Shown piece after piece: positions 1 through 64,000 of a stretch of DNA of 64,000 nt. The stretch is from the IMG/VR virus record IMGVR_UViG_3300044691_000591, positions 1 to 64,000 of that record, one strand, 5' to 3'. Below the pieces are notes generated by a model. That model was not told the DNA's origin. It did not search any database and saw nothing but the letters and a program-made list of their open reading frames with translations. Each line of letters opens with the position of its first letter. The stretch's first letter is position 1. Source of the stretch: a virus. The translations under genes and the position numbers were made by a program.

Positions 1-358
1 GACCTGGGCTTTTGTGCATTTCCGCAGGTGGTACCGACGTACCAGCGTGTGGTACGTCGGAGACGGTGAGGACCGTGCTGTGCTTGCCGCCCGCGAGCAC
101 CTCTCGCGACGCAGTGATGTACCCGAGGGTCTTCAGTTCGGCGAACGCCGACCGGAAGGCACGCCGCCCCGGACTTTCCGTGCCCAGCACGGCCACGGAC
201 TCGCGCCACATGTCGTCGGCGGTCGTCTCCCAGCCGTCGGGGCGGCTGAGGATGTCGACGAGGATGCCCCGGGCCATGTGGCTGAGCCGCCCGTCGCGCG
301 CGGTGGCGTTGGGGACCTGCACGAAGTCCCCGGTGAGCCGGGAACGTCGAATCCTCAC
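1..358 (-). CDS. HTH-type phage replication initiator-like protein (5' part only; runs off the window)
   Basis: Not in the ORF track; translated by hand from GTG 358 with RBS GAGAAGAGG: MRIRRSRLTGDFVQVPNATARDGRLSHMARGILVDILSRPDGW..., typical N-terminus of actinophage HTH replication proteins. Confidence 0.65.
   Translation of the reverse strand, partial: MRIRRSRLTGDFVQVPNATARDGRLSHMARGILVDILSRPDGWETTADDMWRESVAVLGTESPGRRAFRSAFAELKTLGYITASREVLAGGKHSTVLTVSDVPHAGTSVPPAEMHKSPG
34..60. repeat. 11-bp inverted repeat inside the replication gene (candidate iteron/origin element)
   Basis: CCGACGTACCA-gcgtg-TGGTACGTCGG. Confidence 0.45.
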
Positions 359-438
359 GTGGTGCCTCTTCTCGGTGGTGCTCGTGCGGTCGTGGATAAA
401 GCGGCGAGGCCCTCGCGGGCGGTCTTAATCGGGGCAGG

Positions 439-1368
439 TCAGGCATCCGCAGCGGCCTTCGGGTATTCGCGAATGCGAAGTTCGGCGGGCCAGTACTGCG
501 GGTCGCCGCCCTTCTTGTCCGCGCCGTTCTCGCGGGCCCAGACGGATCCGAGCTGCTTCACGAACGGCGCGATGCCGGCCTGCCAGCAGTCGGCGACGAG
601 GGCGTGTGCCCAGTCCGGATCCATGGGCCTGGCGCCCGGCCCGGACTCGCCGCCGACGATGACCCAGTCGGGTCGGATCTGGTCCGGGCAGTAGCCCGAG
701 CAGAAGCCGCCGGCGAAGTCGTGGGTGGGGCAGTGTGCGTGAAGCCGGTTCAGAGCGATCGGCCCGAGCAGCGGCTCGGCGGACAGGAAGCGCACGGTCG
801 CGGGGGTGCGGACCAGTTCGGGGATGCGGATGTCCGCCCATTTCTGGTCCTCGACCGACACGCCGAGCCACACGTTCGGGAGCGGCCAGCCCGGCTTCGG
901 CAACGGCCATGACCGGCCCGTCAGCTTGGCGTCGGACAGCTTCGGCACTGTCAGGAGCGCCCGGTCGACCTGCTTCTCGAACTCGGGGTTCGCGAGCAGC
1001 GACCGCATGCGGGCGTGGCGCTTCGTGAGGATCTGGAACGTGTGCTGCGGGGTGAGCGACATCACCGCGAATACCCGGGCGATGAACTCGTCCGGCACGC
1101 CCGCGTGGAACAGGTCGCTCATGGAGTTGACGAACACGCGGCGGGGCTTGCGCCACGTCAGCGGTTCGTAGATGACGTCGTCGTGGGTGGTGATGCCGAA
1201 GCCGGGTCCGCTGGTGCGCGGGTCGCCGTCGTTCTGGTACTTGGCCGATCCCATGCCCTTGAGGCGCTTGGCCATGGTCAGGGCGTAGCAGTTGTCGCAG
1301 CCGGGACTCACCCGGTCGCAGCCGGTGGTTGGGTTCCAGGTGGCTTCGGTCCACTCGATCTTGGTCAT
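439..1368 (-). CDS. Phage Gp37/Gp68 (DUF5131) family protein
   Basis: MTKIEWTEATWNPTTGCDRVSPGCDNCYA, VFVNSMSDLFH, QILTKR, FLSAEPLLG, DWVIVGGESG motifs; RBS AAGGAG before ATG 1368. Confidence 0.93.
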   Translation of the reverse strand: MTKIEWTEATWNPTTGCDRVSPGCDNCYALTMAKRLKGMGSAKYQNDGDPRTSGPGFGITTHDDVIYEPLTWRKPRRVFVNSMSDLFHAGVPDEFIARVFAVMSLTPQHTFQILTKRHARMRSLLANPEFEKQVDRALLTVPKLSDAKLTGRSWPLPKPGWPLPNVWLGVSVEDQKWADIRIPELVRTPATVRFLSAEPLLGPIALNRLHAHCPTHDFAGGFCSGYCPDQIRPDWVIVGGESGPGARPMDPDWAHALVADCWQAGIAPFVKQLGSVWARENGADKKGGDPQYWPAELRIREYPKAAADA

Positions 1369-1459
1369 GCGGACTCCTTGGGAGAGAGCAGTCGACGGTC
1401 GCGGGCATGGCGAAGCCGTCCTTTGGGGTAGCGCGGAGATTGACTGGCGCGCGGCCCAG

Positions 1460-1495
1460 TAGCCAACATACACTTGTCCACATGTACGTTGGCTA
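1460..1495. promoter_or_regulatory. Inverted repeat in divergent intergenic region (candidate operator)
   Basis: TAGCCAACATACA-N10-TGTACGTTGGCTA, 12/13 paired. Confidence 0.45.
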
Positions 1496-1542
1496 TTCCA
1501 TCGAAACCCGCTGTGGCCACACCCCTGTGGGACCATGGCGTC

Positions 1543-1824
1543 ATGAACGAGGAGGAAGTCGTGACCCGCCTGAAGCACGTAGCGCGCGCCAAGAAGCGCA
1601 CCGAGGACCGCGCCGAAAAGATCACCAAGGCCGCGAGCCAGGCGTTCGACGCAGAGGTCGTCGCGGCCCTGACTGGTGGCATGAAGCCCGCTAGGGTCGC
1701 CGAGGTCACCGACTACAGCTACGAGACGATCCGCCGAATTGCCCGCGCAAATGGCATCAAGCCGCTGCGCGAGCCCACTGTCACCAGCAGGAAGCACAAG
1801 CCGGGAGACGCCTCCCCGGCCTGA
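1543..1824 (+). CDS. Small HTH DNA-binding protein
   Basis: MKPARVAEVTDYSYETIRRIAR helix-turn-helix; start refined to ATG 1543. Confidence 0.75.
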   Translation: MNEEEVVTRLKHVARAKKRTEDRAEKITKAASQAFDAEVVAALTGGMKPARVAEVTDYSYETIRRIARANGIKPLREPTVTSRKHKPGDASPA

Positions 1825-1839
1825 CCGAGGAGCACGTTC

Positions 1840-2349
1840 ATGTGGCTTGACGACCAGCGCACCGCCCTCTACCGCCTCTACGGCGAGGGTGGTGCTTTGC
1901 TGTACATCGGCATCACCAACGACCCCACCGCCCGATTCGAGCAGCACGCTGGAGACAAGGAGTGGTGGCCGAGCGTCAACCGCCACACGGTGGAGTGGTT
2001 CGAGGACCGGCCGAGCGCGGCCAAGGCGGAAGCCGACGCCATCCGAGCCGAGGACCCGGCGCACAACTGGACCTACTCGCCCCGCTACGACCGAAGGACC
2101 GCACGAGACATCGTGCTGCCCAGCGGCGTGCGGGAGGTCTCCATCGCCAACGCCCGAAAGATCCTGGGTGACGTGGTCGGCCGCACCCAGCACGGGGGCA
2201 GCCCGACGATCCTCGTCAACCGCAAGAAGCGGGTTGCCGCACTCATTTCCATGGACTTCTACGACGCGGCCAGCGAAAACGAGCGCATCGTCAACGCCCT
2301 GTGTGAAGCCGACCCCGCGCTCTACGCGAAGCTCACCGCCGCCAGCTGA
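1840..2349 (+). CDS. GIY-YIG nuclease domain fused to a Phd/YefM-like domain
   Basis: N-term ALYRLY...LYIGIT..P..R..QH...E..AI....P.HN; C-term VSIANARKILGDVV...PTILVNRKKRVAALIS. Confidence 0.8.
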   Translation: MWLDDQRTALYRLYGEGGALLYIGITNDPTARFEQHAGDKEWWPSVNRHTVEWFEDRPSAAKAEADAIRAEDPAHNWTYSPRYDRRTARDIVLPSGVREVSIANARKILGDVVGRTQHGGSPTILVNRKKRVAALISMDFYDAASENERIVNALCEADPALYAKLTAAS

Positions 2350-2375
2350 CCGTCGACTCTCCATCACCCCTCCTC

Positions 2376-2576
2376 TCAGAACCGGTCGTTGTAGTTGCGT
2401 GCCGCCCGCTCATCGCGGGCGGCAGCGTCGTTTTCGGCGCAGACTTTGTGCGAGGGCTGCTTGTCGTCGTCGCGCAGGTGTGTGGGCTGGTGGCAGTGGC
2501 GGCACGGGGCCTCGGTCCACGCCCAGTGGGAGCGGTCGCCCCAGTCCAGGAGCCGCGGCCGAGAGGCGTCGCTCAT
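2376..2576 (-). CDS. Small Cys/His zinc-binding hypothetical protein
   Basis: CRHC...HKVC; ATGA overlap with upstream gene. Confidence 0.7.
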   Translation of the reverse strand: MSDASRPRLLDWGDRSHWAWTEAPCRHCHQPTHLRDDDKQPSHKVCAENDAAARDERAARNYNDRF

Positions 2577-2773
2577 AAGTCCGCCCCGGCTTTCCGTAGC
2601 CAGGCCCGGTCGTTGAGTGCCGCGCGTTTTCCTCCGCAGGGCGTGGCCGAGAGGGTCACGGTCGCCCCGGTCGCCGGATTGCGGGCCCGGTAGTGGCCGG
2701 ACCCGGCCAGCCATATGAGCCAGCCCTGCGACCGGAGCCGCCGTATCAGCTGCTTCGTGTCCTTGCTCGACAT
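2573..2773 (-). CDS. HicA-like mRNA interferase fold protein
   Basis: 66 aa: KQLIRRLRSQGW...GSGHY...TVTLSATP...LRKAG; no HicB seen. Confidence 0.7.
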   Translation of the reverse strand: MSSKDTKQLIRRLRSQGWLIWLAGSGHYRARNPATGATVTLSATPCGGKRAALNDRAWLRKAGADL

Positions 2774-3657
2774 CAGCCGGCCTCCCGCTCCGGCGCGAAC
2801 CGAACCGAGAGCGGCACCTCGACGTCGGCACGGCGGTGCACGGCCATGACCGAGTTCCAGTCGATGCCGACCCGGGCGACGATCTCCTCCCGGGTGCAGC
2901 CAAAGCTGGCCAGGTGCTCGGTCTCGTCGATGACTTCCCGGCCCCGCTCGCCCGGATCGCTCTTGAGGTAGCGCGGGGCCCGGATCCTCCCGTTGGGTTT
3001 CTCGTCGGTGTCGATGTCGGTCCACGCCGCAGGTACGGCCCATTTGCGGGCAGCGGCGTAGCCCATGCCCCGCCGGTAGATCACCGGGTCGACGCCGTGG
3101 TCCAGTGGGTTCTGGTCCCGCAGTAGCTCGTACAGGTCGGCGATGCGCTGATGGGTGACGACCTGGGTGTGCTTCCGGGCCAGGAGCTGCCACATGTTCT
3201 TCTCGCTCATGCCGACGCGGGCGCACAGGTTCTTCGCTGGCCAGCCGATCGCTCGTAGCGCCCGGATCCGCCGTGCGGCGCCCCGGGCCGGGACGAGGGC
3301 GTTGGCAGGTAGCCGACTGAAGTGGAGTTCGACGCCGAGGATCGCTCGCTCGGTGTCGGGGCGGATGCGGATCGCGGCCGGACGGGCACCGACGGGCCCG
3401 CGGACGCGGCGGATGTCTTCGAGGTGGAGGCCGGCGAGGATGGCGATGACCGGCAGCGTCATCCCGGCCGCGTGCAGCTTGTTGATGTGCTGGCGGGCCG
3501 GGCCGGCGTCGACAAAGGGCAGCCAGGTTCCGGCTGCGACCTGCTCGCGCCGGTCGGCGAGCCATTCGTTGTAGCCGATGCGGCAGCGTAGGCAGCGGCA
3601 GTTGGAGTGCACGGCGCCGGCCATGGTCGGCGGTCGGGTGGCTACGGCGGTGGTCAC
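2773..3657 (-). CDS. Multi-HTH DNA-binding phage protein with N-terminal CRCxxC motif
   Basis: CRCLRC, VDAGPARQHINKLHAAGM, RRIRALRAIGW, PAAWTDID; GTG start 3657. Confidence 0.75.
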   Translation of the reverse strand: MTTAVATRPPTMAGAVHSNCRCLRCRIGYNEWLADRREQVAAGTWLPFVDAGPARQHINKLHAAGMTLPVIAILAGLHLEDIRRVRGPVGARPAAIRIRPDTERAILGVELHFSRLPANALVPARGAARRIRALRAIGWPAKNLCARVGMSEKNMWQLLARKHTQVVTHQRIADLYELLRDQNPLDHGVDPVIYRRGMGYAAARKWAVPAAWTDIDTDEKPNGRIRAPRYLKSDPGERGREVIDETEHLASFGCTREEIVARVGIDWNSVMAVHRRADVEVPLSVRFAPEREAG

Positions 3658-3764
3658 CGTCGGTTCCTTCCGCTGATCCGGTAGACGGGTGCCGCGAGCA
3701 GCCCGAGCAGCCCTTCGAGGCCCCACAGGCACACGCAGGCGGTGAGCCACGGGTGGCCGGTCAC
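3654..3764 (-). CDS. Small membrane peptide
   Basis: 36 aa hydrophobic; GTGA overlaps at both ends. Confidence 0.5.
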   Translation of the reverse strand: MTGHPWLTACVCLWGLEGLLGLLAAPVYRISGRNRR

Positions 3765-3979
3765 GGCCGCGTCCCGGGCTCGACGGGTTCCAGCGCCGCG
3801 ATGGCGAGGATGGTCGCGAGGTCGTCTTCGGCCTGGAGTTCGACGCTGCGGATCCATGCCTCGCTGCCCATGCGCCGGTCCAGGGCACGGAGCCGATTGA
3901 CGGTGCCGCGCCCGATCTCCCAGGCGACCAGCGGCAGGGCCAGCACGAGGCCGCCCAGGCGGGTGATGAGGTGGTTCAT
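3761..3979 (-). CDS. Hypothetical protein
   Basis: 72 aa, translationally coupled. Confidence 0.6.
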   Translation of the reverse strand: MNHLITRLGGLVLALPLVAWEIGRGTVNRLRALDRRMGSEAWIRSVELQAEDDLATILAIAALEPVEPGTRP

Positions 3980-4203
3980 GCGGACTGCCCTCCTGGCTTG
4001 CGGCGGGCGGCGAGGTCGTCGGCGAAGTCCTGCTCGAAGCGCCCGAAGGACGCGTAGGCGAGCTGGGCTGCGCGCCGGGACTCGACGGAGGCGCGGTATC
4101 GGGTCCACAGGTAGAAGCCGAGGATCGCCAGGTTGGCGACGGCGGCGATCGTCATGACGACCAGGCAGGTGGCGAGGAGCTGGTAGTACGGGTGCTGATC
4201 CAT
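3976..4203 (-). CDS. Small membrane protein
   Basis: 75 aa, one TM helix. Confidence 0.65.
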   Translation of the reverse strand: MDQHPYYQLLATCLVVMTIAAVANLAILGFYLWTRYRASVESRRAAQLAYASFGRFEQDFADDLAARRKPGGQSA

Positions 4204-4270
4204 GGGTTCCCCCGGGTTGGTGGTGGGTGCCCGACCGCGCGGGGTGAGCGCGCGGCCGGAGCGGGGCGGG

Positions 4271-4648
4271 TCAGGGCTGGCGGTGCGTCAGGATGCGTTC
4301 GGCCGCCGTCCACACGCTGCACGGCCACGCGGTCAGGGAGCCGGCCAGGGAGCACGCCTCGCACAGGGCGCCCGCCGCAGTCGGGTCGGCGTGCGGACGC
4401 GGGCGGTGGCTGTCGCGCATCTGGGCGACGTCGTCGCGGATGCGCTTCACCTCGGAGATGGCCTGGCTTCCGGCAGCGAGTGCGCCGGTGACGCTGGTCA
4501 TGAACGAGTCCGCCAGGCTGGGGTCAGGGCTGGCGCCCGGGAGGGGCATCATCAGCTTGACGAGGTTGAACATGGAGTCGCCGATGGCCTTCTTGGCGGC
4601 GTCTGCGTCGAACGGGGCGGTCGGATCGGCGAACGGGGCGGGAGTCAT
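4271..4648 (-). CDS. Hypothetical protein with C-terminal H/CxxC/WPC motif
   Basis: HRP...CEAC...WPC; RBS GAAAGG. Confidence 0.7.
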   Translation of the reverse strand: MTPAPFADPTAPFDADAAKKAIGDSMFNLVKLMMPLPGASPDPSLADSFMTSVTGALAAGSQAISEVKRIRDDVAQMRDSHRPRPHADPTAAGALCEACSLAGSLTAWPCSVWTAAERILTHRQP

Positions 4649-4675
4649 CGGGCGGGCCTTTCGGTTGAGGGTTGG

Positions 4676-5446
4676 TCAGGGGAGTAGGGCGGCGGCGACG
4701 GAGTCCCGGGCGCGCTGCCCGGTGCCGAGCGACACGGGCACGGACTGCTGCCACAGCGGCAGGACCGCGTCGACGACGGTGACCTCGCCGGGCATGGGCG
4801 GCTTGCAGTCAGGCAGCGGCGGGGCGGCGACGACGGGCAGTACCGCGGTGGCACCGAGTCCGGTGGCGTTGCGGAGCGCGGTGACGTCCACGGGCTGCGT
4901 CTCCGCCTCAGTGCGCAGGTCGCGCACGTCGGTGAGCTGCGTCTTGGCGTTGACGTCCGCCGCCTCCGAGTCGACCGGCGCGACGGGTGCGACGGGGCTG
5001 ATCCATTCGTCGGGGCGCGGCGGCCCGTCCGGCTGGTTGATCCACGCCTGCGGGTCGTCCATCAACGCGGGCTGCCCCGGTGCGGCGTCCGGGTCGACGG
5101 GCACCTCCAGCGCCAGCAGCGTGGCCCTCAGCCGCTCGACCTCCGCGCGGGCCTCCTTCAGTTCCTGGCGCGAGCGGATCCACCCGTCCCGGTTCGCGTT
5201 CGACCGGGTACGGGCCTCGTCGCGCTCTGCGGCGATGTCCTTGGACTCCGTGTCGGCGAGGTCCAGCTCCTGCTGCCAGTCGACGCGCTCCTGGGAGTGG
5301 GACCGCTTCAAGGACTCGATGATCTCCAGGGCGGCGCTGTGCTCGGCCCGAAGATCGGCGAATGCCTGCTGCTGCTTCAGCCAGTCGGTGGTGTGCTTCC
5401 CCGGGGCGCGCTGCGGGGCGGGGCGGAGGAGGGTGAGGAGGCTCAT
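4676..5446 (-). CDS. Coiled-coil hypothetical protein
   Basis: Heptad-rich N-terminal half; ATG 5446 overlaps upstream stop. Confidence 0.7.
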   Translation of the reverse strand: MSLLTLLRPAPQRAPGKHTTDWLKQQQAFADLRAEHSAALEIIESLKRSHSQERVDWQQELDLADTESKDIAAERDEARTRSNANRDGWIRSRQELKEARAEVERLRATLLALEVPVDPDAAPGQPALMDDPQAWINQPDGPPRPDEWISPVAPVAPVDSEAADVNAKTQLTDVRDLRTEAETQPVDVTALRNATGLGATAVLPVVAAPPLPDCKPPMPGEVTVVDAVLPLWQQSVPVSLGTGQRARDSVAAALLP

Positions 5447-5910
5447 GCCGACACCTGCTCTGCGTGCCGGGCGAGGCCCTGTGCGGCGTGCTCCTCGATG
5501 CGGCGCGCCTGCGCGAGCAGGGCGTTGCGGTGGTGCCGCTCCGCAGCGATCCGGGCGAAGTCCCGCGCCAGCTCCTCCGCCCGCTCCGGCGCGAACCGGT
5601 ACATGGCGATGCGGGGCTGACCGAGGGCCATGTCTTGCCAGTGGGAGCCGTCCCACCACGACGGGGCCCGGTGACCGGCATTGCTGTCGATCACAGCCCA
5701 CGCGTTGCCGTAGCGGTGCATCGCCACGTAGGCCGCGGCGCCCTCGGCGTGACCGGCGATCAGGAACCGGCGCTCGTACACCGAGTCGTCGCAGACGCTG
5801 GCCTCAAGCTGCCCGGCGAGTGCAGCCTTCTCGGCCTCCAGGCGGGCGATGTCCGCGCGCAGGCGCTGGGTCGGGGTTGGGCGGTGCTGGGGCTTCGCTC
5901 CGGTGCTCAC
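5443..5910 (-). CDS. Hypothetical protein
   Basis: 155 aa, GTGA-coupled. Confidence 0.65.
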   Translation of the reverse strand: MSTGAKPQHRPTPTQRLRADIARLEAEKAALAGQLEASVCDDSVYERRFLIAGHAEGAAAYVAMHRYGNAWAVIDSNAGHRAPSWWDGSHWQDMALGQPRIAMYRFAPERAEELARDFARIAAERHHRNALLAQARRIEEHAAQGLARHAEQVSA

Positions 5911-6149
5911 TTCGCACCGCCCTTGGCGACTGCGGCGGCCAGCTGCTCGTCGGTGCCGTGCAGGAACAGGTCCATCCACGGCATCGGCTGCTCGTTCTCG
6001 TCGGCGATCGTGGCGTCCGAGTGGCAGCGGGCGCACAGCGGCGCCTCCTTGAACTCGTGCCAGCCGGCCGGAACCCACTCGAACGGGAACAGGGGACGGG
6101 TCTGCTGGCAGGAGGTGCACTTGCCCTCGGCGGGCGGCTTGGTCGTCAT
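5907..6149 (-). CDS. Zinc-finger hypothetical protein
   Basis: CTSC...CARC. Confidence 0.65.
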   Translation of the reverse strand: MTTKPPAEGKCTSCQQTRPLFPFEWVPAGWHEFKEAPLCARCHSDATIADENEQPMPWMDLFLHGTDEQLAAAVAKGGAK

Positions 6150-6577
6150 CGCGCACCTGCCTGTCCCGCGACCCGGCGGCTGGCGATGGTCAGCTCGGCG
6201 GCCTTACGGTCGGCCTCCAGGCGCGCGGCCTTGACCTCAGCCGGAACGAGCGAGCCCTTCGGGGCCTTCGCCACCGCGGACCTGCCGGCGGGCAGCTGCT
6301 TGTCCTTGTTGACGAGGTCCTTGAAGTTCTGCCCCGGCCGGAACCTGGGCCGGGTGCGGGCGGCGAGGGCAACCGATCCGCCGGTCTGCGGGTTGCGGAC
6401 CTTGCGGGCCGGGTGACTGACTGTCTCGAAGGTGCCGAGGCCGGTGACGCCGACGCTCTCCCCGTTGACGACCGCGCGGACGATGGCGTCCAGGACGGCG
6501 TCGACGTTCCTGGCCGCCTGGGGCACGGCGACGCCGAGCTCCTTGGCGACCGCTTCGATCAGCTGCATCTTGTTCAT
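6146..6577 (-). CDS. hup: HU family DNA-binding protein (HupS-like N-terminal region)
   Basis: MNKMQLIEAVA...GLGTFE...ARKVRNPQTG...PRFRPG, followed by KAPKGSL. Confidence 0.93.
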   Translation of the reverse strand: MNKMQLIEAVAKELGVAVPQAARNVDAVLDAIVRAVVNGESVGVTGLGTFETVSHPARKVRNPQTGGSVALAARTRPRFRPGQNFKDLVNKDKQLPAGRSAVAKAPKGSLVPAEVKAARLEADRKAAELTIASRRVAGQAGAR

Positions 6578-6656
6578 CAGGTTCTCCAGTGAGGGTGTTG
6601 CGACGGGTGGGGCTCGACGCGGGGCGTGATGGGCCCCAGGTCGGGGGTGGTGCCGG

Positions 6657-6938
6657 TCAGAGGTGGCTGTACTCGGTGCCGCAGTGGCGGCAGCGGTAGC
6701 CGGTCGGGCCGATGTCCGCCAACTGCTGGCCGTGGCACTGCGAGCAGTCCCGCTTCGGGTTCGGCCACCACTCCGGGGCCAGCGGGTCGTACATCGGGGC
6801 CGGGACCTCGTCGTCGGGCTCGACGGGCGGGGCCGCCACCTGCTTGTGCCACTGCGCGGTGATCGCGCGGGACGGCAGCGGCGGGTACGGCTCCGGGGCG
6901 TGGGCGGGTCTGCGGCGGCGGAGGTGGAGGGCGGTCAT
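6657..6938 (-). CDS. Zinc-ribbon hypothetical protein
   Basis: CSQC...CRHC. Confidence 0.65.
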   Translation of the reverse strand: MTALHLRRRRPAHAPEPYPPLPSRAITAQWHKQVAAPPVEPDDEVPAPMYDPLAPEWWPNPKRDCSQCHGQQLADIGPTGYRCRHCGTEYSHL

Positions 6939-7537
6939 GAGGCACCGCCCGTCACCGCGTCGTACAGGTCCCGGGCCTCACGGAGCCGGGCCTTGTAGGC
7001 CTTATTCCGCTCGTTCGCGCAGGGGCGACAGACCCGCCGGCCATTCGCGGCAGGCTCCGGCAACGGGTGTCCGCTCGCGCACAACTCCTTGAAGTAGGCG
7101 GCACGCTGGGAGTTCTCCCGATGTGTCACAGCTTCGAGGTGGCGCTCAGCGTTAACGCACGCCCGATTCCGGCAAAGGTGATCCGGCTCCAGCCCCTCCG
7201 GCATCGGACCGCTGGCGAGCTCGAAGGCGTAGGTGTGCGCCTTGCGCGTGCGGCTACCGTCGTAGAAGCGGCCGTACCCCTTGTCGTCCAGCGGTCCGGT
7301 CCAGACCCAGCAGGGGCCGAGGCCGGGGCGATGCTCCGGGGTGGGGCCGTTCCTGTCCACCCGGGCGGCAAAGCGCTCGGCAACGGGCGGGAGGGCCGCT
7401 GCGCGGGCCCGCGCAGACTCGCCCTGGCGGTGAGGAGTCTCAGGGTCGCCCGTGAGGCGCCAACGCTGGTGGTGGTTGCTGCACCAGCCGCGGGCCCGCG
7501 ACGGGCGCTCGCAGGTTGCAATGGAACAGATCTTCAT
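6935..7537 (-). CDS. HNH homing endonuclease-like protein
   Basis: CWVWTG, GYG, AHTYAFEL, DHLCRNRACVN..HLEAVTHREN, C..GH, CRPC. Confidence 0.9.
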   Translation of the reverse strand: MKICSIATCERPSRARGWCSNHHQRWRLTGDPETPHRQGESARARAAALPPVAERFAARVDRNGPTPEHRPGLGPCWVWTGPLDDKGYGRFYDGSRTRKAHTYAFELASGPMPEGLEPDHLCRNRACVNAERHLEAVTHRENSQRAAYFKELCASGHPLPEPAANGRRVCRPCANERNKAYKARLREARDLYDAVTGGAS

Positions 7538-8166
7538 CGGTCGCCACCGCCGGTGGCTGCATCGAACACGGCCTTCGCCCACCTGGCGTCGCCGAGCGCG
7601 GTGTGCGCGACCTCCGGCGAGGGCGGTGCAATACCCATCCGCTCGGATAGTGCGTAGGAGCTGTACGGCAGTGTCGGGTACGAGTCCAGGAACAGCGACC
7701 GGTCGCCCCCGGCCTTGGCCGTCAGCGAACCGTGCAGGTAGCCGGCCGCCAGCGTCGCGACGTCGACCGTGCGGTAGTGCCACGGCGCCATGCCGAGCAT
7801 CACGGTCAGGAATGATGCGTCGAACGCCGGGTTCGAGCCGACCATCACCGCGTCCTTGAGGATCTCGGCGACCCGGTTGTTCAGCGCCCCCAGCGACATG
7901 GGCACCGGCGTGTGGCCGTCGCCGATGTTGTCGAGCATGTCCGCAGCCCACGCTGATCCGGGCACGGCCATGCGCTCGTGGAACCGGCCCATCTCCAACG
8001 CCTTCGGTTCCGCACGGGCCAGCGCGACCGGGCTCGGGCGCCGCTGCCACAGGTGCTCGGTCTCGACACCGTCCTCGTCCCGGGCGATGATCGCGATCTC
8101 CCAGACGTCATGCTCCAGCGGGTCCAGGCCCAGCGTCTCCAAGTCGGTGAAGCACAAGACGGTCAT
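7534..8166 (-). CDS. DnaQ/DEDDh 3'-5' exonuclease
   Basis: DLETLGLD, GSNPAFD, DV, HTALGDA motifs. Confidence 0.9.
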   Translation of the reverse strand: MTVLCFTDLETLGLDPLEHDVWEIAIIARDEDGVETEHLWQRRPSPVALARAEPKALEMGRFHERMAVPGSAWAADMLDNIGDGHTPVPMSLGALNNRVAEILKDAVMVGSNPAFDASFLTVMLGMAPWHYRTVDVATLAAGYLHGSLTAKAGGDRSLFLDSYPTLPYSSYALSERMGIAPPSPEVAHTALGDARWAKAVFDAATGGGDR

Positions 8167-8267
8167 GTCGAACTCCCCTTGCGGCAACGGTGGATGGTGA
8201 GGCGAAGCAGCCCGGCGGCGGCGTAGGCGAAGACCGGGATCAGCACGGCATCCGCGAGGACAGTCAT
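8163..8267 (-). CDS. 34-aa membrane peptide (below ORF-track cutoff)
   Basis: MTVLADAVLIPVFAYAAAGLLRLTIHRCRKGSST; ATGA overlaps with both neighbours. Confidence 0.6.
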   Translation of the reverse strand: MTVLADAVLIPVFAYAAAGLLRLTIHRCRKGSST

Positions 8268-9082
8268 GCGGCGTCGCTCTCGATGGCGAGTTGGCCGCCG
8301 CGCTCGAACACGACGATCAGGTCGGCGATCTCGTCATAGACCTGCTGCAGGATCGGGCGGTCGTCCTCCGTGTAGACCGCGACCTTCTCGATCCGCGACC
8401 CGGTCGGGCCCGGGATCTTCTCCGGGCGGCGACCGTGGACCTTGAAGTACCGGTTCGAGACGCGCAGCCCGAACCCGGACTGGAACTCGCGGACCGTGCG
8501 GGCACGGTGGCCCTGCTCGGCGAGAAACGTCGCCGCGTACAGCGGGGTCTCGGCCGGCTCCAACTGCGGGCGCTCACCCATCGACCGCGCGACGATGATT
8601 TTGCTGGTGGCCGTGGCATACGGGACCGGGATCGCACCGGCCTGCAGCAGCACCGCGACGATCTGCGCCTGCTCCAGATACGACACCGGTGCGCCAGCGA
8701 CAGCCAGCGGCTTGGGCTCCTCGACTGCGGGCACCGAGTACGTCCCGGTCTTGCGCAGCGCGGGCAGCACCTCATGGAACAGCCAGTGCTGGAACCGCTC
8801 GACCTGGCCGCGGATCGCCTCGTTCTTGATGCGTGCCGCCTGCCGCTGTCCGATGACGCGGTACAGGCCCGGCTCCTTCAGGTGCCAGACGGTCTGGTCG
8901 CCGCCAGGGGTCCGCACTAGTGCGGACCCTTTCTCGTCCTCCGGGAGGCTCCGCAGCATCGTGTGGGCGTCCTTGAAGGCGAGGCCGCGGGCGACGCCGG
9001 GCGCCCGGACGATGAAGCTGTCGCCGTCGGGGATGAGCTCGATGTCGAACTCGCCGTTCGCGAAGCGCTCGATCTCGCTCAT
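8264..9082 (-). CDS. BRO-N domain protein (antirepressor-like)
   Basis: EKGSALVRTPGGDQ..EPGLY...FQHWLFHEVLPALRKTGTY. Confidence 0.9.
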   Translation of the reverse strand: MSEIERFANGEFDIELIPDGDSFIVRAPGVARGLAFKDAHTMLRSLPEDEKGSALVRTPGGDQTVWHLKEPGLYRVIGQRQAARIKNEAIRGQVERFQHWLFHEVLPALRKTGTYSVPAVEEPKPLAVAGAPVSYLEQAQIVAVLLQAGAIPVPYATATSKIIVARSMGERPQLEPAETPLYAATFLAEQGHRARTVREFQSGFGLRVSNRYFKVHGRRPEKIPGPTGSRIEKVAVYTEDDRPILQQVYDEIADLIVVFERGGQLAIESDAA

Positions 9083-9354
9083 CGCTCAACCCCCTGCAGG
9101 AACAGGGCCTCGGCCTGGGCGGAGGTGGTGATGCCGAGCCGCTGCATCTTCGCCTGACCGCTGGCCGTCCACTCGGCGGGCAGCGTGAACGACTCGAATA
9201 CGCCCTCGGCTGCGGGCTTCGTGCGCTGGTAGTCGAACTCGGCGAGGAGGATGCTCTCGTCGACGTCGAACAGCCACGCGGTGAACGCCGTGGAAGCCAG
9301 TTCCACGCCGTCGCGCTCGATCACCGCGGGGTTCGGGGGTGGGATAGTGGACAC
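9079..9354 (-). CDS. Hypothetical protein
   Basis: 91 aa, RBS AGGAGAG. Confidence 0.65.
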   Translation of the reverse strand: MSTIPPPNPAVIERDGVELASTAFTAWLFDVDESILLAEFDYQRTKPAAEGVFESFTLPAEWTASGQAKMQRLGITTSAQAEALFLQGVER

Positions 9355-9425
9355 GATCTCTCCTACGTAGATGGATCAATGGCTGGGTGGGCGCCGCTTT
9401 CGGCGGGAGAGCGGCGCCCCGCGCG

Positions 9426-10382
9426 TCAGGTCGCGGTGATGTGCGCGATGAACTGCTCCAGCTGCTCGGTCGGGGCCGGGCCCATGGCCTCACCGCCGGA
9501 CCACTGCGCGAACTCGCGCTCGGCCTGCTCCTGATCCCAGCCGCGGGCATTGGCGGCGTTCGCCACCCGCACCCAGATGTCCTCCGACTCGTCCTCGTCG
9601 GTGTCCTTGCGCTGCTCGATCTCCCCGGCGATGTACGCCGGCTCGACCTCGATGGCCTCCGGCGCCGCGTCGACGCGCACCACCCCGTCCTGGGCGACGG
9701 CCTGCGCCAGCTCCACCGACACGGGCAGGAGCTTGAACAACTCCCGGACGCACGTCTTCTTCGCCATCTGGTCGTAGTGGTCGCGCCACGGGCCCGAGTT
9801 CCCGGACTTGGAGAACTTGCGGTGCTTCTCCACGTCGTCCGGCGACAGCACCACGAACGCCGCCCCGCCGGACACGGTCGTGGCGACCGCGTAGTAGGCG
9901 ATGGCCTTGCCCCGGTTGCCCAGCACCGGCTTGTGCTTCAGGTAGGGGTCCAGGCCGTACTGGTAGTCGAACTGGTCGTGCTCGTACACGACCTGCGCGT
10001 CCAGGGACTTGGCCATCGGCGACTGCCAGAACAGCTTCGCCATGCCCTTGTAGCCCAGCACGAACGTGCACTCGCGGCCGAAGGGCACCAGGTACGCCTC
10101 GCCCGTGGCGCCGGGCTCCACGCCCAGCTGGGAGCACGTCATCAGCGCGCCGAGGAACGACTCCGGGGTGCAGTTGCCCAGCTTCGGGGTCTTGCGCAGC
10201 GTCGTCAGGGCGATGCGGGCCATCCGGTCCGCATCCATGTGCTTAGGAAGGGCGCGGGCGATCTCCGGGCGCATCCGCTCGATCTGCTGCGCCAGGGTCG
10301 GCTGCGCGTTGTTCTGGGCAACCGGCCCGGTGTTCTCCGCGCGGCGGGCAACAGCGGCACGGGTGTCGGCGGTGGTGGTCAC
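9426..10382 (-). CDS. recT: RecT family single-strand annealing protein
   Basis: IARALPKHMDADRMARIAL, SFLGALM..SQLG, AYLVPF, LGYKG, PW..HYDQMAKKT. Confidence 0.95.
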   Translation of the reverse strand: MTTTADTRAAVARRAENTGPVAQNNAQPTLAQQIERMRPEIARALPKHMDADRMARIALTTLRKTPKLGNCTPESFLGALMTCSQLGVEPGATGEAYLVPFGRECTFVLGYKGMAKLFWQSPMAKSLDAQVVYEHDQFDYQYGLDPYLKHKPVLGNRGKAIAYYAVATTVSGGAAFVVLSPDDVEKHRKFSKSGNSGPWRDHYDQMAKKTCVRELFKLLPVSVELAQAVAQDGVVRVDAAPEAIEVEPAYIAGEIEQRKDTDEDESEDIWVRVANAANARGWDQEQAEREFAQWSGGEAMGPAPTEQLEQFIAHITAT

Positions 10383-11380
10383 AGGTTCTCCAAGTGGACG
10401 TTGAGGGTGCGTGAGGGATCGCCGCGGAAGGGCTCCGGATCAAGGTCCGGGTCGGCGTCCAGCGCGGCCTTCTTCCAGCTGACCTGGCCGCGCTTCGGGC
10501 GCCACGAATAGGCGAGCTCGCCGCGGATGTGGACGTCGGTGTGCGGGCCGGCCATGTCCTTGAGGTGGTTCTCGGCCTCGGTGATGGCGATGTCCGCGGC
10601 GGCGGCCTGCTCCTTCGCGGAGGCGCGGATCTTCAGCCACTTCTCGACCTCGGCCGCGTCGGCGACTAGCGGTTCCGCGTTCAGCTTCATGTCCGCGTAC
10701 AGGCGGTCCAGGAGCTTGCTGGTGGCAACGGACCCGTCGACGGGGGGAGGGGTGTCGGCGTGGACGTACTGCATGAAGTCCTCGCCGATCTTGATGAGGT
10801 CGGCGATCAGGCCCTCGTCGCGCTCGACGCGGTGCACGATCGTGCGCTGCCCGCCGATCAACGCCGCCGCATAGCCGAACCGCCAGCCGGTGACCGCGAG
10901 ATAGTGCTGGACCTGGATCAGCGGCCCCGCCGGTACCCCGTCCAGCCACTCCGCCAGGGCGTAGGAGGAACGCGTCTTGGCCTCGACGACACCGGGCTTG
11001 CCGCGGTCCTCGGTGAAGCGGTCCAGGTTCGCGACCATCCACGCGTGCTCCGTGGACTGCAAAGTCCCCGGGCCCTCGAACGCGGGCAGGCCCGTGATGT
11101 CGCAGAACCGGCGCGCGACAACCGGCTCCAGCAGATGCCCCATCAGCGCGGCCTCGTCCAGGACCGGATCCTCGCGGCGGGCCACCGGGTTGCCGGTCTT
11201 CTCGTACCAGACCTCCAGCGGCGACCGGTACTTGTCCAGGCCGCACACCGCAGCCATGTCCGAACCGCCCAGGCCCAGCAGCCGGGCAGCGTGCCAAGCG
11301 GCGGAGTCGTCGTCGAACCGGCCAACCACCCGGGCGGGCATGGTGGTCAGGTCGACCATCGGGAGCGTCGGGGCGGTCAC
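10379..11380 (-). CDS. YqaJ/lambda-exonuclease family recombination nuclease (RecE partner)
   Basis: WHAARLLGLGGSD, GHLLEP, ANLD, EAKT, QVQHYLAVTG. Confidence 0.93.
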   Translation of the reverse strand: MTAPTLPMVDLTTMPARVVGRFDDDSAAWHAARLLGLGGSDMAAVCGLDKYRSPLEVWYEKTGNPVARREDPVLDEAALMGHLLEPVVARRFCDITGLPAFEGPGTLQSTEHAWMVANLDRFTEDRGKPGVVEAKTRSSYALAEWLDGVPAGPLIQVQHYLAVTGWRFGYAAALIGGQRTIVHRVERDEGLIADLIKIGEDFMQYVHADTPPPVDGSVATSKLLDRLYADMKLNAEPLVADAAEVEKWLKIRASAKEQAAAADIAITEAENHLKDMAGPHTDVHIRGELAYSWRPKRGQVSWKKAALDADPDLDPEPFRGDPSRTLNVHLENL

Positions 11381-11799
11381 TCGCCACCGCCGACCGTCTG
11401 CCGGTACGCGGCCTCGAACGGTGCCTCGTGCTCGCGGACGGCGGTCAGCACTTGCGCCGCGATGTCCACCCCGACGCCGGCCCGGAACTCGTCGCTGGTC
11501 TCGGCGTTCCACGCCGGGAAGGCCTCGTTGAGGAGTTCGCAGTACCCGTCATCGACCGGTCCCATGCCGTACGTCAGCCGCGCCGCCACATCCTGGCCGT
11601 CCGCGCTCGGGCGCAGTTCCAGGCAGTAGTGCCGGGCATCGACGCGAAAGCCAGGGTCAGTCAGGTCGGTCCAGACGGTCATGTAGTCGTCCGGCTCGCC
11701 AGAGTCCTCGCGGTCGAACGGGAACGCTTCGAAGCCGAGCCCGCACGCCGCCAGGTTGGTGGCGGCCTCGAACATGGCGTGTGCCTGACGGAGCCTCAT
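11377..11799 (-). CDS. Hypothetical protein
   Basis: 140 aa, coupled to neighbours. Confidence 0.65.
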   Translation of the reverse strand: MRLRQAHAMFEAATNLAACGLGFEAFPFDREDSGEPDDYMTVWTDLTDPGFRVDARHYCLELRPSADGQDVAARLTYGMGPVDDGYCELLNEAFPAWNAETSDEFRAGVGVDIAAQVLTAVREHEAPFEAAYRQTVGGGE

Positions 11800-12182
11800 G
11801 CCTGGACCTCCGCGTCCTCGCGGTCGTCCACCGGGTTCTCGGCCAGCTCGCACGCCGCCGAGCAGCAGCCACGACGGCCCTGCCGGTAGCACGGGCGGCC
11901 ACACGACAGGCACTCCCAGCCGCCGAACGCCTCCACCAGTACGGCCTGGGACTCGGCGGCCATGGCGGTCGACCAGCGGAACAGGTCCTCGCCGACCGGG
12001 CCGCCGCAGCGGTCGTCGCCCGGCAGATCCGCGTGACCCGGGGCCGTCGAGATGCACGACAGGACACCCGCAGTGGCGTGGCCGTAGTAGACGGAGGCGC
12101 AGGAGACGGTGACGTCCTCGGTGGGGTAGTACGTCGGGGCCTGCTTCGGCGCGCGGGCCGGGGACCAGGTGTCGAGGCTCAT
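11796..12182 (-). CDS. Cys-rich hypothetical protein
   Basis: CLSCGRPC...CCSAAC. Confidence 0.65.
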   Translation of the reverse strand: MSLDTWSPARAPKQAPTYYPTEDVTVSCASVYYGHATAGVLSCISTAPGHADLPGDDRCGGPVGEDLFRWSTAMAAESQAVLVEAFGGWECLSCGRPCYRQGRRGCCSAACELAENPVDDREDAEVQA

Positions 12183-12421
12183 CGCCGCACCCCCGCCAAC
12201 TGCTGCTCCAGCTCGGCGACCCTCTCCGCGAGCCTCACCGCGGACGGGGCGTACGGGCCCGGGTCCTCGGGCAGCAGGTCCGCCAGGTACGCGCGGTAGG
12301 CGCTGCCCTCCGGCAACTCCTTCACCGCAGCCTCGACACGGGCCCGCTCCTCGGCGGAGGTCACGTACTTGTGCGCCTTGCCGATCTCGGCCGCGCGGGA
12401 CTGGACCAACTCGGGCATCAT
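12179..12421 (-). CDS. Hypothetical protein
   Basis: 80 aa, C-terminal coiled coil. Confidence 0.6.
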   Translation of the reverse strand: MMPELVQSRAAEIGKAHKYVTSAEERARVEAAVKELPEGSAYRAYLADLLPEDPGPYAPSAVRLAERVAELEQQLAGVRR

Positions 12422-12720
12422 CGCTGCACCGCCGATCCGGCGACCGGCGCGGCGATGTACATGCCCGCCAGCGACACCTTCACGTCGTGCCACGTCGTGA
12501 ACAGCTGCTTGCCCCACGCCACGTCCAGCAGGTGCTCAGCACCCAGAACCTCGACGTAGGCCAGGAACGCCGCCTCGTTGCGGATCGTCCCGGACAAGTG
12601 CCCGTCCGGGGCCAGCGTCCAGCGGGCCCGCGGCAGCCTGGGGTGCTCGGTGCGCAGGGCGACCAGCGCCATGGCGGGGCCGAGCTGCGGATCGGTTGCG
12701 ATCAGTGGAAAGATGGACAT
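12418..12720 (-). CDS. Hypothetical protein
   Basis: 100 aa, RBS AAGGGAG. Confidence 0.65.
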   Translation of the reverse strand: MSIFPLIATDPQLGPAMALVALRTEHPRLPRARWTLAPDGHLSGTIRNEAAFLAYVEVLGAEHLLDVAWGKQLFTTWHDVKVSLAGMYIAAPVAGSAVQR

Positions 12721-12808
12721 TGAGGTTGCCCACTCCCTTTCTCTTCGTACTGCGGGTGGGTGCTTCGTCGGCCGTCCGGGACTCCACTCCTGGGCGGCCT
12801 TTGACGTG

Positions 12809-13153
12809 TCAGGCGACAGGTGTCAGGCGGCCGGCGAACATGAGCAGCACCTGATCGATGCCGTGGCCGTAGTCCGCCACTTCGTCAAAGTCCGCTCCGG
12901 CGAAGTACTCGCGCCCCCAAGCCGCCCGCCACTGCTCCCGGCAAAAGTTGATGAGGGTCTGCTCGCCTTCGAGGGCGTCCTCGTAGGTGTGGTCGTGCGA
13001 CGCCCAGGAGCGGGCGCGCTCAGCGCCGCGGTCGGAGGCGTCGGTGGTGTGCTGGTTGATGCGCTGCCGCAGGCGAGACGTCCGGCCGACCTTGACCACG
13101 CCGTCCGTGAACTCGACGACGTAGAGGTGGTGCGCGGTGGGAATCTCGGGCAT
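12809..13153 (-). CDS. GIY-YIG/T5orf172-like protein
   Basis: LYVVEFTDGVVKVGRT...R..QH...E...GREYF. Confidence 0.75.
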   Translation of the reverse strand: MPEIPTAHHLYVVEFTDGVVKVGRTSRLRQRINQHTTDASDRGAERARSWASHDHTYEDALEGEQTLINFCREQWRAAWGREYFAGADFDEVADYGHGIDQVLLMFAGRLTPVA

Positions 13154-13362
13154 CAGGCGGCCTCGGTCCGCTGTGAGGCGATGAACTGGGCGTCCTCGGA
13201 GCGGCGCTGGACGATCGCTGCCTCGATGGCCTCGACCGTGCCGAGCGGGTGGCCGGGGTACCAGGCGCCTTCGGCGGCCTGCCTTGCCGACAGGGACTCG
13301 CGCTGCTGGACGGCTTGGAGCGCGGCGGTGGCGATGCCGTCGAGGTACTGGTCGCGGGTCAT
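13153..13362 (-). CDS. Hypothetical protein
   Basis: 69 aa, ATGA-coupled to the cro-like gene. Confidence 0.65.
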   Translation of the reverse strand: MTRDQYLDGIATAALQAVQQRESLSARQAAEGAWYPGHPLGTVEAIEAAIVQRRSEDAQFIASQRTEAA

Positions 13363-13610
13363 GCCACGAGCTCCCTGGACTGCTCTTCTTCCTCTTCCTC
13401 ATCGAGGATGAGCTCGTCGACGGAGAGGCCGTAGGGGCGACCGAGGGCGTGGAAGGTGTCGACCAGGGGCTTCTGGGTAGACCCGGGCTTGGCGAGCCGG
13501 GAGATGGTGGATCCGGAGATGCCGGTCGCGTCGGCGATCTGCATGTCGGTGGTGTGGCCGTGTTCCCTGGCGACGGCGCGCAGTCGTTCTACGTTGAGGC
13601 GGATGGGCAT
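13359..13610 (-). CDS. Cro-like HTH regulator
   Basis: QIADATGISGSTISRL HTH; RBS GGAGGTG; first gene of the early operon, divergent from the repressor. Confidence 0.85.
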   Translation of the reverse strand: MPIRLNVERLRAVAREHGHTTDMQIADATGISGSTISRLAKPGSTQKPLVDTFHALGRPYGLSVDELILDEEEEEEQSRELVA

Positions 13611-13624
13611 GTTCACCTCCAGTT

Positions 13625-13826
13625 TTGCGTAAGCGCAATCTCTTGCGTTGATGCAAAACCTAGTGCCGGAGGAGTCGCCTGCGCAAGCGTTTCCGCACAC
13701 GCAAAAGTAAAGCTATGGCAATGCCATTGGCGTGAACATGGCCCTGACTTGTGACTCTTGAGTGAAGGCATGCATCCTGGGTCGACCAGGGACCTTGCAT
13801 GCATGCAAGACTTGCCGCTGACGCAA
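13625..13826. promoter_or_regulatory. Immunity operator array, consensus TTGCR-N4-YGCAA
   Basis: TTGCGTAAGCGCAA 13625, TTGCGTTGATGCAA 13643, TTCCGCACACGCAA 13691, TTGCATGCATGCAA 13795; weaker sites at 13673 and 13813. Confidence 0.8.
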
Positions 13827-13848
13827 CACCCGCAGCTAACCTGCCACC

Positions 13849-14298
13849 ATGGGAGATGTCGACATGACGCCATCCGAGCAGTTCGCCGCCTGGCTCGCCC
13901 CCGCCATGCGCGCCGCCCAATACGACCTCAACAAGCTCAGTGGCGGACGTCTAGCCTTTGCGGAAGCCGTCGGCGTCAGCCCCGGAACCGTCACCCGATG
14001 GCTGTCCGGCAAGTCCATGCCGGACCCCGACAAATTCGAAGCCATCGCCGCCGCCCTCGGCGTCGACCCGATCGACATGCTCATCGAATGCGGAATCATT
14101 TCAGCCAAGTCGGTTACATCAGGACAAGAAACGGCAGTACGGTTGCGTCCCATCACCCCCTCGCAGGCAGCGGATGAACTGGGCATTGACAACCCTGTAG
14201 ACCGAGAGCTGTTCCTCGCCATGGTCGACAGGCTCGCCAAGCGCCCGAACCTCAGCCCCGCCCCACCCGCCGAGGGGAGTGCCACGGCGGAGGGCTAG
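13849..14298 (+). CDS. cI-like immunity repressor (XRE HTH)
   Basis: AFAEAVGVSPGTVTRWLSGKSMP...IAAALGV; upstream of integrase. Confidence 0.88.
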   Translation: MGDVDMTPSEQFAAWLAPAMRAAQYDLNKLSGGRLAFAEAVGVSPGTVTRWLSGKSMPDPDKFEAIAAALGVDPIDMLIECGIISAKSVTSGQETAVRLRPITPSQAADELGIDNPVDRELFLAMVDRLAKRPNLSPAPPAEGSATAEG

Positions 14299-14309
14299 CG
14301 GGGGGCAGA

Positions 14310-14837
14310 GTGCGGCACACCTGGAGACTCATCTACGGAACCACCCTGATCGGCGGCGCAATCGGGGCGGCCCTCATCGCGAGCGGCGTCCGCTCCCACG
14401 ACCCGACCACCGCAGTGGCCGGCCTCTCGCTGCTGTTCACGTCCCTCATGGCATTCCGCACCACCTATGAACAGGCCTGGCTGCAACGATCCCGCAAAAC
14501 ACTCGGCGACCAGGAGCGACTCCTCCAAGCCGAGCGCGGGGTATGGGAACGCGACACCGAGCGCACCCGGCGGGAACTCGCCGACCAGGAACGCGACCAG
14601 ATGGAAGCCATCGCCTCCGAGCGCGAGACCATGCACCGCCAACTCGAAGACGAACGCGATCGAATGCACACCGACTTTGCGAACAAAAAGGCGGAGATGC
14701 AGCGCGCCGCATTCCAAAAGGGCTTCGAAATGGGCGAGAACGGCATCGGCAAGGAAAGCCGCTCGGCAGATGTGATCTACCTGCCCTTCGGCGACGGGCG
14801 CCCCACCACCATGGCACCCGGCACGATGCACAACTAG
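14310..14837 (+). CDS. Two-TM membrane protein with coiled coil in the lysogeny operon
   Basis: Two hydrophobic helices then E/R-rich heptads. Confidence 0.7.
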   Translation: MRHTWRLIYGTTLIGGAIGAALIASGVRSHDPTTAVAGLSLLFTSLMAFRTTYEQAWLQRSRKTLGDQERLLQAERGVWERDTERTRRELADQERDQMEAIASERETMHRQLEDERDRMHTDFANKKAEMQRAAFQKGFEMGENGIGKESRSADVIYLPFGDGRPTTMAPGTMHN

Positions 14838-14861
14838 ACCAGCGACCCCGGGGGACTCGCC

Positions 14862-16442
14862 ATGGCCAACGGCACGACGACTTTCGGACCAGGCGCAAGG
14901 GCGCCCCTGATTCCGGCCATCGGCTACATCCGGGTCAGCGCATGGTTCGAGGAGAAGATCAGCGACGAGCTCCAGAAGGCAGCCATCGAGGACGGGGCCC
15001 GCCGCAAGGGCCGCACCATCGTCCGCTGGATCATCGACCTCGACGCCACCGGACGGAACTTCAAACGCAAGATCATGCAGGCCATCGGTGCCGTCGAAAC
15101 CGGCGAAGCCGAAGGTGCCCGCGAGATCTGGCTGTGGAAGTATTCCCGGTTTGGCCGCAACCGCCACGGCGTCGCCATCAACCTCGCCCGCGTCGAACAA
15201 GCCGGCGGCCACCTCGTCTCCGCCACCGAGGACGTCGACGCCACCACCGCGACCGGCCGGTTCACCCGCGGCATGCTCTTCGAGATCGCGGCGTTCGAAT
15301 CCGACCGCATCGGCGAGCAGTGGCGCGAGACCCATGAGTACCGACGCGTCCACGGCCTGCCCGCCACCGGCGGCCTGCGCTTCGGGTACGTCCACGAGGA
15401 GCGCCTCGTCGTCGACGGCGTCCTCCAGCGCTCTGAGAGCTACGAGCCCGACCCGGCCACGACTGAGCCACTGCGGGATGCCTACCGGGCATACGCCGTC
15501 GACGGGCTCGGGTTCATTCCGCTCGCGAAGCACCTCAACTCCCGGCGGATCTACAACCCGGCAGCCAGGGCCGGGACGGGCTGGAGCCAGCAGTCCCTGA
15601 TCTACTACATGGACAGCGGCTTCCCCGCAGGCCTCCTGCACGTCCACCGCTCCGACGTCACCTGCCCGCAGCGCGCCCGCTGCCCCGTGCCGGGCGAGCA
15701 CTACGGCTTCATCCCCGGCGCCCAGCCCGCCCTCCTCGAAGACGAGTTGTGGCAGGCGTACCTGGAGCGGCGCGACCAGCGCAAGCGCATGCCGCCGCGG
15801 TCGCGGATCCCGCTGTACCCCTTCTCGGGCATCACCAAGTGCGGCCTGTGCGGCGGCGGCACATCCGTGTTCAGCGGCAGGAGCGGACCCGGCTACGGCT
15901 ACCGCTGCACCACCCACTACCAGACCGTGCAGGGCGGATGTGACGGCTCGTCCGTTCCCGCCACCGTCGTCGAGGCCGAAGTGAAGGCGTGGCTGGAGAG
16001 GGTCGCCGTCGAGGTCGACCGCCGGCTCCGTGGCGCGATCGTGCGCCCGAAGCCGGCGGCGAAGACGGACACGGTGGAGCAGCGCGAGCGTGTGGCCGCA
16101 GAACTGACGAAGTTGCAGCAGGCCCTGGACCGGGCATCGATGGCGCACGCGATGGGCGACATGCCCCGCGACAGCTACCTGCGGACCCGGGACGAGCTCC
16201 TCGCCAAGCGCGGTCAGCTGGAGGCGGAGCTGACCGCGGCGAAGGCCGCGGAGGAGTCGGACTCGGTGCGCGCCTGGGAGGTTCGCGGCTCGGTGGTGCA
16301 CCGGCTGCTGGGGGAGTGGGACACGCTGCAGGTGCAGGGGAAGCGGGATCTTCTCTCGGCGGCGCTGTCGGAGATTCAGATATGGCCGCGGGGTTCGGTG
16401 AGGCGCGTAGTGCCGGTGCCGCGGGATGGGTTTGTGTTTTAG
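14862..16442 (+). CDS. int: Large serine integrase
   Basis: YIRVS catalytic motif, SRFGRN, recombinase domain, CGLCG...YRC zinc ribbon, coiled coil. Confidence 0.96.
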   Translation: MANGTTTFGPGARAPLIPAIGYIRVSAWFEEKISDELQKAAIEDGARRKGRTIVRWIIDLDATGRNFKRKIMQAIGAVETGEAEGAREIWLWKYSRFGRNRHGVAINLARVEQAGGHLVSATEDVDATTATGRFTRGMLFEIAAFESDRIGEQWRETHEYRRVHGLPATGGLRFGYVHEERLVVDGVLQRSESYEPDPATTEPLRDAYRAYAVDGLGFIPLAKHLNSRRIYNPAARAGTGWSQQSLIYYMDSGFPAGLLHVHRSDVTCPQRARCPVPGEHYGFIPGAQPALLEDELWQAYLERRDQRKRMPPRSRIPLYPFSGITKCGLCGGGTSVFSGRSGPGYGYRCTTHYQTVQGGCDGSSVPATVVEAEVKAWLERVAVEVDRRLRGAIVRPKPAAKTDTVEQRERVAAELTKLQQALDRASMAHAMGDMPRDSYLRTRDELLAKRGQLEAELTAAKAAEESDSVRAWEVRGSVVHRLLGEWDTLQVQGKRDLLSAALSEIQIWPRGSVRRVVPVPRDGFVF

Positions 16443-16475
16443 ACATAGCCATGCACAACGCGTTGCCTAAAACAC
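16434..16475. other. attP-like site of the serine integrase
   Basis: 42-bp imperfect inverted repeat GTGTTTTAGACATAGCCATG-CA-CAACGCGTTGCCTAAAACAC overlapping the int stop codon; centre CA at 16454-16455. Confidence 0.75.
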
Positions 16476-16700
16476 GTCCGGTGGCTCCTTGGGGGATTCG
16501 CGGCTGAGGTCTGAGCAGAGTCTGAGCAGGTCATCGATGGTGGCTCTGAGGCGTGCGAAGTGGCGGGTTCGTTCCGCCGGGTCGAGGGTGTTGATGTCGA
16601 TCTGGTCGGCTGTGCCGAGGTGGCGGCGGCCGGTGATCCATCGATAGGCCTGGGATGGGGACAGGCCGGCGGGTGGCTTCGGGTTCTGTGGCGTGCTCAC
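16467..16700 (-). CDS. Hypothetical protein
   Basis: 77 aa; ends in the right arm of attP. Confidence 0.6.
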   Translation of the reverse strand: MSTPQNPKPPAGLSPSQAYRWITGRRHLGTADQIDINTLDPAERTRHFARLRATIDDLLRLCSDLSRESPKEPPDVF

Positions 16701-16952
16701 GTCGGTGCTCCGGACGGTACGAGGGCGAGGCGCCGGCGGGCGCTCTGTATGTCCCGGGGTCTGGGGGACGTGACTACGGCATATTCAGGTAAACGTAGAG
16801 CCTGCAACCACTGTGGCGTCAGGGAATAGCGGACGCAGTGGCGCGTGTGACAGGAGCGCTCCCAGGTGTGTTCTGGGAGCGAGCGCGAGGCGGGGTCTGG
16901 GCCTCAAGCACCTCCGCCGTGGCCGGTGGCGGGTCTCCGGGGGGTCTATAAC

Positions 16953-16968
16953 TCGAACATAAGTGCGA
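16953..16968. promoter_or_regulatory. LexA (SOS) box
   Basis: TCGAACATAAGTGCGA, 1 mismatch to actinobacterial TCGAAC-N4-GTTCGA, in an AT-richer intergenic region. Confidence 0.65.
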
Positions 16969-17067
16969 CCGTATCGGACGGTGTTGCATCCTGCACAGAC
17001 CGCGTGATCACAAATTGACCGATCTACGCTGCATGCAAGGCTCCAAGATCCATTCAGTGTAAGTTGG

Positions 17068-17364
17068 GTGCCGCAGACCGATCCCCCCGACGAGCGAACC
17101 ATCCGCCGCCGGCGAGAACTCGGTGATCGTGTGCGCATTCTCCGCGAGCTTCGGAAGCTTTCGCAAGGGACCCTCGCCAATCAGGCGGGCATGCAACGCA
17201 GCACCCTGCAGCGCATCGAATACGGGCAGACCGCCGTTTCCATAGATCGACTTTGGGCCATTGCCGACAAGTTGGGTGTGCCAATCACCAGCCTTCTCGC
17301 TGATGACTGTGCCAGTACGCGGTGGCTCGGTGGGGGTGGCTCTCGGGGTGGCGAAGGATCTTGA
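17068..17364 (+). CDS. XRE family HTH regulator
   Basis: LGDRVRILRELRKLSQGTLANQAGMQRSTLQRIEYG. Confidence 0.88.
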   Translation: MPQTDPPDERTIRRRRELGDRVRILRELRKLSQGTLANQAGMQRSTLQRIEYGQTAVSIDRLWAIADKLGVPITSLLADDCASTRWLGGGGSRGGEGS

Positions 17365-17495
17365 CCCGTCCGCCATGGAACGCAACCCGAACACCAAGTA
17401 GGTAAGAACTTTCTGGGGCGCGCGGCAAAAACGCGTCGTGAACGTTGCGGTACACGCCCCCGCAGTGCGCCCCCGTGCGCCCCCCTGGCGGACCG

Positions 17496-17690
17496 TCACC
17501 CGGAGTGGGTCCGCGGCCGGTCAGCCCGCGCCAGTATGGCCAGGCCGACGTGCTCGTCGTGCCGCACCAGGATGTAGCTGGCCCCCGCGTCACGCTCGAC
17601 CTCGCCGACGACGACACCATTCCGGGCCCACTCGCCGCAGTAGCCGCACGCCCCGTCCGCCCGGCCCAAGTCCGGCGTCTGCCCGGTCAT
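17496..17690 (-). CDS. Small hypothetical protein (CxxC...HxxH)
   Basis: CGYC...VERDAGA...HDEH; ATGA-coupled. Confidence 0.6.
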   Translation of the reverse strand: MTGQTPDLGRADGACGYCGEWARNGVVVGEVERDAGASYILVRHDEHVGLAILARADRPRTHSG

Positions 17691-17863
17691 GCGCGCACTC
17701 TCGCCCGGTCCGGCCCGGTGGCCCGGTCGCGGGCCTGTCCGAAGCAGTCGGGGTGGCCCATGTCGACGCTCTTGCCGCCGGGACCGATCGGCAGGACCGG
17801 ACCGCTACGACTCGGGGCCTCGGTGCACATGCCGCAGCGCGCGGGCTCCACCGGGGCGCTCAC
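17687..17863 (-). CDS. Small hypothetical protein (CxxC...HxxC)
   Basis: CGMC...HPDC; GTGA overlap with upstream gene. Confidence 0.55.
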   Translation of the reverse strand: MSAPVEPARCGMCTEAPSRSGPVLPIGPGGKSVDMGHPDCFGQARDRATGPDRARVRA

Positions 17864-18291
17864 AGTGCCACCGCCTGTGCAGCCGCGGCCACCAGGGCCT
17901 CGCGCAGGGCGACCGGGTCGTGCAGTATCCCGGAGCCGTCGGGCGGCCAGATCCACGAGTCGCTCGCAGGCGCCGGAACCCACACCCATGTCGCGTCGCC
18001 GAGCGCGGCGGTGTCCGGGCAGGACCATGTCTGTGCGGCGCCCGGCGGGATGAGGAAGTAGACCTGGAAGTCGGTGGCGTCCGCGAACGCGGGCGGCCTG
18101 GCAGGGGCGGCGGAGAGGATCCGCAGGGCTGCTGCTGCCCGGTCCTGGTGGGCCACGATCGCGTCGAAGAGCCTGCCTGCGGGCATCAGGGCCGTGTGCT
18201 CCGGGGACTCCTGCCACCAGGAGAAGGCGTGTTCGGGATCGTTGTCGGCTCCGGCGAGCCATTCTGCGGCGGATGCCTGTTCTACGGACAT
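17860..18291 (-). CDS. Conserved actinobacterial protein, Prim-Pol C-terminal-like fold
   Basis: WLA, PAGRLFDAI, YFLIPPG, LG...VWVPAP, WIWPPDGSG.L.DP..L pattern. Confidence 0.65.
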   Translation of the reverse strand: MSVEQASAAEWLAGADNDPEHAFSWWQESPEHTALMPAGRLFDAIVAHQDRAAAALRILSAAPARPPAFADATDFQVYFLIPPGAAQTWSCPDTAALGDATWVWVPAPASDSWIWPPDGSGILHDPVALREALVAAAAQAVAL

Positions 18292-18337
18292 GGCACGACC
18301 TCCTCACGTTGTGGACTGCTGGTGAGGAGATCGTGCC
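18292..18337 (-). promoter_or_regulatory. 16-bp hairpin occluding the RBS of the 17860-18291 gene
   Basis: mRNA GGCACGAUCUCCUCAC-N14-GUGAGGAGGUCGUGCC-AUG, one U-G pair. Confidence 0.65.
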
Positions 18338-18404
18338 AAGAACAAGGGGGGTGTTTACCCACAAAATGTGGGGATGATTTTCTGCCGAAAGGCTTGACAG
18401 TCCG

Positions 18405-19637
18405 TCAGGAAGCCACCCCGACCCAGCGGGCGAACGCCGCCAGGTCACTGCTGTCCGTCCGGTCCGCCCGCACCAGGGACTCCGCGGTGTGCCGCACCGA
18501 CGGGTGGAAGCGCGTGTGCGCTGGAGCCAGCGCCTGGGCCCGCTTCAGAGAGGCGAACGACGCCCCGCGGTCCGCCCGTGCCAGCTGCGCCGCAGCGACG
18601 TCGATGTAGTGGTGCGAGGACCGCTCTGCGGCGATACCGACGGGCAGCACCCACTCGGACTGCCGCTGCTCGGAAGCCCACTCCTCCAGCCGGGCCAGGG
18701 CCTGCTCCGCATCCTCCTCGGCCAGGATCGAGAACCGGTGGATCAGGACATTGGTGGGCCCGAACGCCATCTCGTAGTGGTCCGTGTCCCGGCCGCCGTG
18801 CAAGGTCGCCACCTCAGCCGCCTCGTCCAGCAGAACCCCGGCCGCATCCTGCCTGCCGTCCCGTGCCTCGACGACGGCGAGCTTCAGCATCACCGCGCCG
18901 CGCAGGGCCGTCAGCGGCTCGGTGAGGCTCTCCTCCGGTGCGAGGCGGTCGATCTCGCGGATCAGCCCCGACAGGATGCGCCGCGCGGAGTCGAACGCCC
19001 CCAGGCGCAGCAGCATCCCCGCCCGCAGGTAGGCGGCGGTGACCTGCATGTGCAGGTCACCGGACTGGTCCGCGGCCCACCGGAAGCGCTCCAGGGCGGT
19101 GTTCGACAGGTCCGAGTAGCCGAGCTTGTGCGCCAGGGAGTTCGCGGCCCGGTAGCCGCGGGCCAGCCACCAGAACGCCTCCTTCTGGTCCTCGCCGCCG
19201 TTCTCCAGGGCTGCGTGCGTCAACTCCGACAGCAGGGCTGGCAGGACGTGGCCCATGGTCACGTAGGCGGCGTTCTGTCGCATCCGGGACACGCGCTCGG
19301 TCTCCGCGGCGAGCACCTGCAGTGGCCGGGACGGGACCATGAGGGCGTCCGGGGAGTCGTAGGTGGCCAGGACTCGGCGCAGGTCGGGGATGACGGCCTG
19401 GATGCGCTCGTCGGCCTCGGTGGAGTTGAAGTACGGCTGGCCGTTCAGCACCTCCGGGCCTACAGACAGGGCGCGGGCCAGTGCGGCGACGACGGCGGGT
19501 ACCGGGTTGCGGTCTCCCGACTCGTACTTCTGCAGGGACGACACGGAGATCGTCGCCTTCGCGGCCAACTGGCGGACGGTGAAGTTGCGCATCTTCCGCC
19601 ACGTGCGGATGTTTTCGCCGATGGAGATGTGTGCCAT
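18405..19637 (-). CDS. XRE HTH regulator with long all-helical (TPR-like) C-terminal domain
   Basis: IGENIRTWRKMRNFTVRQLA...KYESGDRNP; FGPTNVLIH, ERSSHHYIDVA, APAHTRFHP motifs. Confidence 0.88.
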   Translation of the reverse strand: MAHISIGENIRTWRKMRNFTVRQLAAKATISVSSLQKYESGDRNPVPAVVAALARALSVGPEVLNGQPYFNSTEADERIQAVIPDLRRVLATYDSPDALMVPSRPLQVLAAETERVSRMRQNAAYVTMGHVLPALLSELTHAALENGGEDQKEAFWWLARGYRAANSLAHKLGYSDLSNTALERFRWAADQSGDLHMQVTAAYLRAGMLLRLGAFDSARRILSGLIREIDRLAPEESLTEPLTALRGAVMLKLAVVEARDGRQDAAGVLLDEAAEVATLHGGRDTDHYEMAFGPTNVLIHRFSILAEEDAEQALARLEEWASEQRQSEWVLPVGIAAERSSHHYIDVAAAQLARADRGASFASLKRAQALAPAHTRFHPSVRHTAESLVRADRTDSSDLAAFARWVGVAS

Positions 19638-19716
19638 GTCGCTGATTGCCTTCCCCTGCAAGAGCGTCTGTCCTGGCAGCGTAGGCTGCCGCGGTGCTGA
19701 TCGGGAGGTGTGACGG

Positions 19717-19965
19717 GTGAATTCTGCATTGCCGCCCTGGGAGACTGGTCGTGTGCACCACACTCCCGACCCCGACCCTGGCGGGGACGATCTCGCCGAC
19801 CTCAACGAGCAGATAGCGGCCCTGTTCGTCGGTCCTGCTGACGAGCCGCTCGACCCGGTGCGGCTGGCCCGGTACCACGTGCTGCGGGATCTGTACGTCC
19901 AGGCCAGGTACGGCGGTGGGGCGCGCGGGCGGGAAGGCGAAGACGACGAGGCGCAGGCGGCCTAG
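19717..19965 (+). CDS. Small hypothetical protein divergent from the XRE regulator
   Basis: LADLNEQIAALF...RYHVL; start possibly GTG 19753. Confidence 0.55.
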   Translation: MNSALPPWETGRVHHTPDPDPGGDDLADLNEQIAALFVGPADEPLDPVRLARYHVLRDLYVQARYGGGARGREGEDDEAQAA

Positions 19966-19985
19966 TGTCGACCCTTCGCCCACTC

Positions 19986-20031
19986 CTATGGCACCCCTCC
20001 CATTGACAAGCTATGGCACGGGCGCCATAGT
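19986..20031 (+). promoter_or_regulatory. Consensus-like promoter overlapped by an inverted-repeat operator
   Basis: TTGACA (20003-20008)-N17-CATAGT; CTATGGC-N6-GCCATAG at 20011-20030; extra half-site CTATGGCAC at 19986. Confidence 0.7.
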
Positions 20032-20076
20032 TCTGTTGTCGGGATGAACCGCCACCCCGGGAAACGGAGCAAGACC

Positions 20077-20577
20077 ATGAACCCCATCACCGCCACCGAC
20101 ATCATCGACTTCCACAACGGCCGCGCCGACCTCCTCGCCCTCACCGAGACCGGCGAGTTCACCCACCTCGACTACAACAACGTCGACGGGCGCGCCGACG
20201 CCTACTCCTACACCGACACCGAAGACGGCGAAGTTCAGATCCTGCTCGAACGCACCACCATCACCGACGGCGAATGGTTCCCCGACGCCCTCGACGACGA
20301 CGGCAACCTGATCCCCTCCATCGCCCAGGAGATGGCGGCCATCATCAACCAGGACGGCATCCTGCCCAGCCGCGCCGCCAAGGCCGTCGAAGCCAGCAAG
20401 CGATGGACCGCAGCCGTCGACCACACCAACGCCCTGGCCCTCACCCGCGCCGCCGCCGTCGCCGAGGTCGTTGACATCGTCGGCGGCAACCAGTCCGAAG
20501 CCGCCCGTGTCCTCGGCCTCGACCAGTCCACGGTCAACAAGCTCGTCAAGAAGGCCAGCACTGCCAACCCGGCTTGA
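20077..20577 (+). CDS. Acidic N-terminal domain fused to a C-terminal HTH
   Basis: GGNQSEAARVLGLDQSTVNKLV HTH; RBS GGAG. Confidence 0.8.
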   Translation: MNPITATDIIDFHNGRADLLALTETGEFTHLDYNNVDGRADAYSYTDTEDGEVQILLERTTITDGEWFPDALDDDGNLIPSIAQEMAAIINQDGILPSRAAKAVEASKRWTAAVDHTNALALTRAAAVAEVVDIVGGNQSEAARVLGLDQSTVNKLVKKASTANPA

Positions 20578-20631
20578 AGCGACCGGCCCCGCCACCGCAC
20601 ACCCGTCCGACCGTCGGGGTAGCCTGCCGGG

Positions 20632-20901
20632 ATGCCCGACGCACCCACCACCGCAGCCCAGAACGCCTACAACGAGGCCCGCGCCGCCGTCGACGCCTAC
20701 GCCGCCCAGGTCGGGGCCGAGCACCGTGAGCGCTACCCCGACCCGACTGGTCCGGAGGGCGAGCCGCGGTGGAGTGAGGAGCAGGCGCTGCTGCGGACGG
20801 CAGCCTGGACCGACGAGGAGAACGCCGAACTCGACCGGCTCCGGGGTGAGGCCAGTACCGCGCTGAAGGTGCTGCTGGCGGAACGGGCAGGCGGCGAGTA
20901 G
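20632..20901 (+). CDS. Hypothetical protein
   Basis: 89 aa, GC3-rich frame. Confidence 0.6.
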   Translation: MPDAPTTAAQNAYNEARAAVDAYAAQVGAEHRERYPDPTGPEGEPRWSEEQALLRTAAWTDEENAELDRLRGEASTALKVLLAERAGGE

Positions 20902-20903
20902 GG

Positions 20904-20947
20904 CCAACTCCCAATCTGCTCCCACTTGCTCCCAGAATGGGAGTTGG
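20904..20947. repeat. Phased CTCCCA direct repeats bracketed by an inverted repeat
   Basis: CCAACTCCCA atc TGCTCCCA ct TGCTCCCA gaa TGGGAGTTGG. Confidence 0.6.
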
Positions 20948-20963
20948 GGCGGCGCGGCATGAC

Positions 20964-20998
20964 GAAAGGCCCCGCCCAGCCCGAAGGCTGAGCGGGGC
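20964..20998 (-). terminator. Intrinsic terminator of the lysis operon
   Basis: GCCCCGCUCAGCC-UUCG-GGCUGGGCGGGGC-CUUU. Confidence 0.75.
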
Positions 20999-21012
20999 AC
21001 AGAAGCAGAGGA

Positions 21013-21549
21013 TCAGCCGGACTTCGGCGGCGCTGTGACGATCGCCAGGCACTCCAGGGCGTCGTAGCCCTGCTTGATGACCGCGAACACGTGGTCATAG
21101 GCCGCAGGACCCTGCGGGAAGATCACGCGCGCCTTCGGGTTCTGCGCCCCCAACAGCACGCTGTACAGCGGGCACAAGGTCTTCTGCCGGGTCGTGGTCT
21201 GCGCCACATCCAGGCGGTGCGCCAGCGCGGCCGTAGCCGCCTGGTTCGCGGCATTGGCGTTCTCGTTGTGCCGCACCTGCACGACGACCAGGATCATCGT
21301 CACGGACAGCAGAATGTCCAGCAGCACACTCGCCGCCAAAGCCCACGTCAGCCGCTTCGTGCGCCGTATCTGCCTCCCGTTCCGCTCCGACTGAGTGGCC
21401 AGGGACACGAACTGATTGCCGGACGCCTCCGACAGCGCATCCAGCTCGGCAACGATCTGCGGCGCCGTCTCCGCCAACTGCGCCAGCAGCGCCGCCACGC
21501 CCGGCTCGGGGCCCACGGGGTCCGGGGGAACCACCGCTTCAGTGCTCAT
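21013..21549 (-). CDS. Lysis-cassette membrane protein
   Basis: One TM helix, coiled coil, C-terminal LCPLY...C pair. Confidence 0.7.
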   Translation of the reverse strand: MSTEAVVPPDPVGPEPGVAALLAQLAETAPQIVAELDALSEASGNQFVSLATQSERNGRQIRRTKRLTWALAASVLLDILLSVTMILVVVQVRHNENANAANQAATAALAHRLDVAQTTTRQKTLCPLYSVLLGAQNPKARVIFPQGPAAYDHVFAVIKQGYDALECLAIVTAPPKSG

Positions 21550-21724
21550 CGGGGGCCTCCGGCTCCTGTATCAACAGAGGTGCCGCCTCATGGCGGAGAC
21601 GTTCAACCTGCACCAGCAACTGCTCGGAGAACCGCTCCAAGTTCGCCGCCGCCGCCAGCATCTGCTCCCGCAGCCGCTTCGATTCCGCAATAGGCCCGCT
21701 GCCCCCCGGGCGGGGATCGGCCAT
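21539..21724 (-). CDS. Small helical hypothetical protein
   Basis: 61 aa; RBS AGGAG. Confidence 0.5.
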   Translation of the reverse strand: MADPRPGGSGPIAESKRLREQMLAAAANLERFSEQLLVQVERLRHEAAPLLIQEPEAPDEH

Positions 21725-21728
21725 GACA

Positions 21729-22052
21729 TCAACTCCTGCGAATCGCGGCCAAGGCGTCAGCCACAGTGCGGCCGGCCTCTCCGATGGCCTGCGTCGACTT
21801 TGAGATCTGATCGAGGTAGACATTGCGAACCGTTTCGTTGAGGGCGTCCAGGGCGGCGGCGTTGGCGTCCGCTCGGGCGTTGGCCCGCTGGAGTGTCTCT
21901 TCCAGTCGGGTCACCTCGCGGTCTCGGACCTGGAGCTCCTGGGCCCGGCTGGTCTCCCACTTCTGGGACAGCCACCGGATGCCGATGAGGCCGACCAGGG
22001 CTAGCAGGCCGACGGCCCCGTACTGCGTCAGTACCTGGGTGACCGGATCCAT
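21729..22052 (-). CDS. Holin-like membrane protein with coiled coil
   Basis: LTQYGAVGLLALVGL TM then coiled coil. Confidence 0.7.
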   Translation of the reverse strand: MDPVTQVLTQYGAVGLLALVGLIGIRWLSQKWETSRAQELQVRDREVTRLEETLQRANARADANAAALDALNETVRNVYLDQISKSTQAIGEAGRTVADALAAIRRS

Positions 22053-22116
22053 CCAGTGGCCTTCCAAGTGCTACGAGAGCAGGGCCGGGCCGCAGGGCGG
22101 CCGACCCTGAAGTTGA

Positions 22117-22446
22117 TCAGTTGCGTGGTGCGGGCTCGACGGCGCGGCGGGTGCCGAAGGCCTGGGCCTGCGCGCTCATGCCGGTCGGCTTGTACAGGCC
22201 GAAGTGCATGGCGACAGAGATGGCGAAGTAGACGAGCCACAGGATGACCGCGCGGCCCAGGCTGTAGCCGTGGGGATGGTTGGACAGCTCGACCAGGAAC
22301 CCGTTCAGGGCGGTGAGGAACAGCAGAACGACTGCCTTCACGGCGGCCGATGTGACCCGGGTGGTGGCCAGGCCGACGAGCATCGGCACGACCACGGCGA
22401 TGAGCAGGCCGAGCCAGTACGCGAGGTTGAGACTGACCTGTGGCAT
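22117..22446 (-). CDS. Holin
   Basis: 109 aa, 3 TM helices, HFGLYKPTG motif, directly after the endolysin. Confidence 0.8.
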   Translation of the reverse strand: MPQVSLNLAYWLGLLIAVVVPMLVGLATTRVTSAAVKAVVLLFLTALNGFLVELSNHPHGYSLGRAVILWLVYFAISVAMHFGLYKPTGMSAQAQAFGTRRAVEPAPRN

Positions 22447-22482
22447 GAGGAGATCCGTTTCTGCGAGACGGGAGGACGCGGG

Positions 22483-23343
22483 CTACTTGCCGGCGAGCAG
22501 TTCCTGGTACCGGGCGTAGGTCACGGTGATCGGGCCGGGCACGCCCTTCGAGGTCAGCTTCGCCTCGTCGGTCGGCGTTGCGACATGCAGCACGATGGCC
22601 GGACTGGACTCCAGGACCACGAAGTCCCCGGGCCAGGTGGTGCCCTTCGGAACGGTGGTCCGGTCGATGGTGATCATGAGCATCTTGGGCTCCTTCGGGA
22701 GGGCGGGAACAGGGGTCGGCACCGGCTTCGGGGCAGGCGGCTTCGGTGCGGGGGGCTGGGGCTGGAACGACAGGGCCCACGCCTTGAGCTCGGCAGTGCT
22801 GCCCAGGTGGCAGTAGTCGTGATCGACCGTCGCCGCCGAGTACTGGTGGAACAGCCACGGGGTGCTGATGCCGGGCTGTCCCGCGGGGAGACCTGCGGTG
22901 GCGATCCACAGGAAGTCGCCGTAGTAGCCGGTCTTGTCGACGTTGCGCCAGTAGTCGACGTTGCAGTACATGCCGACCGGGTTGTGCGGCAGCTTGCTCT
23001 TGACGTAGCGGAGCCACGCGTCCTTGTAGGCGGCCTGCTGGGACCTCGGCACGCCCGCGTTGGCCGCGTCGTAGCCCTCCCAGTCCAGGCAGGGCATGTC
23101 TCCCGGCTTCCACGCCACCTTCGACAGGAAGAAGTCCGCCTCGGCCTGCACCGAGTTGCCCATGTGCGGATATGCGTATCCGCCCCACGCCAGGTCGTTG
23201 GCCTTGGCGTGGTCCCGCTGGGACTGCCACTCCGGGTTCGTGTAGCCGGTGCCCTCGGTGATCTTCGTGAAGGCGAACGACAGGCCGCTCGTGTCCGGCG
23301 CTGCGGACTGGTACGACGCCCAGTCCTGGCCGTAGATGCCCAT
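22483..23343 (-). CDS. GH25 muramidase endolysin
   Basis: GQDWASYQ, FTKITEG, LDWE, LWIA, WLFHQYS; Pro-rich linker; C-terminal binding domain. Confidence 0.92.
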   Translation of the reverse strand: MGIYGQDWASYQSAAPDTSGLSFAFTKITEGTGYTNPEWQSQRDHAKANDLAWGGYAYPHMGNSVQAEADFFLSKVAWKPGDMPCLDWEGYDAANAGVPRSQQAAYKDAWLRYVKSKLPHNPVGMYCNVDYWRNVDKTGYYGDFLWIATAGLPAGQPGISTPWLFHQYSAATVDHDYCHLGSTAELKAWALSFQPQPPAPKPPAPKPVPTPVPALPKEPKMLMITIDRTTVPKGTTWPGDFVVLESSPAIVLHVATPTDEAKLTSKGVPGPITVTYARYQELLAGK

Positions 23344-24221
23344 CAGGCTCCGATCTGGGTCAGCGCTCCCCGCACGGCGGCGGCGACCTGCGCACCGGTG
23401 GGGCCGGTCGGGGTTGGCGTCGGCACCGGGGTGGGTGCGGGCTGCGGCGGCACGATGGCCGGGAAGGGCTTGCCGGTGATCGCGGTGTAGTCCGCGGCCA
23501 GCGCGGTGAGGTCGACGCCGGCGAGGAACTCGGCGCTCTGCAGGTGCTCGGGCCAGATGACGACCCAGGCCTCCTCGACCTCGTGGCGCCAGAAGGCGTC
23601 AGTGAAGGAGGTCTCGGCCGCCCAGGTGATGAACCGCTCGTCGCCACCCAGCGCCCCGGTGCCGGCCGGGCCGTAGCCGCCGGTGATGACGGAGTGGCCG
23701 CCGTCGACCGGCGAGGACCGGACGTAGTCCCAGGGCTGGCCGTTGCCGAACTCGTCCTGGTTGACGTCCAGCACGGTGATGCCGGTCCACACTGACCCGA
23801 AGATCGCGATGGCGGCCTGGACTTCGGCCGCGTTGGTGTGGTTGACCTGCGCGAACCCGACCGCCTTCACGCCGTCGGGGCCGCCGTGGGTGACGAGGTA
23901 CTCCAGGGCGGTCTGGATGTCCATGCCGTCGTCCTGCTGGGGGAAGCCAGGGTTCTGGGTTTTGTAGAACGCCAGGACCTGGTCCTGCGTCGGGTAGTTC
24001 TCCTTGCCCGCGACCGCGGTGACCAGGCGGCGCACGTTCGCCCAGGTCACGGCTACACAGTCGCCGTATTGGTCGTTGCCGAGCATCTGCCAGCCGGACA
24101 GCCGCGCGAGGTAGTCCGCGGCGGTCGGGTGGGTGGGGACCACGCCGGTCAGGGCGCGGGACAGCTGGATCGCCTTGGCGCGCTTCGGGGCCTTGCGGCC
24201 GTAGCGGCGAGTGTGGGTCAT
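23343..24221 (-). CDS. Papain-like cysteine peptidase
   Basis: MLGNDQYGDCV (Cys), GGHSVITGGY (His), FITW; coupled to the endolysin. Confidence 0.75.
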   Translation of the reverse strand: MTHTRRYGRKAPKRAKAIQLSRALTGVVPTHPTAADYLARLSGWQMLGNDQYGDCVAVTWANVRRLVTAVAGKENYPTQDQVLAFYKTQNPGFPQQDDGMDIQTALEYLVTHGGPDGVKAVGFAQVNHTNAAEVQAAIAIFGSVWTGITVLDVNQDEFGNGQPWDYVRSSPVDGGHSVITGGYGPAGTGALGGDERFITWAAETSFTDAFWRHEVEEAWVVIWPEHLQSAEFLAGVDLTALAADYTAITGKPFPAIVPPQPAPTPVPTPTPTGPTGAQVAAAVRGALTQIGA

Positions 24222-24458
24222 GTACGGCTCCGGGAGAGAAGACAGCAGGGGCTCCCGGGGCGGCGGGTGATCACAGCGTAGCGCTGGCACTGTACAAAGT
24301 GGAGTGCTAGGAGTTCATAGCTGTACGTGATGGACAAGAGCGGGATACCGTGACAGGACGGCCACCGCTTCCCCCGAGGCAGGCCCGCGGCGGGCGGCAT
24401 TGGACGGCTCCGGTGCCCCCGCCGCCCCAGGAGCCGAACCGCAGCCGGAGACCAACCC

Positions 24459-25511
24459 ATGCTTGAGCAGCCCAACCGTCTTGATGTGTACGGCTGGTGC
24501 GCCGACCGCACCGCCTGCGGACTCCTCCGCGTCGAACTCCCACTCCTGGCCCTGCGCACGCGCGGCCTGCGCACCGCATTCTCCGGCGAGGCCCTGCCCG
24601 ACCTCGCGCCCCGCGTCCTGATCGGCCAGCGCGTCTGCATGCCCAACCCCGCAGAGACCTGGCAGCGCCTCGCCGCCAGCCGCGGCCGGGACGTCCGGCT
24701 CATAGCCGAGGCCGACGACGACCTCCTGGAGGTCGACCCCAGCTCGCCGGCGTACCCGTTCTACGGATCGCCCGAGGTCCGCGCCCGGCTGCAGGACTGG
24801 CTGCGGGTGGCCGACGCGGTGACGGTGACCACGGAGCCGCTGGCTGAGGCGATGCGCCGGTACACCGCGGCTGAGGTGCACGTGGTCCCCAACTACCTGC
24901 CGGAGTGGCTGCTCCAGCACGAGCGCCCGCGCCGGGTCGACGGCGGCCTCACGATCGGCTGGGGCGGCTCGAACACGCACCGCATGGACTGGGCGGAGTG
25001 CGCGGACCAGGTGCGGCGCTTCTTCGCCCGCGCGCGGCCGGACGTCGAGCTGCACCTGATGGGCGCGGCCCACGAGGACTGTGCGCGGCACGGGCATGCT
25101 GCGGTGTGCGACTGCCCGTGCCACCAGCTGCGGCTGCCTGAGGGCCGGACCCGGTACTCGCCGTGGACCAGTTCGGTGCCGGACTACTGGCGGGCGATCG
25201 ACTACGACGTGATGCTGTGCCCGCTGCGCCCGCACCAGTTCAACAGGTCCAAGTCGAACTTGCGCGTCCTGGAGGCGGCCATGCTGGGCATACCGGTCGT
25301 GGCCAGCGAGTACGGCCCCTACGCCCAGTTCGTTCAGCACGGCGTGACCGGCCTGCTGGTGCGCCGCGATCACGAGTGGGCGCAGCACCTGCGGGCCCTG
25401 GTCGAGGACGAGGCGATGCGCGAGGAGATGGGTGGTGCGGCCCGGCGGCAGGCTGCGGCGTGGACCCTCGAAGGGCACGTCGACGAATGGGCGAAGGTGC
25501 TGGCGCCATGA
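24459..25511 (+). CDS. Glycosyltransferase, GT-B fold (GT4-like)
   Basis: DDDL, TVTTEPL, VVPN, IGWGGSNTH, FNRSKSNLRVLEAAMLGIPVVAS. Confidence 0.92.
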   Translation: MLEQPNRLDVYGWCADRTACGLLRVELPLLALRTRGLRTAFSGEALPDLAPRVLIGQRVCMPNPAETWQRLAASRGRDVRLIAEADDDLLEVDPSSPAYPFYGSPEVRARLQDWLRVADAVTVTTEPLAEAMRRYTAAEVHVVPNYLPEWLLQHERPRRVDGGLTIGWGGSNTHRMDWAECADQVRRFFARARPDVELHLMGAAHEDCARHGHAAVCDCPCHQLRLPEGRTRYSPWTSSVPDYWRAIDYDVMLCPLRPHQFNRSKSNLRVLEAAMLGIPVVASEYGPYAQFVQHGVTGLLVRRDHEWAQHLRALVEDEAMREEMGGAARRQAAAWTLEGHVDEWAKVLAP

Positions 25512-26047
25512 GCGGCGGATCTTACGACTACCTCTACTGCCATACCGAGGACCTGTCTGGGCGTCGCGGGACGGTCGAGGAGATGGCGGAGCGGCTCGAA
25601 GGGCTGCCCTATGCCGCTGTGGCTGCCGCCGCTACCCGGCGTGTCCTCACGCTGCTCGCCGACGCGCAGGTCCTCGCGGACCAACTAGCGGCCGTGTGGC
25701 ACGACGTCGAGTGGTGGGACTCGTCCGACAGCACCGAGACCGAGGTGGTGACGTCCACTCAGATATTCGCCATCAGCGCCCCAGTGCCCGAGCTCGTCGG
25801 TAGGCGTCTGGCCATCCATGCAGATCTTCCCGCGCCCTCTGAGCGACGGCGACTACGGAAGTCCGCAGGACTCTCGCAGGCCGAGTTGGCACACATTGTT
25901 GGCGTCACCACTGCCGCCGTTGGCCACTGGGAAACCGGCACCCGCAGCACTCCTCGCGGGCAACTCCTTGACCGGTACGTCGAAGCGCTGCGCAAGTTCC
26001 GGACGCTGGATGCTGCAGCAACCACGGGAGCCGTGACTGATGCCTGA
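25508..26047 (+). CDS. MSGGSYDY-type phage domain fused to an XRE HTH
   Basis: C-term RRRLRKSAGLSQAELAHIVGVTTAAVGHWETGTR; overlaps both neighbours. Confidence 0.75.
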   Translation: MSGGSYDYLYCHTEDLSGRRGTVEEMAERLEGLPYAAVAAAATRRVLTLLADAQVLADQLAAVWHDVEWWDSSDSTETEVVTSTQIFAISAPVPELVGRRLAIHADLPAPSERRRLRKSAGLSQAELAHIVGVTTAAVGHWETGTRSTPRGQLLDRYVEALRKFRTLDAAATTGAVTDA

Positions 26048-26738
26048 CCTGACGATGATCGTGCCCACCCGGGGCAGGCCCGACAACCTGCGCCAGCTCT
26101 GGGCCGCATGGCGCGCCACCTCCAGCAGCTACAGCCTGCTCGTCGCTGTCATCGACACCGACGACCCCGAGCACGACAACTACTGGCGGGTCCGCGACGA
26201 GATCGGCGACGACCCGCACTTCAAGATGGTCGCCGGTCCCCGGCTGCGCCTCGGACCCACCCTCGACCTCGCCGCACGCGAGGCCGCCGACCGCTCCTTC
26301 GCCGTCGGGTTCCTGGGCGACGACCACCGCCCGCGCACCGACGGCTGGGACACCGCCTACCTCGCCGAGCTGCGCCGCCTCGACACGGGCATCGTCTACG
26401 GCGACGACCTCATCCAGCACGAGGCGCTGCCCACCCAGGTCGCCATGACCTCCGACATCATCCGCGCGACCGGCCACATGGTGCCCCCGGGTGCCATTCA
26501 CATGTACCTCGACAATGCGTGGAAGTCCCTCGGCGAGGCCCTGGGTGCCCTGTCGTACCTGCCGCAGGTGGTGGTCGAGCACTGCCATCCCATCGCCGGA
26601 ACCGCCGAATGGGACGCCGGGTACCGCGAGGTCAACGACGGCGCGGTGTACGACTTCGACAAGGCCGTGTTCGAGCAGTGGCAGAGCATCGACCTGCCCC
26701 GCTGGGTCCAGCAGATCAAGGAGTTCCCGCGTGGCTGA
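26040..26738 (+). CDS. Glycosyltransferase, GT-A fold (GT2-like)
   Basis: IVPTRGRP, VIDTDD, FLGDDH, HMYLDN, VEHCHP. Confidence 0.88.
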   Translation: MPDLTMIVPTRGRPDNLRQLWAAWRATSSSYSLLVAVIDTDDPEHDNYWRVRDEIGDDPHFKMVAGPRLRLGPTLDLAAREAADRSFAVGFLGDDHRPRTDGWDTAYLAELRRLDTGIVYGDDLIQHEALPTQVAMTSDIIRATGHMVPPGAIHMYLDNAWKSLGEALGALSYLPQVVVEHCHPIAGTAEWDAGYREVNDGAVYDFDKAVFEQWQSIDLPRWVQQIKEFPRG

Positions 26739-27345
26739 GCACCGCCTCTACCCGGAGGGCACTGTGCCGCCGGTGTCGACGTTCGAGTTCCACGAGCACC
26801 GCGAGCGGGCACCGCACCTGGAGCAGCCCGTCCACCGGCCGCGCCTCGACAAGGCCCTGGAGTTCATCCTCGACGCCGACGAGCGCAGCGGCCGCCAGCA
26901 GCGCGGATGCGCCACGTCCGTCACCGACCTCGGCTGCGGCGACGGCGGCCTTCTGTCGCTGCTGAAGGATCATGACTTCTGGCCGCGAGGCTACGACTTC
27001 CAGCCCTCGAACGCCGCCGGATGGGCTGAGCGCGGTGTCAGCGCTCAGGCTTTCGACGTCTTCGGCGCAGATCAGCACCGGATCATCTTCGGCGAGATCG
27101 CCGTTACCACCGAGGTCCTGGAGCATCTCGCCGACCCGCACGAGGCCGTCCGGTTCATCGGGCAGATGTCCCGTTACCTGGTCGCATCCTCGCCCTGGAA
27201 CGAGACCCCCGAGTCCCACGATGCCTGTCACGCCTGGGCCTGGGATCAGGACGGCTACCGGGCGCTGATCGAGCAGGGCGGCTTCGCGGTCCTGCGGCAC
27301 GAGACCGTCGGGCAGTTCCAGGTCATCCTGGGAGGCCGCTCGTGA
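26731..27345 (+). CDS. Class I SAM-dependent methyltransferase
   Basis: DLGCGDGGLL, TEVLEHLADP; GTG 26731 with RBS AAGGAG. Confidence 0.88.
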   Translation: MAEHRLYPEGTVPPVSTFEFHEHRERAPHLEQPVHRPRLDKALEFILDADERSGRQQRGCATSVTDLGCGDGGLLSLLKDHDFWPRGYDFQPSNAAGWAERGVSAQAFDVFGADQHRIIFGEIAVTTEVLEHLADPHEAVRFIGQMSRYLVASSPWNETPESHDACHAWAWDQDGYRALIEQGGFAVLRHETVGQFQVILGGRS

Positions 27346-28208
27346 GGGCACTCGTAACTGGCCACAGGGGCTTCGTTGGCCGCCACCTCACCACCGCGCT
27401 GATCGAGCGGGGGTGGATCGTCCGGGGCATCGACCTGCTGGACGGCGAGGACGCCCTCGACTTCTTCCGCACCGACAGCACGTACTTCGATCTGGCCGTG
27501 CACTGCGCCGCCACCATCGGCGGCCGTGCAGCCATCGACGGCAGCCCCCTGGCGCTCGGCACCAACCTGGCCCTCGACAGCTGGTACATGCACTGGCTGG
27601 CCAAGACCGGCACACCGCGCGCCGTCTACTTCTCCAGCTCGGCCGCCTACCCGGTCGACCTCCAGCAGCCCGGCGAGATCACCAAGCTGCACGAGTCCGA
27701 CATCGACCCCACCGCGCCGGAGCAGCCCGACGCCACCTACGGGCTGGCCAAGGTGGTCGGCGAGAAGCTGGCCGGGTACGCCGCCGAGCTCGGGTGTCAG
27801 ATCGCCATTCCCAGGCCGTTCAGCGGCTACGGAGAGGACCAGGCACTCGACTACCCGTTCCCCAGCTTCATCGCGCGCGCCCGCCGCCGCGACGACCCGT
27901 TCGAGATCTGGGGCGACGGCAGCTCCACCCGCGACTGGGTACACGTGAGCGACATCGTCGGCGCCACCCTGGCGGCCGTCGACCAGGGCATCACGGGACC
28001 GTTCAACATCGGCTGGGGCCGGGCCACATCGTTCGACGACCTCGCGCGAATCGTCACCAAGCGCGCCGGGTACAGCCCGCTGCTCAAGCACCTCGGTGGC
28101 CAGCCGACCGGCGTGCACCACCGGGTGTCGGACCCGGGCCGGATGCTCGGCTTCTACCAGCCCGCTGTGACATTGGAAGAGGGCGTTCGACGCGCCCTCG
28201 CCGCCTAA
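27342..28208 (+). CDS. NAD-dependent sugar epimerase/dehydratase (extended SDR)
   Basis: VTGHRGFVG, FSSSAAY, YGLAK, RPFSGYG, RDWVHVSD. Confidence 0.93.
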   Translation: MRALVTGHRGFVGRHLTTALIERGWIVRGIDLLDGEDALDFFRTDSTYFDLAVHCAATIGGRAAIDGSPLALGTNLALDSWYMHWLAKTGTPRAVYFSSSAAYPVDLQQPGEITKLHESDIDPTAPEQPDATYGLAKVVGEKLAGYAAELGCQIAIPRPFSGYGEDQALDYPFPSFIARARRRDDPFEIWGDGSSTRDWVHVSDIVGATLAAVDQGITGPFNIGWGRATSFDDLARIVTKRAGYSPLLKHLGGQPTGVHHRVSDPGRMLGFYQPAVTLEEGVRRALAA

Positions 28209-28224
28209 CCCGAAAGGACACCCC

Positions 28225-28509
28225 ATGCCCGAGCAGCAGCCCAGCGTCGGCCGCATCGTCCACTACGTCAGCTACGGTTCGCCCGTGCGCCCGGATGGGA
28301 CGCAGGCATTCACCTCGCAATGCCGCGCGGCAACGGTCACGGAGGTCGGCGACGGGGGCACCGTGGGCCTGATGGTGGCCAACCCGACCGGCCTGTTCTT
28401 CCACTCGCTCGCCGACGGCGGATCGCCCTACGACGAGTGGGACAGCACCACCGCGCTGGCGGGCGCACAGCCGCAGGGCGGCTCCTGGCACTGGCCCGAG
28501 CGAGTCTGA
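28225..28509 (+). CDS. Conserved small phage protein
   Basis: PSVGRIVHYVS...AATVTEV...GSWHWPERV; RBS GAAAGGA. Confidence 0.8.
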   Translation: MPEQQPSVGRIVHYVSYGSPVRPDGTQAFTSQCRAATVTEVGDGGTVGLMVANPTGLFFHSLADGGSPYDEWDSTTALAGAQPQGGSWHWPERV

Positions 28510-28511
28510 CC

Positions 28512-28778
28512 ATGACCGAACTGCCCAAGTGGGCCTGGGACCTCGTTATCGCCGTCCAGAAGCACGAGGACGAACACCCGAAGGGCGGCGCTTGCTTCGA
28601 AGCCGTGCTCGCACCCATCCCCGCAGAGATCCGCGACCAGGCCGCAGCCATCCACTCCTACACGACCGGCACGAGCACGGCCGCCTGGGGGCGCGTGCAC
28701 GCGCAGACGGCTGAGTTCCTGGCGTCAGTCGAAGGCCTTGAGTTCGGTCCGACCATCCCCGGCCGGTCCGGTGGCTGA
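28512..28778 (+). CDS. Hypothetical protein
   Basis: 88 aa, ATG 28512. Confidence 0.6.
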   Translation: MTELPKWAWDLVIAVQKHEDEHPKGGACFEAVLAPIPAEIRDQAAAIHSYTTGTSTAAWGRVHAQTAEFLASVEGLEFGPTIPGRSGG

Positions 28779-29370
28779 CAGCGTGGCGGCGATCATCGCC
28801 GCACACCCGCCCCGCATCCGCAGCGGCCAACTGGCCCGCGCCGTTGCCTCCGTATGGGCGCAGACCCAGCCCGTGACCGAGCTGCACGTCGCCATCGACC
28901 ACGAGCGCGAAGGCGCGCCCGCGACTCGCCAGCGCGCACTCATGGCCGCCACCACCGACTGGGTGGCGTTCCTCGACAGCGACGACTGGTGGTACCCCCA
29001 GCACGTCATGACGCTGCTCGCCGCCGCTCAGAAGACCGGCGCGGACTACCTCTACTCCTACTTCCAGGTCCACGACGACCACGGCACCGAGCAGCCCAGC
29101 TGGGACCCCCTCGGCCACTTCGGCAAGCCGTTCAACCCCGCCGACCCGCACCAGACCACCATCACCACCCTGGTGCGCCGCGATCTCGCCCAAGCAGTCG
29201 GCTTCGCCCAGCCCGGCGAAGGCGGCACCATCGGCGGCCAGCGCGCAGGTGAGGACTGGGAATTCACCCTCGGCTGCCTCGACAAAGGCGCCCACATCGC
29301 CCACGTGCCGCAGCGCACCTGGGCCTGGTGCCACCACGACACCAACACCTCCGGGCTCCCGAGCTGGTGA
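28771..29370 (+). CDS. Glycosyltransferase, GT2 family
   Basis: LARAVASVWAQ, GAPATRQ, VAFLDSDD, GEDW. Confidence 0.9.
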   Translation: MADSVAAIIAAHPPRIRSGQLARAVASVWAQTQPVTELHVAIDHEREGAPATRQRALMAATTDWVAFLDSDDWWYPQHVMTLLAAAQKTGADYLYSYFQVHDDHGTEQPSWDPLGHFGKPFNPADPHQTTITTLVRRDLAQAVGFAQPGEGGTIGGQRAGEDWEFTLGCLDKGAHIAHVPQRTWAWCHHDTNTSGLPSW

Positions 29371-29371
29371 C

Positions 29372-29659
29372 TCAGCCAGGCTTCACCGTCACCTCGATGC
29401 CCTCGCCGAACTCGCCCCGGTACTGATCCGGGGTCCACGCCCGGCCGCCGGCGAGGAACACCGGGTCCACCCGTGCCCCACCGGCCGCCGCAGCGTCACC
29501 GACCAGCACCCAGCCCACCACCGCCGTGGGCGCGGGCGCCCCCGTGGCCGCCTCGGCGGTAGGCGCCGAGGCCACAGCCAGCAGGCCAACTGTCGCCGGC
29601 GTCAGCGACAGGACGGCCCCGGCCGGCTGCTCCTTCTCTTCACCTGTGATGATCGGCAT
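29372..29659 (-). CDS. Small tail-associated hypothetical protein
   Basis: 95 aa directly after the tail spike gene. Confidence 0.6.
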   Translation of the reverse strand: MPIITGEEKEQPAGAVLSLTPATVGLLAVASAPTAEAATGAPAPTAVVGWVLVGDAAAAGGARVDPVFLAGGRAWTPDQYRGEFGEGIEVTVKPG

Positions 29660-29665
29660 CCCGGG

Positions 29666-31687
29666 CTACGTGAGTCCGGCCCAGAAGGGCGCGTTCAGGG
29701 CGGTGTTGCTGCCCGGCGTGATCGACCCGGCCAGGGCGGTGGTCGCCGTGCCGTTGGTGGCGAAGCGGTTGCGGGCCGCCGTCGTGGTCCCGTTGTAGAG
29801 GGTGGCGTCGAGCGCGTTGTTGTTCTTCCCGAAGGCGGGCGGCGTGGTGCCGACGGAGAAGAACGCCACCCAGTAGTAGCCGGGCGTCAGCGTGAACGGG
29901 CCACCGCTCAAGGCCATTGACTTGCGGCCGGTGGAGTTCCAGCTGCTGGACTGGCTGGCTGTGGTGGCTACCAGGGTGCCAGCCGAGTTGTAGATCCCGG
30001 CAAAACTCTGCCCCGCAGTGAGGGTGGCCCCCGCCGTCACGACGTACAGGACCACGTTGCTCACCGAGATGGGCTGCGGCACCAAGACCTTCGCCAGGTT
30101 GACGACCCCCGACGTCGGGGCGACGCCGGTGCCCGAGACCGATATCGGGTCGAAGGTCCACGCAAGGTATCCGCTGTCGTTGGGCAGTGCGGTGAAGTTC
30201 GTCGACCAGGTCGGGCCCCCGGTCGCGGTGCCGTCGGTGGTGAAGTTCCAGACCCCAGCGCCGGTGTTGTTGCTGAGCGTTTGGGCGCGGTTGTTGGCCA
30301 GGATGACGCCGCCGGCGCCGTTCAGGTTGATGAACGGGTGGCCGGTGAAGGTGCCCGGGATGTCACGCACGTCGTACTGCGAGATCTCGGTCTGCAGGCA
30401 GGTGGCCTCCAGGTACACGTCGTAGGTGGCGGAGCCGTCCGGGCCCTGCAGGTCGCGGCCACAGGAGCGGAGGGCCGTGTTGGTGGAGGGCCAGGTGGAG
30501 TTGGTGGCCTGGCCGATGTAGAACAGCGAGTTGCCGACCGTGGCCCCGGTGAAGATGTCGTAGGCGCGGCAGTTCTCCAGGGTGGTGCCGTGGCCGGACA
30601 GGGACTTCACGCAGCCGCCGAACGGGCGCTCGAAGTAGCAGTCCCGCAGCGCGTTCTGCTCGTGATAGGTGCGGGCGGAGGACCCGGAGTCGGCCTGGAT
30701 CAGCACCTGGTACTGGGTATTGTCTCCGTCGATGTTCTGGAACAGGCAGTGGTCCCAGGTCAGGTTGGCCACGTCCGCGGTGGAGACTCCCGTGATGGAC
30801 CAGGCGGGCACGGAGCGCGTGGCCCCGTACACGCTGGAGATGATGTTCTCGAACTTGACCCACAGCAGGGTGCTCGACGAGTTCCAGACGCTCTTGTTCG
30901 AGGAGCGGGCGTAGCACACCAGGTCGTGGAAGGAGCCCTGGTTGATGTTGGCGCCGGTGAAGCAGTGGCCGCCGGTGGCGTCCAGGATCAGGTGGTCGAC
31001 CTCGATGAACCCGGGCTGGCTGTTGTAGCCAGGGTGCATGTAGTTGTTGTTGAAGTTGAAGATGTTGGTCGTGGCGGTCTTCAGGGTGGCGCCGTAGCCG
31101 CCGGTGAAGCGCAGGCCCACCGTCGGCCTCAGGGATGTGCCCAGCAGGTAGGTGCCGGACGGGAAGTAGATGACGCCGCGGCCGCCGGTGGCTGCGGCGG
31201 TGGCTGCGTCGATCGCGGCCTGGATCGCGGCGCTGTCGTCGGCCAGGCCGTCGCCGACCGCCCCGAAGGTCGGGTTCTTGACGTTGAAGACGTCCGTCAC
31301 CCCCGCGGCCCACAGGTGGCCCTGGACCACGAGGTCGCCGGTGACGGTGCCCCCGGTCAGCGGCAGCAGCCCGGCGACCGAGCCGGACAGGGCGTCCACC
31401 TGCGTGCCCAGGTCGGTGGCCTGCATCAGGTAGCGGGACGTGTAGCCGAAGTCGACGTACACGGTGGAGGATCCCGCCGCGGGGCCGTAGAACCCGACAC
31501 CGCCGTTGGTGTCCGCAGTCACCGTGGTGACGGGGTTGCCGGACAGGTCGGTCAGGTCGGTGAGCTGCGTGCCGCCGGTCAGCGAGTCGAAGACCTGGCC
31601 GACCGCGCCGCCGCGGATGACCAGGGCGTCGCCGACGCGCTCCAGGGCGATGTCGGCCGGGCTGAGCCCGAAGAGGTGCCGTGCCAT
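29666..31687 (-). CDS. Tail spike/fibre with pectate-lyase-like beta-helix
   Basis: MARHLFG anchor; FNVKNPTFGAVGDGLADDSAAIQAAIDAA...IYFPSGTY; N/T-rich beta-helix. Confidence 0.88.
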   Translation of the reverse strand: MARHLFGLSPADIALERVGDALVIRGGAVGQVFDSLTGGTQLTDLTDLSGNPVTTVTADTNGGVGFYGPAAGSSTVYVDFGYTSRYLMQATDLGTQVDALSGSVAGLLPLTGGTVTGDLVVQGHLWAAGVTDVFNVKNPTFGAVGDGLADDSAAIQAAIDAATAAATGGRGVIYFPSGTYLLGTSLRPTVGLRFTGGYGATLKTATTNIFNFNNNYMHPGYNSQPGFIEVDHLILDATGGHCFTGANINQGSFHDLVCYARSSNKSVWNSSSTLLWVKFENIISSVYGATRSVPAWSITGVSTADVANLTWDHCLFQNIDGDNTQYQVLIQADSGSSARTYHEQNALRDCYFERPFGGCVKSLSGHGTTLENCRAYDIFTGATVGNSLFYIGQATNSTWPSTNTALRSCGRDLQGPDGSATYDVYLEATCLQTEISQYDVRDIPGTFTGHPFINLNGAGGVILANNRAQTLSNNTGAGVWNFTTDGTATGGPTWSTNFTALPNDSGYLAWTFDPISVSGTGVAPTSGVVNLAKVLVPQPISVSNVVLYVVTAGATLTAGQSFAGIYNSAGTLVATTASQSSSWNSTGRKSMALSGGPFTLTPGYYWVAFFSVGTTPPAFGKNNNALDATLYNGTTTAARNRFATNGTATTALAGSITPGSNTALNAPFWAGLT

Positions 31688-31698
31688 GTTGTGCCTCT

Positions 31699-32691
31699 CT
31701 AGGCTGTTTCGTAGATCCCGTGGACGGCGATGACGTCGCCGGACGCGGCCTTGAGGGGTGAACCCGACACGGTCCAGCCCATGCTCGCCGCCCCGCCGGT
31801 CTGGAACCACACCCCTGCTCGCGTCGCGATCCCCGCCGACGGCTGGGACACGCCCGCGTACACCGTGCCGCCGCGCGTCATGGAGACGCCGAACACGTCC
31901 AGGTGGGACGTCTGCGCGGCGAAGGGCAGCGTCACGCCCATGGCGAAGGTGGGCCACGTCGAAATGTTCCCGACCTTGATCTGGGCGGTGAACTCGCAGG
32001 ACTTGCCGCGCAGCTTGTAGCGGCCCACATTGACCGCCCCCGAGCCCCAGTTGACGGTGGTGCCCGTCGCGTCCCACACCGGGGTGTAGGCCGACCACGC
32101 CGGGTCGCCCGCGGTGCCGACATAGTTCCAGGTGGTGCCGTCGCCCATGTAGATGTCATTGCCCTCGACCAGCAGCAGGCCCTTGCGCGAGGGGCGGCGC
32201 TGACCGGCGATGCCGGACACGACAGGCTTGCCCGTGAGCCAGCGCTGGTCGGTGACATTGGGGCCGGTCACCACCGAGGACCCGGCGGCCACCGTGCACT
32301 GGGCCAGGGGGATCTCCCAGATCCCGGCCGGGTCCTGGGTGAGCGCTGGCGCGCCGGTCCCGCCCGTCTTGTAGACGGGATGGATGGAGTCCGCGGTCGG
32401 ATCCAGGCGCAGCACCACGCGGTCCACGCGGGCACTGCTGCCGGTGGCGTTCGGGGTGACGTTGACCGCCAGGTTCCCGCCGGCCAGGGAGTAGTAGAAG
32501 CCGTTGACGAAGCCTTCGCCCGGGGCGACGTTGACGGTGCTGGCGCCCGAGCCGGTGACCTTCAGGTCGGTGCCGGCCACGTCGTCGGCGAGGATGCCGT
32601 CCAGGCCCCAGGCGCGGGCCAGCCGCGACCACTGGTACTCGGTGGCCACGGCGCTGCTGGTGAACGGTGCGGAGAACTCGGTGACCGCCAT
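31699..32691 (-). CDS. Minor tail protein
   Basis: RVDRVVLRLD, WEIPLA, W..YTP.W motifs. Confidence 0.85.
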   Translation of the reverse strand: MAVTEFSAPFTSSAVATEYQWSRLARAWGLDGILADDVAGTDLKVTGSGASTVNVAPGEGFVNGFYYSLAGGNLAVNVTPNATGSSARVDRVVLRLDPTADSIHPVYKTGGTGAPALTQDPAGIWEIPLAQCTVAAGSSVVTGPNVTDQRWLTGKPVVSGIAGQRRPSRKGLLLVEGNDIYMGDGTTWNYVGTAGDPAWSAYTPVWDATGTTVNWGSGAVNVGRYKLRGKSCEFTAQIKVGNISTWPTFAMGVTLPFAAQTSHLDVFGVSMTRGGTVYAGVSQPSAGIATRAGVWFQTGGAASMGWTVSGSPLKAASGDVIAVHGIYETA

Positions 32692-32695
32692 GTTG

Positions 32696-33874
32696 TCAGG
32701 CCGCCTTTCGGGTCTTGAGGCGGGTGAGGTCCGCCTTGATCTGGCCGATGTACCGATACACCCGGGCGATGACGTCGGCCGGCGGGTTGGAGGTGTTGCC
32801 GATGGTCGCCTTCAGCTGGGTGCCCTCGGTGGCGGAGGCGGTGAGGGTGAGTTCACGCACGACGTCGGTGATCCAGGTGTCGCGGACCTTCACGGCCACG
32901 GTGTCGCCCAGGCCGTAATCGCGGCCGTAGGCCAGCTGCGGAATGTCGACAGGCGTGATGGCCAGTGAGCCCTGGCCGGCGCCGGCGGCCAGGGCCTCGG
33001 TGCCGGCCTGCAGCATCTGCGCGGCCAGGTCCACCGCGGTGGTGTCCACGGAGGTGGCGTCGACCATCTGCTCGATGACCAGGCTGGGGAACAGCGGGTC
33101 GATCTGGGCGTAGGAGGCGCAGACCCGGGCCGTGGACTGGCCACCGGCCACGACCAGGGCGCGGGTGACGGTGGGCGGGGTGGTGGTGTAGGAGGCTGCG
33201 GTGAGGTTGCCGAGGTCGAAGCTGAAGCGGGCGGTGGTGGACTTGTCGGTGGGTGAGTAGACCTGGAACTGGAGGCCGGTGCCGATCTGGACGACGCGGA
33301 AGCCCAGTCCGGCGGCGGTGGCGATGGCCTGGAGGTTCGTCAGGAGGTTGTCGAACTGGTTGACCTGGCGGGTCACGCTCGCGCCCAGGCCCGTGTCGGC
33401 GGCCATGGTGAGGCCTGTGATGCGGCGCACCGACTGCCCGGAGGGGCCGATGTTGAGGTTGACGAGCCGGATCATGGCGGTGCCCGCGGCCACTCCGGCG
33501 ATCTTGTAGACGGGGTCGGTCTGGGCGGTGATGACGGCGGTGGGGTCGGGCCAGCAGGTGGCCTCCGCCAGGATCGTGTCGTCGGAGGGTCCGGCGACGG
33601 TGAGCTTCCCGGCGCCGCCGTCGGTGGCGGTCCGGGACCAGTCGACGGTGCGGATCGGCCCGGACACCACGGTGGTGGCGCCGCGGGACACGATCAGGCC
33701 GTTGCCCTCGACCATGAGGGCGGCCTGCGGCGAGGCGGCGTTAATCTCCAGGGTGAACGCGCCCACCGCGTTGAAGCGGGGCACGGCGCTGATGGTGACG
33801 TAGTCGTCCACCGCGCCGATGGTGTGCAGTGCGGCGTTGCGGACCCGCACCTGGAGCGGGGGCCGGGTGCCCAT
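32696..33874 (-). CDS. Minor tail/baseplate hub protein (ReqiPepy6 Gp37-like)
   Basis: PRFNAVGAFTL, FSFDLGNL, YGRDYGLGDTVAV. Confidence 0.85.
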   Translation of the reverse strand: MGTRPPLQVRVRNAALHTIGAVDDYVTISAVPRFNAVGAFTLEINAASPQAALMVEGNGLIVSRGATTVVSGPIRTVDWSRTATDGGAGKLTVAGPSDDTILAEATCWPDPTAVITAQTDPVYKIAGVAAGTAMIRLVNLNIGPSGQSVRRITGLTMAADTGLGASVTRQVNQFDNLLTNLQAIATAAGLGFRVVQIGTGLQFQVYSPTDKSTTARFSFDLGNLTAASYTTTPPTVTRALVVAGGQSTARVCASYAQIDPLFPSLVIEQMVDATSVDTTAVDLAAQMLQAGTEALAAGAGQGSLAITPVDIPQLAYGRDYGLGDTVAVKVRDTWITDVVRELTLTASATEGTQLKATIGNTSNPPADVIARVYRYIGQIKADLTRLKTRKAA

Positions 33875-34800
33875 CAGGCCGCCAGGTAGCGCGGCTGGTA
33901 GTCCAGTCGCAGCATCGTGGCGGACGTGGATCCGGCGACAGTGAGCATGAGTTGGTTGTCGCCGGCGGCCAGGCCCCACATGACGCTGGCGGCCGACAGG
34001 TTGGGCCACAGGTTCGTGGCGCCGTTGAGCAGTGCGGTCTGCTGGCGCTCGCGGGTGTCGATGACGACGGTGTCGCCGGGGCTCATGGTCTGCGTCAGGA
34101 CCAGGGTCTCGCCGGTCGTGGCGTTGGTCAGGGTCATCGAGGTGGCCGGGCCGCTGATCGTCCACACTGGGTAGGCGATGTCGTCGCCGTCGTTGGTGAC
34201 CGTCGTCGAGCCGAGTACCTGGGACTCGGACACGGCCAGGGGCAGGATCGGCAGCCACATGCCGGAGCCCGGCGCGGCCCAGGTCGTGGAGACCGGGGCG
34301 CCGAGCCAGAACGGGGAGGGCGCGTGCAGGGTGACGGTGGCGATGGTCCAGGCCCGCCCGGAGGCGTCCAGGCCCTCGTCGCCCTCCATGCCCGCCGTGT
34401 AGTAGCAGCCGATGGTGCGGGCCTCACCGTCGGGCTGGACGACGGTCAAGGTGCCCGGCCCGAGCTTGGGGTTCAGGGAGCGGATGAAGGCGCGGCGGCG
34501 GGCGAGGTAGTCGGCGCGGCCGTCGTCGGACCAGAACGCCAGCGGGAGGACCAGGTCCTTGCCCTGGCCGCGGACCGAGCGCACGTACTCGCCGTCGATG
34601 TCGGGGGACTGGTCGGTGACGATCTGATAGGTGGGCATGTCCCAGCCGCGCGGGCCCGGCTGCAGCGCCCAGCCGTTCTGCCAGTCCGTGAACGTCGTCA
34701 CCCGCCCGAGCGGGTCGGTGAACGACACCTGCGGCATCTCGACGGGCTCGGGCTGGCTGCCGGGCGGCGGAACGACGGCGGGTGCTACGAGGATCGGCAT
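33874..34800 (-). CDS. Distal tail protein (Dit)
   Basis: Follows tape measure; VTNDGD.IAYPVWTISGP, GDNQL. Confidence 0.87.
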   Translation of the reverse strand: MPILVAPAVVPPPGSQPEPVEMPQVSFTDPLGRVTTFTDWQNGWALQPGPRGWDMPTYQIVTDQSPDIDGEYVRSVRGQGKDLVLPLAFWSDDGRADYLARRRAFIRSLNPKLGPGTLTVVQPDGEARTIGCYYTAGMEGDEGLDASGRAWTIATVTLHAPSPFWLGAPVSTTWAAPGSGMWLPILPLAVSESQVLGSTTVTNDGDDIAYPVWTISGPATSMTLTNATTGETLVLTQTMSPGDTVVIDTRERQQTALLNGATNLWPNLSAASVMWGLAAGDNQLMLTVAGSTSATMLRLDYQPRYLAA

Positions 34801-34803
34801 GGG

Positions 34804-37800
34804 TCAGCCCCCCACTACAGAGCGGTGCAGGAGTTCCTCGTGCGCGAGCGCATCCAGGACCGACTGCCGGGATGCGACCTCGCGGGTCGTCGCGTGGTAC
34901 TCCAGGGTTCGCGGACCCCCGTTGGTGACCGTGGTGGCCGAGTGGGCGGCGCCGGGTGCGGCGGCCGTGCCGGAGACCAGCCCGGCCATCTGCCGGGCCA
35001 TGCGCGCGGACACATCCGACGGGTACACCTGGGAGGGGCCGCCGGTGCGGATCAGTTCGGGGCCGCGTTCGCCGACCACTGAGAGGCCGCCGATCTGCGG
35101 GAAGCCGCCGTCGGCGTACCAGCCCAGCTGGAGTTCGTGGGCCCAGGCGTTGGCGGGGCTGCCGTAGCGCGACAGGATGTAGCCCAGTCCCCACTTCTCC
35201 TGCGTGGACGGGTTGGTGAGCCAGTCCAGTCCGGCCGTCGCCATCTTGGAGGGGGGCAGGGCCTGCGGGATGCCGTAGGCGCCCGAGGTGGGGTTGGTGG
35301 CCCGGTAGTTCCACCCGGACTCGCGGGTCCACAGCTGCTGCAGGGCGGGCCACTGGTCCATGCCCCAGCCGAACTGGGGCAGCATGGCCTGCGCCGCGGC
35401 CTGGGCGACCACGGGGGCTGCGCCGGTGGCCAGCCCCGGGCCGGACAGCTGGGCGATGCCGGGGACGCGGCCGATGCTCGTGTAGGCGCCCAGGCCCTCC
35501 TCGCGGACCACGGTGCCGGTGTGCGGGGCGTCGAGCATGGTGCCCGGCTTCACGTACATGCCCACGTGGTGCGCGGGCTGGCCGAAGAACACCAGGTCGC
35601 CCGGCTGCGCGGCGGCGGCCGACACGGGATTGGTGAACGACTGCTGCACCTGGGAGGTGCGCGGGATCGCGATGTGCGGGCCGTTCTGGTAGGCGTACTG
35701 CATCAGCCCGGAGCAGTCGAAGCCGGTCGGGGACTCGCCGCCCCACAGGTACTGGACGCCCTTGAAGCCCTCGGCGACGTGCAGCGCGGACAGGCCGGCG
35801 CCGCCGGCGCTGGTGGCCTCCTTGCCGCGGATGAACGCGATGGCCTTGGTGATGGTGGTCTCGGGCAGCAGGCGGGCGCTGTCGCCCCAGGAGCCGGGTG
35901 CGTTGCCGCCCAGGGCGGCGTCGATGATGGAGCGGACCGGCTTGAAGGCGGCTTCGGCGAGGTCGGCGATGCCTTGGCGGGCCCAGTCGACGCCCTTGCT
36001 GACGACGTGTCCGACGTCCCCGGCCAGGCTGGAGGCGGCGCCCGCGATGCCGCTGAAGATGCCGCCGCCGTCGAAGCCCTGGAGGCCGAGTGCGTCGCGG
36101 ATGGCCTGGACGCCTCCGGTGCGGGCGGCGGCGTTCATGGTGTGGACGTAGTCGGGGCCAACGGCTCGGGTCCATTCGGGGCGCATGATGGCCTCGCCGC
36201 CGCTCAGGGCGACGGGGCCGCTGACGGAGGGGACGAGGTGGACGTCGCGGCCCGGGGTGTAGCCGGGCATGATGCCGCCGCTGGCGAAGCCCTTGGGCAG
36301 GGCGACGTTGGGCAGGTTGCCGAGCCCGATCTTTCCGGCGGTGGCGTTCCAGACGGTGCGGATGCCCTGGTCGTAGACGGTCTGGACCAGGAACTTGATG
36401 GGCGCGGAGAAGAGCGCTTTGACGCCGCCCCAGATCAGGCCGATGCCGTCGCGCAGGAGTTTGAACGCGCCCTGGAAGACGGTCGCGAAGGTGTTGAAGC
36501 CGGTCTTGACGGCGCCCCAGGCGGCGGCGGCAACGGTTTTGATGCCGGACCAGAGTCCGCCCCAGAGCGTTTCGACGACGCCCACGATGGTCGAGAAGAT
36601 CGACTCGACGTGGTGCCAGAGGGTGGTGAACCAGCTGACGATGCCGTTGACGATGTCGGGGATGATCGAGTGCCCGAGCAGGATGTCGAACAGGTGGGTG
36701 AACCAGGTGATGATGCTGGTCACCGCGTTGACGATCATGGTGACGAACCGGGTGATCCACGTGATCACCTTGACGATGATCGGGATCAGGAAGTTGATCG
36801 CCGCCGCCAGCACCTTCACGAGCACCCCGGCGACCGCCGCGACCACGGTGATCAGCGGGGTGAGCACGACCATCAGCAGGTTCAGCAGCGGGGTGAGCAG
36901 CCCGAGCACTGCGGTCATCAGCAGGCCGATCACCGGGACCAGGGGCATGAGCGCGGGGAGCAGGCGCACGAACGTGCCGACGATCAACGTCAGCACCGGT
37001 GCGATGATCTTCAGGGCGGTGCCGATGAGCAGGCCAAAAATGTTGCCGATCATCGTCAGCACCGGAGCCAGCGGCGTCAGCACCGCGATCAGCAACTGAG
37101 CCAGCAGCGTCACGATGCCGGTGACCAGAGGGATCAACGACATCAGGATCGGCAGCAGCGCACGCACAGCCGCAGCGAAGATCGTCGCGAACACCCCGGC
37201 AATCGCGGAGACCACCGCCAGCAGCGGCTTCAGCACAGGCATCAGCGCCGCCAGCATCCCCGCGATCAGCGAACCGACCAGGTTGACCACCGGGATCAGC
37301 GTGTTGATCACACTGGTCAGGGGTCCGACCAGGGCCGCGACCAGCTGAACGATCACGCTGACCACCGCGGTGACCACCGGCGCCAGGGCCTTCACGATTG
37401 CGGTCAGCAGCGCACTGATGGGCGCGAGCAGCGGGGTGAGGGCCGAAACCACCTGCACCGCACCCAGCAGCACCGTCTGCAGCACCGGCGCCAATCCCTT
37501 GATCAGCGGCAGCAGCGCCCCACCCAGCGCGACAGCCAGCTGCTTCAGCACCGGCCCCAGCGCCACAGCGACCGCCGTGACCGCCGGTGCCAGCGCGGCC
37601 AGGAGCGGCAGCGCGGCCTGGATGAGCGACCCGAACACCCCGGCGATGCCCTTGCCCAGCGCCGCGAGCGCGCCGAAGATCTGCTTCAGGGCCGCCTGCA
37701 CAGCAGGCATCGCCGAGATCTTCGCGATCTCCGCGACCGTCTGGCCCAGCACCCCCAGCACCCCGGTGCCGGCCGTCGACGCCGCAGACAGGACGTTCTT

Positions 37801-39894
37801 GACGACCGTGAGCACACTGCCCACCAGTGTCATCAGCTGCTTGAACAGGTCGACCGCGACCTTGATGTCCGACCCCAGGGCGCCTCTGGAGAACAGGCCC
37901 GTCAGCTTTCCCGCAACCTTGTCCACCAGCGAGCCGACAGCACTGGTCAGCTTGTTGAACTCGGGCTGCGCGGCCACCGTGATCTGCCCGAACGCGGTGA
38001 CGACCTGGCCCGGGATCGCCATCAGCGGACGCAGCCCCGTCGCCGCACCGGCCAGGATCTGCTTCAGCTGCCCCGACTTCTCCAGATTCCCGAACGCGCT
38101 CAGGGCGTTTTTGCCCATCAGGTTCAGGTCCCCGGCCACGCCCATCAGGCCGGTGCGCAGCGTCGGCAGCACCGACCGGGCCAGCGATCCCACCCGGGTG
38201 CCGATCCCGGCCAGCAGCGTGTCCTGCACGCCAAGCTGCAGCCCGTGCCAGGCCGGCGCGAGCGCCACGATCTCGTTGACGAACGCGCGCGCGTTCGGCG
38301 ACAGCTGCGACATGGCCTTGGACAGCGCCGAGGTCTGCGCGGCGGCCGACTGCTGCGCCTGGGCCAGGGCCTCGGTGGCGTCCGCCACGTTCTGCTGGGC
38401 GTCGGCGATGCCCTGCTGCGCGTCCGCGACCTTCTGCTGCGCGTTGGCCAGGTTCTGGCCTGCGTCCGCGACCTTCTGCTGCGCGGCGGCCAGCGCCCCC
38501 TGCTTGTCGATGACAGTCTGGTTCGCGGAGGCGACGTTCTGCTGCGCGGTGGTCATCGCCGTCGTTCCGGCGATGCCCTTCTTGTTCGCCGCCGCCGTGT
38601 CGTTGGACAGTTCGGTGACCTGCTGGCGCTGCTCCAGCAACTGCTGCTGGGCCTGCGCGAACGTCAGCTGGGCCTGCTGGCGCTGGTCGATGGTGGACTT
38701 GGGGTTGGCCAGCACCGCGTTCAGGTTGGTCTGCGCGGCGGCGACGTTGAGGATGTCCTGCTGCTGGGAGAGCTTCGCGTCGGCGAGGCTGTTGTTCATC
38801 GACTCCAGCTCGCGCCGGCCCTGCTCGCGCGCGGAGGTCAGGGCCTGCTGGGCGGCCACTGCGGCCCGCTGCGCGTTCGCGAGGTCCTGCTCGGCGGTCT
38901 TCACACCGGTGACGGCCTGCGCCTGCTGGCGCTGCGCGGACGACACGCCCTGCGTGGCCTGCTGCAGCTGCTGCTGGGCCGTGGTGACCCCGCGGATCGC
39001 GGTGGCCACCGCCTTCTGCGCGGACTCGACGGCCTTGGCGGAGCTGGCGGCCTTGGTGGCGTCCGTGGTCGAGGTCGAGAAGGCGGCCTTGAACGCAGCA
39101 CCCAGACCGGTCGTGCCGATCTTGATGGCGGCCAGGGCCGAGCCGACCCCGGCGATGGCCGGGACTGCGAGGGCCGCGGCTGGTGCCATGGCGATCAGGG
39201 CCTGCCCCACCGAGGCCAGGGTCGGCACAGAGGTGATCGCAGTGACCTTGAGGGCGCTGAGGGCCCGGTCCATCAGACTGAGCGCCCGGTCGCTGTTGCC
39301 CGAGTCCACGCCGACGCTGATCGAGGTGCGCCGGTCGCGGGCCGCCCGGTCGATGGCCGCATCCGCGGTCGCTGTGCCGTGCTCGGACACGTCGATGACC
39401 ACGCTGCGGTTCTGCGCAAGGTTGTTCAGCGCGGTCCGGACCGACACCGTCGCTGCGTAGTCGAGCTCCGGGACGACCTTGATCGTGACCTTGTTCTTGA
39501 GCGCCACCCCCAACTGGTTCTTCAGCCGGGTGACGGACGCCTGGTCGAGCTCCAGGCCGACCTTCAGCGTCGTGCCCGCGATGGCCCCGACCTGGCTGCG
39601 GACCGAGGCAACGGACCCGGTGTCCAGCTGCACCTTGAGCTTGACGGTGCGGTCCGCGCCCAGCGCGTCCAGGCGCGTCTTCACCGCGGTGTCGCCGGTC
39701 AGCGACGTGGAGAACTTGACCTGCCGGTCGCCCGCCAGCAGGTCCAGCTTGGTCTTGATCGGAGCGGTCGGCGCCAGGTCCAGGCCGACCTTGACGACCG
39801 GCGTCAGCCTGCCCAGCTCCAGCTGCAACTGCGGCCCGAAGCTGCCGGTGTCCGGCATGACCTTGACCGACGTGGAACCAACCGTCGTAGGCAC
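34804..39894 (-). CDS. Tape measure protein with NlpC/P60 and lytic transglycosylase domains
   Basis: 1696 aa; helical repeats; YLWGG..GFDCSGL...PGDLVFF..HHVG; RESGWN..ATNPTSGAYGIPQALP. Confidence 0.95.
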   Translation of the reverse strand: MPTTVGSTSVKVMPDTGSFGPQLQLELGRLTPVVKVGLDLAPTAPIKTKLDLLAGDRQVKFSTSLTGDTAVKTRLDALGADRTVKLKVQLDTGSVASVRSQVGAIAGTTLKVGLELDQASVTRLKNQLGVALKNKVTIKVVPELDYAATVSVRTALNNLAQNRSVVIDVSEHGTATADAAIDRAARDRRTSISVGVDSGNSDRALSLMDRALSALKVTAITSVPTLASVGQALIAMAPAAALAVPAIAGVGSALAAIKIGTTGLGAAFKAAFSTSTTDATKAASSAKAVESAQKAVATAIRGVTTAQQQLQQATQGVSSAQRQQAQAVTGVKTAEQDLANAQRAAVAAQQALTSAREQGRRELESMNNSLADAKLSQQQDILNVAAAQTNLNAVLANPKSTIDQRQQAQLTFAQAQQQLLEQRQQVTELSNDTAAANKKGIAGTTAMTTAQQNVASANQTVIDKQGALAAAQQKVADAGQNLANAQQKVADAQQGIADAQQNVADATEALAQAQQSAAAQTSALSKAMSQLSPNARAFVNEIVALAPAWHGLQLGVQDTLLAGIGTRVGSLARSVLPTLRTGLMGVAGDLNLMGKNALSAFGNLEKSGQLKQILAGAATGLRPLMAIPGQVVTAFGQITVAAQPEFNKLTSAVGSLVDKVAGKLTGLFSRGALGSDIKVAVDLFKQLMTLVGSVLTVVKNVLSAASTAGTGVLGVLGQTVAEIAKISAMPAVQAALKQIFGALAALGKGIAGVFGSLIQAALPLLAALAPAVTAVAVALGPVLKQLAVALGGALLPLIKGLAPVLQTVLLGAVQVVSALTPLLAPISALLTAIVKALAPVVTAVVSVIVQLVAALVGPLTSVINTLIPVVNLVGSLIAGMLAALMPVLKPLLAVVSAIAGVFATIFAAAVRALLPILMSLIPLVTGIVTLLAQLLIAVLTPLAPVLTMIGNIFGLLIGTALKIIAPVLTLIVGTFVRLLPALMPLVPVIGLLMTAVLGLLTPLLNLLMVVLTPLITVVAAVAGVLVKVLAAAINFLIPIIVKVITWITRFVTMIVNAVTSIITWFTHLFDILLGHSIIPDIVNGIVSWFTTLWHHVESIFSTIVGVVETLWGGLWSGIKTVAAAAWGAVKTGFNTFATVFQGAFKLLRDGIGLIWGGVKALFSAPIKFLVQTVYDQGIRTVWNATAGKIGLGNLPNVALPKGFASGGIMPGYTPGRDVHLVPSVSGPVALSGGEAIMRPEWTRAVGPDYVHTMNAAARTGGVQAIRDALGLQGFDGGGIFSGIAGAASSLAGDVGHVVSKGVDWARQGIADLAEAAFKPVRSIIDAALGGNAPGSWGDSARLLPETTITKAIAFIRGKEATSAGGAGLSALHVAEGFKGVQYLWGGESPTGFDCSGLMQYAYQNGPHIAIPRTSQVQQSFTNPVSAAAAQPGDLVFFGQPAHHVGMYVKPGTMLDAPHTGTVVREEGLGAYTSIGRVPGIAQLSGPGLATGAAPVVAQAAAQAMLPQFGWGMDQWPALQQLWTRESGWNYRATNPTSGAYGIPQALPPSKMATAGLDWLTNPSTQEKWGLGYILSRYGSPANAWAHELQLGWYADGGFPQIGGLSVVGERGPELIRTGGPSQVYPSDVSARMARQMAGLVSGTAAAPGAAHSATTVTNGGPRTLEYHATTREVASRQSVLDALAHEELLHRSVVGG

Positions 39895-39912
39895 TGCGAC
39901 CTCCCTTCCCGA

Positions 39913-40419
39913 TCAGACGGACTGCTGCTCCAGGGCCGCGATCCGGGCCCGCCACTCCTCCACGCCCACCGGCTCCGCAACCGGGGCACTCGCCGGGCTG
40001 AGACTGTCCAGCACCGCCCGCACCCTGGCCGCCTTCGCCGACCTCGCCGCCGCCACCTCCTCGTCCTCGACCAGATGAGGAGGATCAGCCGCCTTCAGAT
40101 CCGGCGGCGCGCCCTTGAACTGCCAGCCCGTCCACGCCAGACGGACCAGCAGAATCAGGGCGTTGTACTGCGCCGCCTGCAGGTAGGTGGCCTGTGACCA
40201 GCGACGACCCTCGACGTCGCCGGCCACAGCCGCCTTGGTGGCCGAGTCCTCAGGGAGGGCGTCGACCAGGTCCCGCAGCTCCGCCCACGACATGGAGCCC
40301 TCGCCCCACGACAGCGCCCAGAACTCGTCCAGGCGCCGCCCCGGGTAGTAGCGCTGAATATCGGCGCGCACATGGCCGGCGTGCTCCTGAAGGAGGCTCA
40401 GGAGCCGGAGCCTTCCCCC
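39913..40419 (-). CDS. Tail assembly chaperone, frameshifted (GT) extension
   Basis: -1 frame open from the slippery site: RLRLLSLLQEHAGHVRADIQRYY...LPEDSAT. Confidence 0.8.
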   Translation of the reverse strand, partial: GGRLRLLSLLQEHAGHVRADIQRYYPGRRLDEFWALSWGEGSMSWAELRDLVDALPEDSATKAAVAGDVEGRRWSQATYLQAAQYNALILLVRLAWTGWQFKGAPPDLKAADPPHLVEDEEVAAARSAKAARVRAVLDSLSPASAPVAEPVGVEEWRARIAALEQQSV

Positions 40420-40742
40420 GCCGTGGTGCCCGCCTCCCCGTCCAACTCGCCGATGATCTCCTTGAGCTCGCCGACGGTGAGCTTCATCTCCCGCACCAGC
40501 ACGTCGAACTCCTCGGGCGGGCTGGCGATCTCGCGCAGGATGGCGATGTTCGCGTCGCCGCCCTTGGCCTGCACCTCCTCGATGAGTTCGATCGGCCACA
40601 GGTCCTGTGCCAGAAACGAGCACGTGTGCTCCTTGCCGTCGGCGGTCTCGAAGTCCAGGTCGAGGTGCGTGACCTTGGCGGCTGCGGTCTGCTGGGCGCG
40701 CATCTCGGACAGGCGCATGCGCTTGCGGTTGGGCTTGGACAT
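40398..40742 (-). CDS. Tail assembly chaperone (G)
   Basis: 114 aa between major tail and tape measure genes. Confidence 0.85.
   Translation of the reverse strand: MSKPNRKRMRLSEMRAQQTAAAKVTHLDLDFETADGKEHTCSFLAQDLWPIELIEEVQAKGGDANIAILREIASPPEEFDVLVREMKLTVGELKEIIGELDGEAGTTAGEGSGS
40413..40419 (-). other. Programmed -1 frameshift site GGGGGAA
   Basis: G GGG GAA near the end of the chaperone G gene; -1 shift enters the ORF ending at 39913. Confidence 0.75.
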
Positions 40743-40841
40743 GACTGCGGTTCCTCATCCGGCGGGGACTGGGCGGGGTGTGGTGGCCGGTGCGCCCGCC
40801 CCCGCCCGGAAGGGGCACACCGGCCACGATCAGGGGGCGGG

Positions 40842-41411
40842 TCAGGACAGGGTGATGCCGTTGCTGTACCGGTTCACGCTCTTGCCGCCGGACGGGTTGG
40901 TCAGGGCCGTGAACGTCATCTCCATGGACGCGGCGTCGTTGGCGTTGAACTTGCGGTCGCCGCGGTTGGTGACGTCCGCACGCGCGATCATGATCCGCTC
41001 GATCTTGTTGTCCATGACGACGTCCAGGCCCAGGGCCGTGGTGTAGGCCGTGGTCGTCGAGGCGGAGCCGAAGGCCACGAAGGCGCCCGTACCGGCCCCG
41101 GAGGCGTTCATGTCGGAGGCCTTGACCGCGTAGTAGAGCTGCAGGGTTGCGGCCGTGGTCTCCAGGAACGTCATCTTGAACGTCTGCTGGCGGTTCTTCA
41201 CCCGGGTGATGACCGGCGAGTTCTCGCCCCAGGCGTCGATCTCGGTGCGGTTCTCGCCCAGGCTCTCGTCCAGGCCGTCGGTGGAGATGTAGCCCAGGTC
41301 CACCCACGGGGTCGCCCACGCCGTGAAGGGGTCGGCGGGGAAGGCGGTGCCGACGACGGCCATGTAGGCCTTGCCGGTGACACCGATGATCACATTGTCC
41401 GCTGTGCCCAC
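40842..41411 (-). CDS. Major tail protein
   Basis: DLGYISTDG, IDAWG, FKMTFLET. Confidence 0.9.
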   Translation of the reverse strand: MGTADNVIIGVTGKAYMAVVGTAFPADPFTAWATPWVDLGYISTDGLDESLGENRTEIDAWGENSPVITRVKNRQQTFKMTFLETTAATLQLYYAVKASDMNASGAGTGAFVAFGSASTTTAYTTALGLDVVMDNKIERIMIARADVTNRGDRKFNANDAASMEMTFTALTNPSGGKSVNRYSNGITLS

Positions 41412-41421
41412 GAGGGCCTCC

Positions 41422-41853
41422 TCAAGATCCGGCTCGGGGCGGGCGCACGCTCATGCCTGCGATCCAGCCAAAGCGGGTGATATTGGTGTTCGGCTCCTCC
41501 GGTCGGGCCGTGGGCCCGACTTCCTCCCACGCCCTGCTGACCGATCCCTGCGGTGTCGAGGCCCCCGCCATCGACATCCACGCGGCCCGCACGCGCGCCA
41601 CCAACTCCTTGCACTGCGCCCGGCTCGCGGCGTAGCAGTCCACCGACAGGCGCGGGTTGTCCCGCAGCACGTCGCCGCCCCACGCCGCGATGTCCGGCAG
41701 GCCGCCGGCCCGCAGCACCCGCACCACCGGCAGCGCCGCAGTGAACGCGGATCCGTCCGGCAGGTCGGTGCACACCGTCACGCCGTCCAGCGCCGCCGTC
41801 AGGAGGGCGACGGCCATCAACTCCTCGTCGGGCAGCAGCACACCCCCTGCCAT
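41422..41853 (-). CDS. Tail terminator
   Basis: LPVVRVLRAGG...RLSVDCYA; position. Confidence 0.8.
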   Translation of the reverse strand: MAGGVLLPDEELMAVALLTAALDGVTVCTDLPDGSAFTAALPVVRVLRAGGLPDIAAWGGDVLRDNPRLSVDCYAASRAQCKELVARVRAAWMSMAGASTPQGSVSRAWEEVGPTARPEEPNTNITRFGWIAGMSVRPPRAGS

Positions 41854-42170
41854 CAGGAATCGCCCCCGGCCGCATCCAGGGCCCGCGTCAGGGTGAAACG
41901 GGCCGGATGGATCGAGCGGCCGTGCCGGTCGGTCTGCCGCGTGCCGTGCTCCACATAGATCGCGTAGTGCACGTCCGCGGTGACCGTGCGGGCCCCGTCG
42001 GCGTCGTACTGCGGCTCCTGGTGGATCGACGCCCGGTACGCGCCGGTCAGTACCGGGGCGGTGGATTTCGCCGCCTGCACCACCATGTCCGTGCGCCGCT
42101 GCAGATCCCGCTGCACATCCGGATCCACCACGAGGCGGTTGATCGCGGCCTGGTCCAGGGTCACGTCCAT
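41853..42170 (-). CDS. HK97 gp10-like neck protein
   Basis: AKSTAPVLTGAYRASI, YAIYVEHGT. Confidence 0.87.
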   Translation of the reverse strand: MDVTLDQAAINRLVVDPDVQRDLQRRTDMVVQAAKSTAPVLTGAYRASIHQEPQYDADGARTVTADVHYAIYVEHGTRQTDRHGRSIHPARFTLTRALDAAGGDS

Positions 42171-42499
42171 CAGCCCTGCACCTCCTTCAGGACCACCGAG
42201 AGATGCGCCAGCGGACCGCCCCGGTAGATGTCGGGGCGCCCGTCGACCTCCCACGTGCGGTCCAGCCACTGGATGCGCGAGAACTCGCCGACCGGCGAAT
42301 TGGCGGGCATGATCGCCCGCATGGTCGTCGTGGTCTGGTCGTTGGCCGTCGTGTTCTCCTGGCCGGACAGCGGATCGACCGTTACCCGGCCGATGACCGT
42401 GGCGACCGCCGCATCCCAGTCCCGGACCTGATTGCCGTACCCGTCCTTGGACAGGGGCGCGTTCAGGACCGTGACCCGCTCGTTTCCGATGACCGGCAC
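42170..42499 (-). CDS. Head-to-tail stopper
   Basis: DGYGN...DW, WEVDG.P. Confidence 0.8.
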   Translation of the reverse strand: MPVIGNERVTVLNAPLSKDGYGNQVRDWDAAVATVIGRVTVDPLSGQENTTANDQTTTTMRAIMPANSPVGEFSRIQWLDRTWEVDGRPDIYRGGPLAHLSVVLKEVQG

Positions 42500-42505
42500 G
42501 CGCCA

Positions 42506-42898
42506 TCACCCGAACGTCACAGGGAAGGGATGCAGCAGGCCGGAGGTGCGCAGGGCCTGCGCCGCCCTCGGCCCCAACTGCGGGGTCGTGGCAGCCGCAT
42601 TGGCCCCGGTGCGGCGCGTGACGGACCGCGACCCGGTCGTCATCGACTGCACGTCCGAGGTCGCCCCCGTCTCGTCGTCGCGGTCCATCAGCCAGTGCAC
42701 CTGCCGCTCGCACGCCTTGCGCAGCGCCGTCTGGACCGCCGCATCCGTCGGCATCCCGCTGTCGTCGGTGGCGTAGCGCGCACCGACGAGCACGCCGTCC
42801 AGGTCGTCCGACGCCTCCTCCAGGAGGCGCGACACGTCCAGGGGCAGCGGCAGGGAGCCGAGGAATGCGGTGAGGTCGTCGACGGACGCGTATGGCAC
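42506..42898 (-). CDS. Head-to-tail adaptor
   Basis: YASVDDL, LLEEASDDLD, AC.RQV..L; GTG 42898. Confidence 0.8.
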   Translation of the reverse strand: MPYASVDDLTAFLGSLPLPLDVSRLLEEASDDLDGVLVGARYATDDSGMPTDAAVQTALRKACERQVHWLMDRDDETGATSDVQSMTTGSRSVTRRTGANAAATTPQLGPRAAQALRTSGLLHPFPVTFG

Positions 42899-42900
42899 GG

Positions 42901-43242
42901 CTACACGACCCCCGCGCTGTCCAGGTCCTCGGTGCCGTCCTGGTCGGCCCACAGCAGCAGGGCCTTCTTGGACATGCCCTCGGCCTCGTACTTCGCCAGG
43001 CCCTGGGTGATGGCCCAGTCGCGCCACTGGCCGACGGAGGCGCTGGCTGCCGGACGCCCGTGGACGACCTCGCCCTTGGCGTCGGCCTCCAGTTCGGTGT
43101 CGTCGGCCCGGCGCAGCGCGCCCTTGGCGAGCTGCTTGGCCATCAGCGGATCCGCGGGAGTCCCGGGCCGGGACTCGTCGAGGTGCAGCACAATGCCGCC
43201 CTCGCCGACGTAGGTGCCCACCTGGGCGGAGGTGTCGGTCAT
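42901..43242 (-). CDS. Hypothetical head-associated protein
   Basis: C-terminal RP..SAS..QWRDWA...MSKKAL helical motif. Confidence 0.7.
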   Translation of the reverse strand: MTDTSAQVGTYVGEGGIVLHLDESRPGTPADPLMAKQLAKGALRRADDTELEADAKGEVVHGRPAASASVGQWRDWAITQGLAKYEAEGMSKKALLLWADQDGTEDLDSAGVV

Positions 43243-43243
43243 G

Positions 43244-43633
43244 TCAGGTGTACCTCGGGTACTTGAGGGCCTTGATCGACCCGGTGAACCCGGTCGCGAA
43301 GTCGATGCTGACCGAGCCGTCGGCCTGCAGGATCCGCGCCGAGGCGAACGGCCCCAGCCAGGAGGTGCCCGGTGCGGCAGCGACCGGCAGGACCAGGTCG
43401 CCGGCGCCGCCCTGGAAGCGGTTGCCCGCCCGCAGGGTCACGGTCAGGGCGCCGGCGGTGGTGTTGGACACGAGCAGGATCAGGTGCTCGGGGGAGACGC
43501 CGGGGGCGATGGTGGCGCCGTTGGTCACCAGAGTGGAGTCGATGGTGGTGCCGAGCGCGGAGCCGCCCGATGTGGCGTCGGACAGGTTGCTGTTCGGGGC
43601 GAGGGCGCTGGGCACGATTGCGGTACGAGACAT
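43244..43633 (-). CDS. Probable capsid decoration protein
   Basis: 129 aa beta-rich, directly after the capsid gene. Confidence 0.7.
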   Translation of the reverse strand: MSRTAIVPSALAPNSNLSDATSGGSALGTTIDSTLVTNGATIAPGVSPEHLILLVSNTTAGALTVTLRAGNRFQGGAGDLVLPVAAAPGTSWLGPFASARILQADGSVSIDFATGFTGSIKALKYPRYT

Positions 43634-43651
43634 GGCAGTGGTCCCTTCGGC

Positions 43652-44512
43652 TCAGGCGGCCGGGTCGATGACGGCGACGGCGAGGCCGGTGGGGCGCACG
43701 AGCTTGCCGCCGTAGACGTGCAGTCCGCGCACGGCGTCGGCGAACGTGGTCTGGAGGCGCAGGGCCTCGGTCTCCACGATCTGCTCGGCGTAGGACAGCG
43801 CCCCCGGGTACCCGGCGATGACCGCCTGGTAGTCGCTGGACGGGTTCGGGGTGTTGTTGGATTCGAGGATGTCGAACCCGGCGGCCCTGCCGACCATGCC
43901 GTTGCGCAGACCGGTGTCGGTCCCGGCCTCGTTGGCGCGGATGAAGCGCGGGTCCAGCAGCAGGGAGCCCATGAACTCGGGGGACACGACGCAGTACCGG
44001 CCCTGGGAGGGCACGTTGCTCTTGGTCAGGCGGGTGCGCAGCGGCACCAGGACCTTGTCGTAGGCGTCGGTGACCGTGGTGTACGTGTTGATCGGCGAAC
44101 CGGTCGACCCGATCTGGTTCGCGGCGGCCACGCCGGTCCACATCGAGGCCACGAACTGGTCGGCCTTGTCCGCCAGGACGTAGGCCGAGTTCTGCATGAC
44201 CTGCACCATCGGGTCCCCGAGGGCCTGGGCGCGGTCGATGTCGTCCAACTTCTGCGCCCACGACTTGCCCTGGTCGATGTGCAGGGTCGTCCCGGCGTCG
44301 GACACGTCCTCGTAGGTCAGGACGGAGCCGTTGGTGTAGTCGGTGACCGTCGGGTTGCCGATCCCGGAGATGTGGACGGTGTCGCCGCGCTGGGCGATCT
44401 CACCCTCGTAGTCGCGGTTCACGATGGTGGGCTGCGCATAGATCAGGGTCTTGCGGAGCTCCACCAGGAGCATCGCGGACCACACTTCCGGCTTGAACGC
44501 CAGAATGGACAT
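43652..44512 (-). CDS. Major capsid protein (P22 coat-like family)
   Basis: FKPEVWS, VNRDYEGEI..GDTVHI, GRAAGFDILESNN, FADAVRGLHVYGGKLVRP. Confidence 0.95.
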   Translation of the reverse strand: MSILAFKPEVWSAMLLVELRKTLIYAQPTIVNRDYEGEIAQRGDTVHISGIGNPTVTDYTNGSVLTYEDVSDAGTTLHIDQGKSWAQKLDDIDRAQALGDPMVQVMQNSAYVLADKADQFVASMWTGVAAANQIGSTGSPINTYTTVTDAYDKVLVPLRTRLTKSNVPSQGRYCVVSPEFMGSLLLDPRFIRANEAGTDTGLRNGMVGRAAGFDILESNNTPNPSSDYQAVIAGYPGALSYAEQIVETEALRLQTTFADAVRGLHVYGGKLVRPTGLAVAVIDPAA

Positions 44513-44520
44513 TCAGGTTC

Positions 44521-45312
44521 CTATCCGGCACCGGAGAGGTAGTCGCGGAGCTGACCACTCTTGCGGGCCTGATCGATCTGGTCGGGGGTCATTCGCTTCA
44601 CCTCCGCCCCTGTGAGCTGCCTCTTTCCGCCTGGCGTCCCGTTGAGGTCAGCCCCTCCGCGCGCCGGTGGCTGTGGGGCCTCGGGCTGCTTGAGGGCGAG
44701 CTTCGGATTGCCTTCGACCGCCTTGGCGACTGCCGCCGCGACGTCGTCCGCAAAGGTGCTCGCGGCCGGGTCGAGGTCCCGGATGGAGCGCAGGAAGCTG
44801 CGCGAGTCCAGGAGTGCGTCCGCGTCCCCGCCGGCACTGCCGGCAGATCGGTACACGGCGAGCTCGACGTCGCGCTGGCGGGCCAGGGCCTGCGTCTTCT
44901 CGGTCTCCGTGCGCGCGTCGGCGAGCTGCTTGGTCAGTTCCTCCACTGACGGCGGCTTCGCCTCCTCGCCCTGGAGCCCGAATGCGGCGGCGAGCTTCTT
45001 GACCAGGTCGGCCTGCTGCTGAGCGGCCTGCTCAGTCGCGGACTTCTCTGCGGCGGTGCGCTTCTCGCGCTCGGTGGCGACCTCGCCTCGGAGGTTCTCG
45101 ACCAGGCGCTCGAACTTGGCGGGGTCGAACTCGCCCTCGAACTTGGGGGCCTTGCCCTGCGGTTCGGCGGCGGGTGCGTCGGCGGCGGGTGCCGCAGGCG
45201 CTGGCGATGCAGGTGCGGGAGGTGCTGCCGGTGCCGGGTTGGCGTCGGCGGCGGGGGTGACCGGCGGGGCGTCGCCAGAAGGCGCAGCGGTGCCGGGGGC
45301 GGGAGTGGTCAT
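44521..45312 (-). CDS. Scaffolding protein
   Basis: Pro/Ala-rich N-term, coiled coil, ALLDSRSF; RBS GGAGG before ATG 45312. Confidence 0.88.
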   Translation of the reverse strand: MTTPAPGTAAPSGDAPPVTPAADANPAPAAPPAPASPAPAAPAADAPAAEPQGKAPKFEGEFDPAKFERLVENLRGEVATEREKRTAAEKSATEQAAQQQADLVKKLAAAFGLQGEEAKPPSVEELTKQLADARTETEKTQALARQRDVELAVYRSAGSAGGDADALLDSRSFLRSIRDLDPAASTFADDVAAAVAKAVEGNPKLALKQPEAPQPPARGGADLNGTPGGKRQLTGAEVKRMTPDQIDQARKSGQLRDYLSGAG

Positions 45313-45333
45313 GTGGGATTCCTCCAAAGAGAC

Positions 45334-45388
45334 CGGCATCGCCTTGGGTGCCGTGTACGCGCAGAGACCGCCCTTGACGGCCGCGTAC
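45334..45388 (-). promoter_or_regulatory. Two CAAGG-loop hairpins in the scaffold leader
   Basis: GUACGCG-GCCGU-CAAGG-GCGGU-..-CGCGUAC and CGGCA-CCCAAGGCGA-UGCCG. Confidence 0.5.
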
Positions 45389-45469
45389 TGAGAAGGATCA
45401 TATATCCCAAGTGGCCAAGAAGCGCCACACTACTTGTACAGTTCCTACAAAAAGGCTGGAGGTGTGATC

Positions 45470-46354
45470 GTGGCGCTCCCCACAGCGACCCTCGGCGACA
45501 TCGCCCAGCGGCAGACCACCGCCCTGGCCGAACACACCCACGCCGCCAACTACACCGCCACTGCCCCGCTCACCTACGCCCTCCAGGCGGCGCAGACCGC
45601 AGCCACCCACGACTGGATCCGCACCACCGGCGGCCTGCACACGCCACCAACACCCGCCCAAGCCAAGGCCCTCGCCGCCTGCACCCGCGCCCGCGTCACC
45701 GCCGCCATGACCGGACAGGCCGCCCACGCCCAGCGCATCGCCACCGCAGCCGCCCACACCGCAGGCCAACTCGGCACCCAGCAAGCCACCGCCTTCGCCC
45801 GCCACGCCGGATTCACCGCACCGGCTGCCGAAGCCCCACCCCTCGCCGACGACGTCACCGTCGGAATCGACCAACTCCCGCACGGCATCAAGCAGGACCA
45901 CGACGCCGCCATCGCCATGCTCACCGCCGCAACCCTGACCGCCCTCGGCCTCGCCGCGATCACCGCGGCCGTCAACCGGGCCAAACGCGCAGCCGGCCGC
46001 ATCCGGGCCACCATCGGATGGTCCGTCACCCAGCAGGTCGCAGCCGGCGTCACCGCCGTGGCGCGAGCCATCGGGCGCGTGCTCGCGGGCGACGGCGTGA
46101 TGGTCATGTGGGTGGCCGAACCCGGCGCCTGCCCCGCCTGCCAGGGCTACGCCGGACACTCCGTCAAACCCGGACGCCTCTTCCCCGGCGGCCTGTCCAC
46201 GGACCCGGCGAAGGTCTCCTACCCCGGCGCGATCAACGGCCCCCCGCGGCACATCAACTGCCGCTGCACCACCATCCCCTGGCACCCGGACTGGCAGGAC
46301 CCCACACAGCCACCCATGGCCAGCGTCCTGCAGGACCGCGCCACCCGCCCCTGA
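45470..46354 (+). CDS. MuF-like minor head protein
   Basis: ACPACQGYAG...PPRHINCRC; RBS GGAGGTG. Confidence 0.8.
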   Translation: MALPTATLGDIAQRQTTALAEHTHAANYTATAPLTYALQAAQTAATHDWIRTTGGLHTPPTPAQAKALAACTRARVTAAMTGQAAHAQRIATAAAHTAGQLGTQQATAFARHAGFTAPAAEAPPLADDVTVGIDQLPHGIKQDHDAAIAMLTAATLTALGLAAITAAVNRAKRAAGRIRATIGWSVTQQVAAGVTAVARAIGRVLAGDGVMVMWVAEPGACPACQGYAGHSVKPGRLFPGGLSTDPAKVSYPGAINGPPRHINCRCTTIPWHPDWQDPTQPPMASVLQDRATRP

Positions 46355-46398
46355 TCATGACCAGTCGAGACGCCCCGCGCGGGCGCGAAGGAGAACCG

Positions 46399-46914
46399 AT
46401 GGCCCGCCCGCTCGGCGACGACGAGAAGGCCGAGATTCGCCGCCTGTACGCGGATGGCCTGGGCCGCAATGCCATCGCCCGCACGATTGACCGGGCCGTG
46501 GGTACGGTCACGGCCTACTGCGCCGCGCAGGGCCTGCTCTTCGACCGGTCCGAGACCGAGGTCGCCGTCCACGCCCGCAAGGTCGACCTCGCCGCGATGC
46601 GCGCCCAGTCCGCCATCGAGCTGCAGGAGGATGCGGACCGGCTTCGGCGGCAGATGTGGGAGCCGGCCGTGGTCTTCGCGTTCGGCGGCAAGGAGAACGT
46701 GTACACCGAGGAGCCGGTGTCCGAGCCGCCGCCGGCGGACAAGCGCACGTTGATGGCCGCCGCTGTGATGGCCTACGACCGGTCGTTGAAGCTGTCGCCG
46801 CCGAAGGCCGGGGGCGGCTCGCAGGAGAACCGGAGCATGCTCGGGACGCTGGCCGAGGACCTGCGCGCATGGGTGTCCGAGAACGAGTCGGACCGCCCGG
46901 AGCAGGTCGACTGA
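46399..46914 (+). CDS. terS: Terminase small subunit
   Basis: N-terminal HTH (GLGRNAIARTIDRAVGTV), FGGKEN, SMLGTL; directly before terL. Confidence 0.8.
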   Translation: MARPLGDDEKAEIRRLYADGLGRNAIARTIDRAVGTVTAYCAAQGLLFDRSETEVAVHARKVDLAAMRAQSAIELQEDADRLRRQMWEPAVVFAFGGKENVYTEEPVSEPPPADKRTLMAAAVMAYDRSLKLSPPKAGGGSQENRSMLGTLAEDLRAWVSENESDRPEQVD

Positions 46915-46941
46915 CGATGCGCCAGGCGATGCGGGGTGTCC

Positions 46942-48195
46942 ATGCGCGGACTTAGCCTCGCCCTGTCCCCGAAGCAGATGGGGTTCATCGCGAACTCGAC
47001 GGCGCGCATCAACATCGCCCACGGGTCGGTGCGGTCGGGCAAGTCGATCGCGGCGACGGTGGCGTTCTTCATCGCCGTCAACGAGGCCCCGGACTCGGGG
47101 CTGGTGCTCATCATCGGCCGCTCCCTGCAGACCATCGAGCGCAACGTCCTGGACCCGATGATGGACCCGGAGCTGTTCGGGTCCCTGTCAGCGGATGTGC
47201 AGCACACGCGTGGAGCGACGACGGCAACGATCTTGGGCCGCACCGTGCACCTGATCGGCGCCTCGGATGCGCGCGCGGAGGGCCGGCTGCGCGGCCTGAC
47301 GGCCTGCCTGGCCTTGGTGGATGAGGCGACGCTGCTGCCTGAGGGCTTCTGGAACCAGCTTCTGGGCCGCCTGTCCGTGCCTGGGGCGAGGCTGCTGGCG
47401 AGTACTAACCCGGACTCGCCGCAGCATTGGCTGCGGCGTGACTTCCTGCGCCGCGAGGACACCCTGAACCTGCGCTCGTGGCACTTCACCCTGAAGGACA
47501 ATCCTTCGCTTACCCGCGAGTACGTCGACGGTCTGTCGGCGGAGTACACGGGCCTGTGGCGCAAGCGGTTCCTGGAGGGCCTGTGGGTCGCCGCGGAGGG
47601 CGCGATCTTCGACATGTGGGACGAGGACGTCCACGTCGTCGACCGGGTGCCCATCGGCCGGATCCGGCGCTGGATCGCGCTGGGCGTGGACTACGGCACG
47701 ACGAACCCGTTCCACGCAGTGCTGATCGGCATCAGTGAGGAGCGGCGCCTGTACGCGGCGGCGGAGTGGCGCTACGACTCGCGGCACATGCGCCGTCAGC
47801 TCACCGACGTGGAGTACTCGGAGCGGCTGCGCGCCTGGATGTCCGACGTGCCGCACATCGGCCCGGTGCGCCCGCAGTACGTGGCCGTGGACCCGTCGGC
47901 GGCCTCGTTCAAGACACAGCTGTTCCGCGACAAGCTGCGCCCCCACGCGGCCGACAATGCGGTCCTGGACGGCATTCGCACCATGTCGTCGCTCCTGGCG
48001 GGCCGCCAGCTCTTCGTTGACGCCTCGTGCACGGAGTTGATCTCTGAGATCCCCGGCTACTCGTGGGACGACCGCGCCCAACTGTTGGGAGACGACAAGC
48101 CCATCAAGGTCGCCGACCACGGAATCGACGGGCTCCGCTACGGCCTGATGACCACCCGGTCCCAGTGGCAGCACCAGCTCGCCCCCGCCGCCTAA
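46942..48195 (+). CDS. terL: Terminase large subunit (PBSX-like)
   Basis: GSVRSGKS Walker A, LVDEA Walker B, STNPD, GVDYG, DH.IDGLRY. Confidence 0.96.
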   Translation: MRGLSLALSPKQMGFIANSTARINIAHGSVRSGKSIAATVAFFIAVNEAPDSGLVLIIGRSLQTIERNVLDPMMDPELFGSLSADVQHTRGATTATILGRTVHLIGASDARAEGRLRGLTACLALVDEATLLPEGFWNQLLGRLSVPGARLLASTNPDSPQHWLRRDFLRREDTLNLRSWHFTLKDNPSLTREYVDGLSAEYTGLWRKRFLEGLWVAAEGAIFDMWDEDVHVVDRVPIGRIRRWIALGVDYGTTNPFHAVLIGISEERRLYAAAEWRYDSRHMRRQLTDVEYSERLRAWMSDVPHIGPVRPQYVAVDPSAASFKTQLFRDKLRPHAADNAVLDGIRTMSSLLAGRQLFVDASCTELISEIPGYSWDDRAQLLGDDKPIKVADHGIDGLRYGLMTTRSQWQHQLAPAA

Positions 48196-48214
48196 CCCCT
48201 CTTGGAGACCCGAC

Positions 48215-49903
48215 ATGCCGCTGCCCCTGGACGACGCCCCCTGGCCGCCGCCGGACCTCAACCCGGTGTGGAACTCGCTGCAGGTGTGGCACGCCTGGTA
48301 TGCGGGGCTGCCCAAGGACCTGCAGTCCGTGTACGGGGGTGTGGCCACCGCGGGATCGTCGCCGCTGGCCCGGCAGTTCTTCGACATGGACAAGCCCGGC
48401 TCCAACCAGGTGTCCGTGGTCGCGCGCACGTTCTGGGGCGAGCCGATCCCGCCTGGTGAGCGGCGCGTCAAGTTGCACATTCCGCTGCCGGGCGACATCT
48501 CGGAGCTGTCGGCGTCGTTGCTGTACTCCGAGCTGCCGCAGATCCGGGCCGCGGACACCAGCGGCCTGGGCACGGCGACGACGGACCGCATTGCCCGTTA
48601 CCTGGACGACCGTGGCCACGCCACCCTGCTGCAGGGCGCCGACACTGGCTCGGGGCTGGGCGGCGTCTATCTGCGGGTGGTGTGGGACGCGACGCTGCGC
48701 GATCACCCGTGGCTGACCGTGGTGCACCCGGACATGGCCGTCCCGGAGTGGCGCTGGGGCTGCCTCACCGCGGTGACGTTTTGGCAGACTGTGCAGCAGG
48801 ACCCGTCGGGCACCGAGGAGTGGCGGCTCCTCGAATACCACACCCCGGGCCTGATCGAGTACGGCCTGTACAAGGGATCGCTGACGGAGATCGGCGAACG
48901 CCTGCCCCTCGCCGCACACCCCAAGGGCGTGGAGCTGATGGGGCAGCTCACCGACAAGACGCCGGGCCGCGAGCAGCAGGTCACCGGCGTCGACAAGCTC
49001 CTGGCCGTGTACATCCCCAACATGCTCCCGAACCGGGTGTGGCGTACCGTGCCCGGCTCCGAGCCGCTGGGGCGCTCGGACTACACGGGCATCGAGCAGC
49101 TCTTCGACTCCCTGGACGAGACGTGGACGTCGTGGATGCGGGACCTGCGCCTCGCCCGCTCCCGGATCATGATCCCGCAGTCGATGCTGGAGACCGACGG
49201 CCCGGGGCAGGGGGCGATCTTCCGCGACAAGGAAGTGTTCGTGCAGATCAACAGCCTCGCCGACGGCACCAGCGGCGAGGCCATCACCATGAACCAGTTC
49301 CAGATCCGCGTGAAGGAGCACGAGGACACGTGCACCGCGATCGTCAACCAGGTCCTGCGGTCCGCCGGCTACTCATCGCAGTCCATGGGCGCGGACAAGG
49401 GCATGGTCGCGGTGACGGCCACGGAGATCGCCGCCCGCAAGGAGCAGTCCCTCGCCACCCGGGACACGAAGATCCTGTACCAGCGTCCGGCGCTGGATCA
49501 GGTGTTGAAGGTGCTGCTGGCCGTGGACGCGAAGTGGTTCAAGGCTGCCGTGGACCCGACGGCGGACCTGACCATCGCGTGGCCGGACGCGGTGCAGGCC
49601 GACCCTCAGTCCCAGGCCACCACGCTGTCGTTCCTGAAGGCCGCCTCCGCAGCATCCACGGACACCATGGTGCGGATGCTGCACCCGGAGTGGGAGGACA
49701 TTGAGGTCGCCGAGGAGGTGGCCCGCATCCGCGAGGAGTCCGCACCGCCGGTCACCCTCACCGCCCCTGCTGCACAGCCGACAGGGCAGGTTCAGCAGCA
49801 GGGCCAGGAACCGGGGCAGGCGGAGGAGGGCACGGCGGCCTCGGCGTGGGCGGACCAGGCCGATTCGGAGGGAGCAGCCCAGCCGGGGGCTGCGGCGGCG
49901 TAG
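48215..49903 (+). CDS. Portal protein (SPP1 gp6/A118-like)
   Basis: KLHIPLPGDI, LGGVYLR, YIPNM.P, LGRSDY, TATEI. Confidence 0.93.
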   Translation: MPLPLDDAPWPPPDLNPVWNSLQVWHAWYAGLPKDLQSVYGGVATAGSSPLARQFFDMDKPGSNQVSVVARTFWGEPIPPGERRVKLHIPLPGDISELSASLLYSELPQIRAADTSGLGTATTDRIARYLDDRGHATLLQGADTGSGLGGVYLRVVWDATLRDHPWLTVVHPDMAVPEWRWGCLTAVTFWQTVQQDPSGTEEWRLLEYHTPGLIEYGLYKGSLTEIGERLPLAAHPKGVELMGQLTDKTPGREQQVTGVDKLLAVYIPNMLPNRVWRTVPGSEPLGRSDYTGIEQLFDSLDETWTSWMRDLRLARSRIMIPQSMLETDGPGQGAIFRDKEVFVQINSLADGTSGEAITMNQFQIRVKEHEDTCTAIVNQVLRSAGYSSQSMGADKGMVAVTATEIAARKEQSLATRDTKILYQRPALDQVLKVLLAVDAKWFKAAVDPTADLTIAWPDAVQADPQSQATTLSFLKAASAASTDTMVRMLHPEWEDIEVAEEVARIREESAPPVTLTAPAAQPTGQVQQQGQEPGQAEEGTAASAWADQADSEGAAQPGAAAA

Positions 49904-49951
49904 GCTGCCCGCCTGTGCACGCCAAGTGGCGTGCAGGTGGGGGGATGCGGG

Positions 49952-50164
49952 ATGTCGGTACGTCTGCGCGGCGGGGTGGGCCCGGTTCGGGTGTCGGTGC
50001 CGCTCATGCCCCGAGGGATGCTGCGCGCCTTCGTGATGCTCTTCGTCTACACCGGCGTCGGGGTGTGGCTGCTGTGCAAGTTCATCTACTGGACCGCCCC
50101 GGTGTGGATCTGGCGGACCTCGCATCGGGCGTGGCTGCGCTCGCGGGCAGGCCAGCAGCCATAG
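49952..50164 (+). CDS. Small membrane protein
   Basis: 70 aa, hydrophobic core. Confidence 0.5.
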   Translation: MSVRLRGGVGPVRVSVPLMPRGMLRAFVMLFVYTGVGVWLLCKFIYWTAPVWIWRTSHRAWLRSRAGQQP

Positions 50165-50182
50165 CGATCCGGTGCGGGCGGC

Positions 50183-50524
50183 TCAGCCGGTGACGGTCAG
50201 CGGATAGGCGGGGATGGCGACGATCTCCGGATTGTCGGTGACCCGCACCGACACCTGGTACTGACCCGGCGCCAGCTGCGTCGTACCACCCGGCCCGACC
50301 ATGCACAGGGCCGTGTACCAGCCGCCCGCAGCAGTCGGGGTCACGCCGTCCCAGGAGCCCGCATACCAGTGCGCACCAACAAGAGCAGCCCCAGGCCCGG
50401 TGAACGCGAACTCGACCGTGTCGCCGGTCGGGTCGTGCGGGGCACCGCCTGAGGTCGCCCTCACCCAGGCCGGAACGAACTCCAGGGATGCCGCAGAAAT
50501 GGACCTGGTCACGGGCACAGTCAC
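50183..50524 (-). CDS. Small beta-sandwich virion-like protein
   Basis: VEFAFT...W..GSW...VGPGG...G.Y...VRVTDNPE. Confidence 0.7.
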   Translation of the reverse strand: MTVPVTRSISAASLEFVPAWVRATSGGAPHDPTGDTVEFAFTGPGAALVGAHWYAGSWDGVTPTAAGGWYTALCMVGPGGTTQLAPGQYQVSVRVTDNPEIVAIPAYPLTVTG

Positions 50525-50533
50525 GGGCTCACC

Positions 50534-51778
50534 TTACGCATCGGGTTCACGGGCGGTCCAGCGCTGGACACCGGCCCTGGCCGTCCAGCGGGACTGTTCG
50601 GGGGCGCAGGCCGTCCAGCGCTCGGGGGCGGCCCTGACGGTGAAGACAATGTCCCGACTGGCGGCGCCTGCGACGATCGGCCTCGCGGTGCCGGTCTCCA
50701 CGGCCGGCCCGAGGGCGGCGGCCTTGGCGCCCGTCAGCGGCTGGGCCGCCTCGACGGATACGGCCACGCCGAGGGTTTGACTCGCCATGTGCGCCAGGGG
50801 CTGTGCGGACTCGGTCTGCGCGGCGACAGGAAGCGGCGCGGCCTTGGCCCCGGCGACGGCCTGCCCGGCGGCGACCTCAACCGCAGCACCGGGCGTGGCC
50901 GTCTTGCCGCCGGCCGGGGCCTGCGCGGAGTCGGCCGTGGCGGCAGGGCCGAGGAGGCTTGCCTTCGTGCCGGCCAGTGCCTGTGCCGACTCGGCCGCGG
51001 CGGCGAAGGCCAGGGCAGCGGCCTTGGCGCCCGTGGCGGGCTGCGCCGTCTCGGTGGCGGCTCCGATACTGAGCGGTGTCGTCTTCGTCCCGGTCACCGA
51101 CTGGGCGGACTCGACGGCGCCCGCAAAAGTGATGGTGGCCGTCTTGGCGCCGGCGAGCGACTGCGCGGCGTCGGGCCCCGCGGCGATGCCGAGGGTGGCC
51201 GACTTCGCCCCCGTGAGCGTCTGGGTGGTCTCAATGCCGCTGGCGATGCCGAGGGTTGCGCCTTCGGTCACGTCCGCGGCGGCGAAGTTGTCGTAGCGGA
51301 GCGCGCTGGCTGAGTCGCCGCGGATGCCGACGCTGGTGCCGGTCGTGACGGCCGTGTTGGTGACGGAGATGCGCAGGGTGCCGTTGACGTATCCGGTGAT
51401 TGCCGAGCCGACTGCCTGGATCTTGACGACGTCGCCCGCTACGGCTGCCGCAGCGTAGGTGCCGATGCTGGTGAAGCTGCTGCCGACAACCTGGAACAGG
51501 TCCCAGCTCGTGCCGTTGTTGCGCAGCAGGTAGCCCTGGGTGAAGCCCACATTTCCGCGGCACCACACGCCCTGGCTCGCCACCGTGGTTGCGGGGATGG
51601 CGACCTGCGCGTAGTGGTCGTTGCTGGCCATGGCGGTCGCGGCGCGCAGGACGATCGTGCCGCCTGCTGCGCCGGGTGAGAGCTGGTTGGAGACGACCGT
51701 CCAAGTGCCGGATACCTGGACCCAGCTGGCGCCGACAGCTCCGTCGGCGCGGTTGAAGTCGTCGGTGAACGTCGTCAC
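50534..51778 (-). CDS. Virion-like protein: lectin/ConA-like head, ten 20-aa repeats, RWTA tail
   Basis: TFTDDFNRADG start; repeats of the type ATLGIAxxxExAQxLxGAKx. Confidence 0.8.
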   Translation of the reverse strand: MTTFTDDFNRADGAVGASWVQVSGTWTVVSNQLSPGAAGGTIVLRAATAMASNDHYAQVAIPATTVASQGVWCRGNVGFTQGYLLRNNGTSWDLFQVVGSSFTSIGTYAAAAVAGDVVKIQAVGSAITGYVNGTLRISVTNTAVTTGTSVGIRGDSASALRYDNFAAADVTEGATLGIASGIETTQTLTGAKSATLGIAAGPDAAQSLAGAKTATITFAGAVESAQSVTGTKTTPLSIGAATETAQPATGAKAAALAFAAAAESAQALAGTKASLLGPAATADSAQAPAGGKTATPGAAVEVAAGQAVAGAKAAPLPVAAQTESAQPLAHMASQTLGVAVSVEAAQPLTGAKAAALGPAVETGTARPIVAGAASRDIVFTVRAAPERWTACAPEQSRWTARAGVQRWTAREPDA

Positions 51779-51810
51779 GTCGGCGCCTCCCGCTGTCGGC
51801 CCGGTGGGAG

Positions 51811-52257
51811 TTACGCGGCGGAGGTGGCCCGGTAGAGGTCCGCGATGGCCAGGACGAAGGTGTTGCCGTCCGGCGTCCACGGCAGGTCGTGCTTGGTGAG
51901 CGGGATGAGGTCCGCGTCGGTGCCGGTGGTGGTATCGGGGTCGTAGCAGACCACGACGGCGCTGATCGCGTTGCCGGTCGGTGCGGTGAAGGTGACGTCG
52001 GCGGCGTCGACGGCCACGCGGTCGCTGGTGTTGTCGACGGTGACGGTGACGCTGGCGAGCGCCTTCCTGGTGACGGTGGTCTGCTCGTTGGTGGTGCCGG
52101 CGACCACGGAGCCGAAGTCGGCCTTGTCGCGCAGGACGGTGTCGGTCTCCAGGCCGCTGGTCTCCAGGGCGATGAGGACGAGGCCGTCGTTTGCGGCGGG
52201 CAGGCTGGCGTAGTAGGCCACCTTGCCGAGGGCGATGTTGAAGACGATGTTGGCCAC
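51811..52257 (-). CDS. Conserved virion-like protein
   Basis: ANIVFNIALG...TPDG; RBS GGAGGAG, GTG 52257. Confidence 0.75.
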   Translation of the reverse strand: MANIVFNIALGKVAYYASLPAANDGLVLIALETSGLETDTVLRDKADFGSVVAGTTNEQTTVTRKALASVTVTVDNTSDRVAVDAADVTFTAPTGNAISAVVVCYDPDTTTGTDADLIPLTKHDLPWTPDGNTFVLAIADLYRATSAA

Positions 52258-52395
52258 GCTGATCTCCTCCACTCGGTCGAGTCGGGGGTGAACTGCGCGT
52301 TCGGCTTCGCGCGGGTCGCTGCCCTTGCTGTCGTGCTGCCAGCGTAGGGCATCAGGGGCGGCCATGGTCATCGTCGCCGGGCTGGCCGTGACATG

Positions 52396-52438
52396 CCGCA
52401 GCCCCCACTCGGCGGGGGGATGCGAGTGGGGGCTGCGG
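52396..52438. terminator. 16-bp perfect hairpin
   Basis: CCGCAGCCCCCACTCG-N11-CGAGTGGGGGCTGCGG. Confidence 0.55.
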
Positions 52439-52548
52439 TGCACGGGTGTACCAACCGTGCACCCAGCATGCCCGGTTGCGGGGCACACCGTGGGCGAATC
52501 ACGCTGTTTCTGCTGCGCCGTCGGTGACTTGGCGTCACGATGGGGCGC

Positions 52549-52710
52549 ATGGAGACCGTCGTGACGGTGCAGGCGCGCAGCGAGGCCGAGGCTGAGCGGT
52601 GGCTGGAGAAGCTGCGCACGATCGGACTGGAGCCCGTGTCGGCGCCGAAGCAGCCGGTGGGGCGCGACAGGTGGATGGTCCGCGCCCGGCCCGCGACTCA
52701 GCCAGGTTGA
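52549..52710 (+). CDS. 53-aa hypothetical protein (below ORF-track cutoff)
   Basis: METVVTVQARSEAEAERWLEKLRTIGLEP...RWMVRA; GC3-rich. Confidence 0.5.
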   Translation: METVVTVQARSEAEAERWLEKLRTIGLEPVSAPKQPVGRDRWMVRARPATQPG

Positions 52711-52898
52711 TCGACGCGACTGCCGCTGTCCACGTCCACGCCGATCTTCTGCAGCTTCCCCCCGAACGACACCGTCGCGTTGACCACCGTCCCGCCGTCG
52801 GCCCCGGTCCGCATCGCGTCCTGCACGAACGCGGCCACCTCGTCCAGCGTCAGGAACTGGCCTCTGTCGGCCGCGTGCTCGACCTTCTTCTTCGCCAT
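52698..52898 (-). CDS. Hypothetical protein
   Basis: 66 aa, RBS GAGG. Confidence 0.6.
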   Translation of the reverse strand: MAKKKVEHAADRGQFLTLDEVAAFVQDAMRTGADGGTVVNATVSFGGKLQKIGVDVDSGSRVDQPG

Positions 52899-52947
52899 GC
52901 CCTCATCCTCTCGCGTCCACCGCGCCACCGTCCGGCGGTCGCGGGCG

Positions 52948-53580
52948 TCAGTGCCACGGTGCGGGGCCGGTCCGGGACGCCCAGGCGGCCAGGGCCTGCT
53001 CGTCGAACAGGCGCAGCCCGACGCGCCGGCCGAACGCGGCGGCCTGCTCGGTGAACGTGGACGTCGTCACCACTGCGGCGAGGTCTGCGCCGTGGATCTG
53101 CCGGTACGTGCCGTTGACCGCCTGCACCATCGGGGAGCGAACCGGGTTGCCGACGGCGTAGCGCTTGGCCTGGATCAGGATCCGGCGGCCGTCCGGGGTG
53201 GTGGCCAGTACGTCGGCGGCGAGGTCTCCTGCTCCGCCGACGACGGTGACGTTGCGGCAGCCGTCGCGGCGGCACAGGTCGGCGAGGGCGTGCTCGAACT
53301 GGGTCGGGCTGAGCCGCCGGAAGTCCATGACGGGGCGCCGGCAGTAGGGCGCGATGGTGCGGCGCTGAGCGCGGTGCATCTTGATGTACACGAAGCCAAT
53401 GGCGGTGGTGGCTGCGATTGCCGCAACGCAGATCATGATCTGCGGGTGCCGGGAGAGCCACAGTGCGGCGTCGAACAGGATCAGGGCGGCAATGATCAAC
53501 ATGGGGCCGGTGATCCGCTGGCGCTGTACGCGCCTGCGCAGTTGGGCTTTCGCCTGGCGCACGCGGAGAGGTGTGGTCAC
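52948..53580 (-). CDS. Membrane-anchored Mrr-family (PD-(D/E)XK) endonuclease
   Basis: Two TM helices then LSPTQFEH..ADL, GGAGDLAADV, IQAKRY, VVTTSTFT. Confidence 0.88.
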   Translation of the reverse strand: MTTPLRVRQAKAQLRRRVQRQRITGPMLIIAALILFDAALWLSRHPQIMICVAAIAATTAIGFVYIKMHRAQRRTIAPYCRRPVMDFRRLSPTQFEHALADLCRRDGCRNVTVVGGAGDLAADVLATTPDGRRILIQAKRYAVGNPVRSPMVQAVNGTYRQIHGADLAAVVTTSTFTEQAAAFGRRVGLRLFDEQALAAWASRTGPAPWH

Positions 53581-55844
53581 GACTGGCTCATCTCGGGGAC
53601 AGGCAGCCCGTACTCGCCGCTGGCGGCCGGGTTGCGGAGGATGGTGCCGTCCTTGACCAGGCGGCTGACCGTGTTCTCGACCGTCTTGCGGGCGACACCG
53701 GACTGGTCCGTGATGGCGTCCAGGTGCAGGTAACCGACGTCCAGACCGATCGGGTCGCGGTACTCGCCCAGGACCGTGAGGATCTTCTCCTGCGCCGTCG
53801 GCTCCTTCGCCGCGGCCGGCTTCGCCTGACCGGGCGTCCACTTCGCGGCGCCGTCCTCATCCTCGTCTTCGGCGGCTGGCCCGACGGGGACCAGCGCGAT
53901 CTCGCCGCGGTCCTCCCACTCGGGCCAGTCGGCGGGAATGACGATCTGCTCCGGATCGAACAGGCCGGCGGCGGACTCCAGGATCCACAGGCGCATCATC
54001 TCGGCGCGGTCGTCGGGCCCGACGGTGTAGCCGACGCCGAACGTGCGGCTGGGGTCGTCGTCGGGGACCGTCGGGTCGTAGATCAGAGTGTCGTCCTCGT
54101 CGCTCTTCCAGAACGCCGGGATCTTGGCGGGGTCGACGCCCGCGAACGCGTCGGGCAGGTCGACCCGGTTCCTCTGGTCGCTGTCGGAGCGCAGCAGGAT
54201 CAGGGCGCCGCCGTAGAACACGTTGTCGCGGATGGAGGTGTCCGAGCCCATCTTGTCGAGGTTCAGGATCTGCCCGCACAGGATCAGGATCAGGCCCAGT
54301 GAGCGGCCCTGCTCGGCCAGGGCGGCGATGATGAATGCCGCCTCGGCCTTGTTGGTTGCCTTCTCGCCGAGGAGCTGGGCGAACTCGTCCAGGACCACGG
54401 CGGTGTAGGGCATGTCGGCGGTCGGGACGAAGTTCTTCATCCGCAGCCGCTGCGACTGCTCGACGCGGTGCAGGAGGAGGGCGTAGGCCACGCGCAGGGC
54501 GCCCATCGCACCGTCGATACCGCAGCCGGGGTAGGTGGCCATGTCCTCGACGTCGGGGTTGCTGGAGCCCTTGGGGTCGGCGTAGATGATCGCGACCCGG
54601 TTGACGTGGTAGCTGAGGCACAGGAGCTGCAGCGCCCCGCCCTTCCCGGAGCCGGTCACCCCGGCGATCAGGACGTGCCGGGCGCCCATCCTGGTGTCGT
54701 ACAGCTGCACGCGGGCAGGGCGGCCGGAGATGCCGGTACCCAGGTTCACGAACCCGTTGGCGTTGGCGAGCAGCGTCTCGGGGCCAGGCAGGGGCTGGCC
54801 GGCTTCCAGGGGTGAGCGGTCCATGAGCCGGAGCTTGGCCCGGCGGGGGTTGTTCGTGGGTTCGACGGACGTCAGCAGGGTGGTGGTGCGAAGTGCTCCG
54901 GCGATGCGGTATGAGTCGGGGGCGGTGACGGCGTCGGTGTCCTCGTCGGCGACGACCCATGCGGCGATGCCACCGGTTGCAGGGTCGGGGACGATGCCCT
55001 CCAGGTGGGTGCCGGGCATGCAGCCGCCCTTGTGGCCCACACGCCGCAGCCACAGTGCCTCCAGGGCGCTGTACTCGGCCACGTCGACGGTCGGCGCGAC
55101 CACGTCGACGTGGATGTGGCGAGAGCTGGTGTGCGGACCGTCAATGAGGTGGACCCGCGCCTCGGGGACGCCGTAGACCCCGGACACGGTCTCGGCGGTG
55201 ACCGAGACGGGGCGGCCGGGCATCGAGTGGATCGTGCCCTCCCACGCCTCCGGGCTGTAGCCGGTCAGGGTGAGGTGCTGGCCGGGGTGCGCGCCGTCCT
55301 CGCTGGAGATCCAGTCGTGCCAGTACTGCAGGACGTCGCGCTCCGGCGTCGGCTCTGGGACTGGGGCGGCGGGCGCGCGGTAGGCGGCGACCGCGCGGGG
55401 CTTGCGCAGGACGCGGCGCAGCGCGAAGTGGATGTAGCCGGTCGCGGACCACCAGGCCACCGACACAAAGCCGGCCACGGAGGGCAGCGTCATCCAGCCG
55501 GCGGCCAGGGAGTCGATTCCGGGCCAGCCGTACTGCGTCGCGGTGGCCGCCGCGGTGGCGGTCGCGATCGCGGAGACCAGGAACGGCTCGCGGTGGGCGC
55601 GCACGATGTCACCGCCCGGCAGGGCGTCCAAGTGCTCATCGGACAGCAGGTGCATGTAGTTCGCGCCGGCGGCCAGGGCGGGTACGGCCAGCAGGCAGCT
55701 GACGGTACTCGCGGCCTGACCGTCCAGCAGCGGCAGGGTCAGGGCGGTCGCCAGCGGGGCGGCGACCTGAGCCACGGCAAACCGCTTCTCGGCGGCAGGG
55801 TTCGGCAGCGCCTTGGCCGCGGGCGTGGTGTCGTTGGTGGTCAC
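53577..55844 (-). CDS. TraB/FtsK-SpoIIIE-like DNA translocase
   Basis: N-terminal TM helices; HVLIAGVTGSGKG Walker A; ADPKG; VVLDEF Walker B; EQGRSLG; C-terminal winged helix (TVENTVSRLVKDG). Confidence 0.88.
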   Translation of the reverse strand: MTTNDTTPAAKALPNPAAEKRFAVAQVAAPLATALTLPLLDGQAASTVSCLLAVPALAAGANYMHLLSDEHLDALPGGDIVRAHREPFLVSAIATATAAATATQYGWPGIDSLAAGWMTLPSVAGFVSVAWWSATGYIHFALRRVLRKPRAVAAYRAPAAPVPEPTPERDVLQYWHDWISSEDGAHPGQHLTLTGYSPEAWEGTIHSMPGRPVSVTAETVSGVYGVPEARVHLIDGPHTSSRHIHVDVVAPTVDVAEYSALEALWLRRVGHKGGCMPGTHLEGIVPDPATGGIAAWVVADEDTDAVTAPDSYRIAGALRTTTLLTSVEPTNNPRRAKLRLMDRSPLEAGQPLPGPETLLANANGFVNLGTGISGRPARVQLYDTRMGARHVLIAGVTGSGKGGALQLLCLSYHVNRVAIIYADPKGSSNPDVEDMATYPGCGIDGAMGALRVAYALLLHRVEQSQRLRMKNFVPTADMPYTAVVLDEFAQLLGEKATNKAEAAFIIAALAEQGRSLGLILILCGQILNLDKMGSDTSIRDNVFYGGALILLRSDSDQRNRVDLPDAFAGVDPAKIPAFWKSDEDDTLIYDPTVPDDDPSRTFGVGYTVGPDDRAEMMRLWILESAAGLFDPEQIVIPADWPEWEDRGEIALVPVGPAAEDEDEDGAAKWTPGQAKPAAAKEPTAQEKILTVLGEYRDPIGLDVGYLHLDAITDQSGVARKTVENTVSRLVKDGTILRNPAASGEYGLPVPEMSQS

Positions 55845-55848
55845 AGTC

Positions 55849-56217
55849 CTACTCCTGCCGGTACCAGGTGCGGTTGGCCATCTCGACGGGGGAGCGGTCG
55901 CGGGCTTCCTTGATGCCGCCGTGGGTGGTGACGGTCGCCTGCTCGGCGGCGACCGCCGCGCGGGATGCCTCGTCGGCGGCGTTGGCGTAGGCGAGCGCGG
56001 CCGTGGACACGCCCTGCATGATTCGCGAGACCTCGCGGGTCTCGGCAACGGTCGCCGGATCGACCTTGAGGGCGGCGGTCTGCTCGGCGATGCGCCCGGT
56101 GTCCTTGGCCTGGGCGTCCATCGCGGAGGCCATCTTCTTGTGCCTCTGGGTGGCGCGCCGCACGTCCCGGGCCAGGGCCCGCGTCTCGCGCAGCAGTTCG
56201 CCATAGGTCAGTGCCAC
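55849..56217 (-). CDS. Small helical protein upstream of TraB
   Basis: 122 aa, ends HGGIKEARDRSPVEMANRTWY. Confidence 0.75.
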   Translation of the reverse strand: MALTYGELLRETRALARDVRRATQRHKKMASAMDAQAKDTGRIAEQTAALKVDPATVAETREVSRIMQGVSTAALAYANAADEASRAAVAAEQATVTTHGGIKEARDRSPVEMANRTWYRQE

Positions 56218-56218
56218 G

Positions 56219-57886
56219 TCAGCCCCCCTGCTTGTCCATGTAGAACTCCCGCTCGGCGGGCGTGGTCAGAGGCGAGTCGACGACTGCCCGATAGATGCCG
56301 CCGTGCCGGGTCTCGGCGTTGGCGGCCAGGACGCGCACCGCTTCACTGCCGCGCTGGGCGCTCTTCTCGATCTCCTCGGCCCTCAGGCGCAGCACCTGGG
56401 ATCGTTCCGCGAGGCGCGACAGAAGCGCGACGATCCGGGCACCCCCATGGACGCTCTTCGCGTTCTCGGCCAGGCGCTGCGCCCGGGTCGCCATCTCCAC
56501 GGCCTGCAGGCGGGTGGCCTTGCTGCCCTCGGCGACGCGGCCCATCGCGGCCTTCTTGTCACCCAGGCGGCGTTCGAAGGCCTTGAGGGTGCGGACCTCG
56601 CCGCGGCTCATCGTGTGGCTCGCCCCGTCGGCGACGAACTCGACGGCCTTGTCTCCGACGGAGGTCACCCGTGCGGGCTCTGCAGCAGTCGGGGCCGGCT
56701 TCTTGGCGAGGTCGACGGTCGACCCGCTGGCCGGCGGCAGCTTCGGAGCGGCTGACTTCTTGGGCTTGACGGCGTTGCGGGCCCGGGTGTCGCTCATCTT
56801 CTTGCCCTCCGCCTTGTCGGCGGCGGTGCGGTCGTCCCAGCCGTCGACAGCGCCGTCCTTGTAGGCCCTGGCCTGTCCGACGGTCGCGGCGACGCGGGTG
56901 CCGTCGCGGTACCCGGCCTCCCGCGCGGGGCGGGTGCGCAGCTTCGGAGCGGCGGCCGGCTCGGTTGTCGCGGCCGGGCTCGGCTTGGCCGCGGCGCTGG
57001 TGTCCTTCACCAGATCGACGGGCGCAGTGTCGTCGGGCTTGATCGCAGCGGCGGTCTTGGTGTTCAGGCTCTTCGGGTCGGCCTTCTTCGTCAGGTCCGG
57101 TCCGTCGGGGCGCGCGGCAGCGGGCGTCGAGGGTTCCGGCGTCTTGGCTGCGGTGCCGCCTTTCGCGCTCGCGGGCCCCGCGGTCTTGGCGTCCGCCCCC
57201 TTGGGGCTCGGGCCCTTGGCGGTCTTGGTGTCGCGGTAGTCCCGGTCGTCGTTCTTGGAGACCGTGTCCGCTGTCGCGGCCTTCGCGTTCGACGTCTTCG
57301 CGGCGCTACTGTCCGCCTTCTTCAGATCCTTGTTGTCCCGGGCTGCAGTGTCGGCCTTCGACGTCCTGGCGTCGGAGGTCTTGGCGTCCGTCGCGGCCTT
57401 GCGGTCGCGGTTGGTCCTGCCCTGCTGCGTCTTGTTCCGGAGGTCGGCCAGCTTGCTGTCGCGGGTGGCGTGGGCCTTGCCGTCGTGCCGGTGCGTGCGC
57501 TCGGCCTTGTTCGTGCCGGTGCTGGTAGCGCCGGAGACCCGGGCCTCAGTGATGGTGTGGGTCCGCTTGACCGCTGTACCGCCGCGGGCCAGCCGGGCGG
57601 CCAGGGCGTGCACCAGGGCGGCCACGGCGCTGCCGCGGTTGTTGTCGCCTGGACTGGCCTTGCCGTTCTTGCCGTTGCCGCCCTTGGCGCTGGCCTCCTC
57701 GGAGACCTCGCCCATGGTCGCCGTGGTCCCCAGCGGCTTCACCGGCCGGGCGGGCTCGACCGGCGTCAGGATCCGCGCAAGCGGGCCCGGCGCCGTGGCC
57801 GGGGCGGCTGCAGCAGCGGGTCCTGCGGGCGCGGCCGACTGCTCGGTCACACCGGCCGGGACGGGCGGCGCGGTCGCTGTCGCCAT
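56219..57886 (-). CDS. Large low-complexity K/A/T-rich protein with C-terminal helical domain
   Basis: REAGYRDG motif; ends HGGIYRAVVDSPLTTPAEREFY; RBS GAGGAG. Confidence 0.75.
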   Translation of the reverse strand: MATATAPPVPAGVTEQSAAPAGPAAAAAPATAPGPLARILTPVEPARPVKPLGTTATMGEVSEEASAKGGNGKNGKASPGDNNRGSAVAALVHALAARLARGGTAVKRTHTITEARVSGATSTGTNKAERTHRHDGKAHATRDSKLADLRNKTQQGRTNRDRKAATDAKTSDARTSKADTAARDNKDLKKADSSAAKTSNAKAATADTVSKNDDRDYRDTKTAKGPSPKGADAKTAGPASAKGGTAAKTPEPSTPAAARPDGPDLTKKADPKSLNTKTAAAIKPDDTAPVDLVKDTSAAAKPSPAATTEPAAAPKLRTRPAREAGYRDGTRVAATVGQARAYKDGAVDGWDDRTAADKAEGKKMSDTRARNAVKPKKSAAPKLPPASGSTVDLAKKPAPTAAEPARVTSVGDKAVEFVADGASHTMSRGEVRTLKAFERRLGDKKAAMGRVAEGSKATRLQAVEMATRAQRLAENAKSVHGGARIVALLSRLAERSQVLRLRAEEIEKSAQRGSEAVRVLAANAETRHGGIYRAVVDSPLTTPAEREFYMDKQGG

Positions 57887-57908
57887 CACGGACTCCTCTC
57901 TCGATTGA

Positions 57909-58014
57909 CCCCCCACCCACCCCCCACCCGACCTGAGAGAACAGGGTCGGGGCTCTGACCTGCACGGGAGAGCCGTATGCGCGCTCTCTTGGCGGGTGGG
58001 GGGTGGGTGGGGGG
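57909..58014. repeat. Perfect 22-bp G/C-tract inverted repeat, 62-bp spacer
   Basis: CCCCCCACCCACCCCCCACCCG (57909-57930) / CGGGTGGGGGGTGGGTGGGGGG (57993-58014). Confidence 0.9.
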
Positions 58015-58020
58015 AGATGA

Positions 58021-58590
58021 CTAACGGCTGCGTGCGGTCAGCAACTTCTTCGCCTTGCCGCCGACCAGCACGACACCGATCGACCCCAGGACGATCAGCC
58101 CGACGTTCGAGCCGGTCCCCGCCCCACCGCCGGTGCTGCTGGTGCTCGACGCGTCGGCCAGGGCGGGCGAACCGGTCGCCGGGTAGATCGAGCCGCAGTC
58201 CGACACCCCGCCGAAGTTGTTGCCGGCCTTCGCGATGCACGCCTCCACCGCGAGACGACGAGCCCGCTGAGCAGGGGTTTCCTGCGCAGCGGCCTTCGCC
58301 TGGGCGGCGGCCTGCTGCTCCTGGGCCAGCTGCACCCTCGCCGCATCCACGGCGACCTGGCCGGCGCGGATATGCGCGTTGGCCTGGTTGGCCTCGTACT
58401 GCGACCACGTGAACATGCCAGTGGCCGCCACGGCCGCGAAGCCAAGACCGAGACCGGCCTTGGCGCGAGGGCTGAGCTTGGCCGGCGGCGGGGGCTCCGT
58501 CGGCTTCGGCGTCTGGTAGGGCTGATAGGGCATCGAGCTGATGTTGTAGCCGGGATCGTTGTAGGGGGACTGGTAGCGGTACTCGGTCAT
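58021..58590 (-). CDS. Two-TM membrane protein with extracytoplasmic coiled coil (Spd-like position)
   Basis: TM, Q/A coiled coil, Cys pair, second TM, basic tail. Confidence 0.75.
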   Translation of the reverse strand: MTEYRYQSPYNDPGYNISSMPYQPYQTPKPTEPPPPAKLSPRAKAGLGLGFAAVAATGMFTWSQYEANQANAHIRAGQVAVDAARVQLAQEQQAAAQAKAAAQETPAQRARRLAVEACIAKAGNNFGGVSDCGSIYPATGSPALADASSTSSTGGGAGTGSNVGLIVLGSIGVVLVGGKAKKLLTARSR

Positions 58591-59486
58591 TGCTCTTCTC
58601 CATTCAGGGCTGGGACATCTGCGCGGTCGAGGATCTCCGCGCGGATCGTCTTCGCGACGGTGTCCGAAGGCAGCCCGTGGCCGGCTCGGTCGATCGCTTG
58701 GGCGAACTCGTTGGCGGTCGGCTGGCGCCGGAGGCGTTGGAACTCGGCGTGGAAAATCGGCTTGGCGATCTCCACCCACTCGTCGAGTGGGCGACGGGGC
58801 GGTCGCTTCCCGGCGGCGGAACGGGGCGCCTTCGGTCGACGAGTCGTCGGCGGCTTGGCCGGCTTCTCGTCGACGGAAGGTGCGTCGGAACGGTCGACGG
58901 AAGCCGTCGGGTCGTCGACGGTTCGGGCCGGTTCCGACGCGACGGGAAGCGTCGGTTCGACGCCGCTCCCGTCGACGGGAGCCCGTGTTCCGTCGGTCGT
59001 TCCGTCGTCGGCAGCGGACTGATCCGTCGCAGCATCCGTCAATGACTCGGTCGGCTCCCGTCGCGGGGTGAGGAACTTCTTGATCTGTCCCATGAGGACT
59101 GCGAATGACAAAAGCGCGCCGCAAGGTGGGACCGCTGCGACGACGTAGGTCATGGGCGCGGCGCCTGCTCCGACGCCGGCAACGTTGAGGGCAACGGAGC
59201 CGACGGAGCCGATCAGAGTCAGGCAGATGGCCCACCCGTCAGTCCGGCGGAGCAGGTTGGCGACGAGGACCATCACCTCGCCGAGGACGATGAAGGTGTC
59301 GACGGTGCCGGGCCACGCCCAGGCGCGAGCTGCTCTGAGGCCGTGGCCGCTGGCAACGTCGTGGAGGTGCTCGTAGGAGAGCCAGAACGCTGCGGCGGTC
59401 AGGGCGATGGAGAGGATGACCGCGAGCAGCATGAGGCGCCGGATAGTCTCCGGCGAAGCGACGGGACTGTCGTCGGTCTCGGTCAT
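58587..59486 (-). CDS. DUF2637 (Spd-like) membrane protein with C-terminal helical DNA-binding-like domain
   Basis: AFWLSYEHLHDVA...RAWAWPGTVD...SVALNVAGV...AAVPP; four TM helices. Confidence 0.85.
   Translation of the reverse strand: MTETDDSPVASPETIRRLMLLAVILSIALTAAAFWLSYEHLHDVASGHGLRAARAWAWPGTVDTFIVLGEVMVLVANLLRRTDGWAICLTLIGSVGSVALNVAGVGAGAAPMTYVVAAVPPCGALLSFAVLMGQIKKFLTPRREPTESLTDAATDQSAADDGTTDGTRAPVDGSGVEPTLPVASEPARTVDDPTASVDRSDAPSVDEKPAKPPTTRRPKAPRSAAGKRPPRRPLDEWVEIAKPIFHAEFQRLRRQPTANEFAQAIDRAGHGLPSDTVAKTIRAEILDRADVPALNGEEQ
58869..59063. repeat. Oriented CGACGG repeats converging on an 18-bp palindrome
   Basis: GTCGACGG at 58869, 58893, 58914; CGACGGGA at 58940; GCTCCCGTCGACGGGAGC at 58965-58982; inverted copies at 58988, 59000, 59022, 59034, 59056. 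Confidence 0.7.
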
Positions 59487-59488
59487 GG

Positions 59489-60379
59489 TCAGCTCCCCTG
59501 CTTGGCGGCGGTGAGCGCCTGCTCGTTGTGCCCCCGGATGAAGTCGGCCAGGGGTCCGGTGTTCTCGAACCACTCGGTGCTGCCGACGCGCTGGTCGGCG
59601 AAGCGCTTGTGCATGGCCTGCTCCATGCGGCGGTCACCGGCAATGAGCAGGACGATGTCGCTGGTGCGCAGCGAGAGGGCGCTCACCCGGGCGCGGAGGC
59701 TGCTGGTCGTGCCGATCTTGACGCGGCTGCCGTTGCCGATGAAGTAAACGTGGGCCTTGTGCTTGCCCTCCGGGACCGGCCAGTTGAAGCGCGGCTCTGC
59801 CGGCTTGGCAGCCATGGGCGCGGTCGCCGGCGCGTCGAGGTTGAGGTGGGCGAGCGCAGCCAGCCGCCTTTCCAGCCGAGCCTTCTGCCTCTTCGCTTCG
59901 AGCGCTACGCCGCGCTGCTTGTTCCGCTCGATCAGGAGGTGGTCGATCTCGGACTGATCGTCCGGGTGCAGGGACTGGGTCTTCATCCAGGCGCGCCACA
60001 GCCACGTCACGGGGATGGCGAGCATCGAGATCACCGCGCCGTCCCAGGGTCCAGTGCGAGGCCAGCCCGTCCAGGTGATCAGCGAGAGGATGATCACCTG
60101 GAGCAGCAGACCGCCGCGGCGGCCGAGAAAGGCGCCCTCGGAGTCGTAGCGGTTGTCCCACTCGACCCAGGCGCACCAGAGCCAGAGCAGGCCAAAGATG
60201 CCGCCGGCGAGATACATCTGGACTTGGTCCTGCCACGTCTTGGCCCATGGAGCGAGCAGGGACCCAAGGAGCCCCGCCTCGCAGGTGGCAGTCACGAACA
60301 TCAGGACGGCGGTGATCCATCCGGTGACTGCTGCCTCGTGGTCGCGGGACTCCTTGGTGGGCTGCTCGATCGTGCTCAC
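59489..60379 (-). CDS. Four-TM membrane protein fused to a GIY-YIG/T5orf172 nuclease domain
   Basis: HVYFIGNGSRVKIGTT...R...E..MHKRF...EWF. Confidence 0.82.
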   Translation of the reverse strand: MSTIEQPTKESRDHEAAVTGWITAVLMFVTATCEAGLLGSLLAPWAKTWQDQVQMYLAGGIFGLLWLWCAWVEWDNRYDSEGAFLGRRGGLLLQVIILSLITWTGWPRTGPWDGAVISMLAIPVTWLWRAWMKTQSLHPDDQSEIDHLLIERNKQRGVALEAKRQKARLERRLAALAHLNLDAPATAPMAAKPAEPRFNWPVPEGKHKAHVYFIGNGSRVKIGTTSSLRARVSALSLRTSDIVLLIAGDRRMEQAMHKRFADQRVGSTEWFENTGPLADFIRGHNEQALTAAKQGS

Positions 60380-60518
60380 GTGTTGCTGCTCCTATTCGGG
60401 CGACGTGGATGCGTGCTCTGCGGGGTGGCGCCCGTCCCGCCGGGGGTGCGGGCCGGGCGCCGGGCGTCCAGTCCGGCCGCGGGGGACGGAATCGGGCTGG
60501 ACGCGTCTTGGGGCTGCC

Positions 60519-60743
60519 TCAGTGGCTGAGGCAGCGGTCGTGGTTGGACATGGTGCAGGCGGCGCGGCGGGCGCGGCGCTGGGGCATGATCTCGGCGTAG
60601 TAGGCGTCGGAAGCCTTCTGGCGGGCGGCCGCGTCGGCGGCTTGGCGCCGGTTGTCGGCGGCGGCTTCCTGGCGGCGCTTCTCGGAGTCGTGGTAGCTGG
60701 TGTCGGTGGCGGGTGCCTTGGGTGCGAACGGGTTCCAGGCCAT
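60519..60743 (-). CDS. Hypothetical protein
   Basis: 74 aa, RBS GGAGG. Confidence 0.65.
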   Translation of the reverse strand: MAWNPFAPKAPATDTSYHDSEKRRQEAAADNRRQAADAAARQKASDAYYAEIMPQRRARRAACTMSNHDRCLSH

Positions 60744-60746
60744 GCG

Positions 60747-61067
60747 TCAGTCCTCCATTGCGGTGAGCTGGGGCAGGTGTCCGCCGTTGAGTTCCCGCAG
60801 CTGGTTGAGGGCGGTGCGGAAGGCGTCGGCGGCGTCGGGGCGTTGGGCGTAGCTGGCGTCGACGAGGTTCTGGGCGAGCTGGTTGACGCGGGCGACGGCG
60901 GCGGTGACCTGGTCGCGCTTCTCTTCGGCCTGACTCGCGAGCCAGAGGGCGTGGAAGTCGACGGCACCGTCGGCTGCGGTGTACTGGTCGAGGACGGCTT
61001 TGATCTCCGCGTCGGTGGCGGGGCGTCCGCCGGGCTGGTCTGCGCTGTAGATCGTGGGCTGGGTCAT
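60747..61067 (-). CDS. Hypothetical helical protein
   Basis: 106 aa, ATGA-coupled. Confidence 0.65.
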   Translation of the reverse strand: MTQPTIYSADQPGGRPATDAEIKAVLDQYTAADGAVDFHALWLASQAEEKRDQVTAAVARVNQLAQNLVDASYAQRPDAADAFRTALNQLRELNGGHLPQLTAMED

Positions 61068-61207
61068 CGGTGGGCCTTCTTCGTGGCGTGCACGGTCGGG
61101 TGGCTGGGCGCGTAGGTGTGGGCGCTGGCGGTTCCGGCGTGGCTGTAGCACCAGATCGCGGCGCCGATGATCGCGGCGACGGCGCACTTGGCGAGGAAGG
61201 CCCTCAT
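61064..61207 (-). CDS. 47-aa putative secreted peptide (below ORF-track cutoff)
   Basis: MRAFLAKCAVAAIIGAAIWCYSHAGTASA-HTYAPSHPTVHATKKAHR; ATGA overlaps at both ends. Confidence 0.65.
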   Translation of the reverse strand: MRAFLAKCAVAAIIGAAIWCYSHAGTASAHTYAPSHPTVHATKKAHR

Positions 61208-61617
61208 CGCGCACCGCCTGCCTGGTTGTAGAGCACGGCACCGTCGGGGTAGCTGAGGCCGTAGGCGGCGGCGAGTTTGCGGGCCATGTCTTCGACGCCG
61301 TCCTCGAAGCCGTCCGCGTCTTCGCTGCCGGTGAGGTAGTGGTCGACGTAGGTGAGGAGCACGTCCTGGGCGGTGTCGTTGTCGGCGTCGAGGGCGTCTC
61401 CGAGGTAGGTGAGTGCGGCGTTGAGGGTGTCGGCGTGGTCTTGGTCGCTGGCTTCGAGGTGGTCGCGGGCGGCGGTGAGGAGTTCGGCGAGGGTGACGCC
61501 GTCGATGTCGGTGTGGCCGCCGGGTGGGCAGCCGGGGGCGAGGAATGCGATGTCGTTGGCGTGGCGGGCGATGATCGCTTTGAGGCGGGGGCTGGCGTCC
61601 GGGTCGGTGGCGGTCAT
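61204..61617 (-). CDS. Acidic hypothetical protein
   Basis: 137 aa, D-rich, coupled. Confidence 0.65.
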   Translation of the reverse strand: MTATDPDASPRLKAIIARHANDIAFLAPGCPPGGHTDIDGVTLAELLTAARDHLEASDQDHADTLNAALTYLGDALDADNDTAQDVLLTYVDHYLTGSEDADGFEDGVEDMARKLAAAYGLSYPDGAVLYNQAGGAR

Positions 61618-61865
61618 GCCGGGCTCCCGAGCTGGTTGGGCTCCAGGGAGAAGAACAGGACCGTCGGGGGCTGGCCGCCAGTGGCGTCCTTCATCACGAA
61701 GGCGCGGACGACCTCGTACACCTCGGCGCGGGTCTGGCCCGGCTCCGGGGTGAAGGTGGAGCGCCAGGTGCCGGAGATTTCGCCGTCCCGGGTGGGCCAC
61801 TGTGCGGACATGACCCAGTGGTGGCTGCCCTGCGGGTTCGGGCCGGGAGGCGTCGGGGTGCTCAT
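61614..61865 (-). CDS. Small protein, paralog 2 (VLFFSL motif)
   Basis: HWVMSA...GTW...YEVVR...VLFFSLEPNQLG. Confidence 0.7.
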   Translation of the reverse strand: MSTPTPPGPNPQGSHHWVMSAQWPTRDGEISGTWRSTFTPEPGQTRAEVYEVVRAFVMKDATGGQPPTVLFFSLEPNQLGSPA

Positions 61866-62098
61866 GCCGCACCGCCGATGGCGTCCGGTGTGAGCGAGAA
61901 GAACAGGACGACGAACTCGGCACTGCCGATCTTGTCGGCCACGATGTCGCGGATGACGTTGTAGCTGCTGGTGTGGGTGTGCATGCCGGGGACGGCGTTG
62001 ATCGATCCGTCGAAGGTTCCCTGGAGTCCACGGGGCGATAGGGCCGTCATGATCCAGTGGAGTTCGATCTCGGGGAGCCCTGCCTCGGCGGCGTTCAC
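61862..62098 (-). CDS. Small protein, paralog 1 (VLFFSL motif)
   Basis: HWIMTA...GTF...YNVIR...VLFFSLTPDAIG. Confidence 0.7.
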   Translation of the reverse strand: MNAAEAGLPEIELHWIMTALSPRGLQGTFDGSINAVPGMHTHTSSYNVIRDIVADKIGSAEFVVLFFSLTPDAIGGAA

Positions 62099-62334
62099 GC
62101 CGCACCGCCGGGCAGGTCCTCGCCGAACGCCCGGTCGGCCGCGAACTGGAACCGGTCGTAGCTGCCGTAAGCCCCGAGGGCGTGGTCGACGTCAGCGTCG
62201 GTGGGCCAGGTGGCGGGGACCTCGGTGAGCGGACGCGACGGCGGGGCCGGAAGGGCGGTGACCCGAGCGCCGGAGCTGGGCTCTGACGGCGAGGGGGTGA
62301 CGTGGTCAATGAGGTTGGCGCTACGATCTGCCAT
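62095..62334 (-). CDS. Hypothetical protein, first gene of the transfer-like operon
   Basis: 79 aa, RBS ACAGGAAG. Confidence 0.6.
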   Translation of the reverse strand: MADRSANLIDHVTPSPSEPSSGARVTALPAPPSRPLTEVPATWPTDADVDHALGAYGSYDRFQFAADRAFGEDLPGGAA

Positions 62335-62368
62335 GTTCGCTTCCTGTTCAGAGCAGGTGGCGGATGTA

Positions 62369-62472
62369 CTCAGCCCGGTGTGCAACCACCGGATTGAGGT
62401 TGGGCCGCCGGGTGTGCAACCACCCGGCGGCCGTTCTGCGGCCCCGATCCGACTGCAACACCGGATTGGGGC
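62369..62472 (-). promoter_or_regulatory. Three tandem hairpins with identical GUUGCA loops in the 5' leader
   Basis: Stems 62369-62398, 62403-62432, 62441-62472; loops TGCAAC (+ strand) at 62381, 62415, 62454. Confidence 0.85.
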
Positions 62473-62491
62473 TTTGTGTTGTGCGGGTTCC

Positions 62492-62521
62492 AACATACGC
62501 AGACCCGATTGACCGCGTCAA
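62492..62521 (-). promoter_or_regulatory. Promoter TTGACG-N18-TATGTT with palindromic operator
   Basis: TTGAC-CGC-GTCAA (62509-62521) overlaps the -35 element; divergent from an HTH gene. Confidence 0.65.
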
Positions 62522-62544
62522 CAAGGTACGGGAGACTTCACCAT

Positions 62545-62814
62545 ATGCCGACGACCTCCACCGGAGAGGAGCACCCCGACCTGATGACCATTCCGGAGAT
62601 CGCCGCGTACAAGGGCCTCACCCGGCAGCGGATCCACAAGCTGGCCACGACCGATCCGAACTGGCCAGCCCCCGCGATTCAGGCAGCCAGGACTCGTGTC
62701 TACCGGCGCACGGACGTCGACTTGTACTTCGAGACGCGCCAGGTCAATCCGGGACGCCGCACGGATCTGGAGTCGAAGCCCGACGCCACCCCACCGTCCG
62801 AGCAAGGAGCCTGA
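62545..62814 (+). CDS. AlpA/excisionase-like HTH regulator
   Basis: LMTIPEIAAYKGLTRQRIHKLA...WPAP...PGRRTDL. Confidence 0.8.
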   Translation: MPTTSTGEEHPDLMTIPEIAAYKGLTRQRIHKLATTDPNWPAPAIQAARTRVYRRTDVDLYFETRQVNPGRRTDLESKPDATPPSEQGA

Positions 62815-62816
62815 TC

Positions 62817-63068
62817 ATGTCCGCCCGCTGCGACTTCACCGACCTGCCCGTAGACCAGTGCAGCCACTGCCTGAAGCAGCCCGACCCGGAGCGGGAGGAG
62901 CGCCGCGAGCTGGCCGCGCTGCTCGGCCGGCCGGGTTGGGTCGCGTCGTCGTTCCGTGGCCAGTGCGGGCATTGCGGGGAGTGGTACGGGGCTGGGATGC
63001 CGATCCATATTGCCCGGGATGAGCGGGCCTGGGTGGGCGGCTGCTGCGCGGACGTGTTCCAGCAGTAG
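62817..63068 (+). CDS. Cys-rich zinc-binding protein
   Basis: C..TDL..DQCSHC, CGHC, CC. Confidence 0.7.
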   Translation: MSARCDFTDLPVDQCSHCLKQPDPEREERRELAALLGRPGWVASSFRGQCGHCGEWYGAGMPIHIARDERAWVGGCCADVFQQ

Positions 63069-63081
63069 CCCGGGCATGCAG

Positions 63082-63114
63082 GAGCGCCCCCGACCGCGAT
63101 GGTCGGGGGCGCTC
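63082..63114. terminator. Hairpin between convergent genes
   Basis: GAGCGCCCCCGACC-gcgat-GGTCGGGGGCGCTC. Confidence 0.7.
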
Positions 63115-63126
63115 TGTCGTGCCGTC

Positions 63127-63396
63127 CTACCCGAGCTTGCTCCGCCCGGTCTTCCCGCGCTGCGCGGGCGCCTTGCCGGCGCGCCTGGGTCCGCGGGTGC
63201 GGGGCTTGATCATGCCGTCGGCGAGGTTGATCCCGGGCAGTGCTGCAACGGCGGCGGGATGGTTGGGCTGGCAGGTGGCGCAGAAGATCTCCGACGCCGG
63301 TCCCTCGGGGTAGGTCATGGTCGAGGGCGGCAGGTAGTGGTTGCCGCAGCGCTCGTCCTGGCAGACGAAGATCCCGCGGGTGATGTCGTCGGTCAT
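63127..63396 (-). CDS. Small zinc-binding protein with basic tail
   Basis: C....C, CATC. Confidence 0.6.
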   Translation of the reverse strand: MTDDITRGIFVCQDERCGNHYLPPSTMTYPEGPASEIFCATCQPNHPAAVAALPGINLADGMIKPRTRGPRRAGKAPAQRGKTGRSKLG

Positions 63397-63548
63397 CCGA
63401 TCCTCCCGGATCCGCCGCAGCTGGAGCAGGTGCCGTAGGTGTGGTGGGCGACGGGCACGGTCTCGCCCTTCTCGTTGATCTCGTAGGTGTATTCGACCTT
63501 GGGTGTCTGGCCGCTTCCGCCGCACGCCGAGCAGGGCTGGTCGGGCAT
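63393..63548 (-). CDS. 51-aa DnaJ-type zinc finger protein
   Basis: CSACGGSG...CSSCGGSG. Confidence 0.7.
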   Translation of the reverse strand: MPDQPCSACGGSGQTPKVEYTYEINEKGETVPVAHHTYGTCSSCGGSGRIG

Positions 63549-63675
63549 CGTCGCCTCCGAGGGTTGAGGTCTATCCACGGTAGCGGCGCCGGGGCTGGCA
63601 GAGGAGATGGTCACCCGAACGTGAGCGGCGCGCCCCGTGCCCCTTCGTTGTGCTCGACGCGCGCCGCAGGACAGG

Positions 63676-64000
63676 CTAGCGGGGCGGGTCGTCGTCGGTG
63701 GCGGGCCCGATGTGCGTGGGTGGGGTCACGCCGGCCTGGCGGTAGGCCTCGCTGAGCGCGGGGGAGAGGCGGATCTCGCCCGATAGCGTACTGCGGAAGT
63801 GTCGGCGGCCGGGCGGCTTGGCGCGGGACTCGAAGGCGTTCCAGTACTCGCCGTCGTCGTCGGGCGGCACGTGCAGTGGCCGGTTGCCCTCGGCCCAGTC
63901 CCAGACGCGCTCGGCCTCGTTCATGTAGTCCGAGATCAGCACGATGCGCCCCTCGGCCGTCGGCGGTAGGAGCAGGGCGGACGGCGGGACGTCGAAGACC
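63676..64000 (-). CDS. C-terminal part of a probable XRE regulator (starts beyond the window)
   Basis: VFDVPPSALLLP...WDWAEGNRPL pattern typical after an XRE HTH. Confidence 0.55.
   Translation of the reverse strand, partial: VFDVPPSALLLPPTAEGRIVLISDYMNEAERVWDWAEGNRPLHVPPDDDGEYWNAFESRAKPPGRRHFRSTLSGEIRLSPALSEAYRQAGVTPPTHIGPATDDDPPR

Follow-up and report, generated by a model that had tools for sequence, protein, structure and literature searches.

Can a complete tailed phage also carry the means to pass its DNA between hyphae without lysis? The question is raised by the window, the whole stretch of 64,000 nucleotides that we analyzed, where phage genes lie beside what a preliminary description took for a conjugative transfer operon. 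The structural part of that description holds: this is a complete tailed-phage genome with a Streptomyces-type TraB/DUF2637 transfer operon. From the sequence, we infer that the operon may mediate intercellular DNA transfer. The explanation that we favor, moderately probable when taken as a whole, is that the window forms part of a temperate siphovirus-type soil actinophage of about 85 kb that took up a plasmid-derived cassette for Streptomyces-type double-stranded DNA (dsDNA) conjugation. The adjoining control and replication block (XRE/HTH_17/iteron/DnaB) was probably taken up as well. The host belongs to the Streptomycetaceae and is most likely Streptacidiphilus or Kitasatospora.

Phage genome and integrity of the record

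The window comes from a metagenome-assembled record of 84.8 kb that is 94% complete and has no terminal repeats. Its virion module is complete and of siphovirus type, comprising TerL, portal, a MuF-like protein, a scaffold-like protein, major head and major tail proteins, Dit, minor tail proteins, and a tape measure of 1,696 amino acids, while the lysis genes encode a holin and a GH25 lysin. All are intact, as had been claimed for the head, tail, and lysis genes beside the operon. TerL is 60% identical to that of SV1-like Streptomyces phages, relatives that the record exceeds more than twofold in size. The sole recombinase in the 84.8-kb record is a large serine recombinase located 37 kb from the tra genes; with this integrase in mid-record, what was assembled does not represent a cut-out provirus.

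A metagenome-assembled record without terminal repeats could be a chimera in which phage and plasmid contigs were joined near 52.5 kb. This explanation is effectively refuted, and we consider its probability negligible. An independent Logan contig of 36,624 nt, extending from the portal gene to the regulators, matches positions 48226 to 64000 with 0 differences. In a second sample, from another study, positions 45000 to 64000 are tiled with 0 differences, and depth is even over the stretch. Relatives share the synteny, with TerL found near the same cassette independently in two viral contigs (G008 and G009). The preliminary description had also seen no second integrase or RepSA/RepAM in the window; this extends to the whole 84.8-kb record, including 64 to 85 kb, where we found neither another integrase, of the tyrosine type or otherwise, nor RepAM or Prim-Pol. 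Moreover, the module is not bounded by direct repeats resembling att sites. Given the lack of a second integrase, an AICE-type Rep, or bounding att repeats, together with an independent contig free of differences, we reject both a nested AICE and a chimera as readings of the locus.

Transfer operon

The region from 52.7 to 62.5 kb is a single minus-strand operon that is mostly translationally coupled, with five overlaps of 4 nt (GTGA/ATGA), four junctions of 1 to 4 nt, and three gaps of 104 to 139 nt (Table 1). On one side it is flanked by the TerL/portal genes and on the other by the XRE/HTH_17/iteron/DnaB block. A leftward coupled run from about 62500 to 52948 had been proposed; every item listed for it, including promoter, overlaps, and strand, was recovered at the coordinates given, but the run probably extends further, to g073, which has a counterpart of 70% identity next to Mrr in G009. 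The promoter-like match (62521 to 62492) is the only one within 50 to 64 kb. The first open reading frame (ORF) has no Pfam match and belongs to no family, and the two helical paralogs noticed earlier share 35% identity (E 3e-10). A plus-strand ORF at 61435 to 61893 was rejected as a gene; it is a shadow ORF opposite conserved genes of the minus strand.

Table 1. Features of the window, with conservation counts for g076, g077, and g078 taken over 36 TraB loci
Feature	Position	Strand	Remarks
Large serine recombinase	14862..16442	+	Resolvase, Recombinase, and Zn_ribbon_recom domains
TerL and portal	46936..49903	+	Terminase_6N and SPP1_portal; convergent with operon
g073, 76 aa	52698..52928	-	19-nt gap after Mrr
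Membrane-anchored Mrr_cat nuclease (type IV restriction-fold)	52948..53580	-	Pfam E 6e-24; 2 N-terminal transmembrane (TM) segments
TraB-like FtsK/SpoIIIE-family dsDNA translocase, 755 aa	53577..55844	-	Pfam, NCBIfam, motifs, AF2 model
g076, 122 aa	55849..56217	-	Directly upstream of TraB; in 32/36 loci, 40-80% identity
g077, 565 aa	56219..57916	-	Conserved TraB partner; in 34/36 loci
C-rich inverted repeat, 31-nt arms	57909..58014		Between g078 and g077; may be a clt, an operator, or an attenuator
g078, 189 aa	58021..58590	-	C-terminal TM; homologue in 18/36 loci
DUF2637 membrane protein	58587..59486	-	4 TM, low-complexity C-terminal half; Spd-like candidate
GTCGACGG word cluster (x5)	58869..58971		Within DUF2637 gene; weak clt candidate
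Membrane protein, C-terminal T5orf172/MUG113 (GIY-YIG-like) domain	59489..60379	-	At least 2 TM; Pfam E about 1e-6
Two small genes, 106 and 74 aa	60519..61067	-	No family; 3-nt junction
137-aa protein	61204..61617	-	No family; coding GC3 pattern; 4-nt overlap with upstream gene
Small protein, 83 aa	61614..61865	-	Paralogue of next; 69% identical in G007, 41% in G008
Small protein, 78 aa	61862..62098	-	Paralogue of preceding; GTGA/ATGA coupling
First ORF of run, up to 133 aa	62095..62496	-	True start uncertain; 4-nt stop/start overlap with next gene
Sigma-70-like promoter, TTGACG-18-TATGTT	62492..62521	-	Operon head; consensus match only
XRE-type HTH gene	63676..64000, continues to 64227	-	Partly in window

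The central protein had been described as a translocase with TM segments, a P-loop, and a winged helix, and searches against TraB and FtsK families bear this out. Specifically, it matches FtsK_SpoIIIE in Pfam (34.8 bits versus a cut-off of 24), its best NCBIfam family is plasmid_TraB (NF041214), and its Walker A (AGVTGSGKGG) and Walker B (LDE) motifs are invariant among 18 homologues. In the AF2 model, four long N-terminal helices precede a RecA-like core, and the C terminus forms a winged helix; FtsK motor domains are its best-matching PDB folds (E about 2e-8), and the TcpA fold was also matched.

Other predicted components were likewise recognized. The DUF2637 protein (PF10935, 56.8 bits versus a cut-off of 22.8) has four TM-like segments and is about 50% identical to DUF2637 proteins on 7-kb Streptomyces plasmids; g078 and the protein at 59489 to 60379 have TM segments as well. 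For g077, there was no match in Pfam, NCBIfam, or PHROG and no predicted TM segment, only a weak TraA-like lead (Atlas, 0.77). [quoted passage not shown]

Distribution of the cassette

The cassette occurs on 150 Streptomyces and Kitasatospora plasmids. Annotators of those plasmids refer to "conjugative DNA transfer proteins." Its core recurs on Kitasatospora plasmids, on many Streptomyces pZL12-like plasmid-phages of about 90 kb (immediately next to terminase), and on other viral contigs. In an 85-kb plasmid of S. californicus and at least 10 Streptomyces species-representative loci, TerL, portal, and the major capsid protein directly follow TraB, and both the module and TerL are present in G008 and G009. 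Such linkage of terL and TraB, for which a survey had been suggested earlier, is recurrent. TraB has stayed adjacent to terminase while the proteins of the lineages concerned diverged to 45-76% identity, a persistence that argues for selection.

At the same time, the closest virion relative (G001) does not carry the cassette. A related soil variant seems to be missing TraB through g078; in contig X4, position 52988 is joined directly to 58606, so that the genes from Mrr to g078 are skipped. Recurrence on plasmids and plasmid-phages, combined with absence from the nearest virion relative, identifies the cassette as exchangeable and plasmid derived. Phages of this type gain and lose the module; it is an accessory cassette and is not fixed in them.

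Because one relative lacks it and another has apparently lost part of it, the cassette is dispensable and could be decaying cargo. It might then be a captured plasmid fragment or nested mobile element, possibly being lost, that does nothing for phage spread, either alone or with the XRE-DnaB block (about 52.7 to 66.9 kb). Along with these losses and that of Mrr in another variant (X3), the plasmid-typical placement of DnaB near a transfer operon and the large size of the record relative to SV1-like phages would fit such a passenger. We consider this unlikely, however. Every gene is intact and tightly coupled, the cassette has neither repeats at its flanks nor its own integrase or Rep, the adjacency to terminase has outlasted divergence, and a functional TraB in cis would move the whole circle carrying it.

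Both nucleases reported in the run were identified, one with an Mrr_cat domain (PADLOC match mREase_IV) and one with a T5orf172/MUG113 domain. They are variable cargo that possibly serves exclusion or restriction. Instead of mediating intercellular conjugation, the module could serve the phage within one mycelium or against competitors, either by moving phage or prophage DNA across septa or, with the membrane nucleases, by excluding incoming DNA. Spd-type proteins are known in intramycelial spread (PMC2440964), Mrr has a type IV restriction fold, the TraB core weakly matches the PADLOC ATPase mad8, and membrane-anchored nucleases beside a translocase would suit defense. Yet, PADLOC found no coherent system at the locus, Mrr is missing from the X3 variant, the plasmid copies, and most copies of the cassette overall, and the home of the cassette is on conjugative plasmids, where annotators name its products for conjugative DNA transfer. 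An alternative to intercellular conjugation along these lines thus has a low probability.

A stronger competitor, though still doubtful, is an extrachromosomal, pZL12-like conjugative plasmid-prophage that does not integrate, with the serine recombinase used for resolution or in another role. After the XRE gene, past the window, come an HTH_17 gene, an ORF with iterons, and DnaB, so that a plasmid-type replicon adjoins the cassette; in G008, the XRE/HTH_17 pair likewise lies beside the module, at 71-73% identity. Furthermore, two relatives (G006 and G007) have ParB and no integrase, and most relatives of TraB reside on plasmid-size replicons of 85-100 kb. Against this, the 94%-complete record encodes no ParA or ParB, which makes a stable episomal life doubtful, and the recombinase, which lies in mid-record, has the full domain set of large serine integrases.

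Candidate cis-acting sites

Within the operon, the C-rich inverted repeat is predicted to fold strongly (-83.2 kcal/mol, z -7.1). Its arms are nearly identical across eight diverged loci, and a 13-mer from it occurs at this site only, among 192 loci. This nearly invariant hairpin is a candidate for a new cis site. The GTCGACGG cluster is the top 8-mer cluster of the record, with 11 copies of its CGACGG core in 210 nt versus 0.63 expected; it falls in a single codon phase and is not common to relatives. As for TraB recognition repeats, we did not establish an 8-bp TRS array like the known ones in the element.

Proposed mechanism

Under the conjugative explanation that we favor, the lysogen would hold the genome as a circle, obtained through excision by the serine recombinase or kept as a DnaB/iteron-replicon episome. 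A membrane-anchored TraB hexamer would bind a cis site, for which the C-rich inverted repeat at 57.9 to 58.0 kb is the best candidate, by means of its C-terminal winged helix and pump unprocessed dsDNA into a contacting hypha. The g076, g077, g078, and DUF2637 proteins might act as accessory or Spd-like spread proteins that carry DNA across septa, after which the element would integrate or replicate in the recipient. The presence of a plasmid-type TraB operon beside packaging genes makes such lysis-free spread between hyphae possible. Several observations count against this explanation: the low score of TraB in its equivalog family, its lack of similarity to the pZL12 Tra protein, the missing TRS array, the absence from the record of ParAB and of the GntR Kor-type regulator by which classic systems tame tra, and the dispensability of the cassette.

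Comparison with known systems

AICEs (pSAM2, SLP1, pMEA300 type) have prophage-like maintenance, with a serine integrase in some (PMC2440964, PMC9513070, PMC3218068). Similarly, our record combines an integrase, a replication function, and a TraB-type translocase, and would likewise be kept as a prophage. But AICEs span 9-36 kb, are bounded by direct repeats, encode RepSA, RepAM, or Prim-Pol and usually Kor, and lack capsid, tail, and lysis genes, whereas this element has 85 kb, a full virion module, no RepAM, Prim-Pol, or GntR that we could find, and an integrase distant from tra. Its TraB shares a membrane part, an FtsK-like motor, and a C-terminal winged helix with canonical plasmid TraB (pSVH1, pSG5; NF041214). 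It differs in scoring 46.8 bits against the 800-bit equivalog cut-off, with an alignment that spans the ATPase core only, in having Gly, not Ser/Thr, after the Walker lysine, and in the absence of an identified TRS array.

The closest named TraB relatives (65-67% identity) are on Kitasatospora plasmids (e.g., K. indigofera NZ_CP108209), which share the full order DUF2637-g078-g077-g076-TraB, the C-rich inverted repeat, and a nearby DnaB helicase. In contrast to our record, virion genes were not detected within 10 kb, ParAB comes right after TraB, and GntR heads the operon. On pZL12-like plasmids of about 85-93 kb (e.g., S. californicus NZ_CP070261, S. leeuwenhoekii pSLE1 LN831788, and an 89.7-kb plasmid of S. 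ambofaciens), of which pSLE1 is described as syntenic with pZL12 (PMC4487206), TraB is 42-48% identical and, together with g076 and g077 homologues, lies immediately upstream of the genes for terminase, portal, and capsid. Their virion module, however, is of the pZL12 type, they encode ParAB, a tyrosine recombinase, and a divergent GntR regulator, and they lack the C-rich hairpin and Mrr.

Like our element, pZL12/phage ZL12 (GQ919031; J Bacteriol 192:3747) has a complete siphovirus-type module, a size of about 85-90 kb, and, right next to its terminase genes, an FtsK-like tra locus that is accompanied by two large genes. However, its virion genes are unrelated at the BLAST level, its experimentally studied Tra protein has no Pfam match and no significant similarity to our TraB, and it carries ParAB, a tyrosine recombinase, and GntR where our record has a large serine recombinase. 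Here, moreover, the packaging block has the reverse orientation with respect to the operon, and the cassette is flanked by the Mrr and T5orf172 nuclease-domain proteins. According to articles that cite the original work (PMC3583192, PMC4170104), pZL12 (Zhong et al. 2010) and pFP4 (Chen et al. 2012) are documented to conjugate as episomes and to make infective particles, so the idea of a dual conjugative and lytic element is not new. If our explanation is correct, this phage would, by analogy with those experiments, have two routes of spread, through virions and through lysis-free conjugation. What differs from pZL12 and pFP4 is the probable integrase-based maintenance, the SV1-like virion module, and the flanking nucleases.

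A complete phage and a transfer operon on one replicon

The source record comprises 84,849 bases, is approximately 94% complete according to CheckV, and has no terminal repeats; the window covers its bases 1 to 64,000. Because GC content is about 70%, genes were called from codon-position GC, which gave 134 genes. The virion set consists of a major head protein, a scaffold-like protein, a major tail protein, a 1696-aa tape measure, Dit, and minor tail proteins, while the packaging and lysis set consists of TerL, a portal, a MuF-like minor head protein, a holin, and a GH25 lysin. RecT/YqaJ and a single large serine recombinase are also encoded. On the phage side the gene set is complete, with virion, packaging, and lysis genes sharing one replicon with the tra locus. 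TerL is closest to that of SV1-like Streptomyces phages of 37 to 40 kb (60% identity).

Several features of the phage side were recorded along the way. Toward its C-terminus, the tape measure (34804-39894) has endolysin-like and transglycosylase-like segments (phrog_971, phrog_12661). In the gene of a 414-aa virion-structural-like protein at 50534-51778 (phrog_2804), a 60-nt (20-aa) coding unit is repeated six times in tandem at 50.7 to 51.2 kb. Genes for a glycosyltransferase, a methyltransferase, and an NAD-dependent epimerase lie between the lysis and tail-fiber genes (24486-29370, plus strand) and may have a role in modifying virion or cell-wall glycan. A tRNA-Ser called by ARAGORN (anticodon act, 9837-9929) was considered as an att-linked tRNA, but it falls wholly within the RecT gene (9426-10382) and is probably false.

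The preliminary description had proposed a leftward coupled run from a promoter near 62500, encoding a DUF2637 membrane protein, two nucleases, and two paralogs, next to intact head, tail, and lysis genes. Each of these elements was recovered. The minus-strand run reaches about 52.7 kb, and the sigma-70-like promoter at its head is the sole such match within 50 to 64 kb. Of the operon junctions, five overlap by 4 nt (GTGA/ATGA), four measure 1 to 4 nt, and three are gaps of 104 to 139 nt. The annotated start of the first ORF (62496) overlaps the -10 box of the promoter, so the true start is probably further down. Both nuclease-domain proteins carry transmembrane (TM) segments. Comparison with a 7-kb plasmid carrying DUF2637 gave no clarification of an Spd role. 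Searches with g077 returned zero matches in Pfam, NCBIfam, and PHROGs; against the Atlas, the sole lead was a TraA-like domain (score 0.77).

Coordinates of features in and around the transfer operon (positions in the source record)
Feature	Position	Strand	Evidence or remark
Large serine recombinase	14862-16442
Mrr_cat nuclease-domain protein, 2 TM	52948-53580	-	Domain match and TM segments
TraB-like protein, 755 aa	53577-55844	-	FtsK_SpoIIIE PF01580, 34.8 bits (Pfam cut-off 24)
g076, 122 aa	55849-56217	-
g077, 565 aa	56219-57916	-
C-rich inverted repeat, 31-nt arms	57909-57939 and 57984-58014		104-nt gap between g078 and g077
g078, 189 aa	58021-58590	-
DUF2637 gene	58587-59486	-	56.8 bits, four TM-like segments
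GTCGACGG cluster	58869-58971		Five copies within about 100 nt, in the DUF2637 gene
TM protein, C-terminal T5orf172/MUG113 domain	59489-60379	-	Domain match and TM segments
Small paralog pair	61862-62098 and 61614-61865	-	35% identity, E 3e-10
Sigma-70-like promoter	62521-62492	-
296-aa ORF	64606-65496		No family match; DnaB directly downstream
Four AATCGCTCG iterons	64900-65007		Within or beside the 296-aa ORF

An assembly error near 52.5 kb that joined operon and phage genes was one rival explanation. An independently built soil-metagenome contig of 36,624 nt (run X1) spans 48226-64000, a stretch reaching from the portal through the entire operon to the XRE gene, with no differences. Reads of a different sample, taken in a different study, tile 45000-64000 at even depth and again show no differences. 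With these matching contigs set against it, a chimera is an unlikely explanation of the linkage, and the gene content and context of the cassette are secure. The X1 contig ends precisely on the last base of the record (84849, that is, 48226+36624-1); since it stops at the same base, this position may mark a genuine terminus or the edge of a repeat.

A distant TraB-like translocase

The 755-aa protein had been described as a translocase with TM segments, a P-loop, and a winged helix, and profile and structure searches bear this out. Beyond the FtsK_SpoIIIE domain, Walker A (AGVTGSGKGG) and Walker B (LDE) show no variation across 18 homologs. In the AlphaFold model (mean pLDDT 67.6), the N-terminal part has four long helices, the middle domains are rich in beta structure, the core is RecA-like, and the C-terminal domain has three helices and a wing. 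The predicted membrane part consists of helices within residues 16 to 146 (AF2), with a hydrophobic segment at 22 to 40, and the predicted winged helix of H684-694, H708-715, and H719-732 plus a beta wing (pLDDT about 80). Recognition-helix residues are kept among the homologs, some of which have an added FtsK_gamma domain. When the model was compared with solved structures using Foldseek, FtsK motor domains were the best matches (E about 2e-8), followed by the FtsK-like conjugation coupling protein TcpA and then EccC. The top NCBIfam family is plasmid_TraB (NF041214) at 46.8 bits, far from the 800-bit equivalog cut-off; the protein is of a distant TraB-like lineage and not an equivalog of plasmid_TraB.

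An ATPase encoded beside nucleases could also be read as a defense system of the HerA/FtsK-ATPase plus nuclease type, and PADLOC does return matches to a mad8 ATPase core and to mREase_IV. These are generic domain matches alone, with the other eight proteins unmatched, and the defense reading is weak.

The cassette occurs in plasmids and viral contigs

Against a phage collection that includes pZL12, the TraB-like protein had no match at 1e-5, because the pZL12 Tra protein is too different. It does match 150 plasmids from Streptomyces and Kitasatospora, many of them 85 to 93 kb long, and its closest homologs include P0003 (88%) and P0037, on a Streptacidiphilus chromosome. The identical order DUF2637-g078-g077-g076-TraB is found on a plasmid of Kitasatospora indigofera (67% identity), with a divergent GntR gene at the head of the operon, ParAB after it, and a DnaB helicase nearby. 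On an 85-kb plasmid of S. californicus (46% identity), the operon sits directly upstream of the genes for terminase, portal, capsid, tail, and lysis; ParAB, DnaB, and a tyrosine recombinase are encoded there as well. Species-representative genomes held more such cases: among 32 full-length relatives, pZL12-type TerL/portal/MCP genes follow TraB within 10 kb at no fewer than 10 Streptomyces loci, and at none of the Kitasatospora loci. TraB beside terminase is a common arrangement across Streptomyces genomes. The g077-g076-TraB trio is retained in 32 to 34 of 36 loci; Mrr, among the same 36, is limited to the window and four viral contigs.

The cassette is also present in four IMG/VR contigs at 66 to 76% identity. 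One of them, G008, has in common with the source record the cassette, TerL, portal, MCP, lysin, DnaB, and the XRE/HTH_17 pair; in another (G009), TerL lies about 9 kb from TraB; and the remaining two (G006 and G007) have ParB and no integrase. The virion module has its nearest relative in G001. This 80.8-kb provirus carries a tyrosine integrase at its end and a TerL of 74% identity, and it has no TraB anywhere. Natural variants in soil metagenomes differ within the cassette itself. A related variant (X3) is missing the Mrr gene (52989-53575), and in contig X4 position 52988 is joined to 58606, skipping Mrr-TraB-g076-g077-g078, a junction that is moderately secure given a 41-nt side and a diverged relative; in X4, 58782-59055 is also replaced by 281 other letters. 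By this pattern of occurrence, the cassette is an exchangeable, plasmid-derived module. The TraB/g076/g077 portion is portable, being joined to two or more unrelated virion lineages, and is seen with three modes of maintenance: on plasmids with ParAB, on viral contigs with ParB, and in a phage with an integrase.

The 175-kb contig G008 (IMGVR_UViG_3300044977_000094) also encodes ParB and two recombinases, one of the serine and one of the tyrosine type. It has two TerL regions, at 62.4 kb and 156.4 kb. Because their DNA is only 81% identical, a 94-kb circular unit assembled twice was rejected, and the contig carries two related phage-like segments.

Maintenance genes and the question of a nested AICE

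Only one recombinase of the integrase kind was found, in agreement with the earlier statement that no second integrase is visible. The large serine recombinase is of a type that could serve an actinomycete integrative conjugative element (AICE), but it lies outside the cassette, at a distance of 37 kb from tra. No tyrosine integrase occurs in the whole record, including the 64- to 85-kb part, where inspection for AICE genes likewise yielded no RepAM and no Prim-Pol above cut-off; for RepAM/Prim-Pol in the record, PF12307 was unmatched, a weak result as its control was silent too, and PF09250 reached just a sub-threshold 16 bits. Direct att-like repeats that might delimit an AICE were absent around the module (about 49 to 64 kb). 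AICEs are compact (9 to 36 kb) and bounded by direct repeats, whereas the element here is 85 kb and carries virion genes. On these grounds, together with the matching independent contigs, an AICE nested in the phage is unlikely.

ParA (AAA_31) and ParB_N are absent from the whole record, as is GntR (PF00392, the Kor-type tra regulator); positive controls worked in each case. Plasmid relatives of the cassette in K. indigofera and S. californicus do carry a GntR regulator. Beyond 64 kb, the record encodes an XRE HTH protein, an HTH_17 protein, the 296-aa ORF, DnaB, and small phage-type genes, and the stretch with the iterons and DnaB resembles an origin of the plasmid type, placed next to the transfer operon.

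Candidate cis-acting sites

The GTCGACGG cluster is the top 8-mer cluster of the record, is statistically real, and was considered, with CGACGG (58.87 to 59.06 kb), as the cis transfer site (clt). Its forward copies are all in one codon phase (V-D), and the word is absent in relatives, which have other words at this position; clusters of the GAAGCC type that are shared resemble low-complexity coding repeats. One natural variant has different sequence in place of this segment. Since a near-invariant TraB recognition helix predicts a family-wide word, we doubt that GTCGACGG is the clt, and the cluster was rejected.

The C-rich inverted repeat is the better candidate. Folded as RNA, it reaches -83.2 kcal/mol (z = -7.1). 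Its arm core, CCCACCCACCCCCCACCC / GGGTGGGGGGTGGGTGGG, is near-identical across eight loci with flanking proteins just 45 to 67% identical, and its inner stem is variable yet complementary, with matching changes in both arms in one plasmid. The 13-mer GGGTGGGGGGTGG from the repeat is confined to the g078-g077 junction among 192 loci and occurs nowhere else in the window. In a more distant Streptomyces clade the element was not found. The repeat may be the site that TraB recognizes, or it may act as an operator or attenuator; as a concrete, conserved DNA element, it can be tested as a candidate transfer origin of the TraB clade.

Possible function and comparison with known plasmid-phages

Homology, conserved linkage, and the precedent of pZL12 and pFP4 incline us, by a modest degree, to the view that the cassette transports the entire phage circle from one hypha to another. 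Conjugating phages blur the line between virus and plasmid. They can enter hosts without a phage receptor and cross the mycelium without killing, and their cargo is carried via two routes. The dual-mode principle of conjugation plus virions is already established by pZL12 and pFP4, so that the element opens no new principle.

The circular, 90,435-bp pZL12 (GQ919031, "Streptomyces phage ZL12") offers the closest comparison in layout. There, an FtsK-like gene and two large genes adjoin the terminase; in the window, an FtsK-like tra gene and accessory genes adjoin packaging genes. Other elements of the kind have been reported, including pSLE1, described as syntenic with pZL12 (PMC4487206), and PhiNon1, a pZL12-like element that integrates too (PMC5431353). 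Yet only 3 of the 134 proteins match pZL12, none of them from tra or the virion core, and TraB has no significant similarity to pZL12.71c. Moreover, pZL12 carries ParAB, a tyrosine recombinase, and a GntR regulator, whereas the record here has a serine recombinase and no ParAB; autonomous ParAB maintenance of the pZL12/pFP4 kind was not found in it, though a DnaB/iteron replicon is present. Given these differences and the SV1-like TerL, the element is not a close member of the pZL12 kind.

A bolder and rather doubtful reading is that the element is an integrating phage capable of conjugation, comparable to an AICE that has gained a capsid, and relies on a serine integrase in place of ParAB, on its own TraB, and on the C-rich repeat as clt. 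Such a tailed temperate phage would be kept by the large serine integrase and, once excised, would use its TraB to pump dsDNA into neighboring hyphae, and the inverted repeat CCCACCCACCCCCCACCC / GGGTGGGGGGTGGGTGGG would represent a previously undescribed type of clt for the TraB clade. If the integrative reading is true, the life style of conjugating plasmid-phages reaches chromosomally integrating phages and a second, unrelated virion lineage.

What the first reader, a model, noticed from the sequence alone, without database searches (positions are those of the whole stretch)
62335..62521. Leader RNA with three different stems all displaying the loop GUUGCA
Three consecutive 12-13 bp hairpins lie between a clear promoter and the first gene of the ~10 kb operon. 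The outer stems differ in sequence but stay paired while the hexaloop is invariant, which is the pattern expected of a multivalent protein-binding RNA. It could be a nut/put-like antitermination element for the long operon or a Csr-like regulatory array. I cannot assign it to a known family.
Basis: partly seen in the sequence, partly recalled or inferred. Interest (0 to 1): 0.72.

Follow-up and report, generated by a model that had tools for sequence, protein, structure and literature searches.

The report
Antisense hairpin RNA guarding transfer operon
The three hairpins are real and conserved in about 30 Streptomyces phage/plasmid-like elements, but the strand that folds best is the one opposite the operon, so they most likely form a small antisense RNA that silences the operon's first gene rather than a protein-binding leader.

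Summary
Observation confirmed. Three GC-rich hairpins (62369-62398, 62403-62432, 62441-62472) each display TGCAAC (+) / GUUGCA (-). These are the only such hairpins in the 84.8-kb viral contig. The module recurs in 32 related loci (Streptomyces prophages, phage-plasmid-like contigs, soil viral contigs). Stems covary strongly (92% paired, 17 pairs with double changes, 0/500 shuffles), and Rfam has no match.

Two corrections follow.

1. The loop is not universal. It is shared within an element, with few exceptions, but differs between elements: TGCAAC, TGCTAC, TGCGAC, TGTCAC, TGTCAT, TGTCGY.
2. The + strand is the folded strand.
   - It is more stable in 26/27 loci, by 12.7 kcal/mol on average.
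   - It has 85 G.U pairs against 26.
   - It forms an extra 5' hairpin over the anti-Shine-Dalgarno sequence.
   - A TANNNT -10 hexamer lies in codons 3-5 of the leftward gene in 26/31 loci, against 0/388 in the background.
   - A T-rich tail follows the last hairpin.

A conserved leftward promoter sits 14-19 nt beyond the last hairpin in most loci.

Best reading (0.5): convergent promoters produce a ~150-nt countertranscript complementary to the whole 5' UTR, SD and AUG of the Tra/Spd-like operon mRNA. The loops act as element-specific recognition loops, as in FinP, RNA I or Anti-Q. No expression data exist. Why the loops match within an element is unexplained.

The parts
62322..62327 (+). 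Putative -10 hexamer (TACGAT) of the rightward antisense promoter P_as. It lies inside codons 3-5 of the leftward gene.
   Evidence: TANNNT lies 1-5 nt before the complement of the start codon in 26/31 printed loci (a 27th, L006, only by eye), although the encoded residues differ. The background is 0/388 start sites in this contig. Its function as a promoter is inferred.
62333..62367 (+). SL0, the 5' hairpin of the predicted antisense RNA. It contains the complement of the Shine-Dalgarno sequence (cttcct, 62340-62345).
   Evidence: Fold. In 27/27 loci this stretch folds better on the + strand (about -16 against -8 kcal/mol). RNAalifold pairs include G.U pairs that exist only on the + strand.
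62369..62398 (+). HP1, hexaloop TGCAAC at 62381-62386.
   Evidence: covariation.
62403..62432 (+). HP2, 12 perfect pairs, hexaloop TGCAAC at 62415-62420.
   Evidence: Across the family G.T on the + strand outnumbers A.C by 29 to 3 in this hairpin.
62441..62472 (+). HP3, TGCAAC at 62454-62459, with a nearly invariant outer stem CCCCG/CGGGG. Predicted terminator stem of the antisense RNA.
   Evidence: conserved outer stem.
62473..62484 (+). T-rich tail (tttgtgttgtgc) after HP3.
   Evidence: Mean 4.7 T in the 9 nt after the last hairpin in 32 loci, against 1.4 expected. There is no U-enrichment in the leftward direction. The strict terminator scan found no canonical terminator.
62492..62521 (-). 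P_L, the leftward promoter TTGACG-18-TATGTT. The predicted start is near 62485, so the operon mRNA carries the complement of all hairpins as a ~150-nt 5' UTR.
   Evidence: An equivalent TANNNT with a -35-like hexamer lies 14-44 nt beyond the last hairpin in 28/31 loci, mostly at 14-19 nt.
62508..62520 (.). Palindrome TTGACCGCGTCAA over the overlapping -35 regions of P_L and P_R. Candidate operator of the divergent regulator. A related copy lies at 62298-62309.
   Evidence: Inverted repeat I1. Other loci carry different palindromes at the same place, varying with the regulator type. The operator role is inferred.
62095..62334 (-). First gene of the leftward operon (79 aa, no family match), with SD AGGAAG 6 nt upstream.
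62545..62814 (+). Divergent HTH_17/excisionase-like regulator. It is probably leaderless, because no SD precedes its ATG.
   Evidence: Pfam HTH_17 is sub-threshold (16.9 bits, cutoff 27, E 0.008). The PHROG excisionase/regulator family matches at 1e-7. Homologues sit at the same place in most loci.
51811..62334 (-). The leftward operon that the module precedes. It encodes a DUF2637 protein (58587-59573), a T5orf172/MUG113 protein (59489-60379), an FtsK/TraB-like ATPase (53577-56204) and an Mrr-like nuclease (52948-53841).
   Evidence: A syntenic DUF2637 protein and a TraB-like ATPase occur in other loci.

Best explanation
The hairpins belong to a convergent sense/antisense module that controls the leftward Tra/Spd-like operon.

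The proposed layout is this. P_L starts the operon mRNA about 10 nt to the right of HP3. P_as has its -10 hexamer inside codons 3-5 of the first gene and starts a rightward RNA at about the complement of the start codon. That RNA folds into SL0 (holding the anti-SD sequence), then HP1, HP2 and HP3. It stops at HP3 plus its U-rich tail, giving about 150 nt here and 120-170 nt elsewhere. It is complementary to the whole 5' UTR, SD and AUG of the operon mRNA.

The proposed action is as follows. The hexaloops start pairing with the complementary loops of the nascent leader (kissing). The duplex then spreads over the SD and AUG. This blocks translation of the first gene and exposes the duplex to RNase III. 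Convergent transcription may add interference. The loop sequence sets which element's mRNA is recognised, which would explain why it differs between related elements.

Shown here: the structure, its covariation, the strand bias, the two conserved -10-like hexamers, the T-rich tail and the loop classes.

Inferred: that both promoters fire, that the RNA terminates at HP3, and that pairing represses the operon.
For: 1. The structure is real. On 17 loci, 92.3% of cells are paired against at most 50% when partners are slid. Seventeen pairs have changes on both sides, and 0/500 shuffles reach this. RNAalifold finds 22 compensatory pairs.
2. The + strand is the folded strand.
   - Folding each strand alone, + has more pairs in 48 of 84 unique hairpins and - in 9. 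G.U pairs number 85 against 26.
   - On the model alignment, G.T on + outnumbers A.C by 79 to 23.
   - The whole module is more stable as + RNA in 26/27 loci, by 12.7 kcal/mol on average. SL0 is more stable on + in 27/27.
   - In the window the values are -87.6 against -75.2 kcal/mol.
3. A TANNNT hexamer sits on the + strand just before the start-codon complement in 26/31 printed loci (a 27th by eye), although the residues it encodes differ. The background is 0/388.
4. A T-rich tail follows the last hairpin on the + strand only (4.7 T in 9 nt against 1.4 expected). HP3's GC-rich stem base is nearly invariant.
5. A leftward TANNNT with a -35-like hexamer lies just beyond the last hairpin in 28/31 loci, so the target mRNA carries the complement.
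6. The module keeps its place between the start codon and P_L although the flanking proteins are barely alignable.
7. Loops differ between elements. L045 and L079/L087 have near-identical stems but A against T in both loops.
Against: - There are no RNA data. No RNA run holds this sequence, so neither transcript nor its ends have been seen.
- P_as has no recognisable -35.
- The strict consensus scan finds no + strand promoter and no canonical terminator here or in three homologous loci. The T tails are interrupted (4-6 T in 9 nt).
- The TANNNT hexamer is absent in five of the 31 loci as printed (L011, L016, L042, L065, L006). For L006 a hexamer was seen only by eye.
- Perfect sense/antisense complementarity does not by itself require the loops of one element to be identical. 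That central feature is explained only by an added assumption: redundant kissing loops, or an unidentified loop reader.
- The loops lack the YUNR U-turn motif typical of antisense recognition loops.
- Counts over related sequences are not independent events. The family was first collected with patterns that fixed part of the apical sequence.
Confidence: 0.5

Rival explanations
1. The leftward leader RNA (loops GUUGCA) is bound at its two to four identical loops by an element-encoded protein. The protein either makes RNA polymerase termination-resistant over the ~10-kb operon (like nut/boxB with N) or represses translation.
For: The hairpins lie in the 5' UTR downstream of a conserved leftward promoter. 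Loops are identical within an element and differ between elements. This is the pattern seen for boxB and N among lambdoid phages (established knowledge). The - strand RNA also folds well (z -4.5).
Against: - Pairing is systematically poorer on the - strand. The + strand has 85 G.U pairs and the - strand 26. The - strand is less stable in 26/27 loci.
- The first gene product is not arginine-rich and is not conserved.
- The neighbouring regulator is of three unrelated types, all found with the same TGCAAC loop.
- Two elements with the same loop share almost no proteins.
- This model does not explain the + strand TANNNT hexamer or the T tail.
Confidence: 0.13
2. The + strand RNA is made, but its main role is not antisense pairing. 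In one version it is a multivalent binding RNA (sponge or scaffold) for a loop-reading factor. In another it is an attenuator leader of a second, upstream promoter for the divergent regulator gene, with HP3 as the regulated terminator.
For: All the + strand evidence applies. Identical loops within an element call for a single reader. All loops fit U-G-N-N-R-Y, which resembles an anticodon loop. Read-through of HP3 would run into the regulator gene 60-130 nt downstream.
Against: No candidate reader is conserved next to the module. The right-hand gene is of different types, has its own promoter-like sequence and lacks an SD. The overlap with the SD and AUG of the leftward gene is exact and conserved, which a sponge would not need.
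Confidence: 0.15
3. The repeats act as DNA. In one version they are direct repeats of an asymmetric ~12-bp site for a DNA-binding protein, for example a clt-like loading site for the TraB-like translocase. In another they are extruded cruciforms or single-stranded hairpins used in replication.
For: - Known Streptomyces clt loci combine short direct repeats with inverted repeats. Examples are pIJ101 G(C/A)AAC, pJV1 CCGCACA(C/G)(C/G) and pWTY27 TGACACC (PMC3583192). These resemble GCAAC and GCACACC here.
- All copies point the same way.
- A TraB-like ATPase is encoded in every operon examined.
Against: - A duplex site needs no flanking complementary arms, yet the arms covary.
- Pairing is strand-biased through G.T against A.C, which duplex DNA cannot distinguish.
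- The module keeps a fixed register to the start codon and to two promoters.
- The C-terminal DNA-reading domains of the TraB-like proteins are of different types in elements with the same loop.
- Single-stranded + DNA is not excluded by the G.T bias, but it leaves the TANNNT hexamer and T tail unexplained.
Confidence: 0.1
4. The hairpins are only stable stem-loops with no specific recognition. They would act as tandem terminators or insulators that stop stray rightward transcription from reaching the switch region, or as 5' stabilisers of the operon mRNA.
For: The stems are GC-rich, and a T-rich tail follows the last hairpin on the + strand. Hairpin clusters are known to terminate transcription (PMC8355165, listed; abstract only).
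Against: This does not explain a hexaloop and apical stem that are held constant within an element and switch in concert between close relatives. It also does not explain the conserved TANNNT placed exactly one module-length upstream.
Confidence: 0.08

Closest known systems
FinP antisense RNA and the traJ leader of F-like plasmids
   Same: A small countertranscript made of stem-loops is encoded opposite the 5' UTR and ribosome-binding site of the first gene of a transfer operon. Loop sequences differ between related plasmids and give allele specificity (established knowledge).
   Different: FinP has two stem-loops with different loops and needs the chaperone FinO. Here there are a 5' hairpin plus two to four hairpins whose loops are identical within an element. 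No FinO-like gene was seen. The host is an actinobacterium and the element is a tailed phage or phage-plasmid. There is no sequence similarity and no Rfam match.
ColE1 RNA I / RNA II, and pCF10 Anti-Q / prgQ
   Same: Convergent promoters lie 150-220 nt apart. The short RNA has three stem-loops and is fully complementary to the 5' part of the long RNA. Pairing begins by loop-loop kissing, and single loop changes create new specificities. In pCF10 the target is a conjugation operon (established knowledge).
   Different: Those systems control primer maturation (ColE1) or terminator choice (pCF10). Here no U-tract follows the hairpins in the sense direction, so blocking the SD and AUG is the likelier output. 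Loop identity within one RNA is not a feature of those systems.
Lambda nut (boxA/boxB) with N, and HK022 put
   Same: Hairpins sit in the leader of a long early operon, immediately downstream of the promoter. The loop is phage-specific.
   Different: The better-folded strand is the opposite one. There are several copies rather than one. No arginine-rich N-like first gene is present, and no boxA was found.
Staphylococcus RNAIII and Listeria LhrC: sRNAs with redundant identical loop motifs
   Same: Several hairpins of one RNA display the same short loop motif. The motif is used as a redundant seed or kissing site (established knowledge).
   Different: Those RNAs act in trans on many mRNAs through C-rich loops that pair with SD sequences. 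Here the RNA is cis-encoded and its loops are not C-rich. No trans target near a start codon was found in the contig.
The tra-korA intergenic region of Streptomyces plasmid pIJ101
   Same: The gene layout is the same: a leftward transfer operon and a divergent GntR repressor. On the strand antisense to tra there are an anti-SD hairpin, an 11-bp hairpin with a hexaloop, and a CCCCG/CGGGG hairpin followed by a T/G-rich tail. That strand folds better (-52.6 against -42.3 kcal/mol).
   Different: pIJ101 has only one long hairpin, and its loop (TTCACG) differs. The covariance model scores it at 12 bits (E 0.03), so this is a resemblance and not membership. I know of no published function for these hairpins, and none was found in the searches.

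Membership tests
cis-encoded antisense (countertranscript) regulators of transfer or replication genes | A promoter on the opposite strand within or next to the 5' end of the target gene | tested here: inconclusive
   A conserved TANNNT occurs in 26/31 printed loci (a 27th by eye) at a fixed distance from the start-codon complement, against 0/388 in the background. However, there is no -35, no hit in the strict scan, and no transcript data.
cis-encoded antisense (countertranscript) regulators of transfer or replication genes | The short RNA folds into stem-loops under selection on its own strand | tested here: met
   Covariation. The + strand is favoured.
cis-encoded antisense (countertranscript) regulators of transfer or replication genes | The short RNA ends at an intrinsic terminator | tested here: inconclusive
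   The last hairpin has a GC-rich base and a T-rich tail on the + strand only. The tail is interrupted, and the strict scan found no terminator.
cis-encoded antisense (countertranscript) regulators of transfer or replication genes | The target mRNA contains the complementary region, including the ribosome-binding site | tested here: met
   A leftward promoter-like site lies beyond the last hairpin in 28/31 loci. The SD and AUG lie within SL0 and the predicted 5' end. Promoter activity itself was not shown.
cis-encoded antisense (countertranscript) regulators of transfer or replication genes | Both RNAs are expressed and pairing represses the target | not testable with these tools
   No RNA run holds the sequence.
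Lambda-type nut site with N antiterminator | The hairpin is functional on the operon's own transcript | tested here: not met
   The - strand has fewer pairs (more pairs in 9 hairpins against 48 for +). It is less stable in 26/27 loci.
Lambda-type nut site with N antiterminator | A small arginine-rich RNA-binding protein is encoded just downstream | tested here: not met
   First-gene products are 54-191 aa, are not conserved, and have N-termini of the MxDRT type that are not arginine-rich. No Pfam or PHROG hit was found.
CsrB/RsmZ-type protein sponge | Multiple GGA motifs in hairpin loops, with a CsrA partner | tested here: not met
   The loops are TGCAAC and its variants, with no GGA. There is no Rfam match. 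That CsrA is absent from Actinobacteria is from general knowledge and was not tested.
[quoted passage not shown] | Clustered short direct repeats read on duplex DNA by the translocase's C-terminal wHTH domain | tested here: inconclusive
   Direct repeats in one orientation are present, and they resemble published clt repeats. However, the arms covary with strand bias, and the TraB-like C-termini differ in type among elements with the same loop.
Any described RNA family (Rfam 15) | A covariance-model match | tested here: not met
   In the window region the best hit is 27 bits against a 40-bit gathering score, with E 0.1-8. Eight further loci give nothing at E <= 0.1.

The most novel reading that the evidence does not exclude
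This would be a previously undescribed family of structured small RNAs in Streptomyces phage-plasmids, prophages and integrative elements. Its two to four hairpins carry one programmable hexaloop of the form U-G-N-N-R-Y, which resembles an anticodon loop. The loop would act as an RNA 'address' giving each element private control, or immunity-like cross-control, of a transfer/kil-type operon. The concerted loop switches would imply a dedicated loop reader (protein or RNA) that has not been identified. The same antisense layout may extend to classical plasmids such as pIJ101.
Probability: 0.3. Interest if true: 0.8.

Novelty: new variant of a known kind. Interest (0 to 1): 0.62.

Why it matters
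Control of the Streptomyces double-stranded-DNA transfer (tra/spd, 'kil') genes is described so far only through protein repressors such as KorA and TraR. A conserved countertranscript would add an RNA layer to that control. It could also explain how related co-resident elements avoid or exert cross-control, and why expression of lethal kil functions stays tight.

The module is compact at about 150 nt. It has natural orthogonal variants that differ by one to three loop bases, so it could serve as a set of orthogonal riboregulators for high-GC actinomycetes.

The case also carries a methodological point. A hairpin array in a leader can belong to the other strand, and wobble-pair asymmetry is a simple way to tell.

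Tried and rejected
- **Rfam:** a search of the region and of eight homologous loci on both strands gave nothing usable.
- **BLASTN:** a 3-kb query against the phage and plasmid collections gave no match.
- **Protein-seeded locus search:** a search seeded with the HTH protein found nothing in viral contigs.
- **Sequencing runs:** no RNA holder is listed. The holders are eight soil-metagenome DNA runs (the kind is a guess), so expression could not be examined.
- **Hairpins as the divergent regulator's operator:** rejected. The regulator is of three unrelated types, all found with the same loop. Each locus has a separate palindrome over the promoters.
- **First leftward gene as an N-like reader:** rejected, because it is not conserved and not basic.
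- **A conserved reader elsewhere:** tblastn of all ORFs of this contig against an 85-kb Streptomyces contig carrying the same TGCAAC array found six weak matches. None is a plausible RNA binder.
- **Trans targets of the loop:** no GTTGCA lies next to a start codon in the contig.
- **SpdA palindrome (sps) and TraR repeats of known plasmids:** these have different sequences.
- **Sigma-54 promoter, DnaA box, CRP-like and DasR-like sites:** considered from memory and dropped, because spacing or sequence does not fit.
- **Type III antitoxin repeats:** dropped. Those repeats are identical tandem units on the same strand as the toxin gene.
- **Ungapped wobble count:** the first count on the TGCAAC set alone was undecided (25 against 15). 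The strand was settled only with the larger set and independent folding.
- **Strict promoter/terminator scan:** it found only P_L in the window and nothing in three homologous loci.
- **Papers on the pIJ101 and pJV1 clt loci, TraB recognition sequences and phiC31 terminators:** not held in the library.

Full report
**What is there**

Between the leftward gene that starts at 62334 and the rightward gene that starts at 62545 lie three GC-rich hairpins. HP1 is 62369-62398, HP2 is 62403-62432 (12 perfect pairs) and HP3 is 62441-62472. Each is centred on TGCAAC on the + strand, which reads GUUGCA on the - strand. TGCAAC occurs 11 times in the whole 84,849-base contig. Only these three copies sit in the middle of an inverted repeat.

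**Context**

The contig has 70% G+C and is held as a virus record. It encodes:
- terminase, portal, Dit and Gp37-like tail proteins;
- a tape-measure-sized protein with an NlpC/P60 domain;
- a serine integrase.

The run of genes to the left of the hairpins (62334 down to about 51800) encodes small unknown proteins, a T5orf172/MUG113 protein, a DUF2637 protein, a low-complexity protein, an FtsK/TraB-like ATPase with a C-terminal winged helix, and an Mrr-like nuclease. This is the Streptomyces-type transfer/spread block that earlier notes of this scan also flagged.

The rightward gene is a weak match to the HTH_17/excisionase-like regulators: the Pfam score is below threshold and the PHROG match is at 1e-7. 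The only sigma-70-like promoter that the consensus scan finds is TTGACG-18-TATGTT on the - strand, at 62521-62492, reading into the hairpins.

**The family**

Exact-pattern scans and then a covariance model (R1) recovered the same module in 32 loci. They include:
- Streptomyces genomes (S. albireticuli, S. natalensis, S. mirabilis, S. evansiae and unnamed strains);
- one Streptantibioticus genome;
- actinobacterial metagenome-assembled genomes;
- IMG/VR viral contigs and soil metagenomes.

The module is sporadic. It was found in 3 of 151 sampled Streptomyces genomes, with one significant copy per carrier genome.

The order of parts is always the same: start of a leftward gene, its ribosome-binding site, a small hairpin, two to four long hairpins, a promoter region, and then a divergent regulator gene.

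The stems differ between hairpins and between loci but stay paired:
- On 17 loci, 92.3% of cells pair, against at most 50% when partners are slid by one to three columns.
- Seventeen pairs change on both sides, and no shuffle out of 500 reaches the observed values.
- RNAalifold finds 22 compensatory pairs.

Rfam has no matching family.

**The loop is element-specific, not universal**

My first patterns fixed TGCAAC. The model and a pattern that left the four inner loop bases free then found members with other loops:
- TGCGAC (L064, L095);
- TGCTAC (L079, L087, L090);
- TGTCAC (L071, L080, L084, L096, L097);
- TGTCAT (L101);
- TGTCGT/TGTCGC (L065).

Within an element the loops are usually identical. 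There are three exceptions. L090 has TGCTAC twice and TGTCAC once. L101 has one CGTCAT. L006 has a fourth hairpin with TTCAAC.

L045 (TGCAAC) and L079/L087 (TGCTAC) have nearly identical stems, yet both loops differ by the same A-to-T change. Meanwhile the flanking coding DNA is only about 75-79% identical. The apical stem GGTG/CACC and the first two loop bases (TG) are constant. All loops fit U-G-N-N-R-Y. The loop therefore behaves as a specificity determinant.

**Which strand folds**

A G-C pair that decays to G.T on one strand is an A.C mismatch on the other, so wobble pairs reveal which strand is under selection for pairing.
- An ungapped count on the first set was undecided (25 against 15).
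- On the model alignment of 32 loci, G.T on the + strand outnumbers A.C by 79 to 23. In HP2 the ratio is 29 to 3.
- That alignment leans towards its own strand, so I also folded each strand of each of 84 unique hairpins separately. The + strand has more pairs in 48 and the - strand in 9. G.U pairs number 85 against 26.
- Folding the whole stretch from the start-codon complement to the tail, the + RNA is more stable in 26 of 27 loci, by 12.7 kcal/mol on average.
- The stretch between the start codon and HP1 forms a hairpin (SL0) of about -16 kcal/mol on the + strand, against -8 on the - strand, in all 27 loci.
- In the window the values are -87.6 (z -5.9) and -75.2 kcal/mol (z -4.5).

The strand selected for structure is thus antisense to the operon.

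**Signals on that strand**

Three conserved signals bracket the module.
- *A -10-like hexamer.* A TANNNT hexamer lies 1-5 nt before the complement of the leftward start codon in 26 of the 31 loci as printed. L006 also shows one by eye, outside the printed stretch. The residues it encodes differ (MTDRT, MKQST, MPNIT, VSKTT, MPDGT and others). The constraint is therefore on the DNA. It forces a T at the third position of codon 4 in a genome with about 90% G+C at third positions. No such hexamer occurs at 388 other candidate starts in this contig.
- *A T-rich tail.* The nine bases after the last hairpin hold 4.7 T on average, against 1.4 expected. The corresponding position in the leftward direction shows no U-enrichment. 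The base of HP3's stem (CCCCG/CGGGG) is nearly invariant.
- *A leftward promoter.* On the - strand a TANNNT with a -35-like hexamer lies beyond the last hairpin in 28 of 31 loci, usually exactly 14-19 nt away.

Two convergent promoter-like sites therefore bracket the module. The strict E. coli-type scan sees only the leftward one in the window. It finds nothing in three homologous loci, and it finds no canonical terminator anywhere. That scan requires two good hexamers and uninterrupted stems.

**Mechanism proposed**

P_as starts an RNA at about the complement of the AUG. The RNA folds into SL0 (which holds the anti-SD sequence), HP1, HP2 and HP3, and it ends at the T tail. Its length is about 150 nt here. 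P_L starts the operon mRNA a few bases beyond that tail, so the two RNAs are complementary over the entire 5' UTR, SD and AUG.

By analogy with FinP/traJ, RNA I/RNA II and Anti-Q/prgQ, the loops would nucleate pairing. The duplex would then block ribosome binding and invite RNase III. Convergent transcription may add interference. Because no U-tract follows the hairpins in the sense direction, attenuation by termination seems unlikely.

The different loop classes would keep related elements from controlling each other, or would allow same-class exclusion.

What has been shown is structural and comparative. Expression, RNA ends and effect are all inferred.

**What this does not explain**

Complementarity alone does not require the loops of one element to be the same or to change together. 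There are two possibilities:
- The loops are redundant kissing sites, as with the repeated loop motifs of RNAIII or LhrC.
- A single loop reader exists.

I could not find such a reader.
- The adjacent regulator is HTH_17-like in most loci, GntR in L045/L079/L087, and a third type in L011/L016/L042/L064/L065. Loci carry different palindromes over the promoters.
- The first leftward gene is not conserved.
- This contig and an 85-kb Streptomyces contig with the same loop share only six weak protein matches.

**Rivals**

- *Leader-bound protein (nut-like).* This fits the position and the loop specificity but not the strand bias or the + strand signals.
- *Sponge or attenuator role for the + RNA.* This remains possible.
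- *DNA site such as clt.* Published clt repeats resemble the motif: G(C/A)AAC, CCGCACA(C/G)(C/G) and TGACACC (PMC3583192). However, duplex recognition explains neither the covarying arms nor the wobble asymmetry. The TraB-like C-termini also differ in type among elements with the same loop.
- *Plain terminators.* These would not keep a fixed, switchable loop.

**A wider hint**

The tra-korA intergenic region of pIJ101 has the same layout on the strand antisense to tra: an anti-SD hairpin, an 11-bp hairpin with a hexaloop, and a CCCCG/CGGGG hairpin with a T/G-rich tail. That strand folds better (-52.6 against -42.3 kcal/mol). The model score is too low to claim membership.

**Limits**

- The family was gathered with patterns and a model that fix part of the apical sequence. 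The constancy of GGTG/CACC is therefore partly built in, and more loop classes probably exist.
- Counts over related sequences are not independent events.
- No transcript data were available.

Noticed in passing
window 62298-62320 and 62498-62520: A 23-nt inverted repeat (78% complementary) brackets the whole hairpin module. Its cores are TGACGTGGTCAA and TTGACCGCGTCA. One core sits where the -35 of the putative antisense promoter would be. The other lies over the overlapping -35 regions of the two divergent promoters. They may be paired operators for the HTH regulator.
   Followed up: partly
L103 (pIJ101, NC_001387) 5841-5932: The classical tra-korA intergenic region of pIJ101 shows an analogous set of hairpins that fold better on the strand antisense to tra. 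The set ends in a CCCCG/CGGGG hairpin with a T/G-rich tail. This suggests that antisense control of tra leaders may be widespread in Streptomyces plasmids.
   Followed up: partly
window 62322-62334 (codons 1-5 of the leftward gene) and homologous loci: In nearly all loci residue 5 is Thr or Ser, codon 3 has A at its second position, and codon 4 ends in T. This is a DNA-level constraint, not a protein-level one.
   Followed up: yes
L090:6257-6382, L101:926-1047, L006:6264-6482: These elements have mixed or degenerate loops. L090 has TGCTAC twice and TGTCAC in the third hairpin. L101 has CGTCAT once. L006 has four hairpins, the last with TTCAAC. They may be intermediates of specificity switching.
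   Followed up: no
G001:C26 (L066-L070; 85,032 bases) and other carrier contigs of 64-116 kb: Several Streptomyces assemblies carry the module on separate contigs of roughly phage-genome size, alongside terminase and portal genes. This suggests episomal phage-plasmids. Other copies lie inside contigs of 300-900 kb and so are integrated.
   Followed up: partly
window 1840-2349 (+): A 169-aa protein combines a GIY-YIG nuclease domain with a Phd/YefM antitoxin-like domain (sub-threshold: 27.6 bits against a 29.8 cutoff). It is one of the few proteins shared (49% identity over 70 aa) with the otherwise unrelated 85-kb Streptomyces contig.
   Followed up: no
window 62545 and homologous loci: The divergent regulator gene has no Shine-Dalgarno sequence. 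A -10-like hexamer ends about 8 nt before its ATG (GAGACT in the window, GAGAAT or AAGAAT elsewhere). This suggests a leaderless mRNA. Its -35 overlaps the -35 of the leftward promoter on the other strand.
   Followed up: partly
window 16803-17192: Three of the few other GTTGCA/TGCAAC occurrences in the contig cluster in the less GC-rich stretch just downstream of the serine integrase gene. This could be the attP region. No hairpin context was seen.
   Followed up: no
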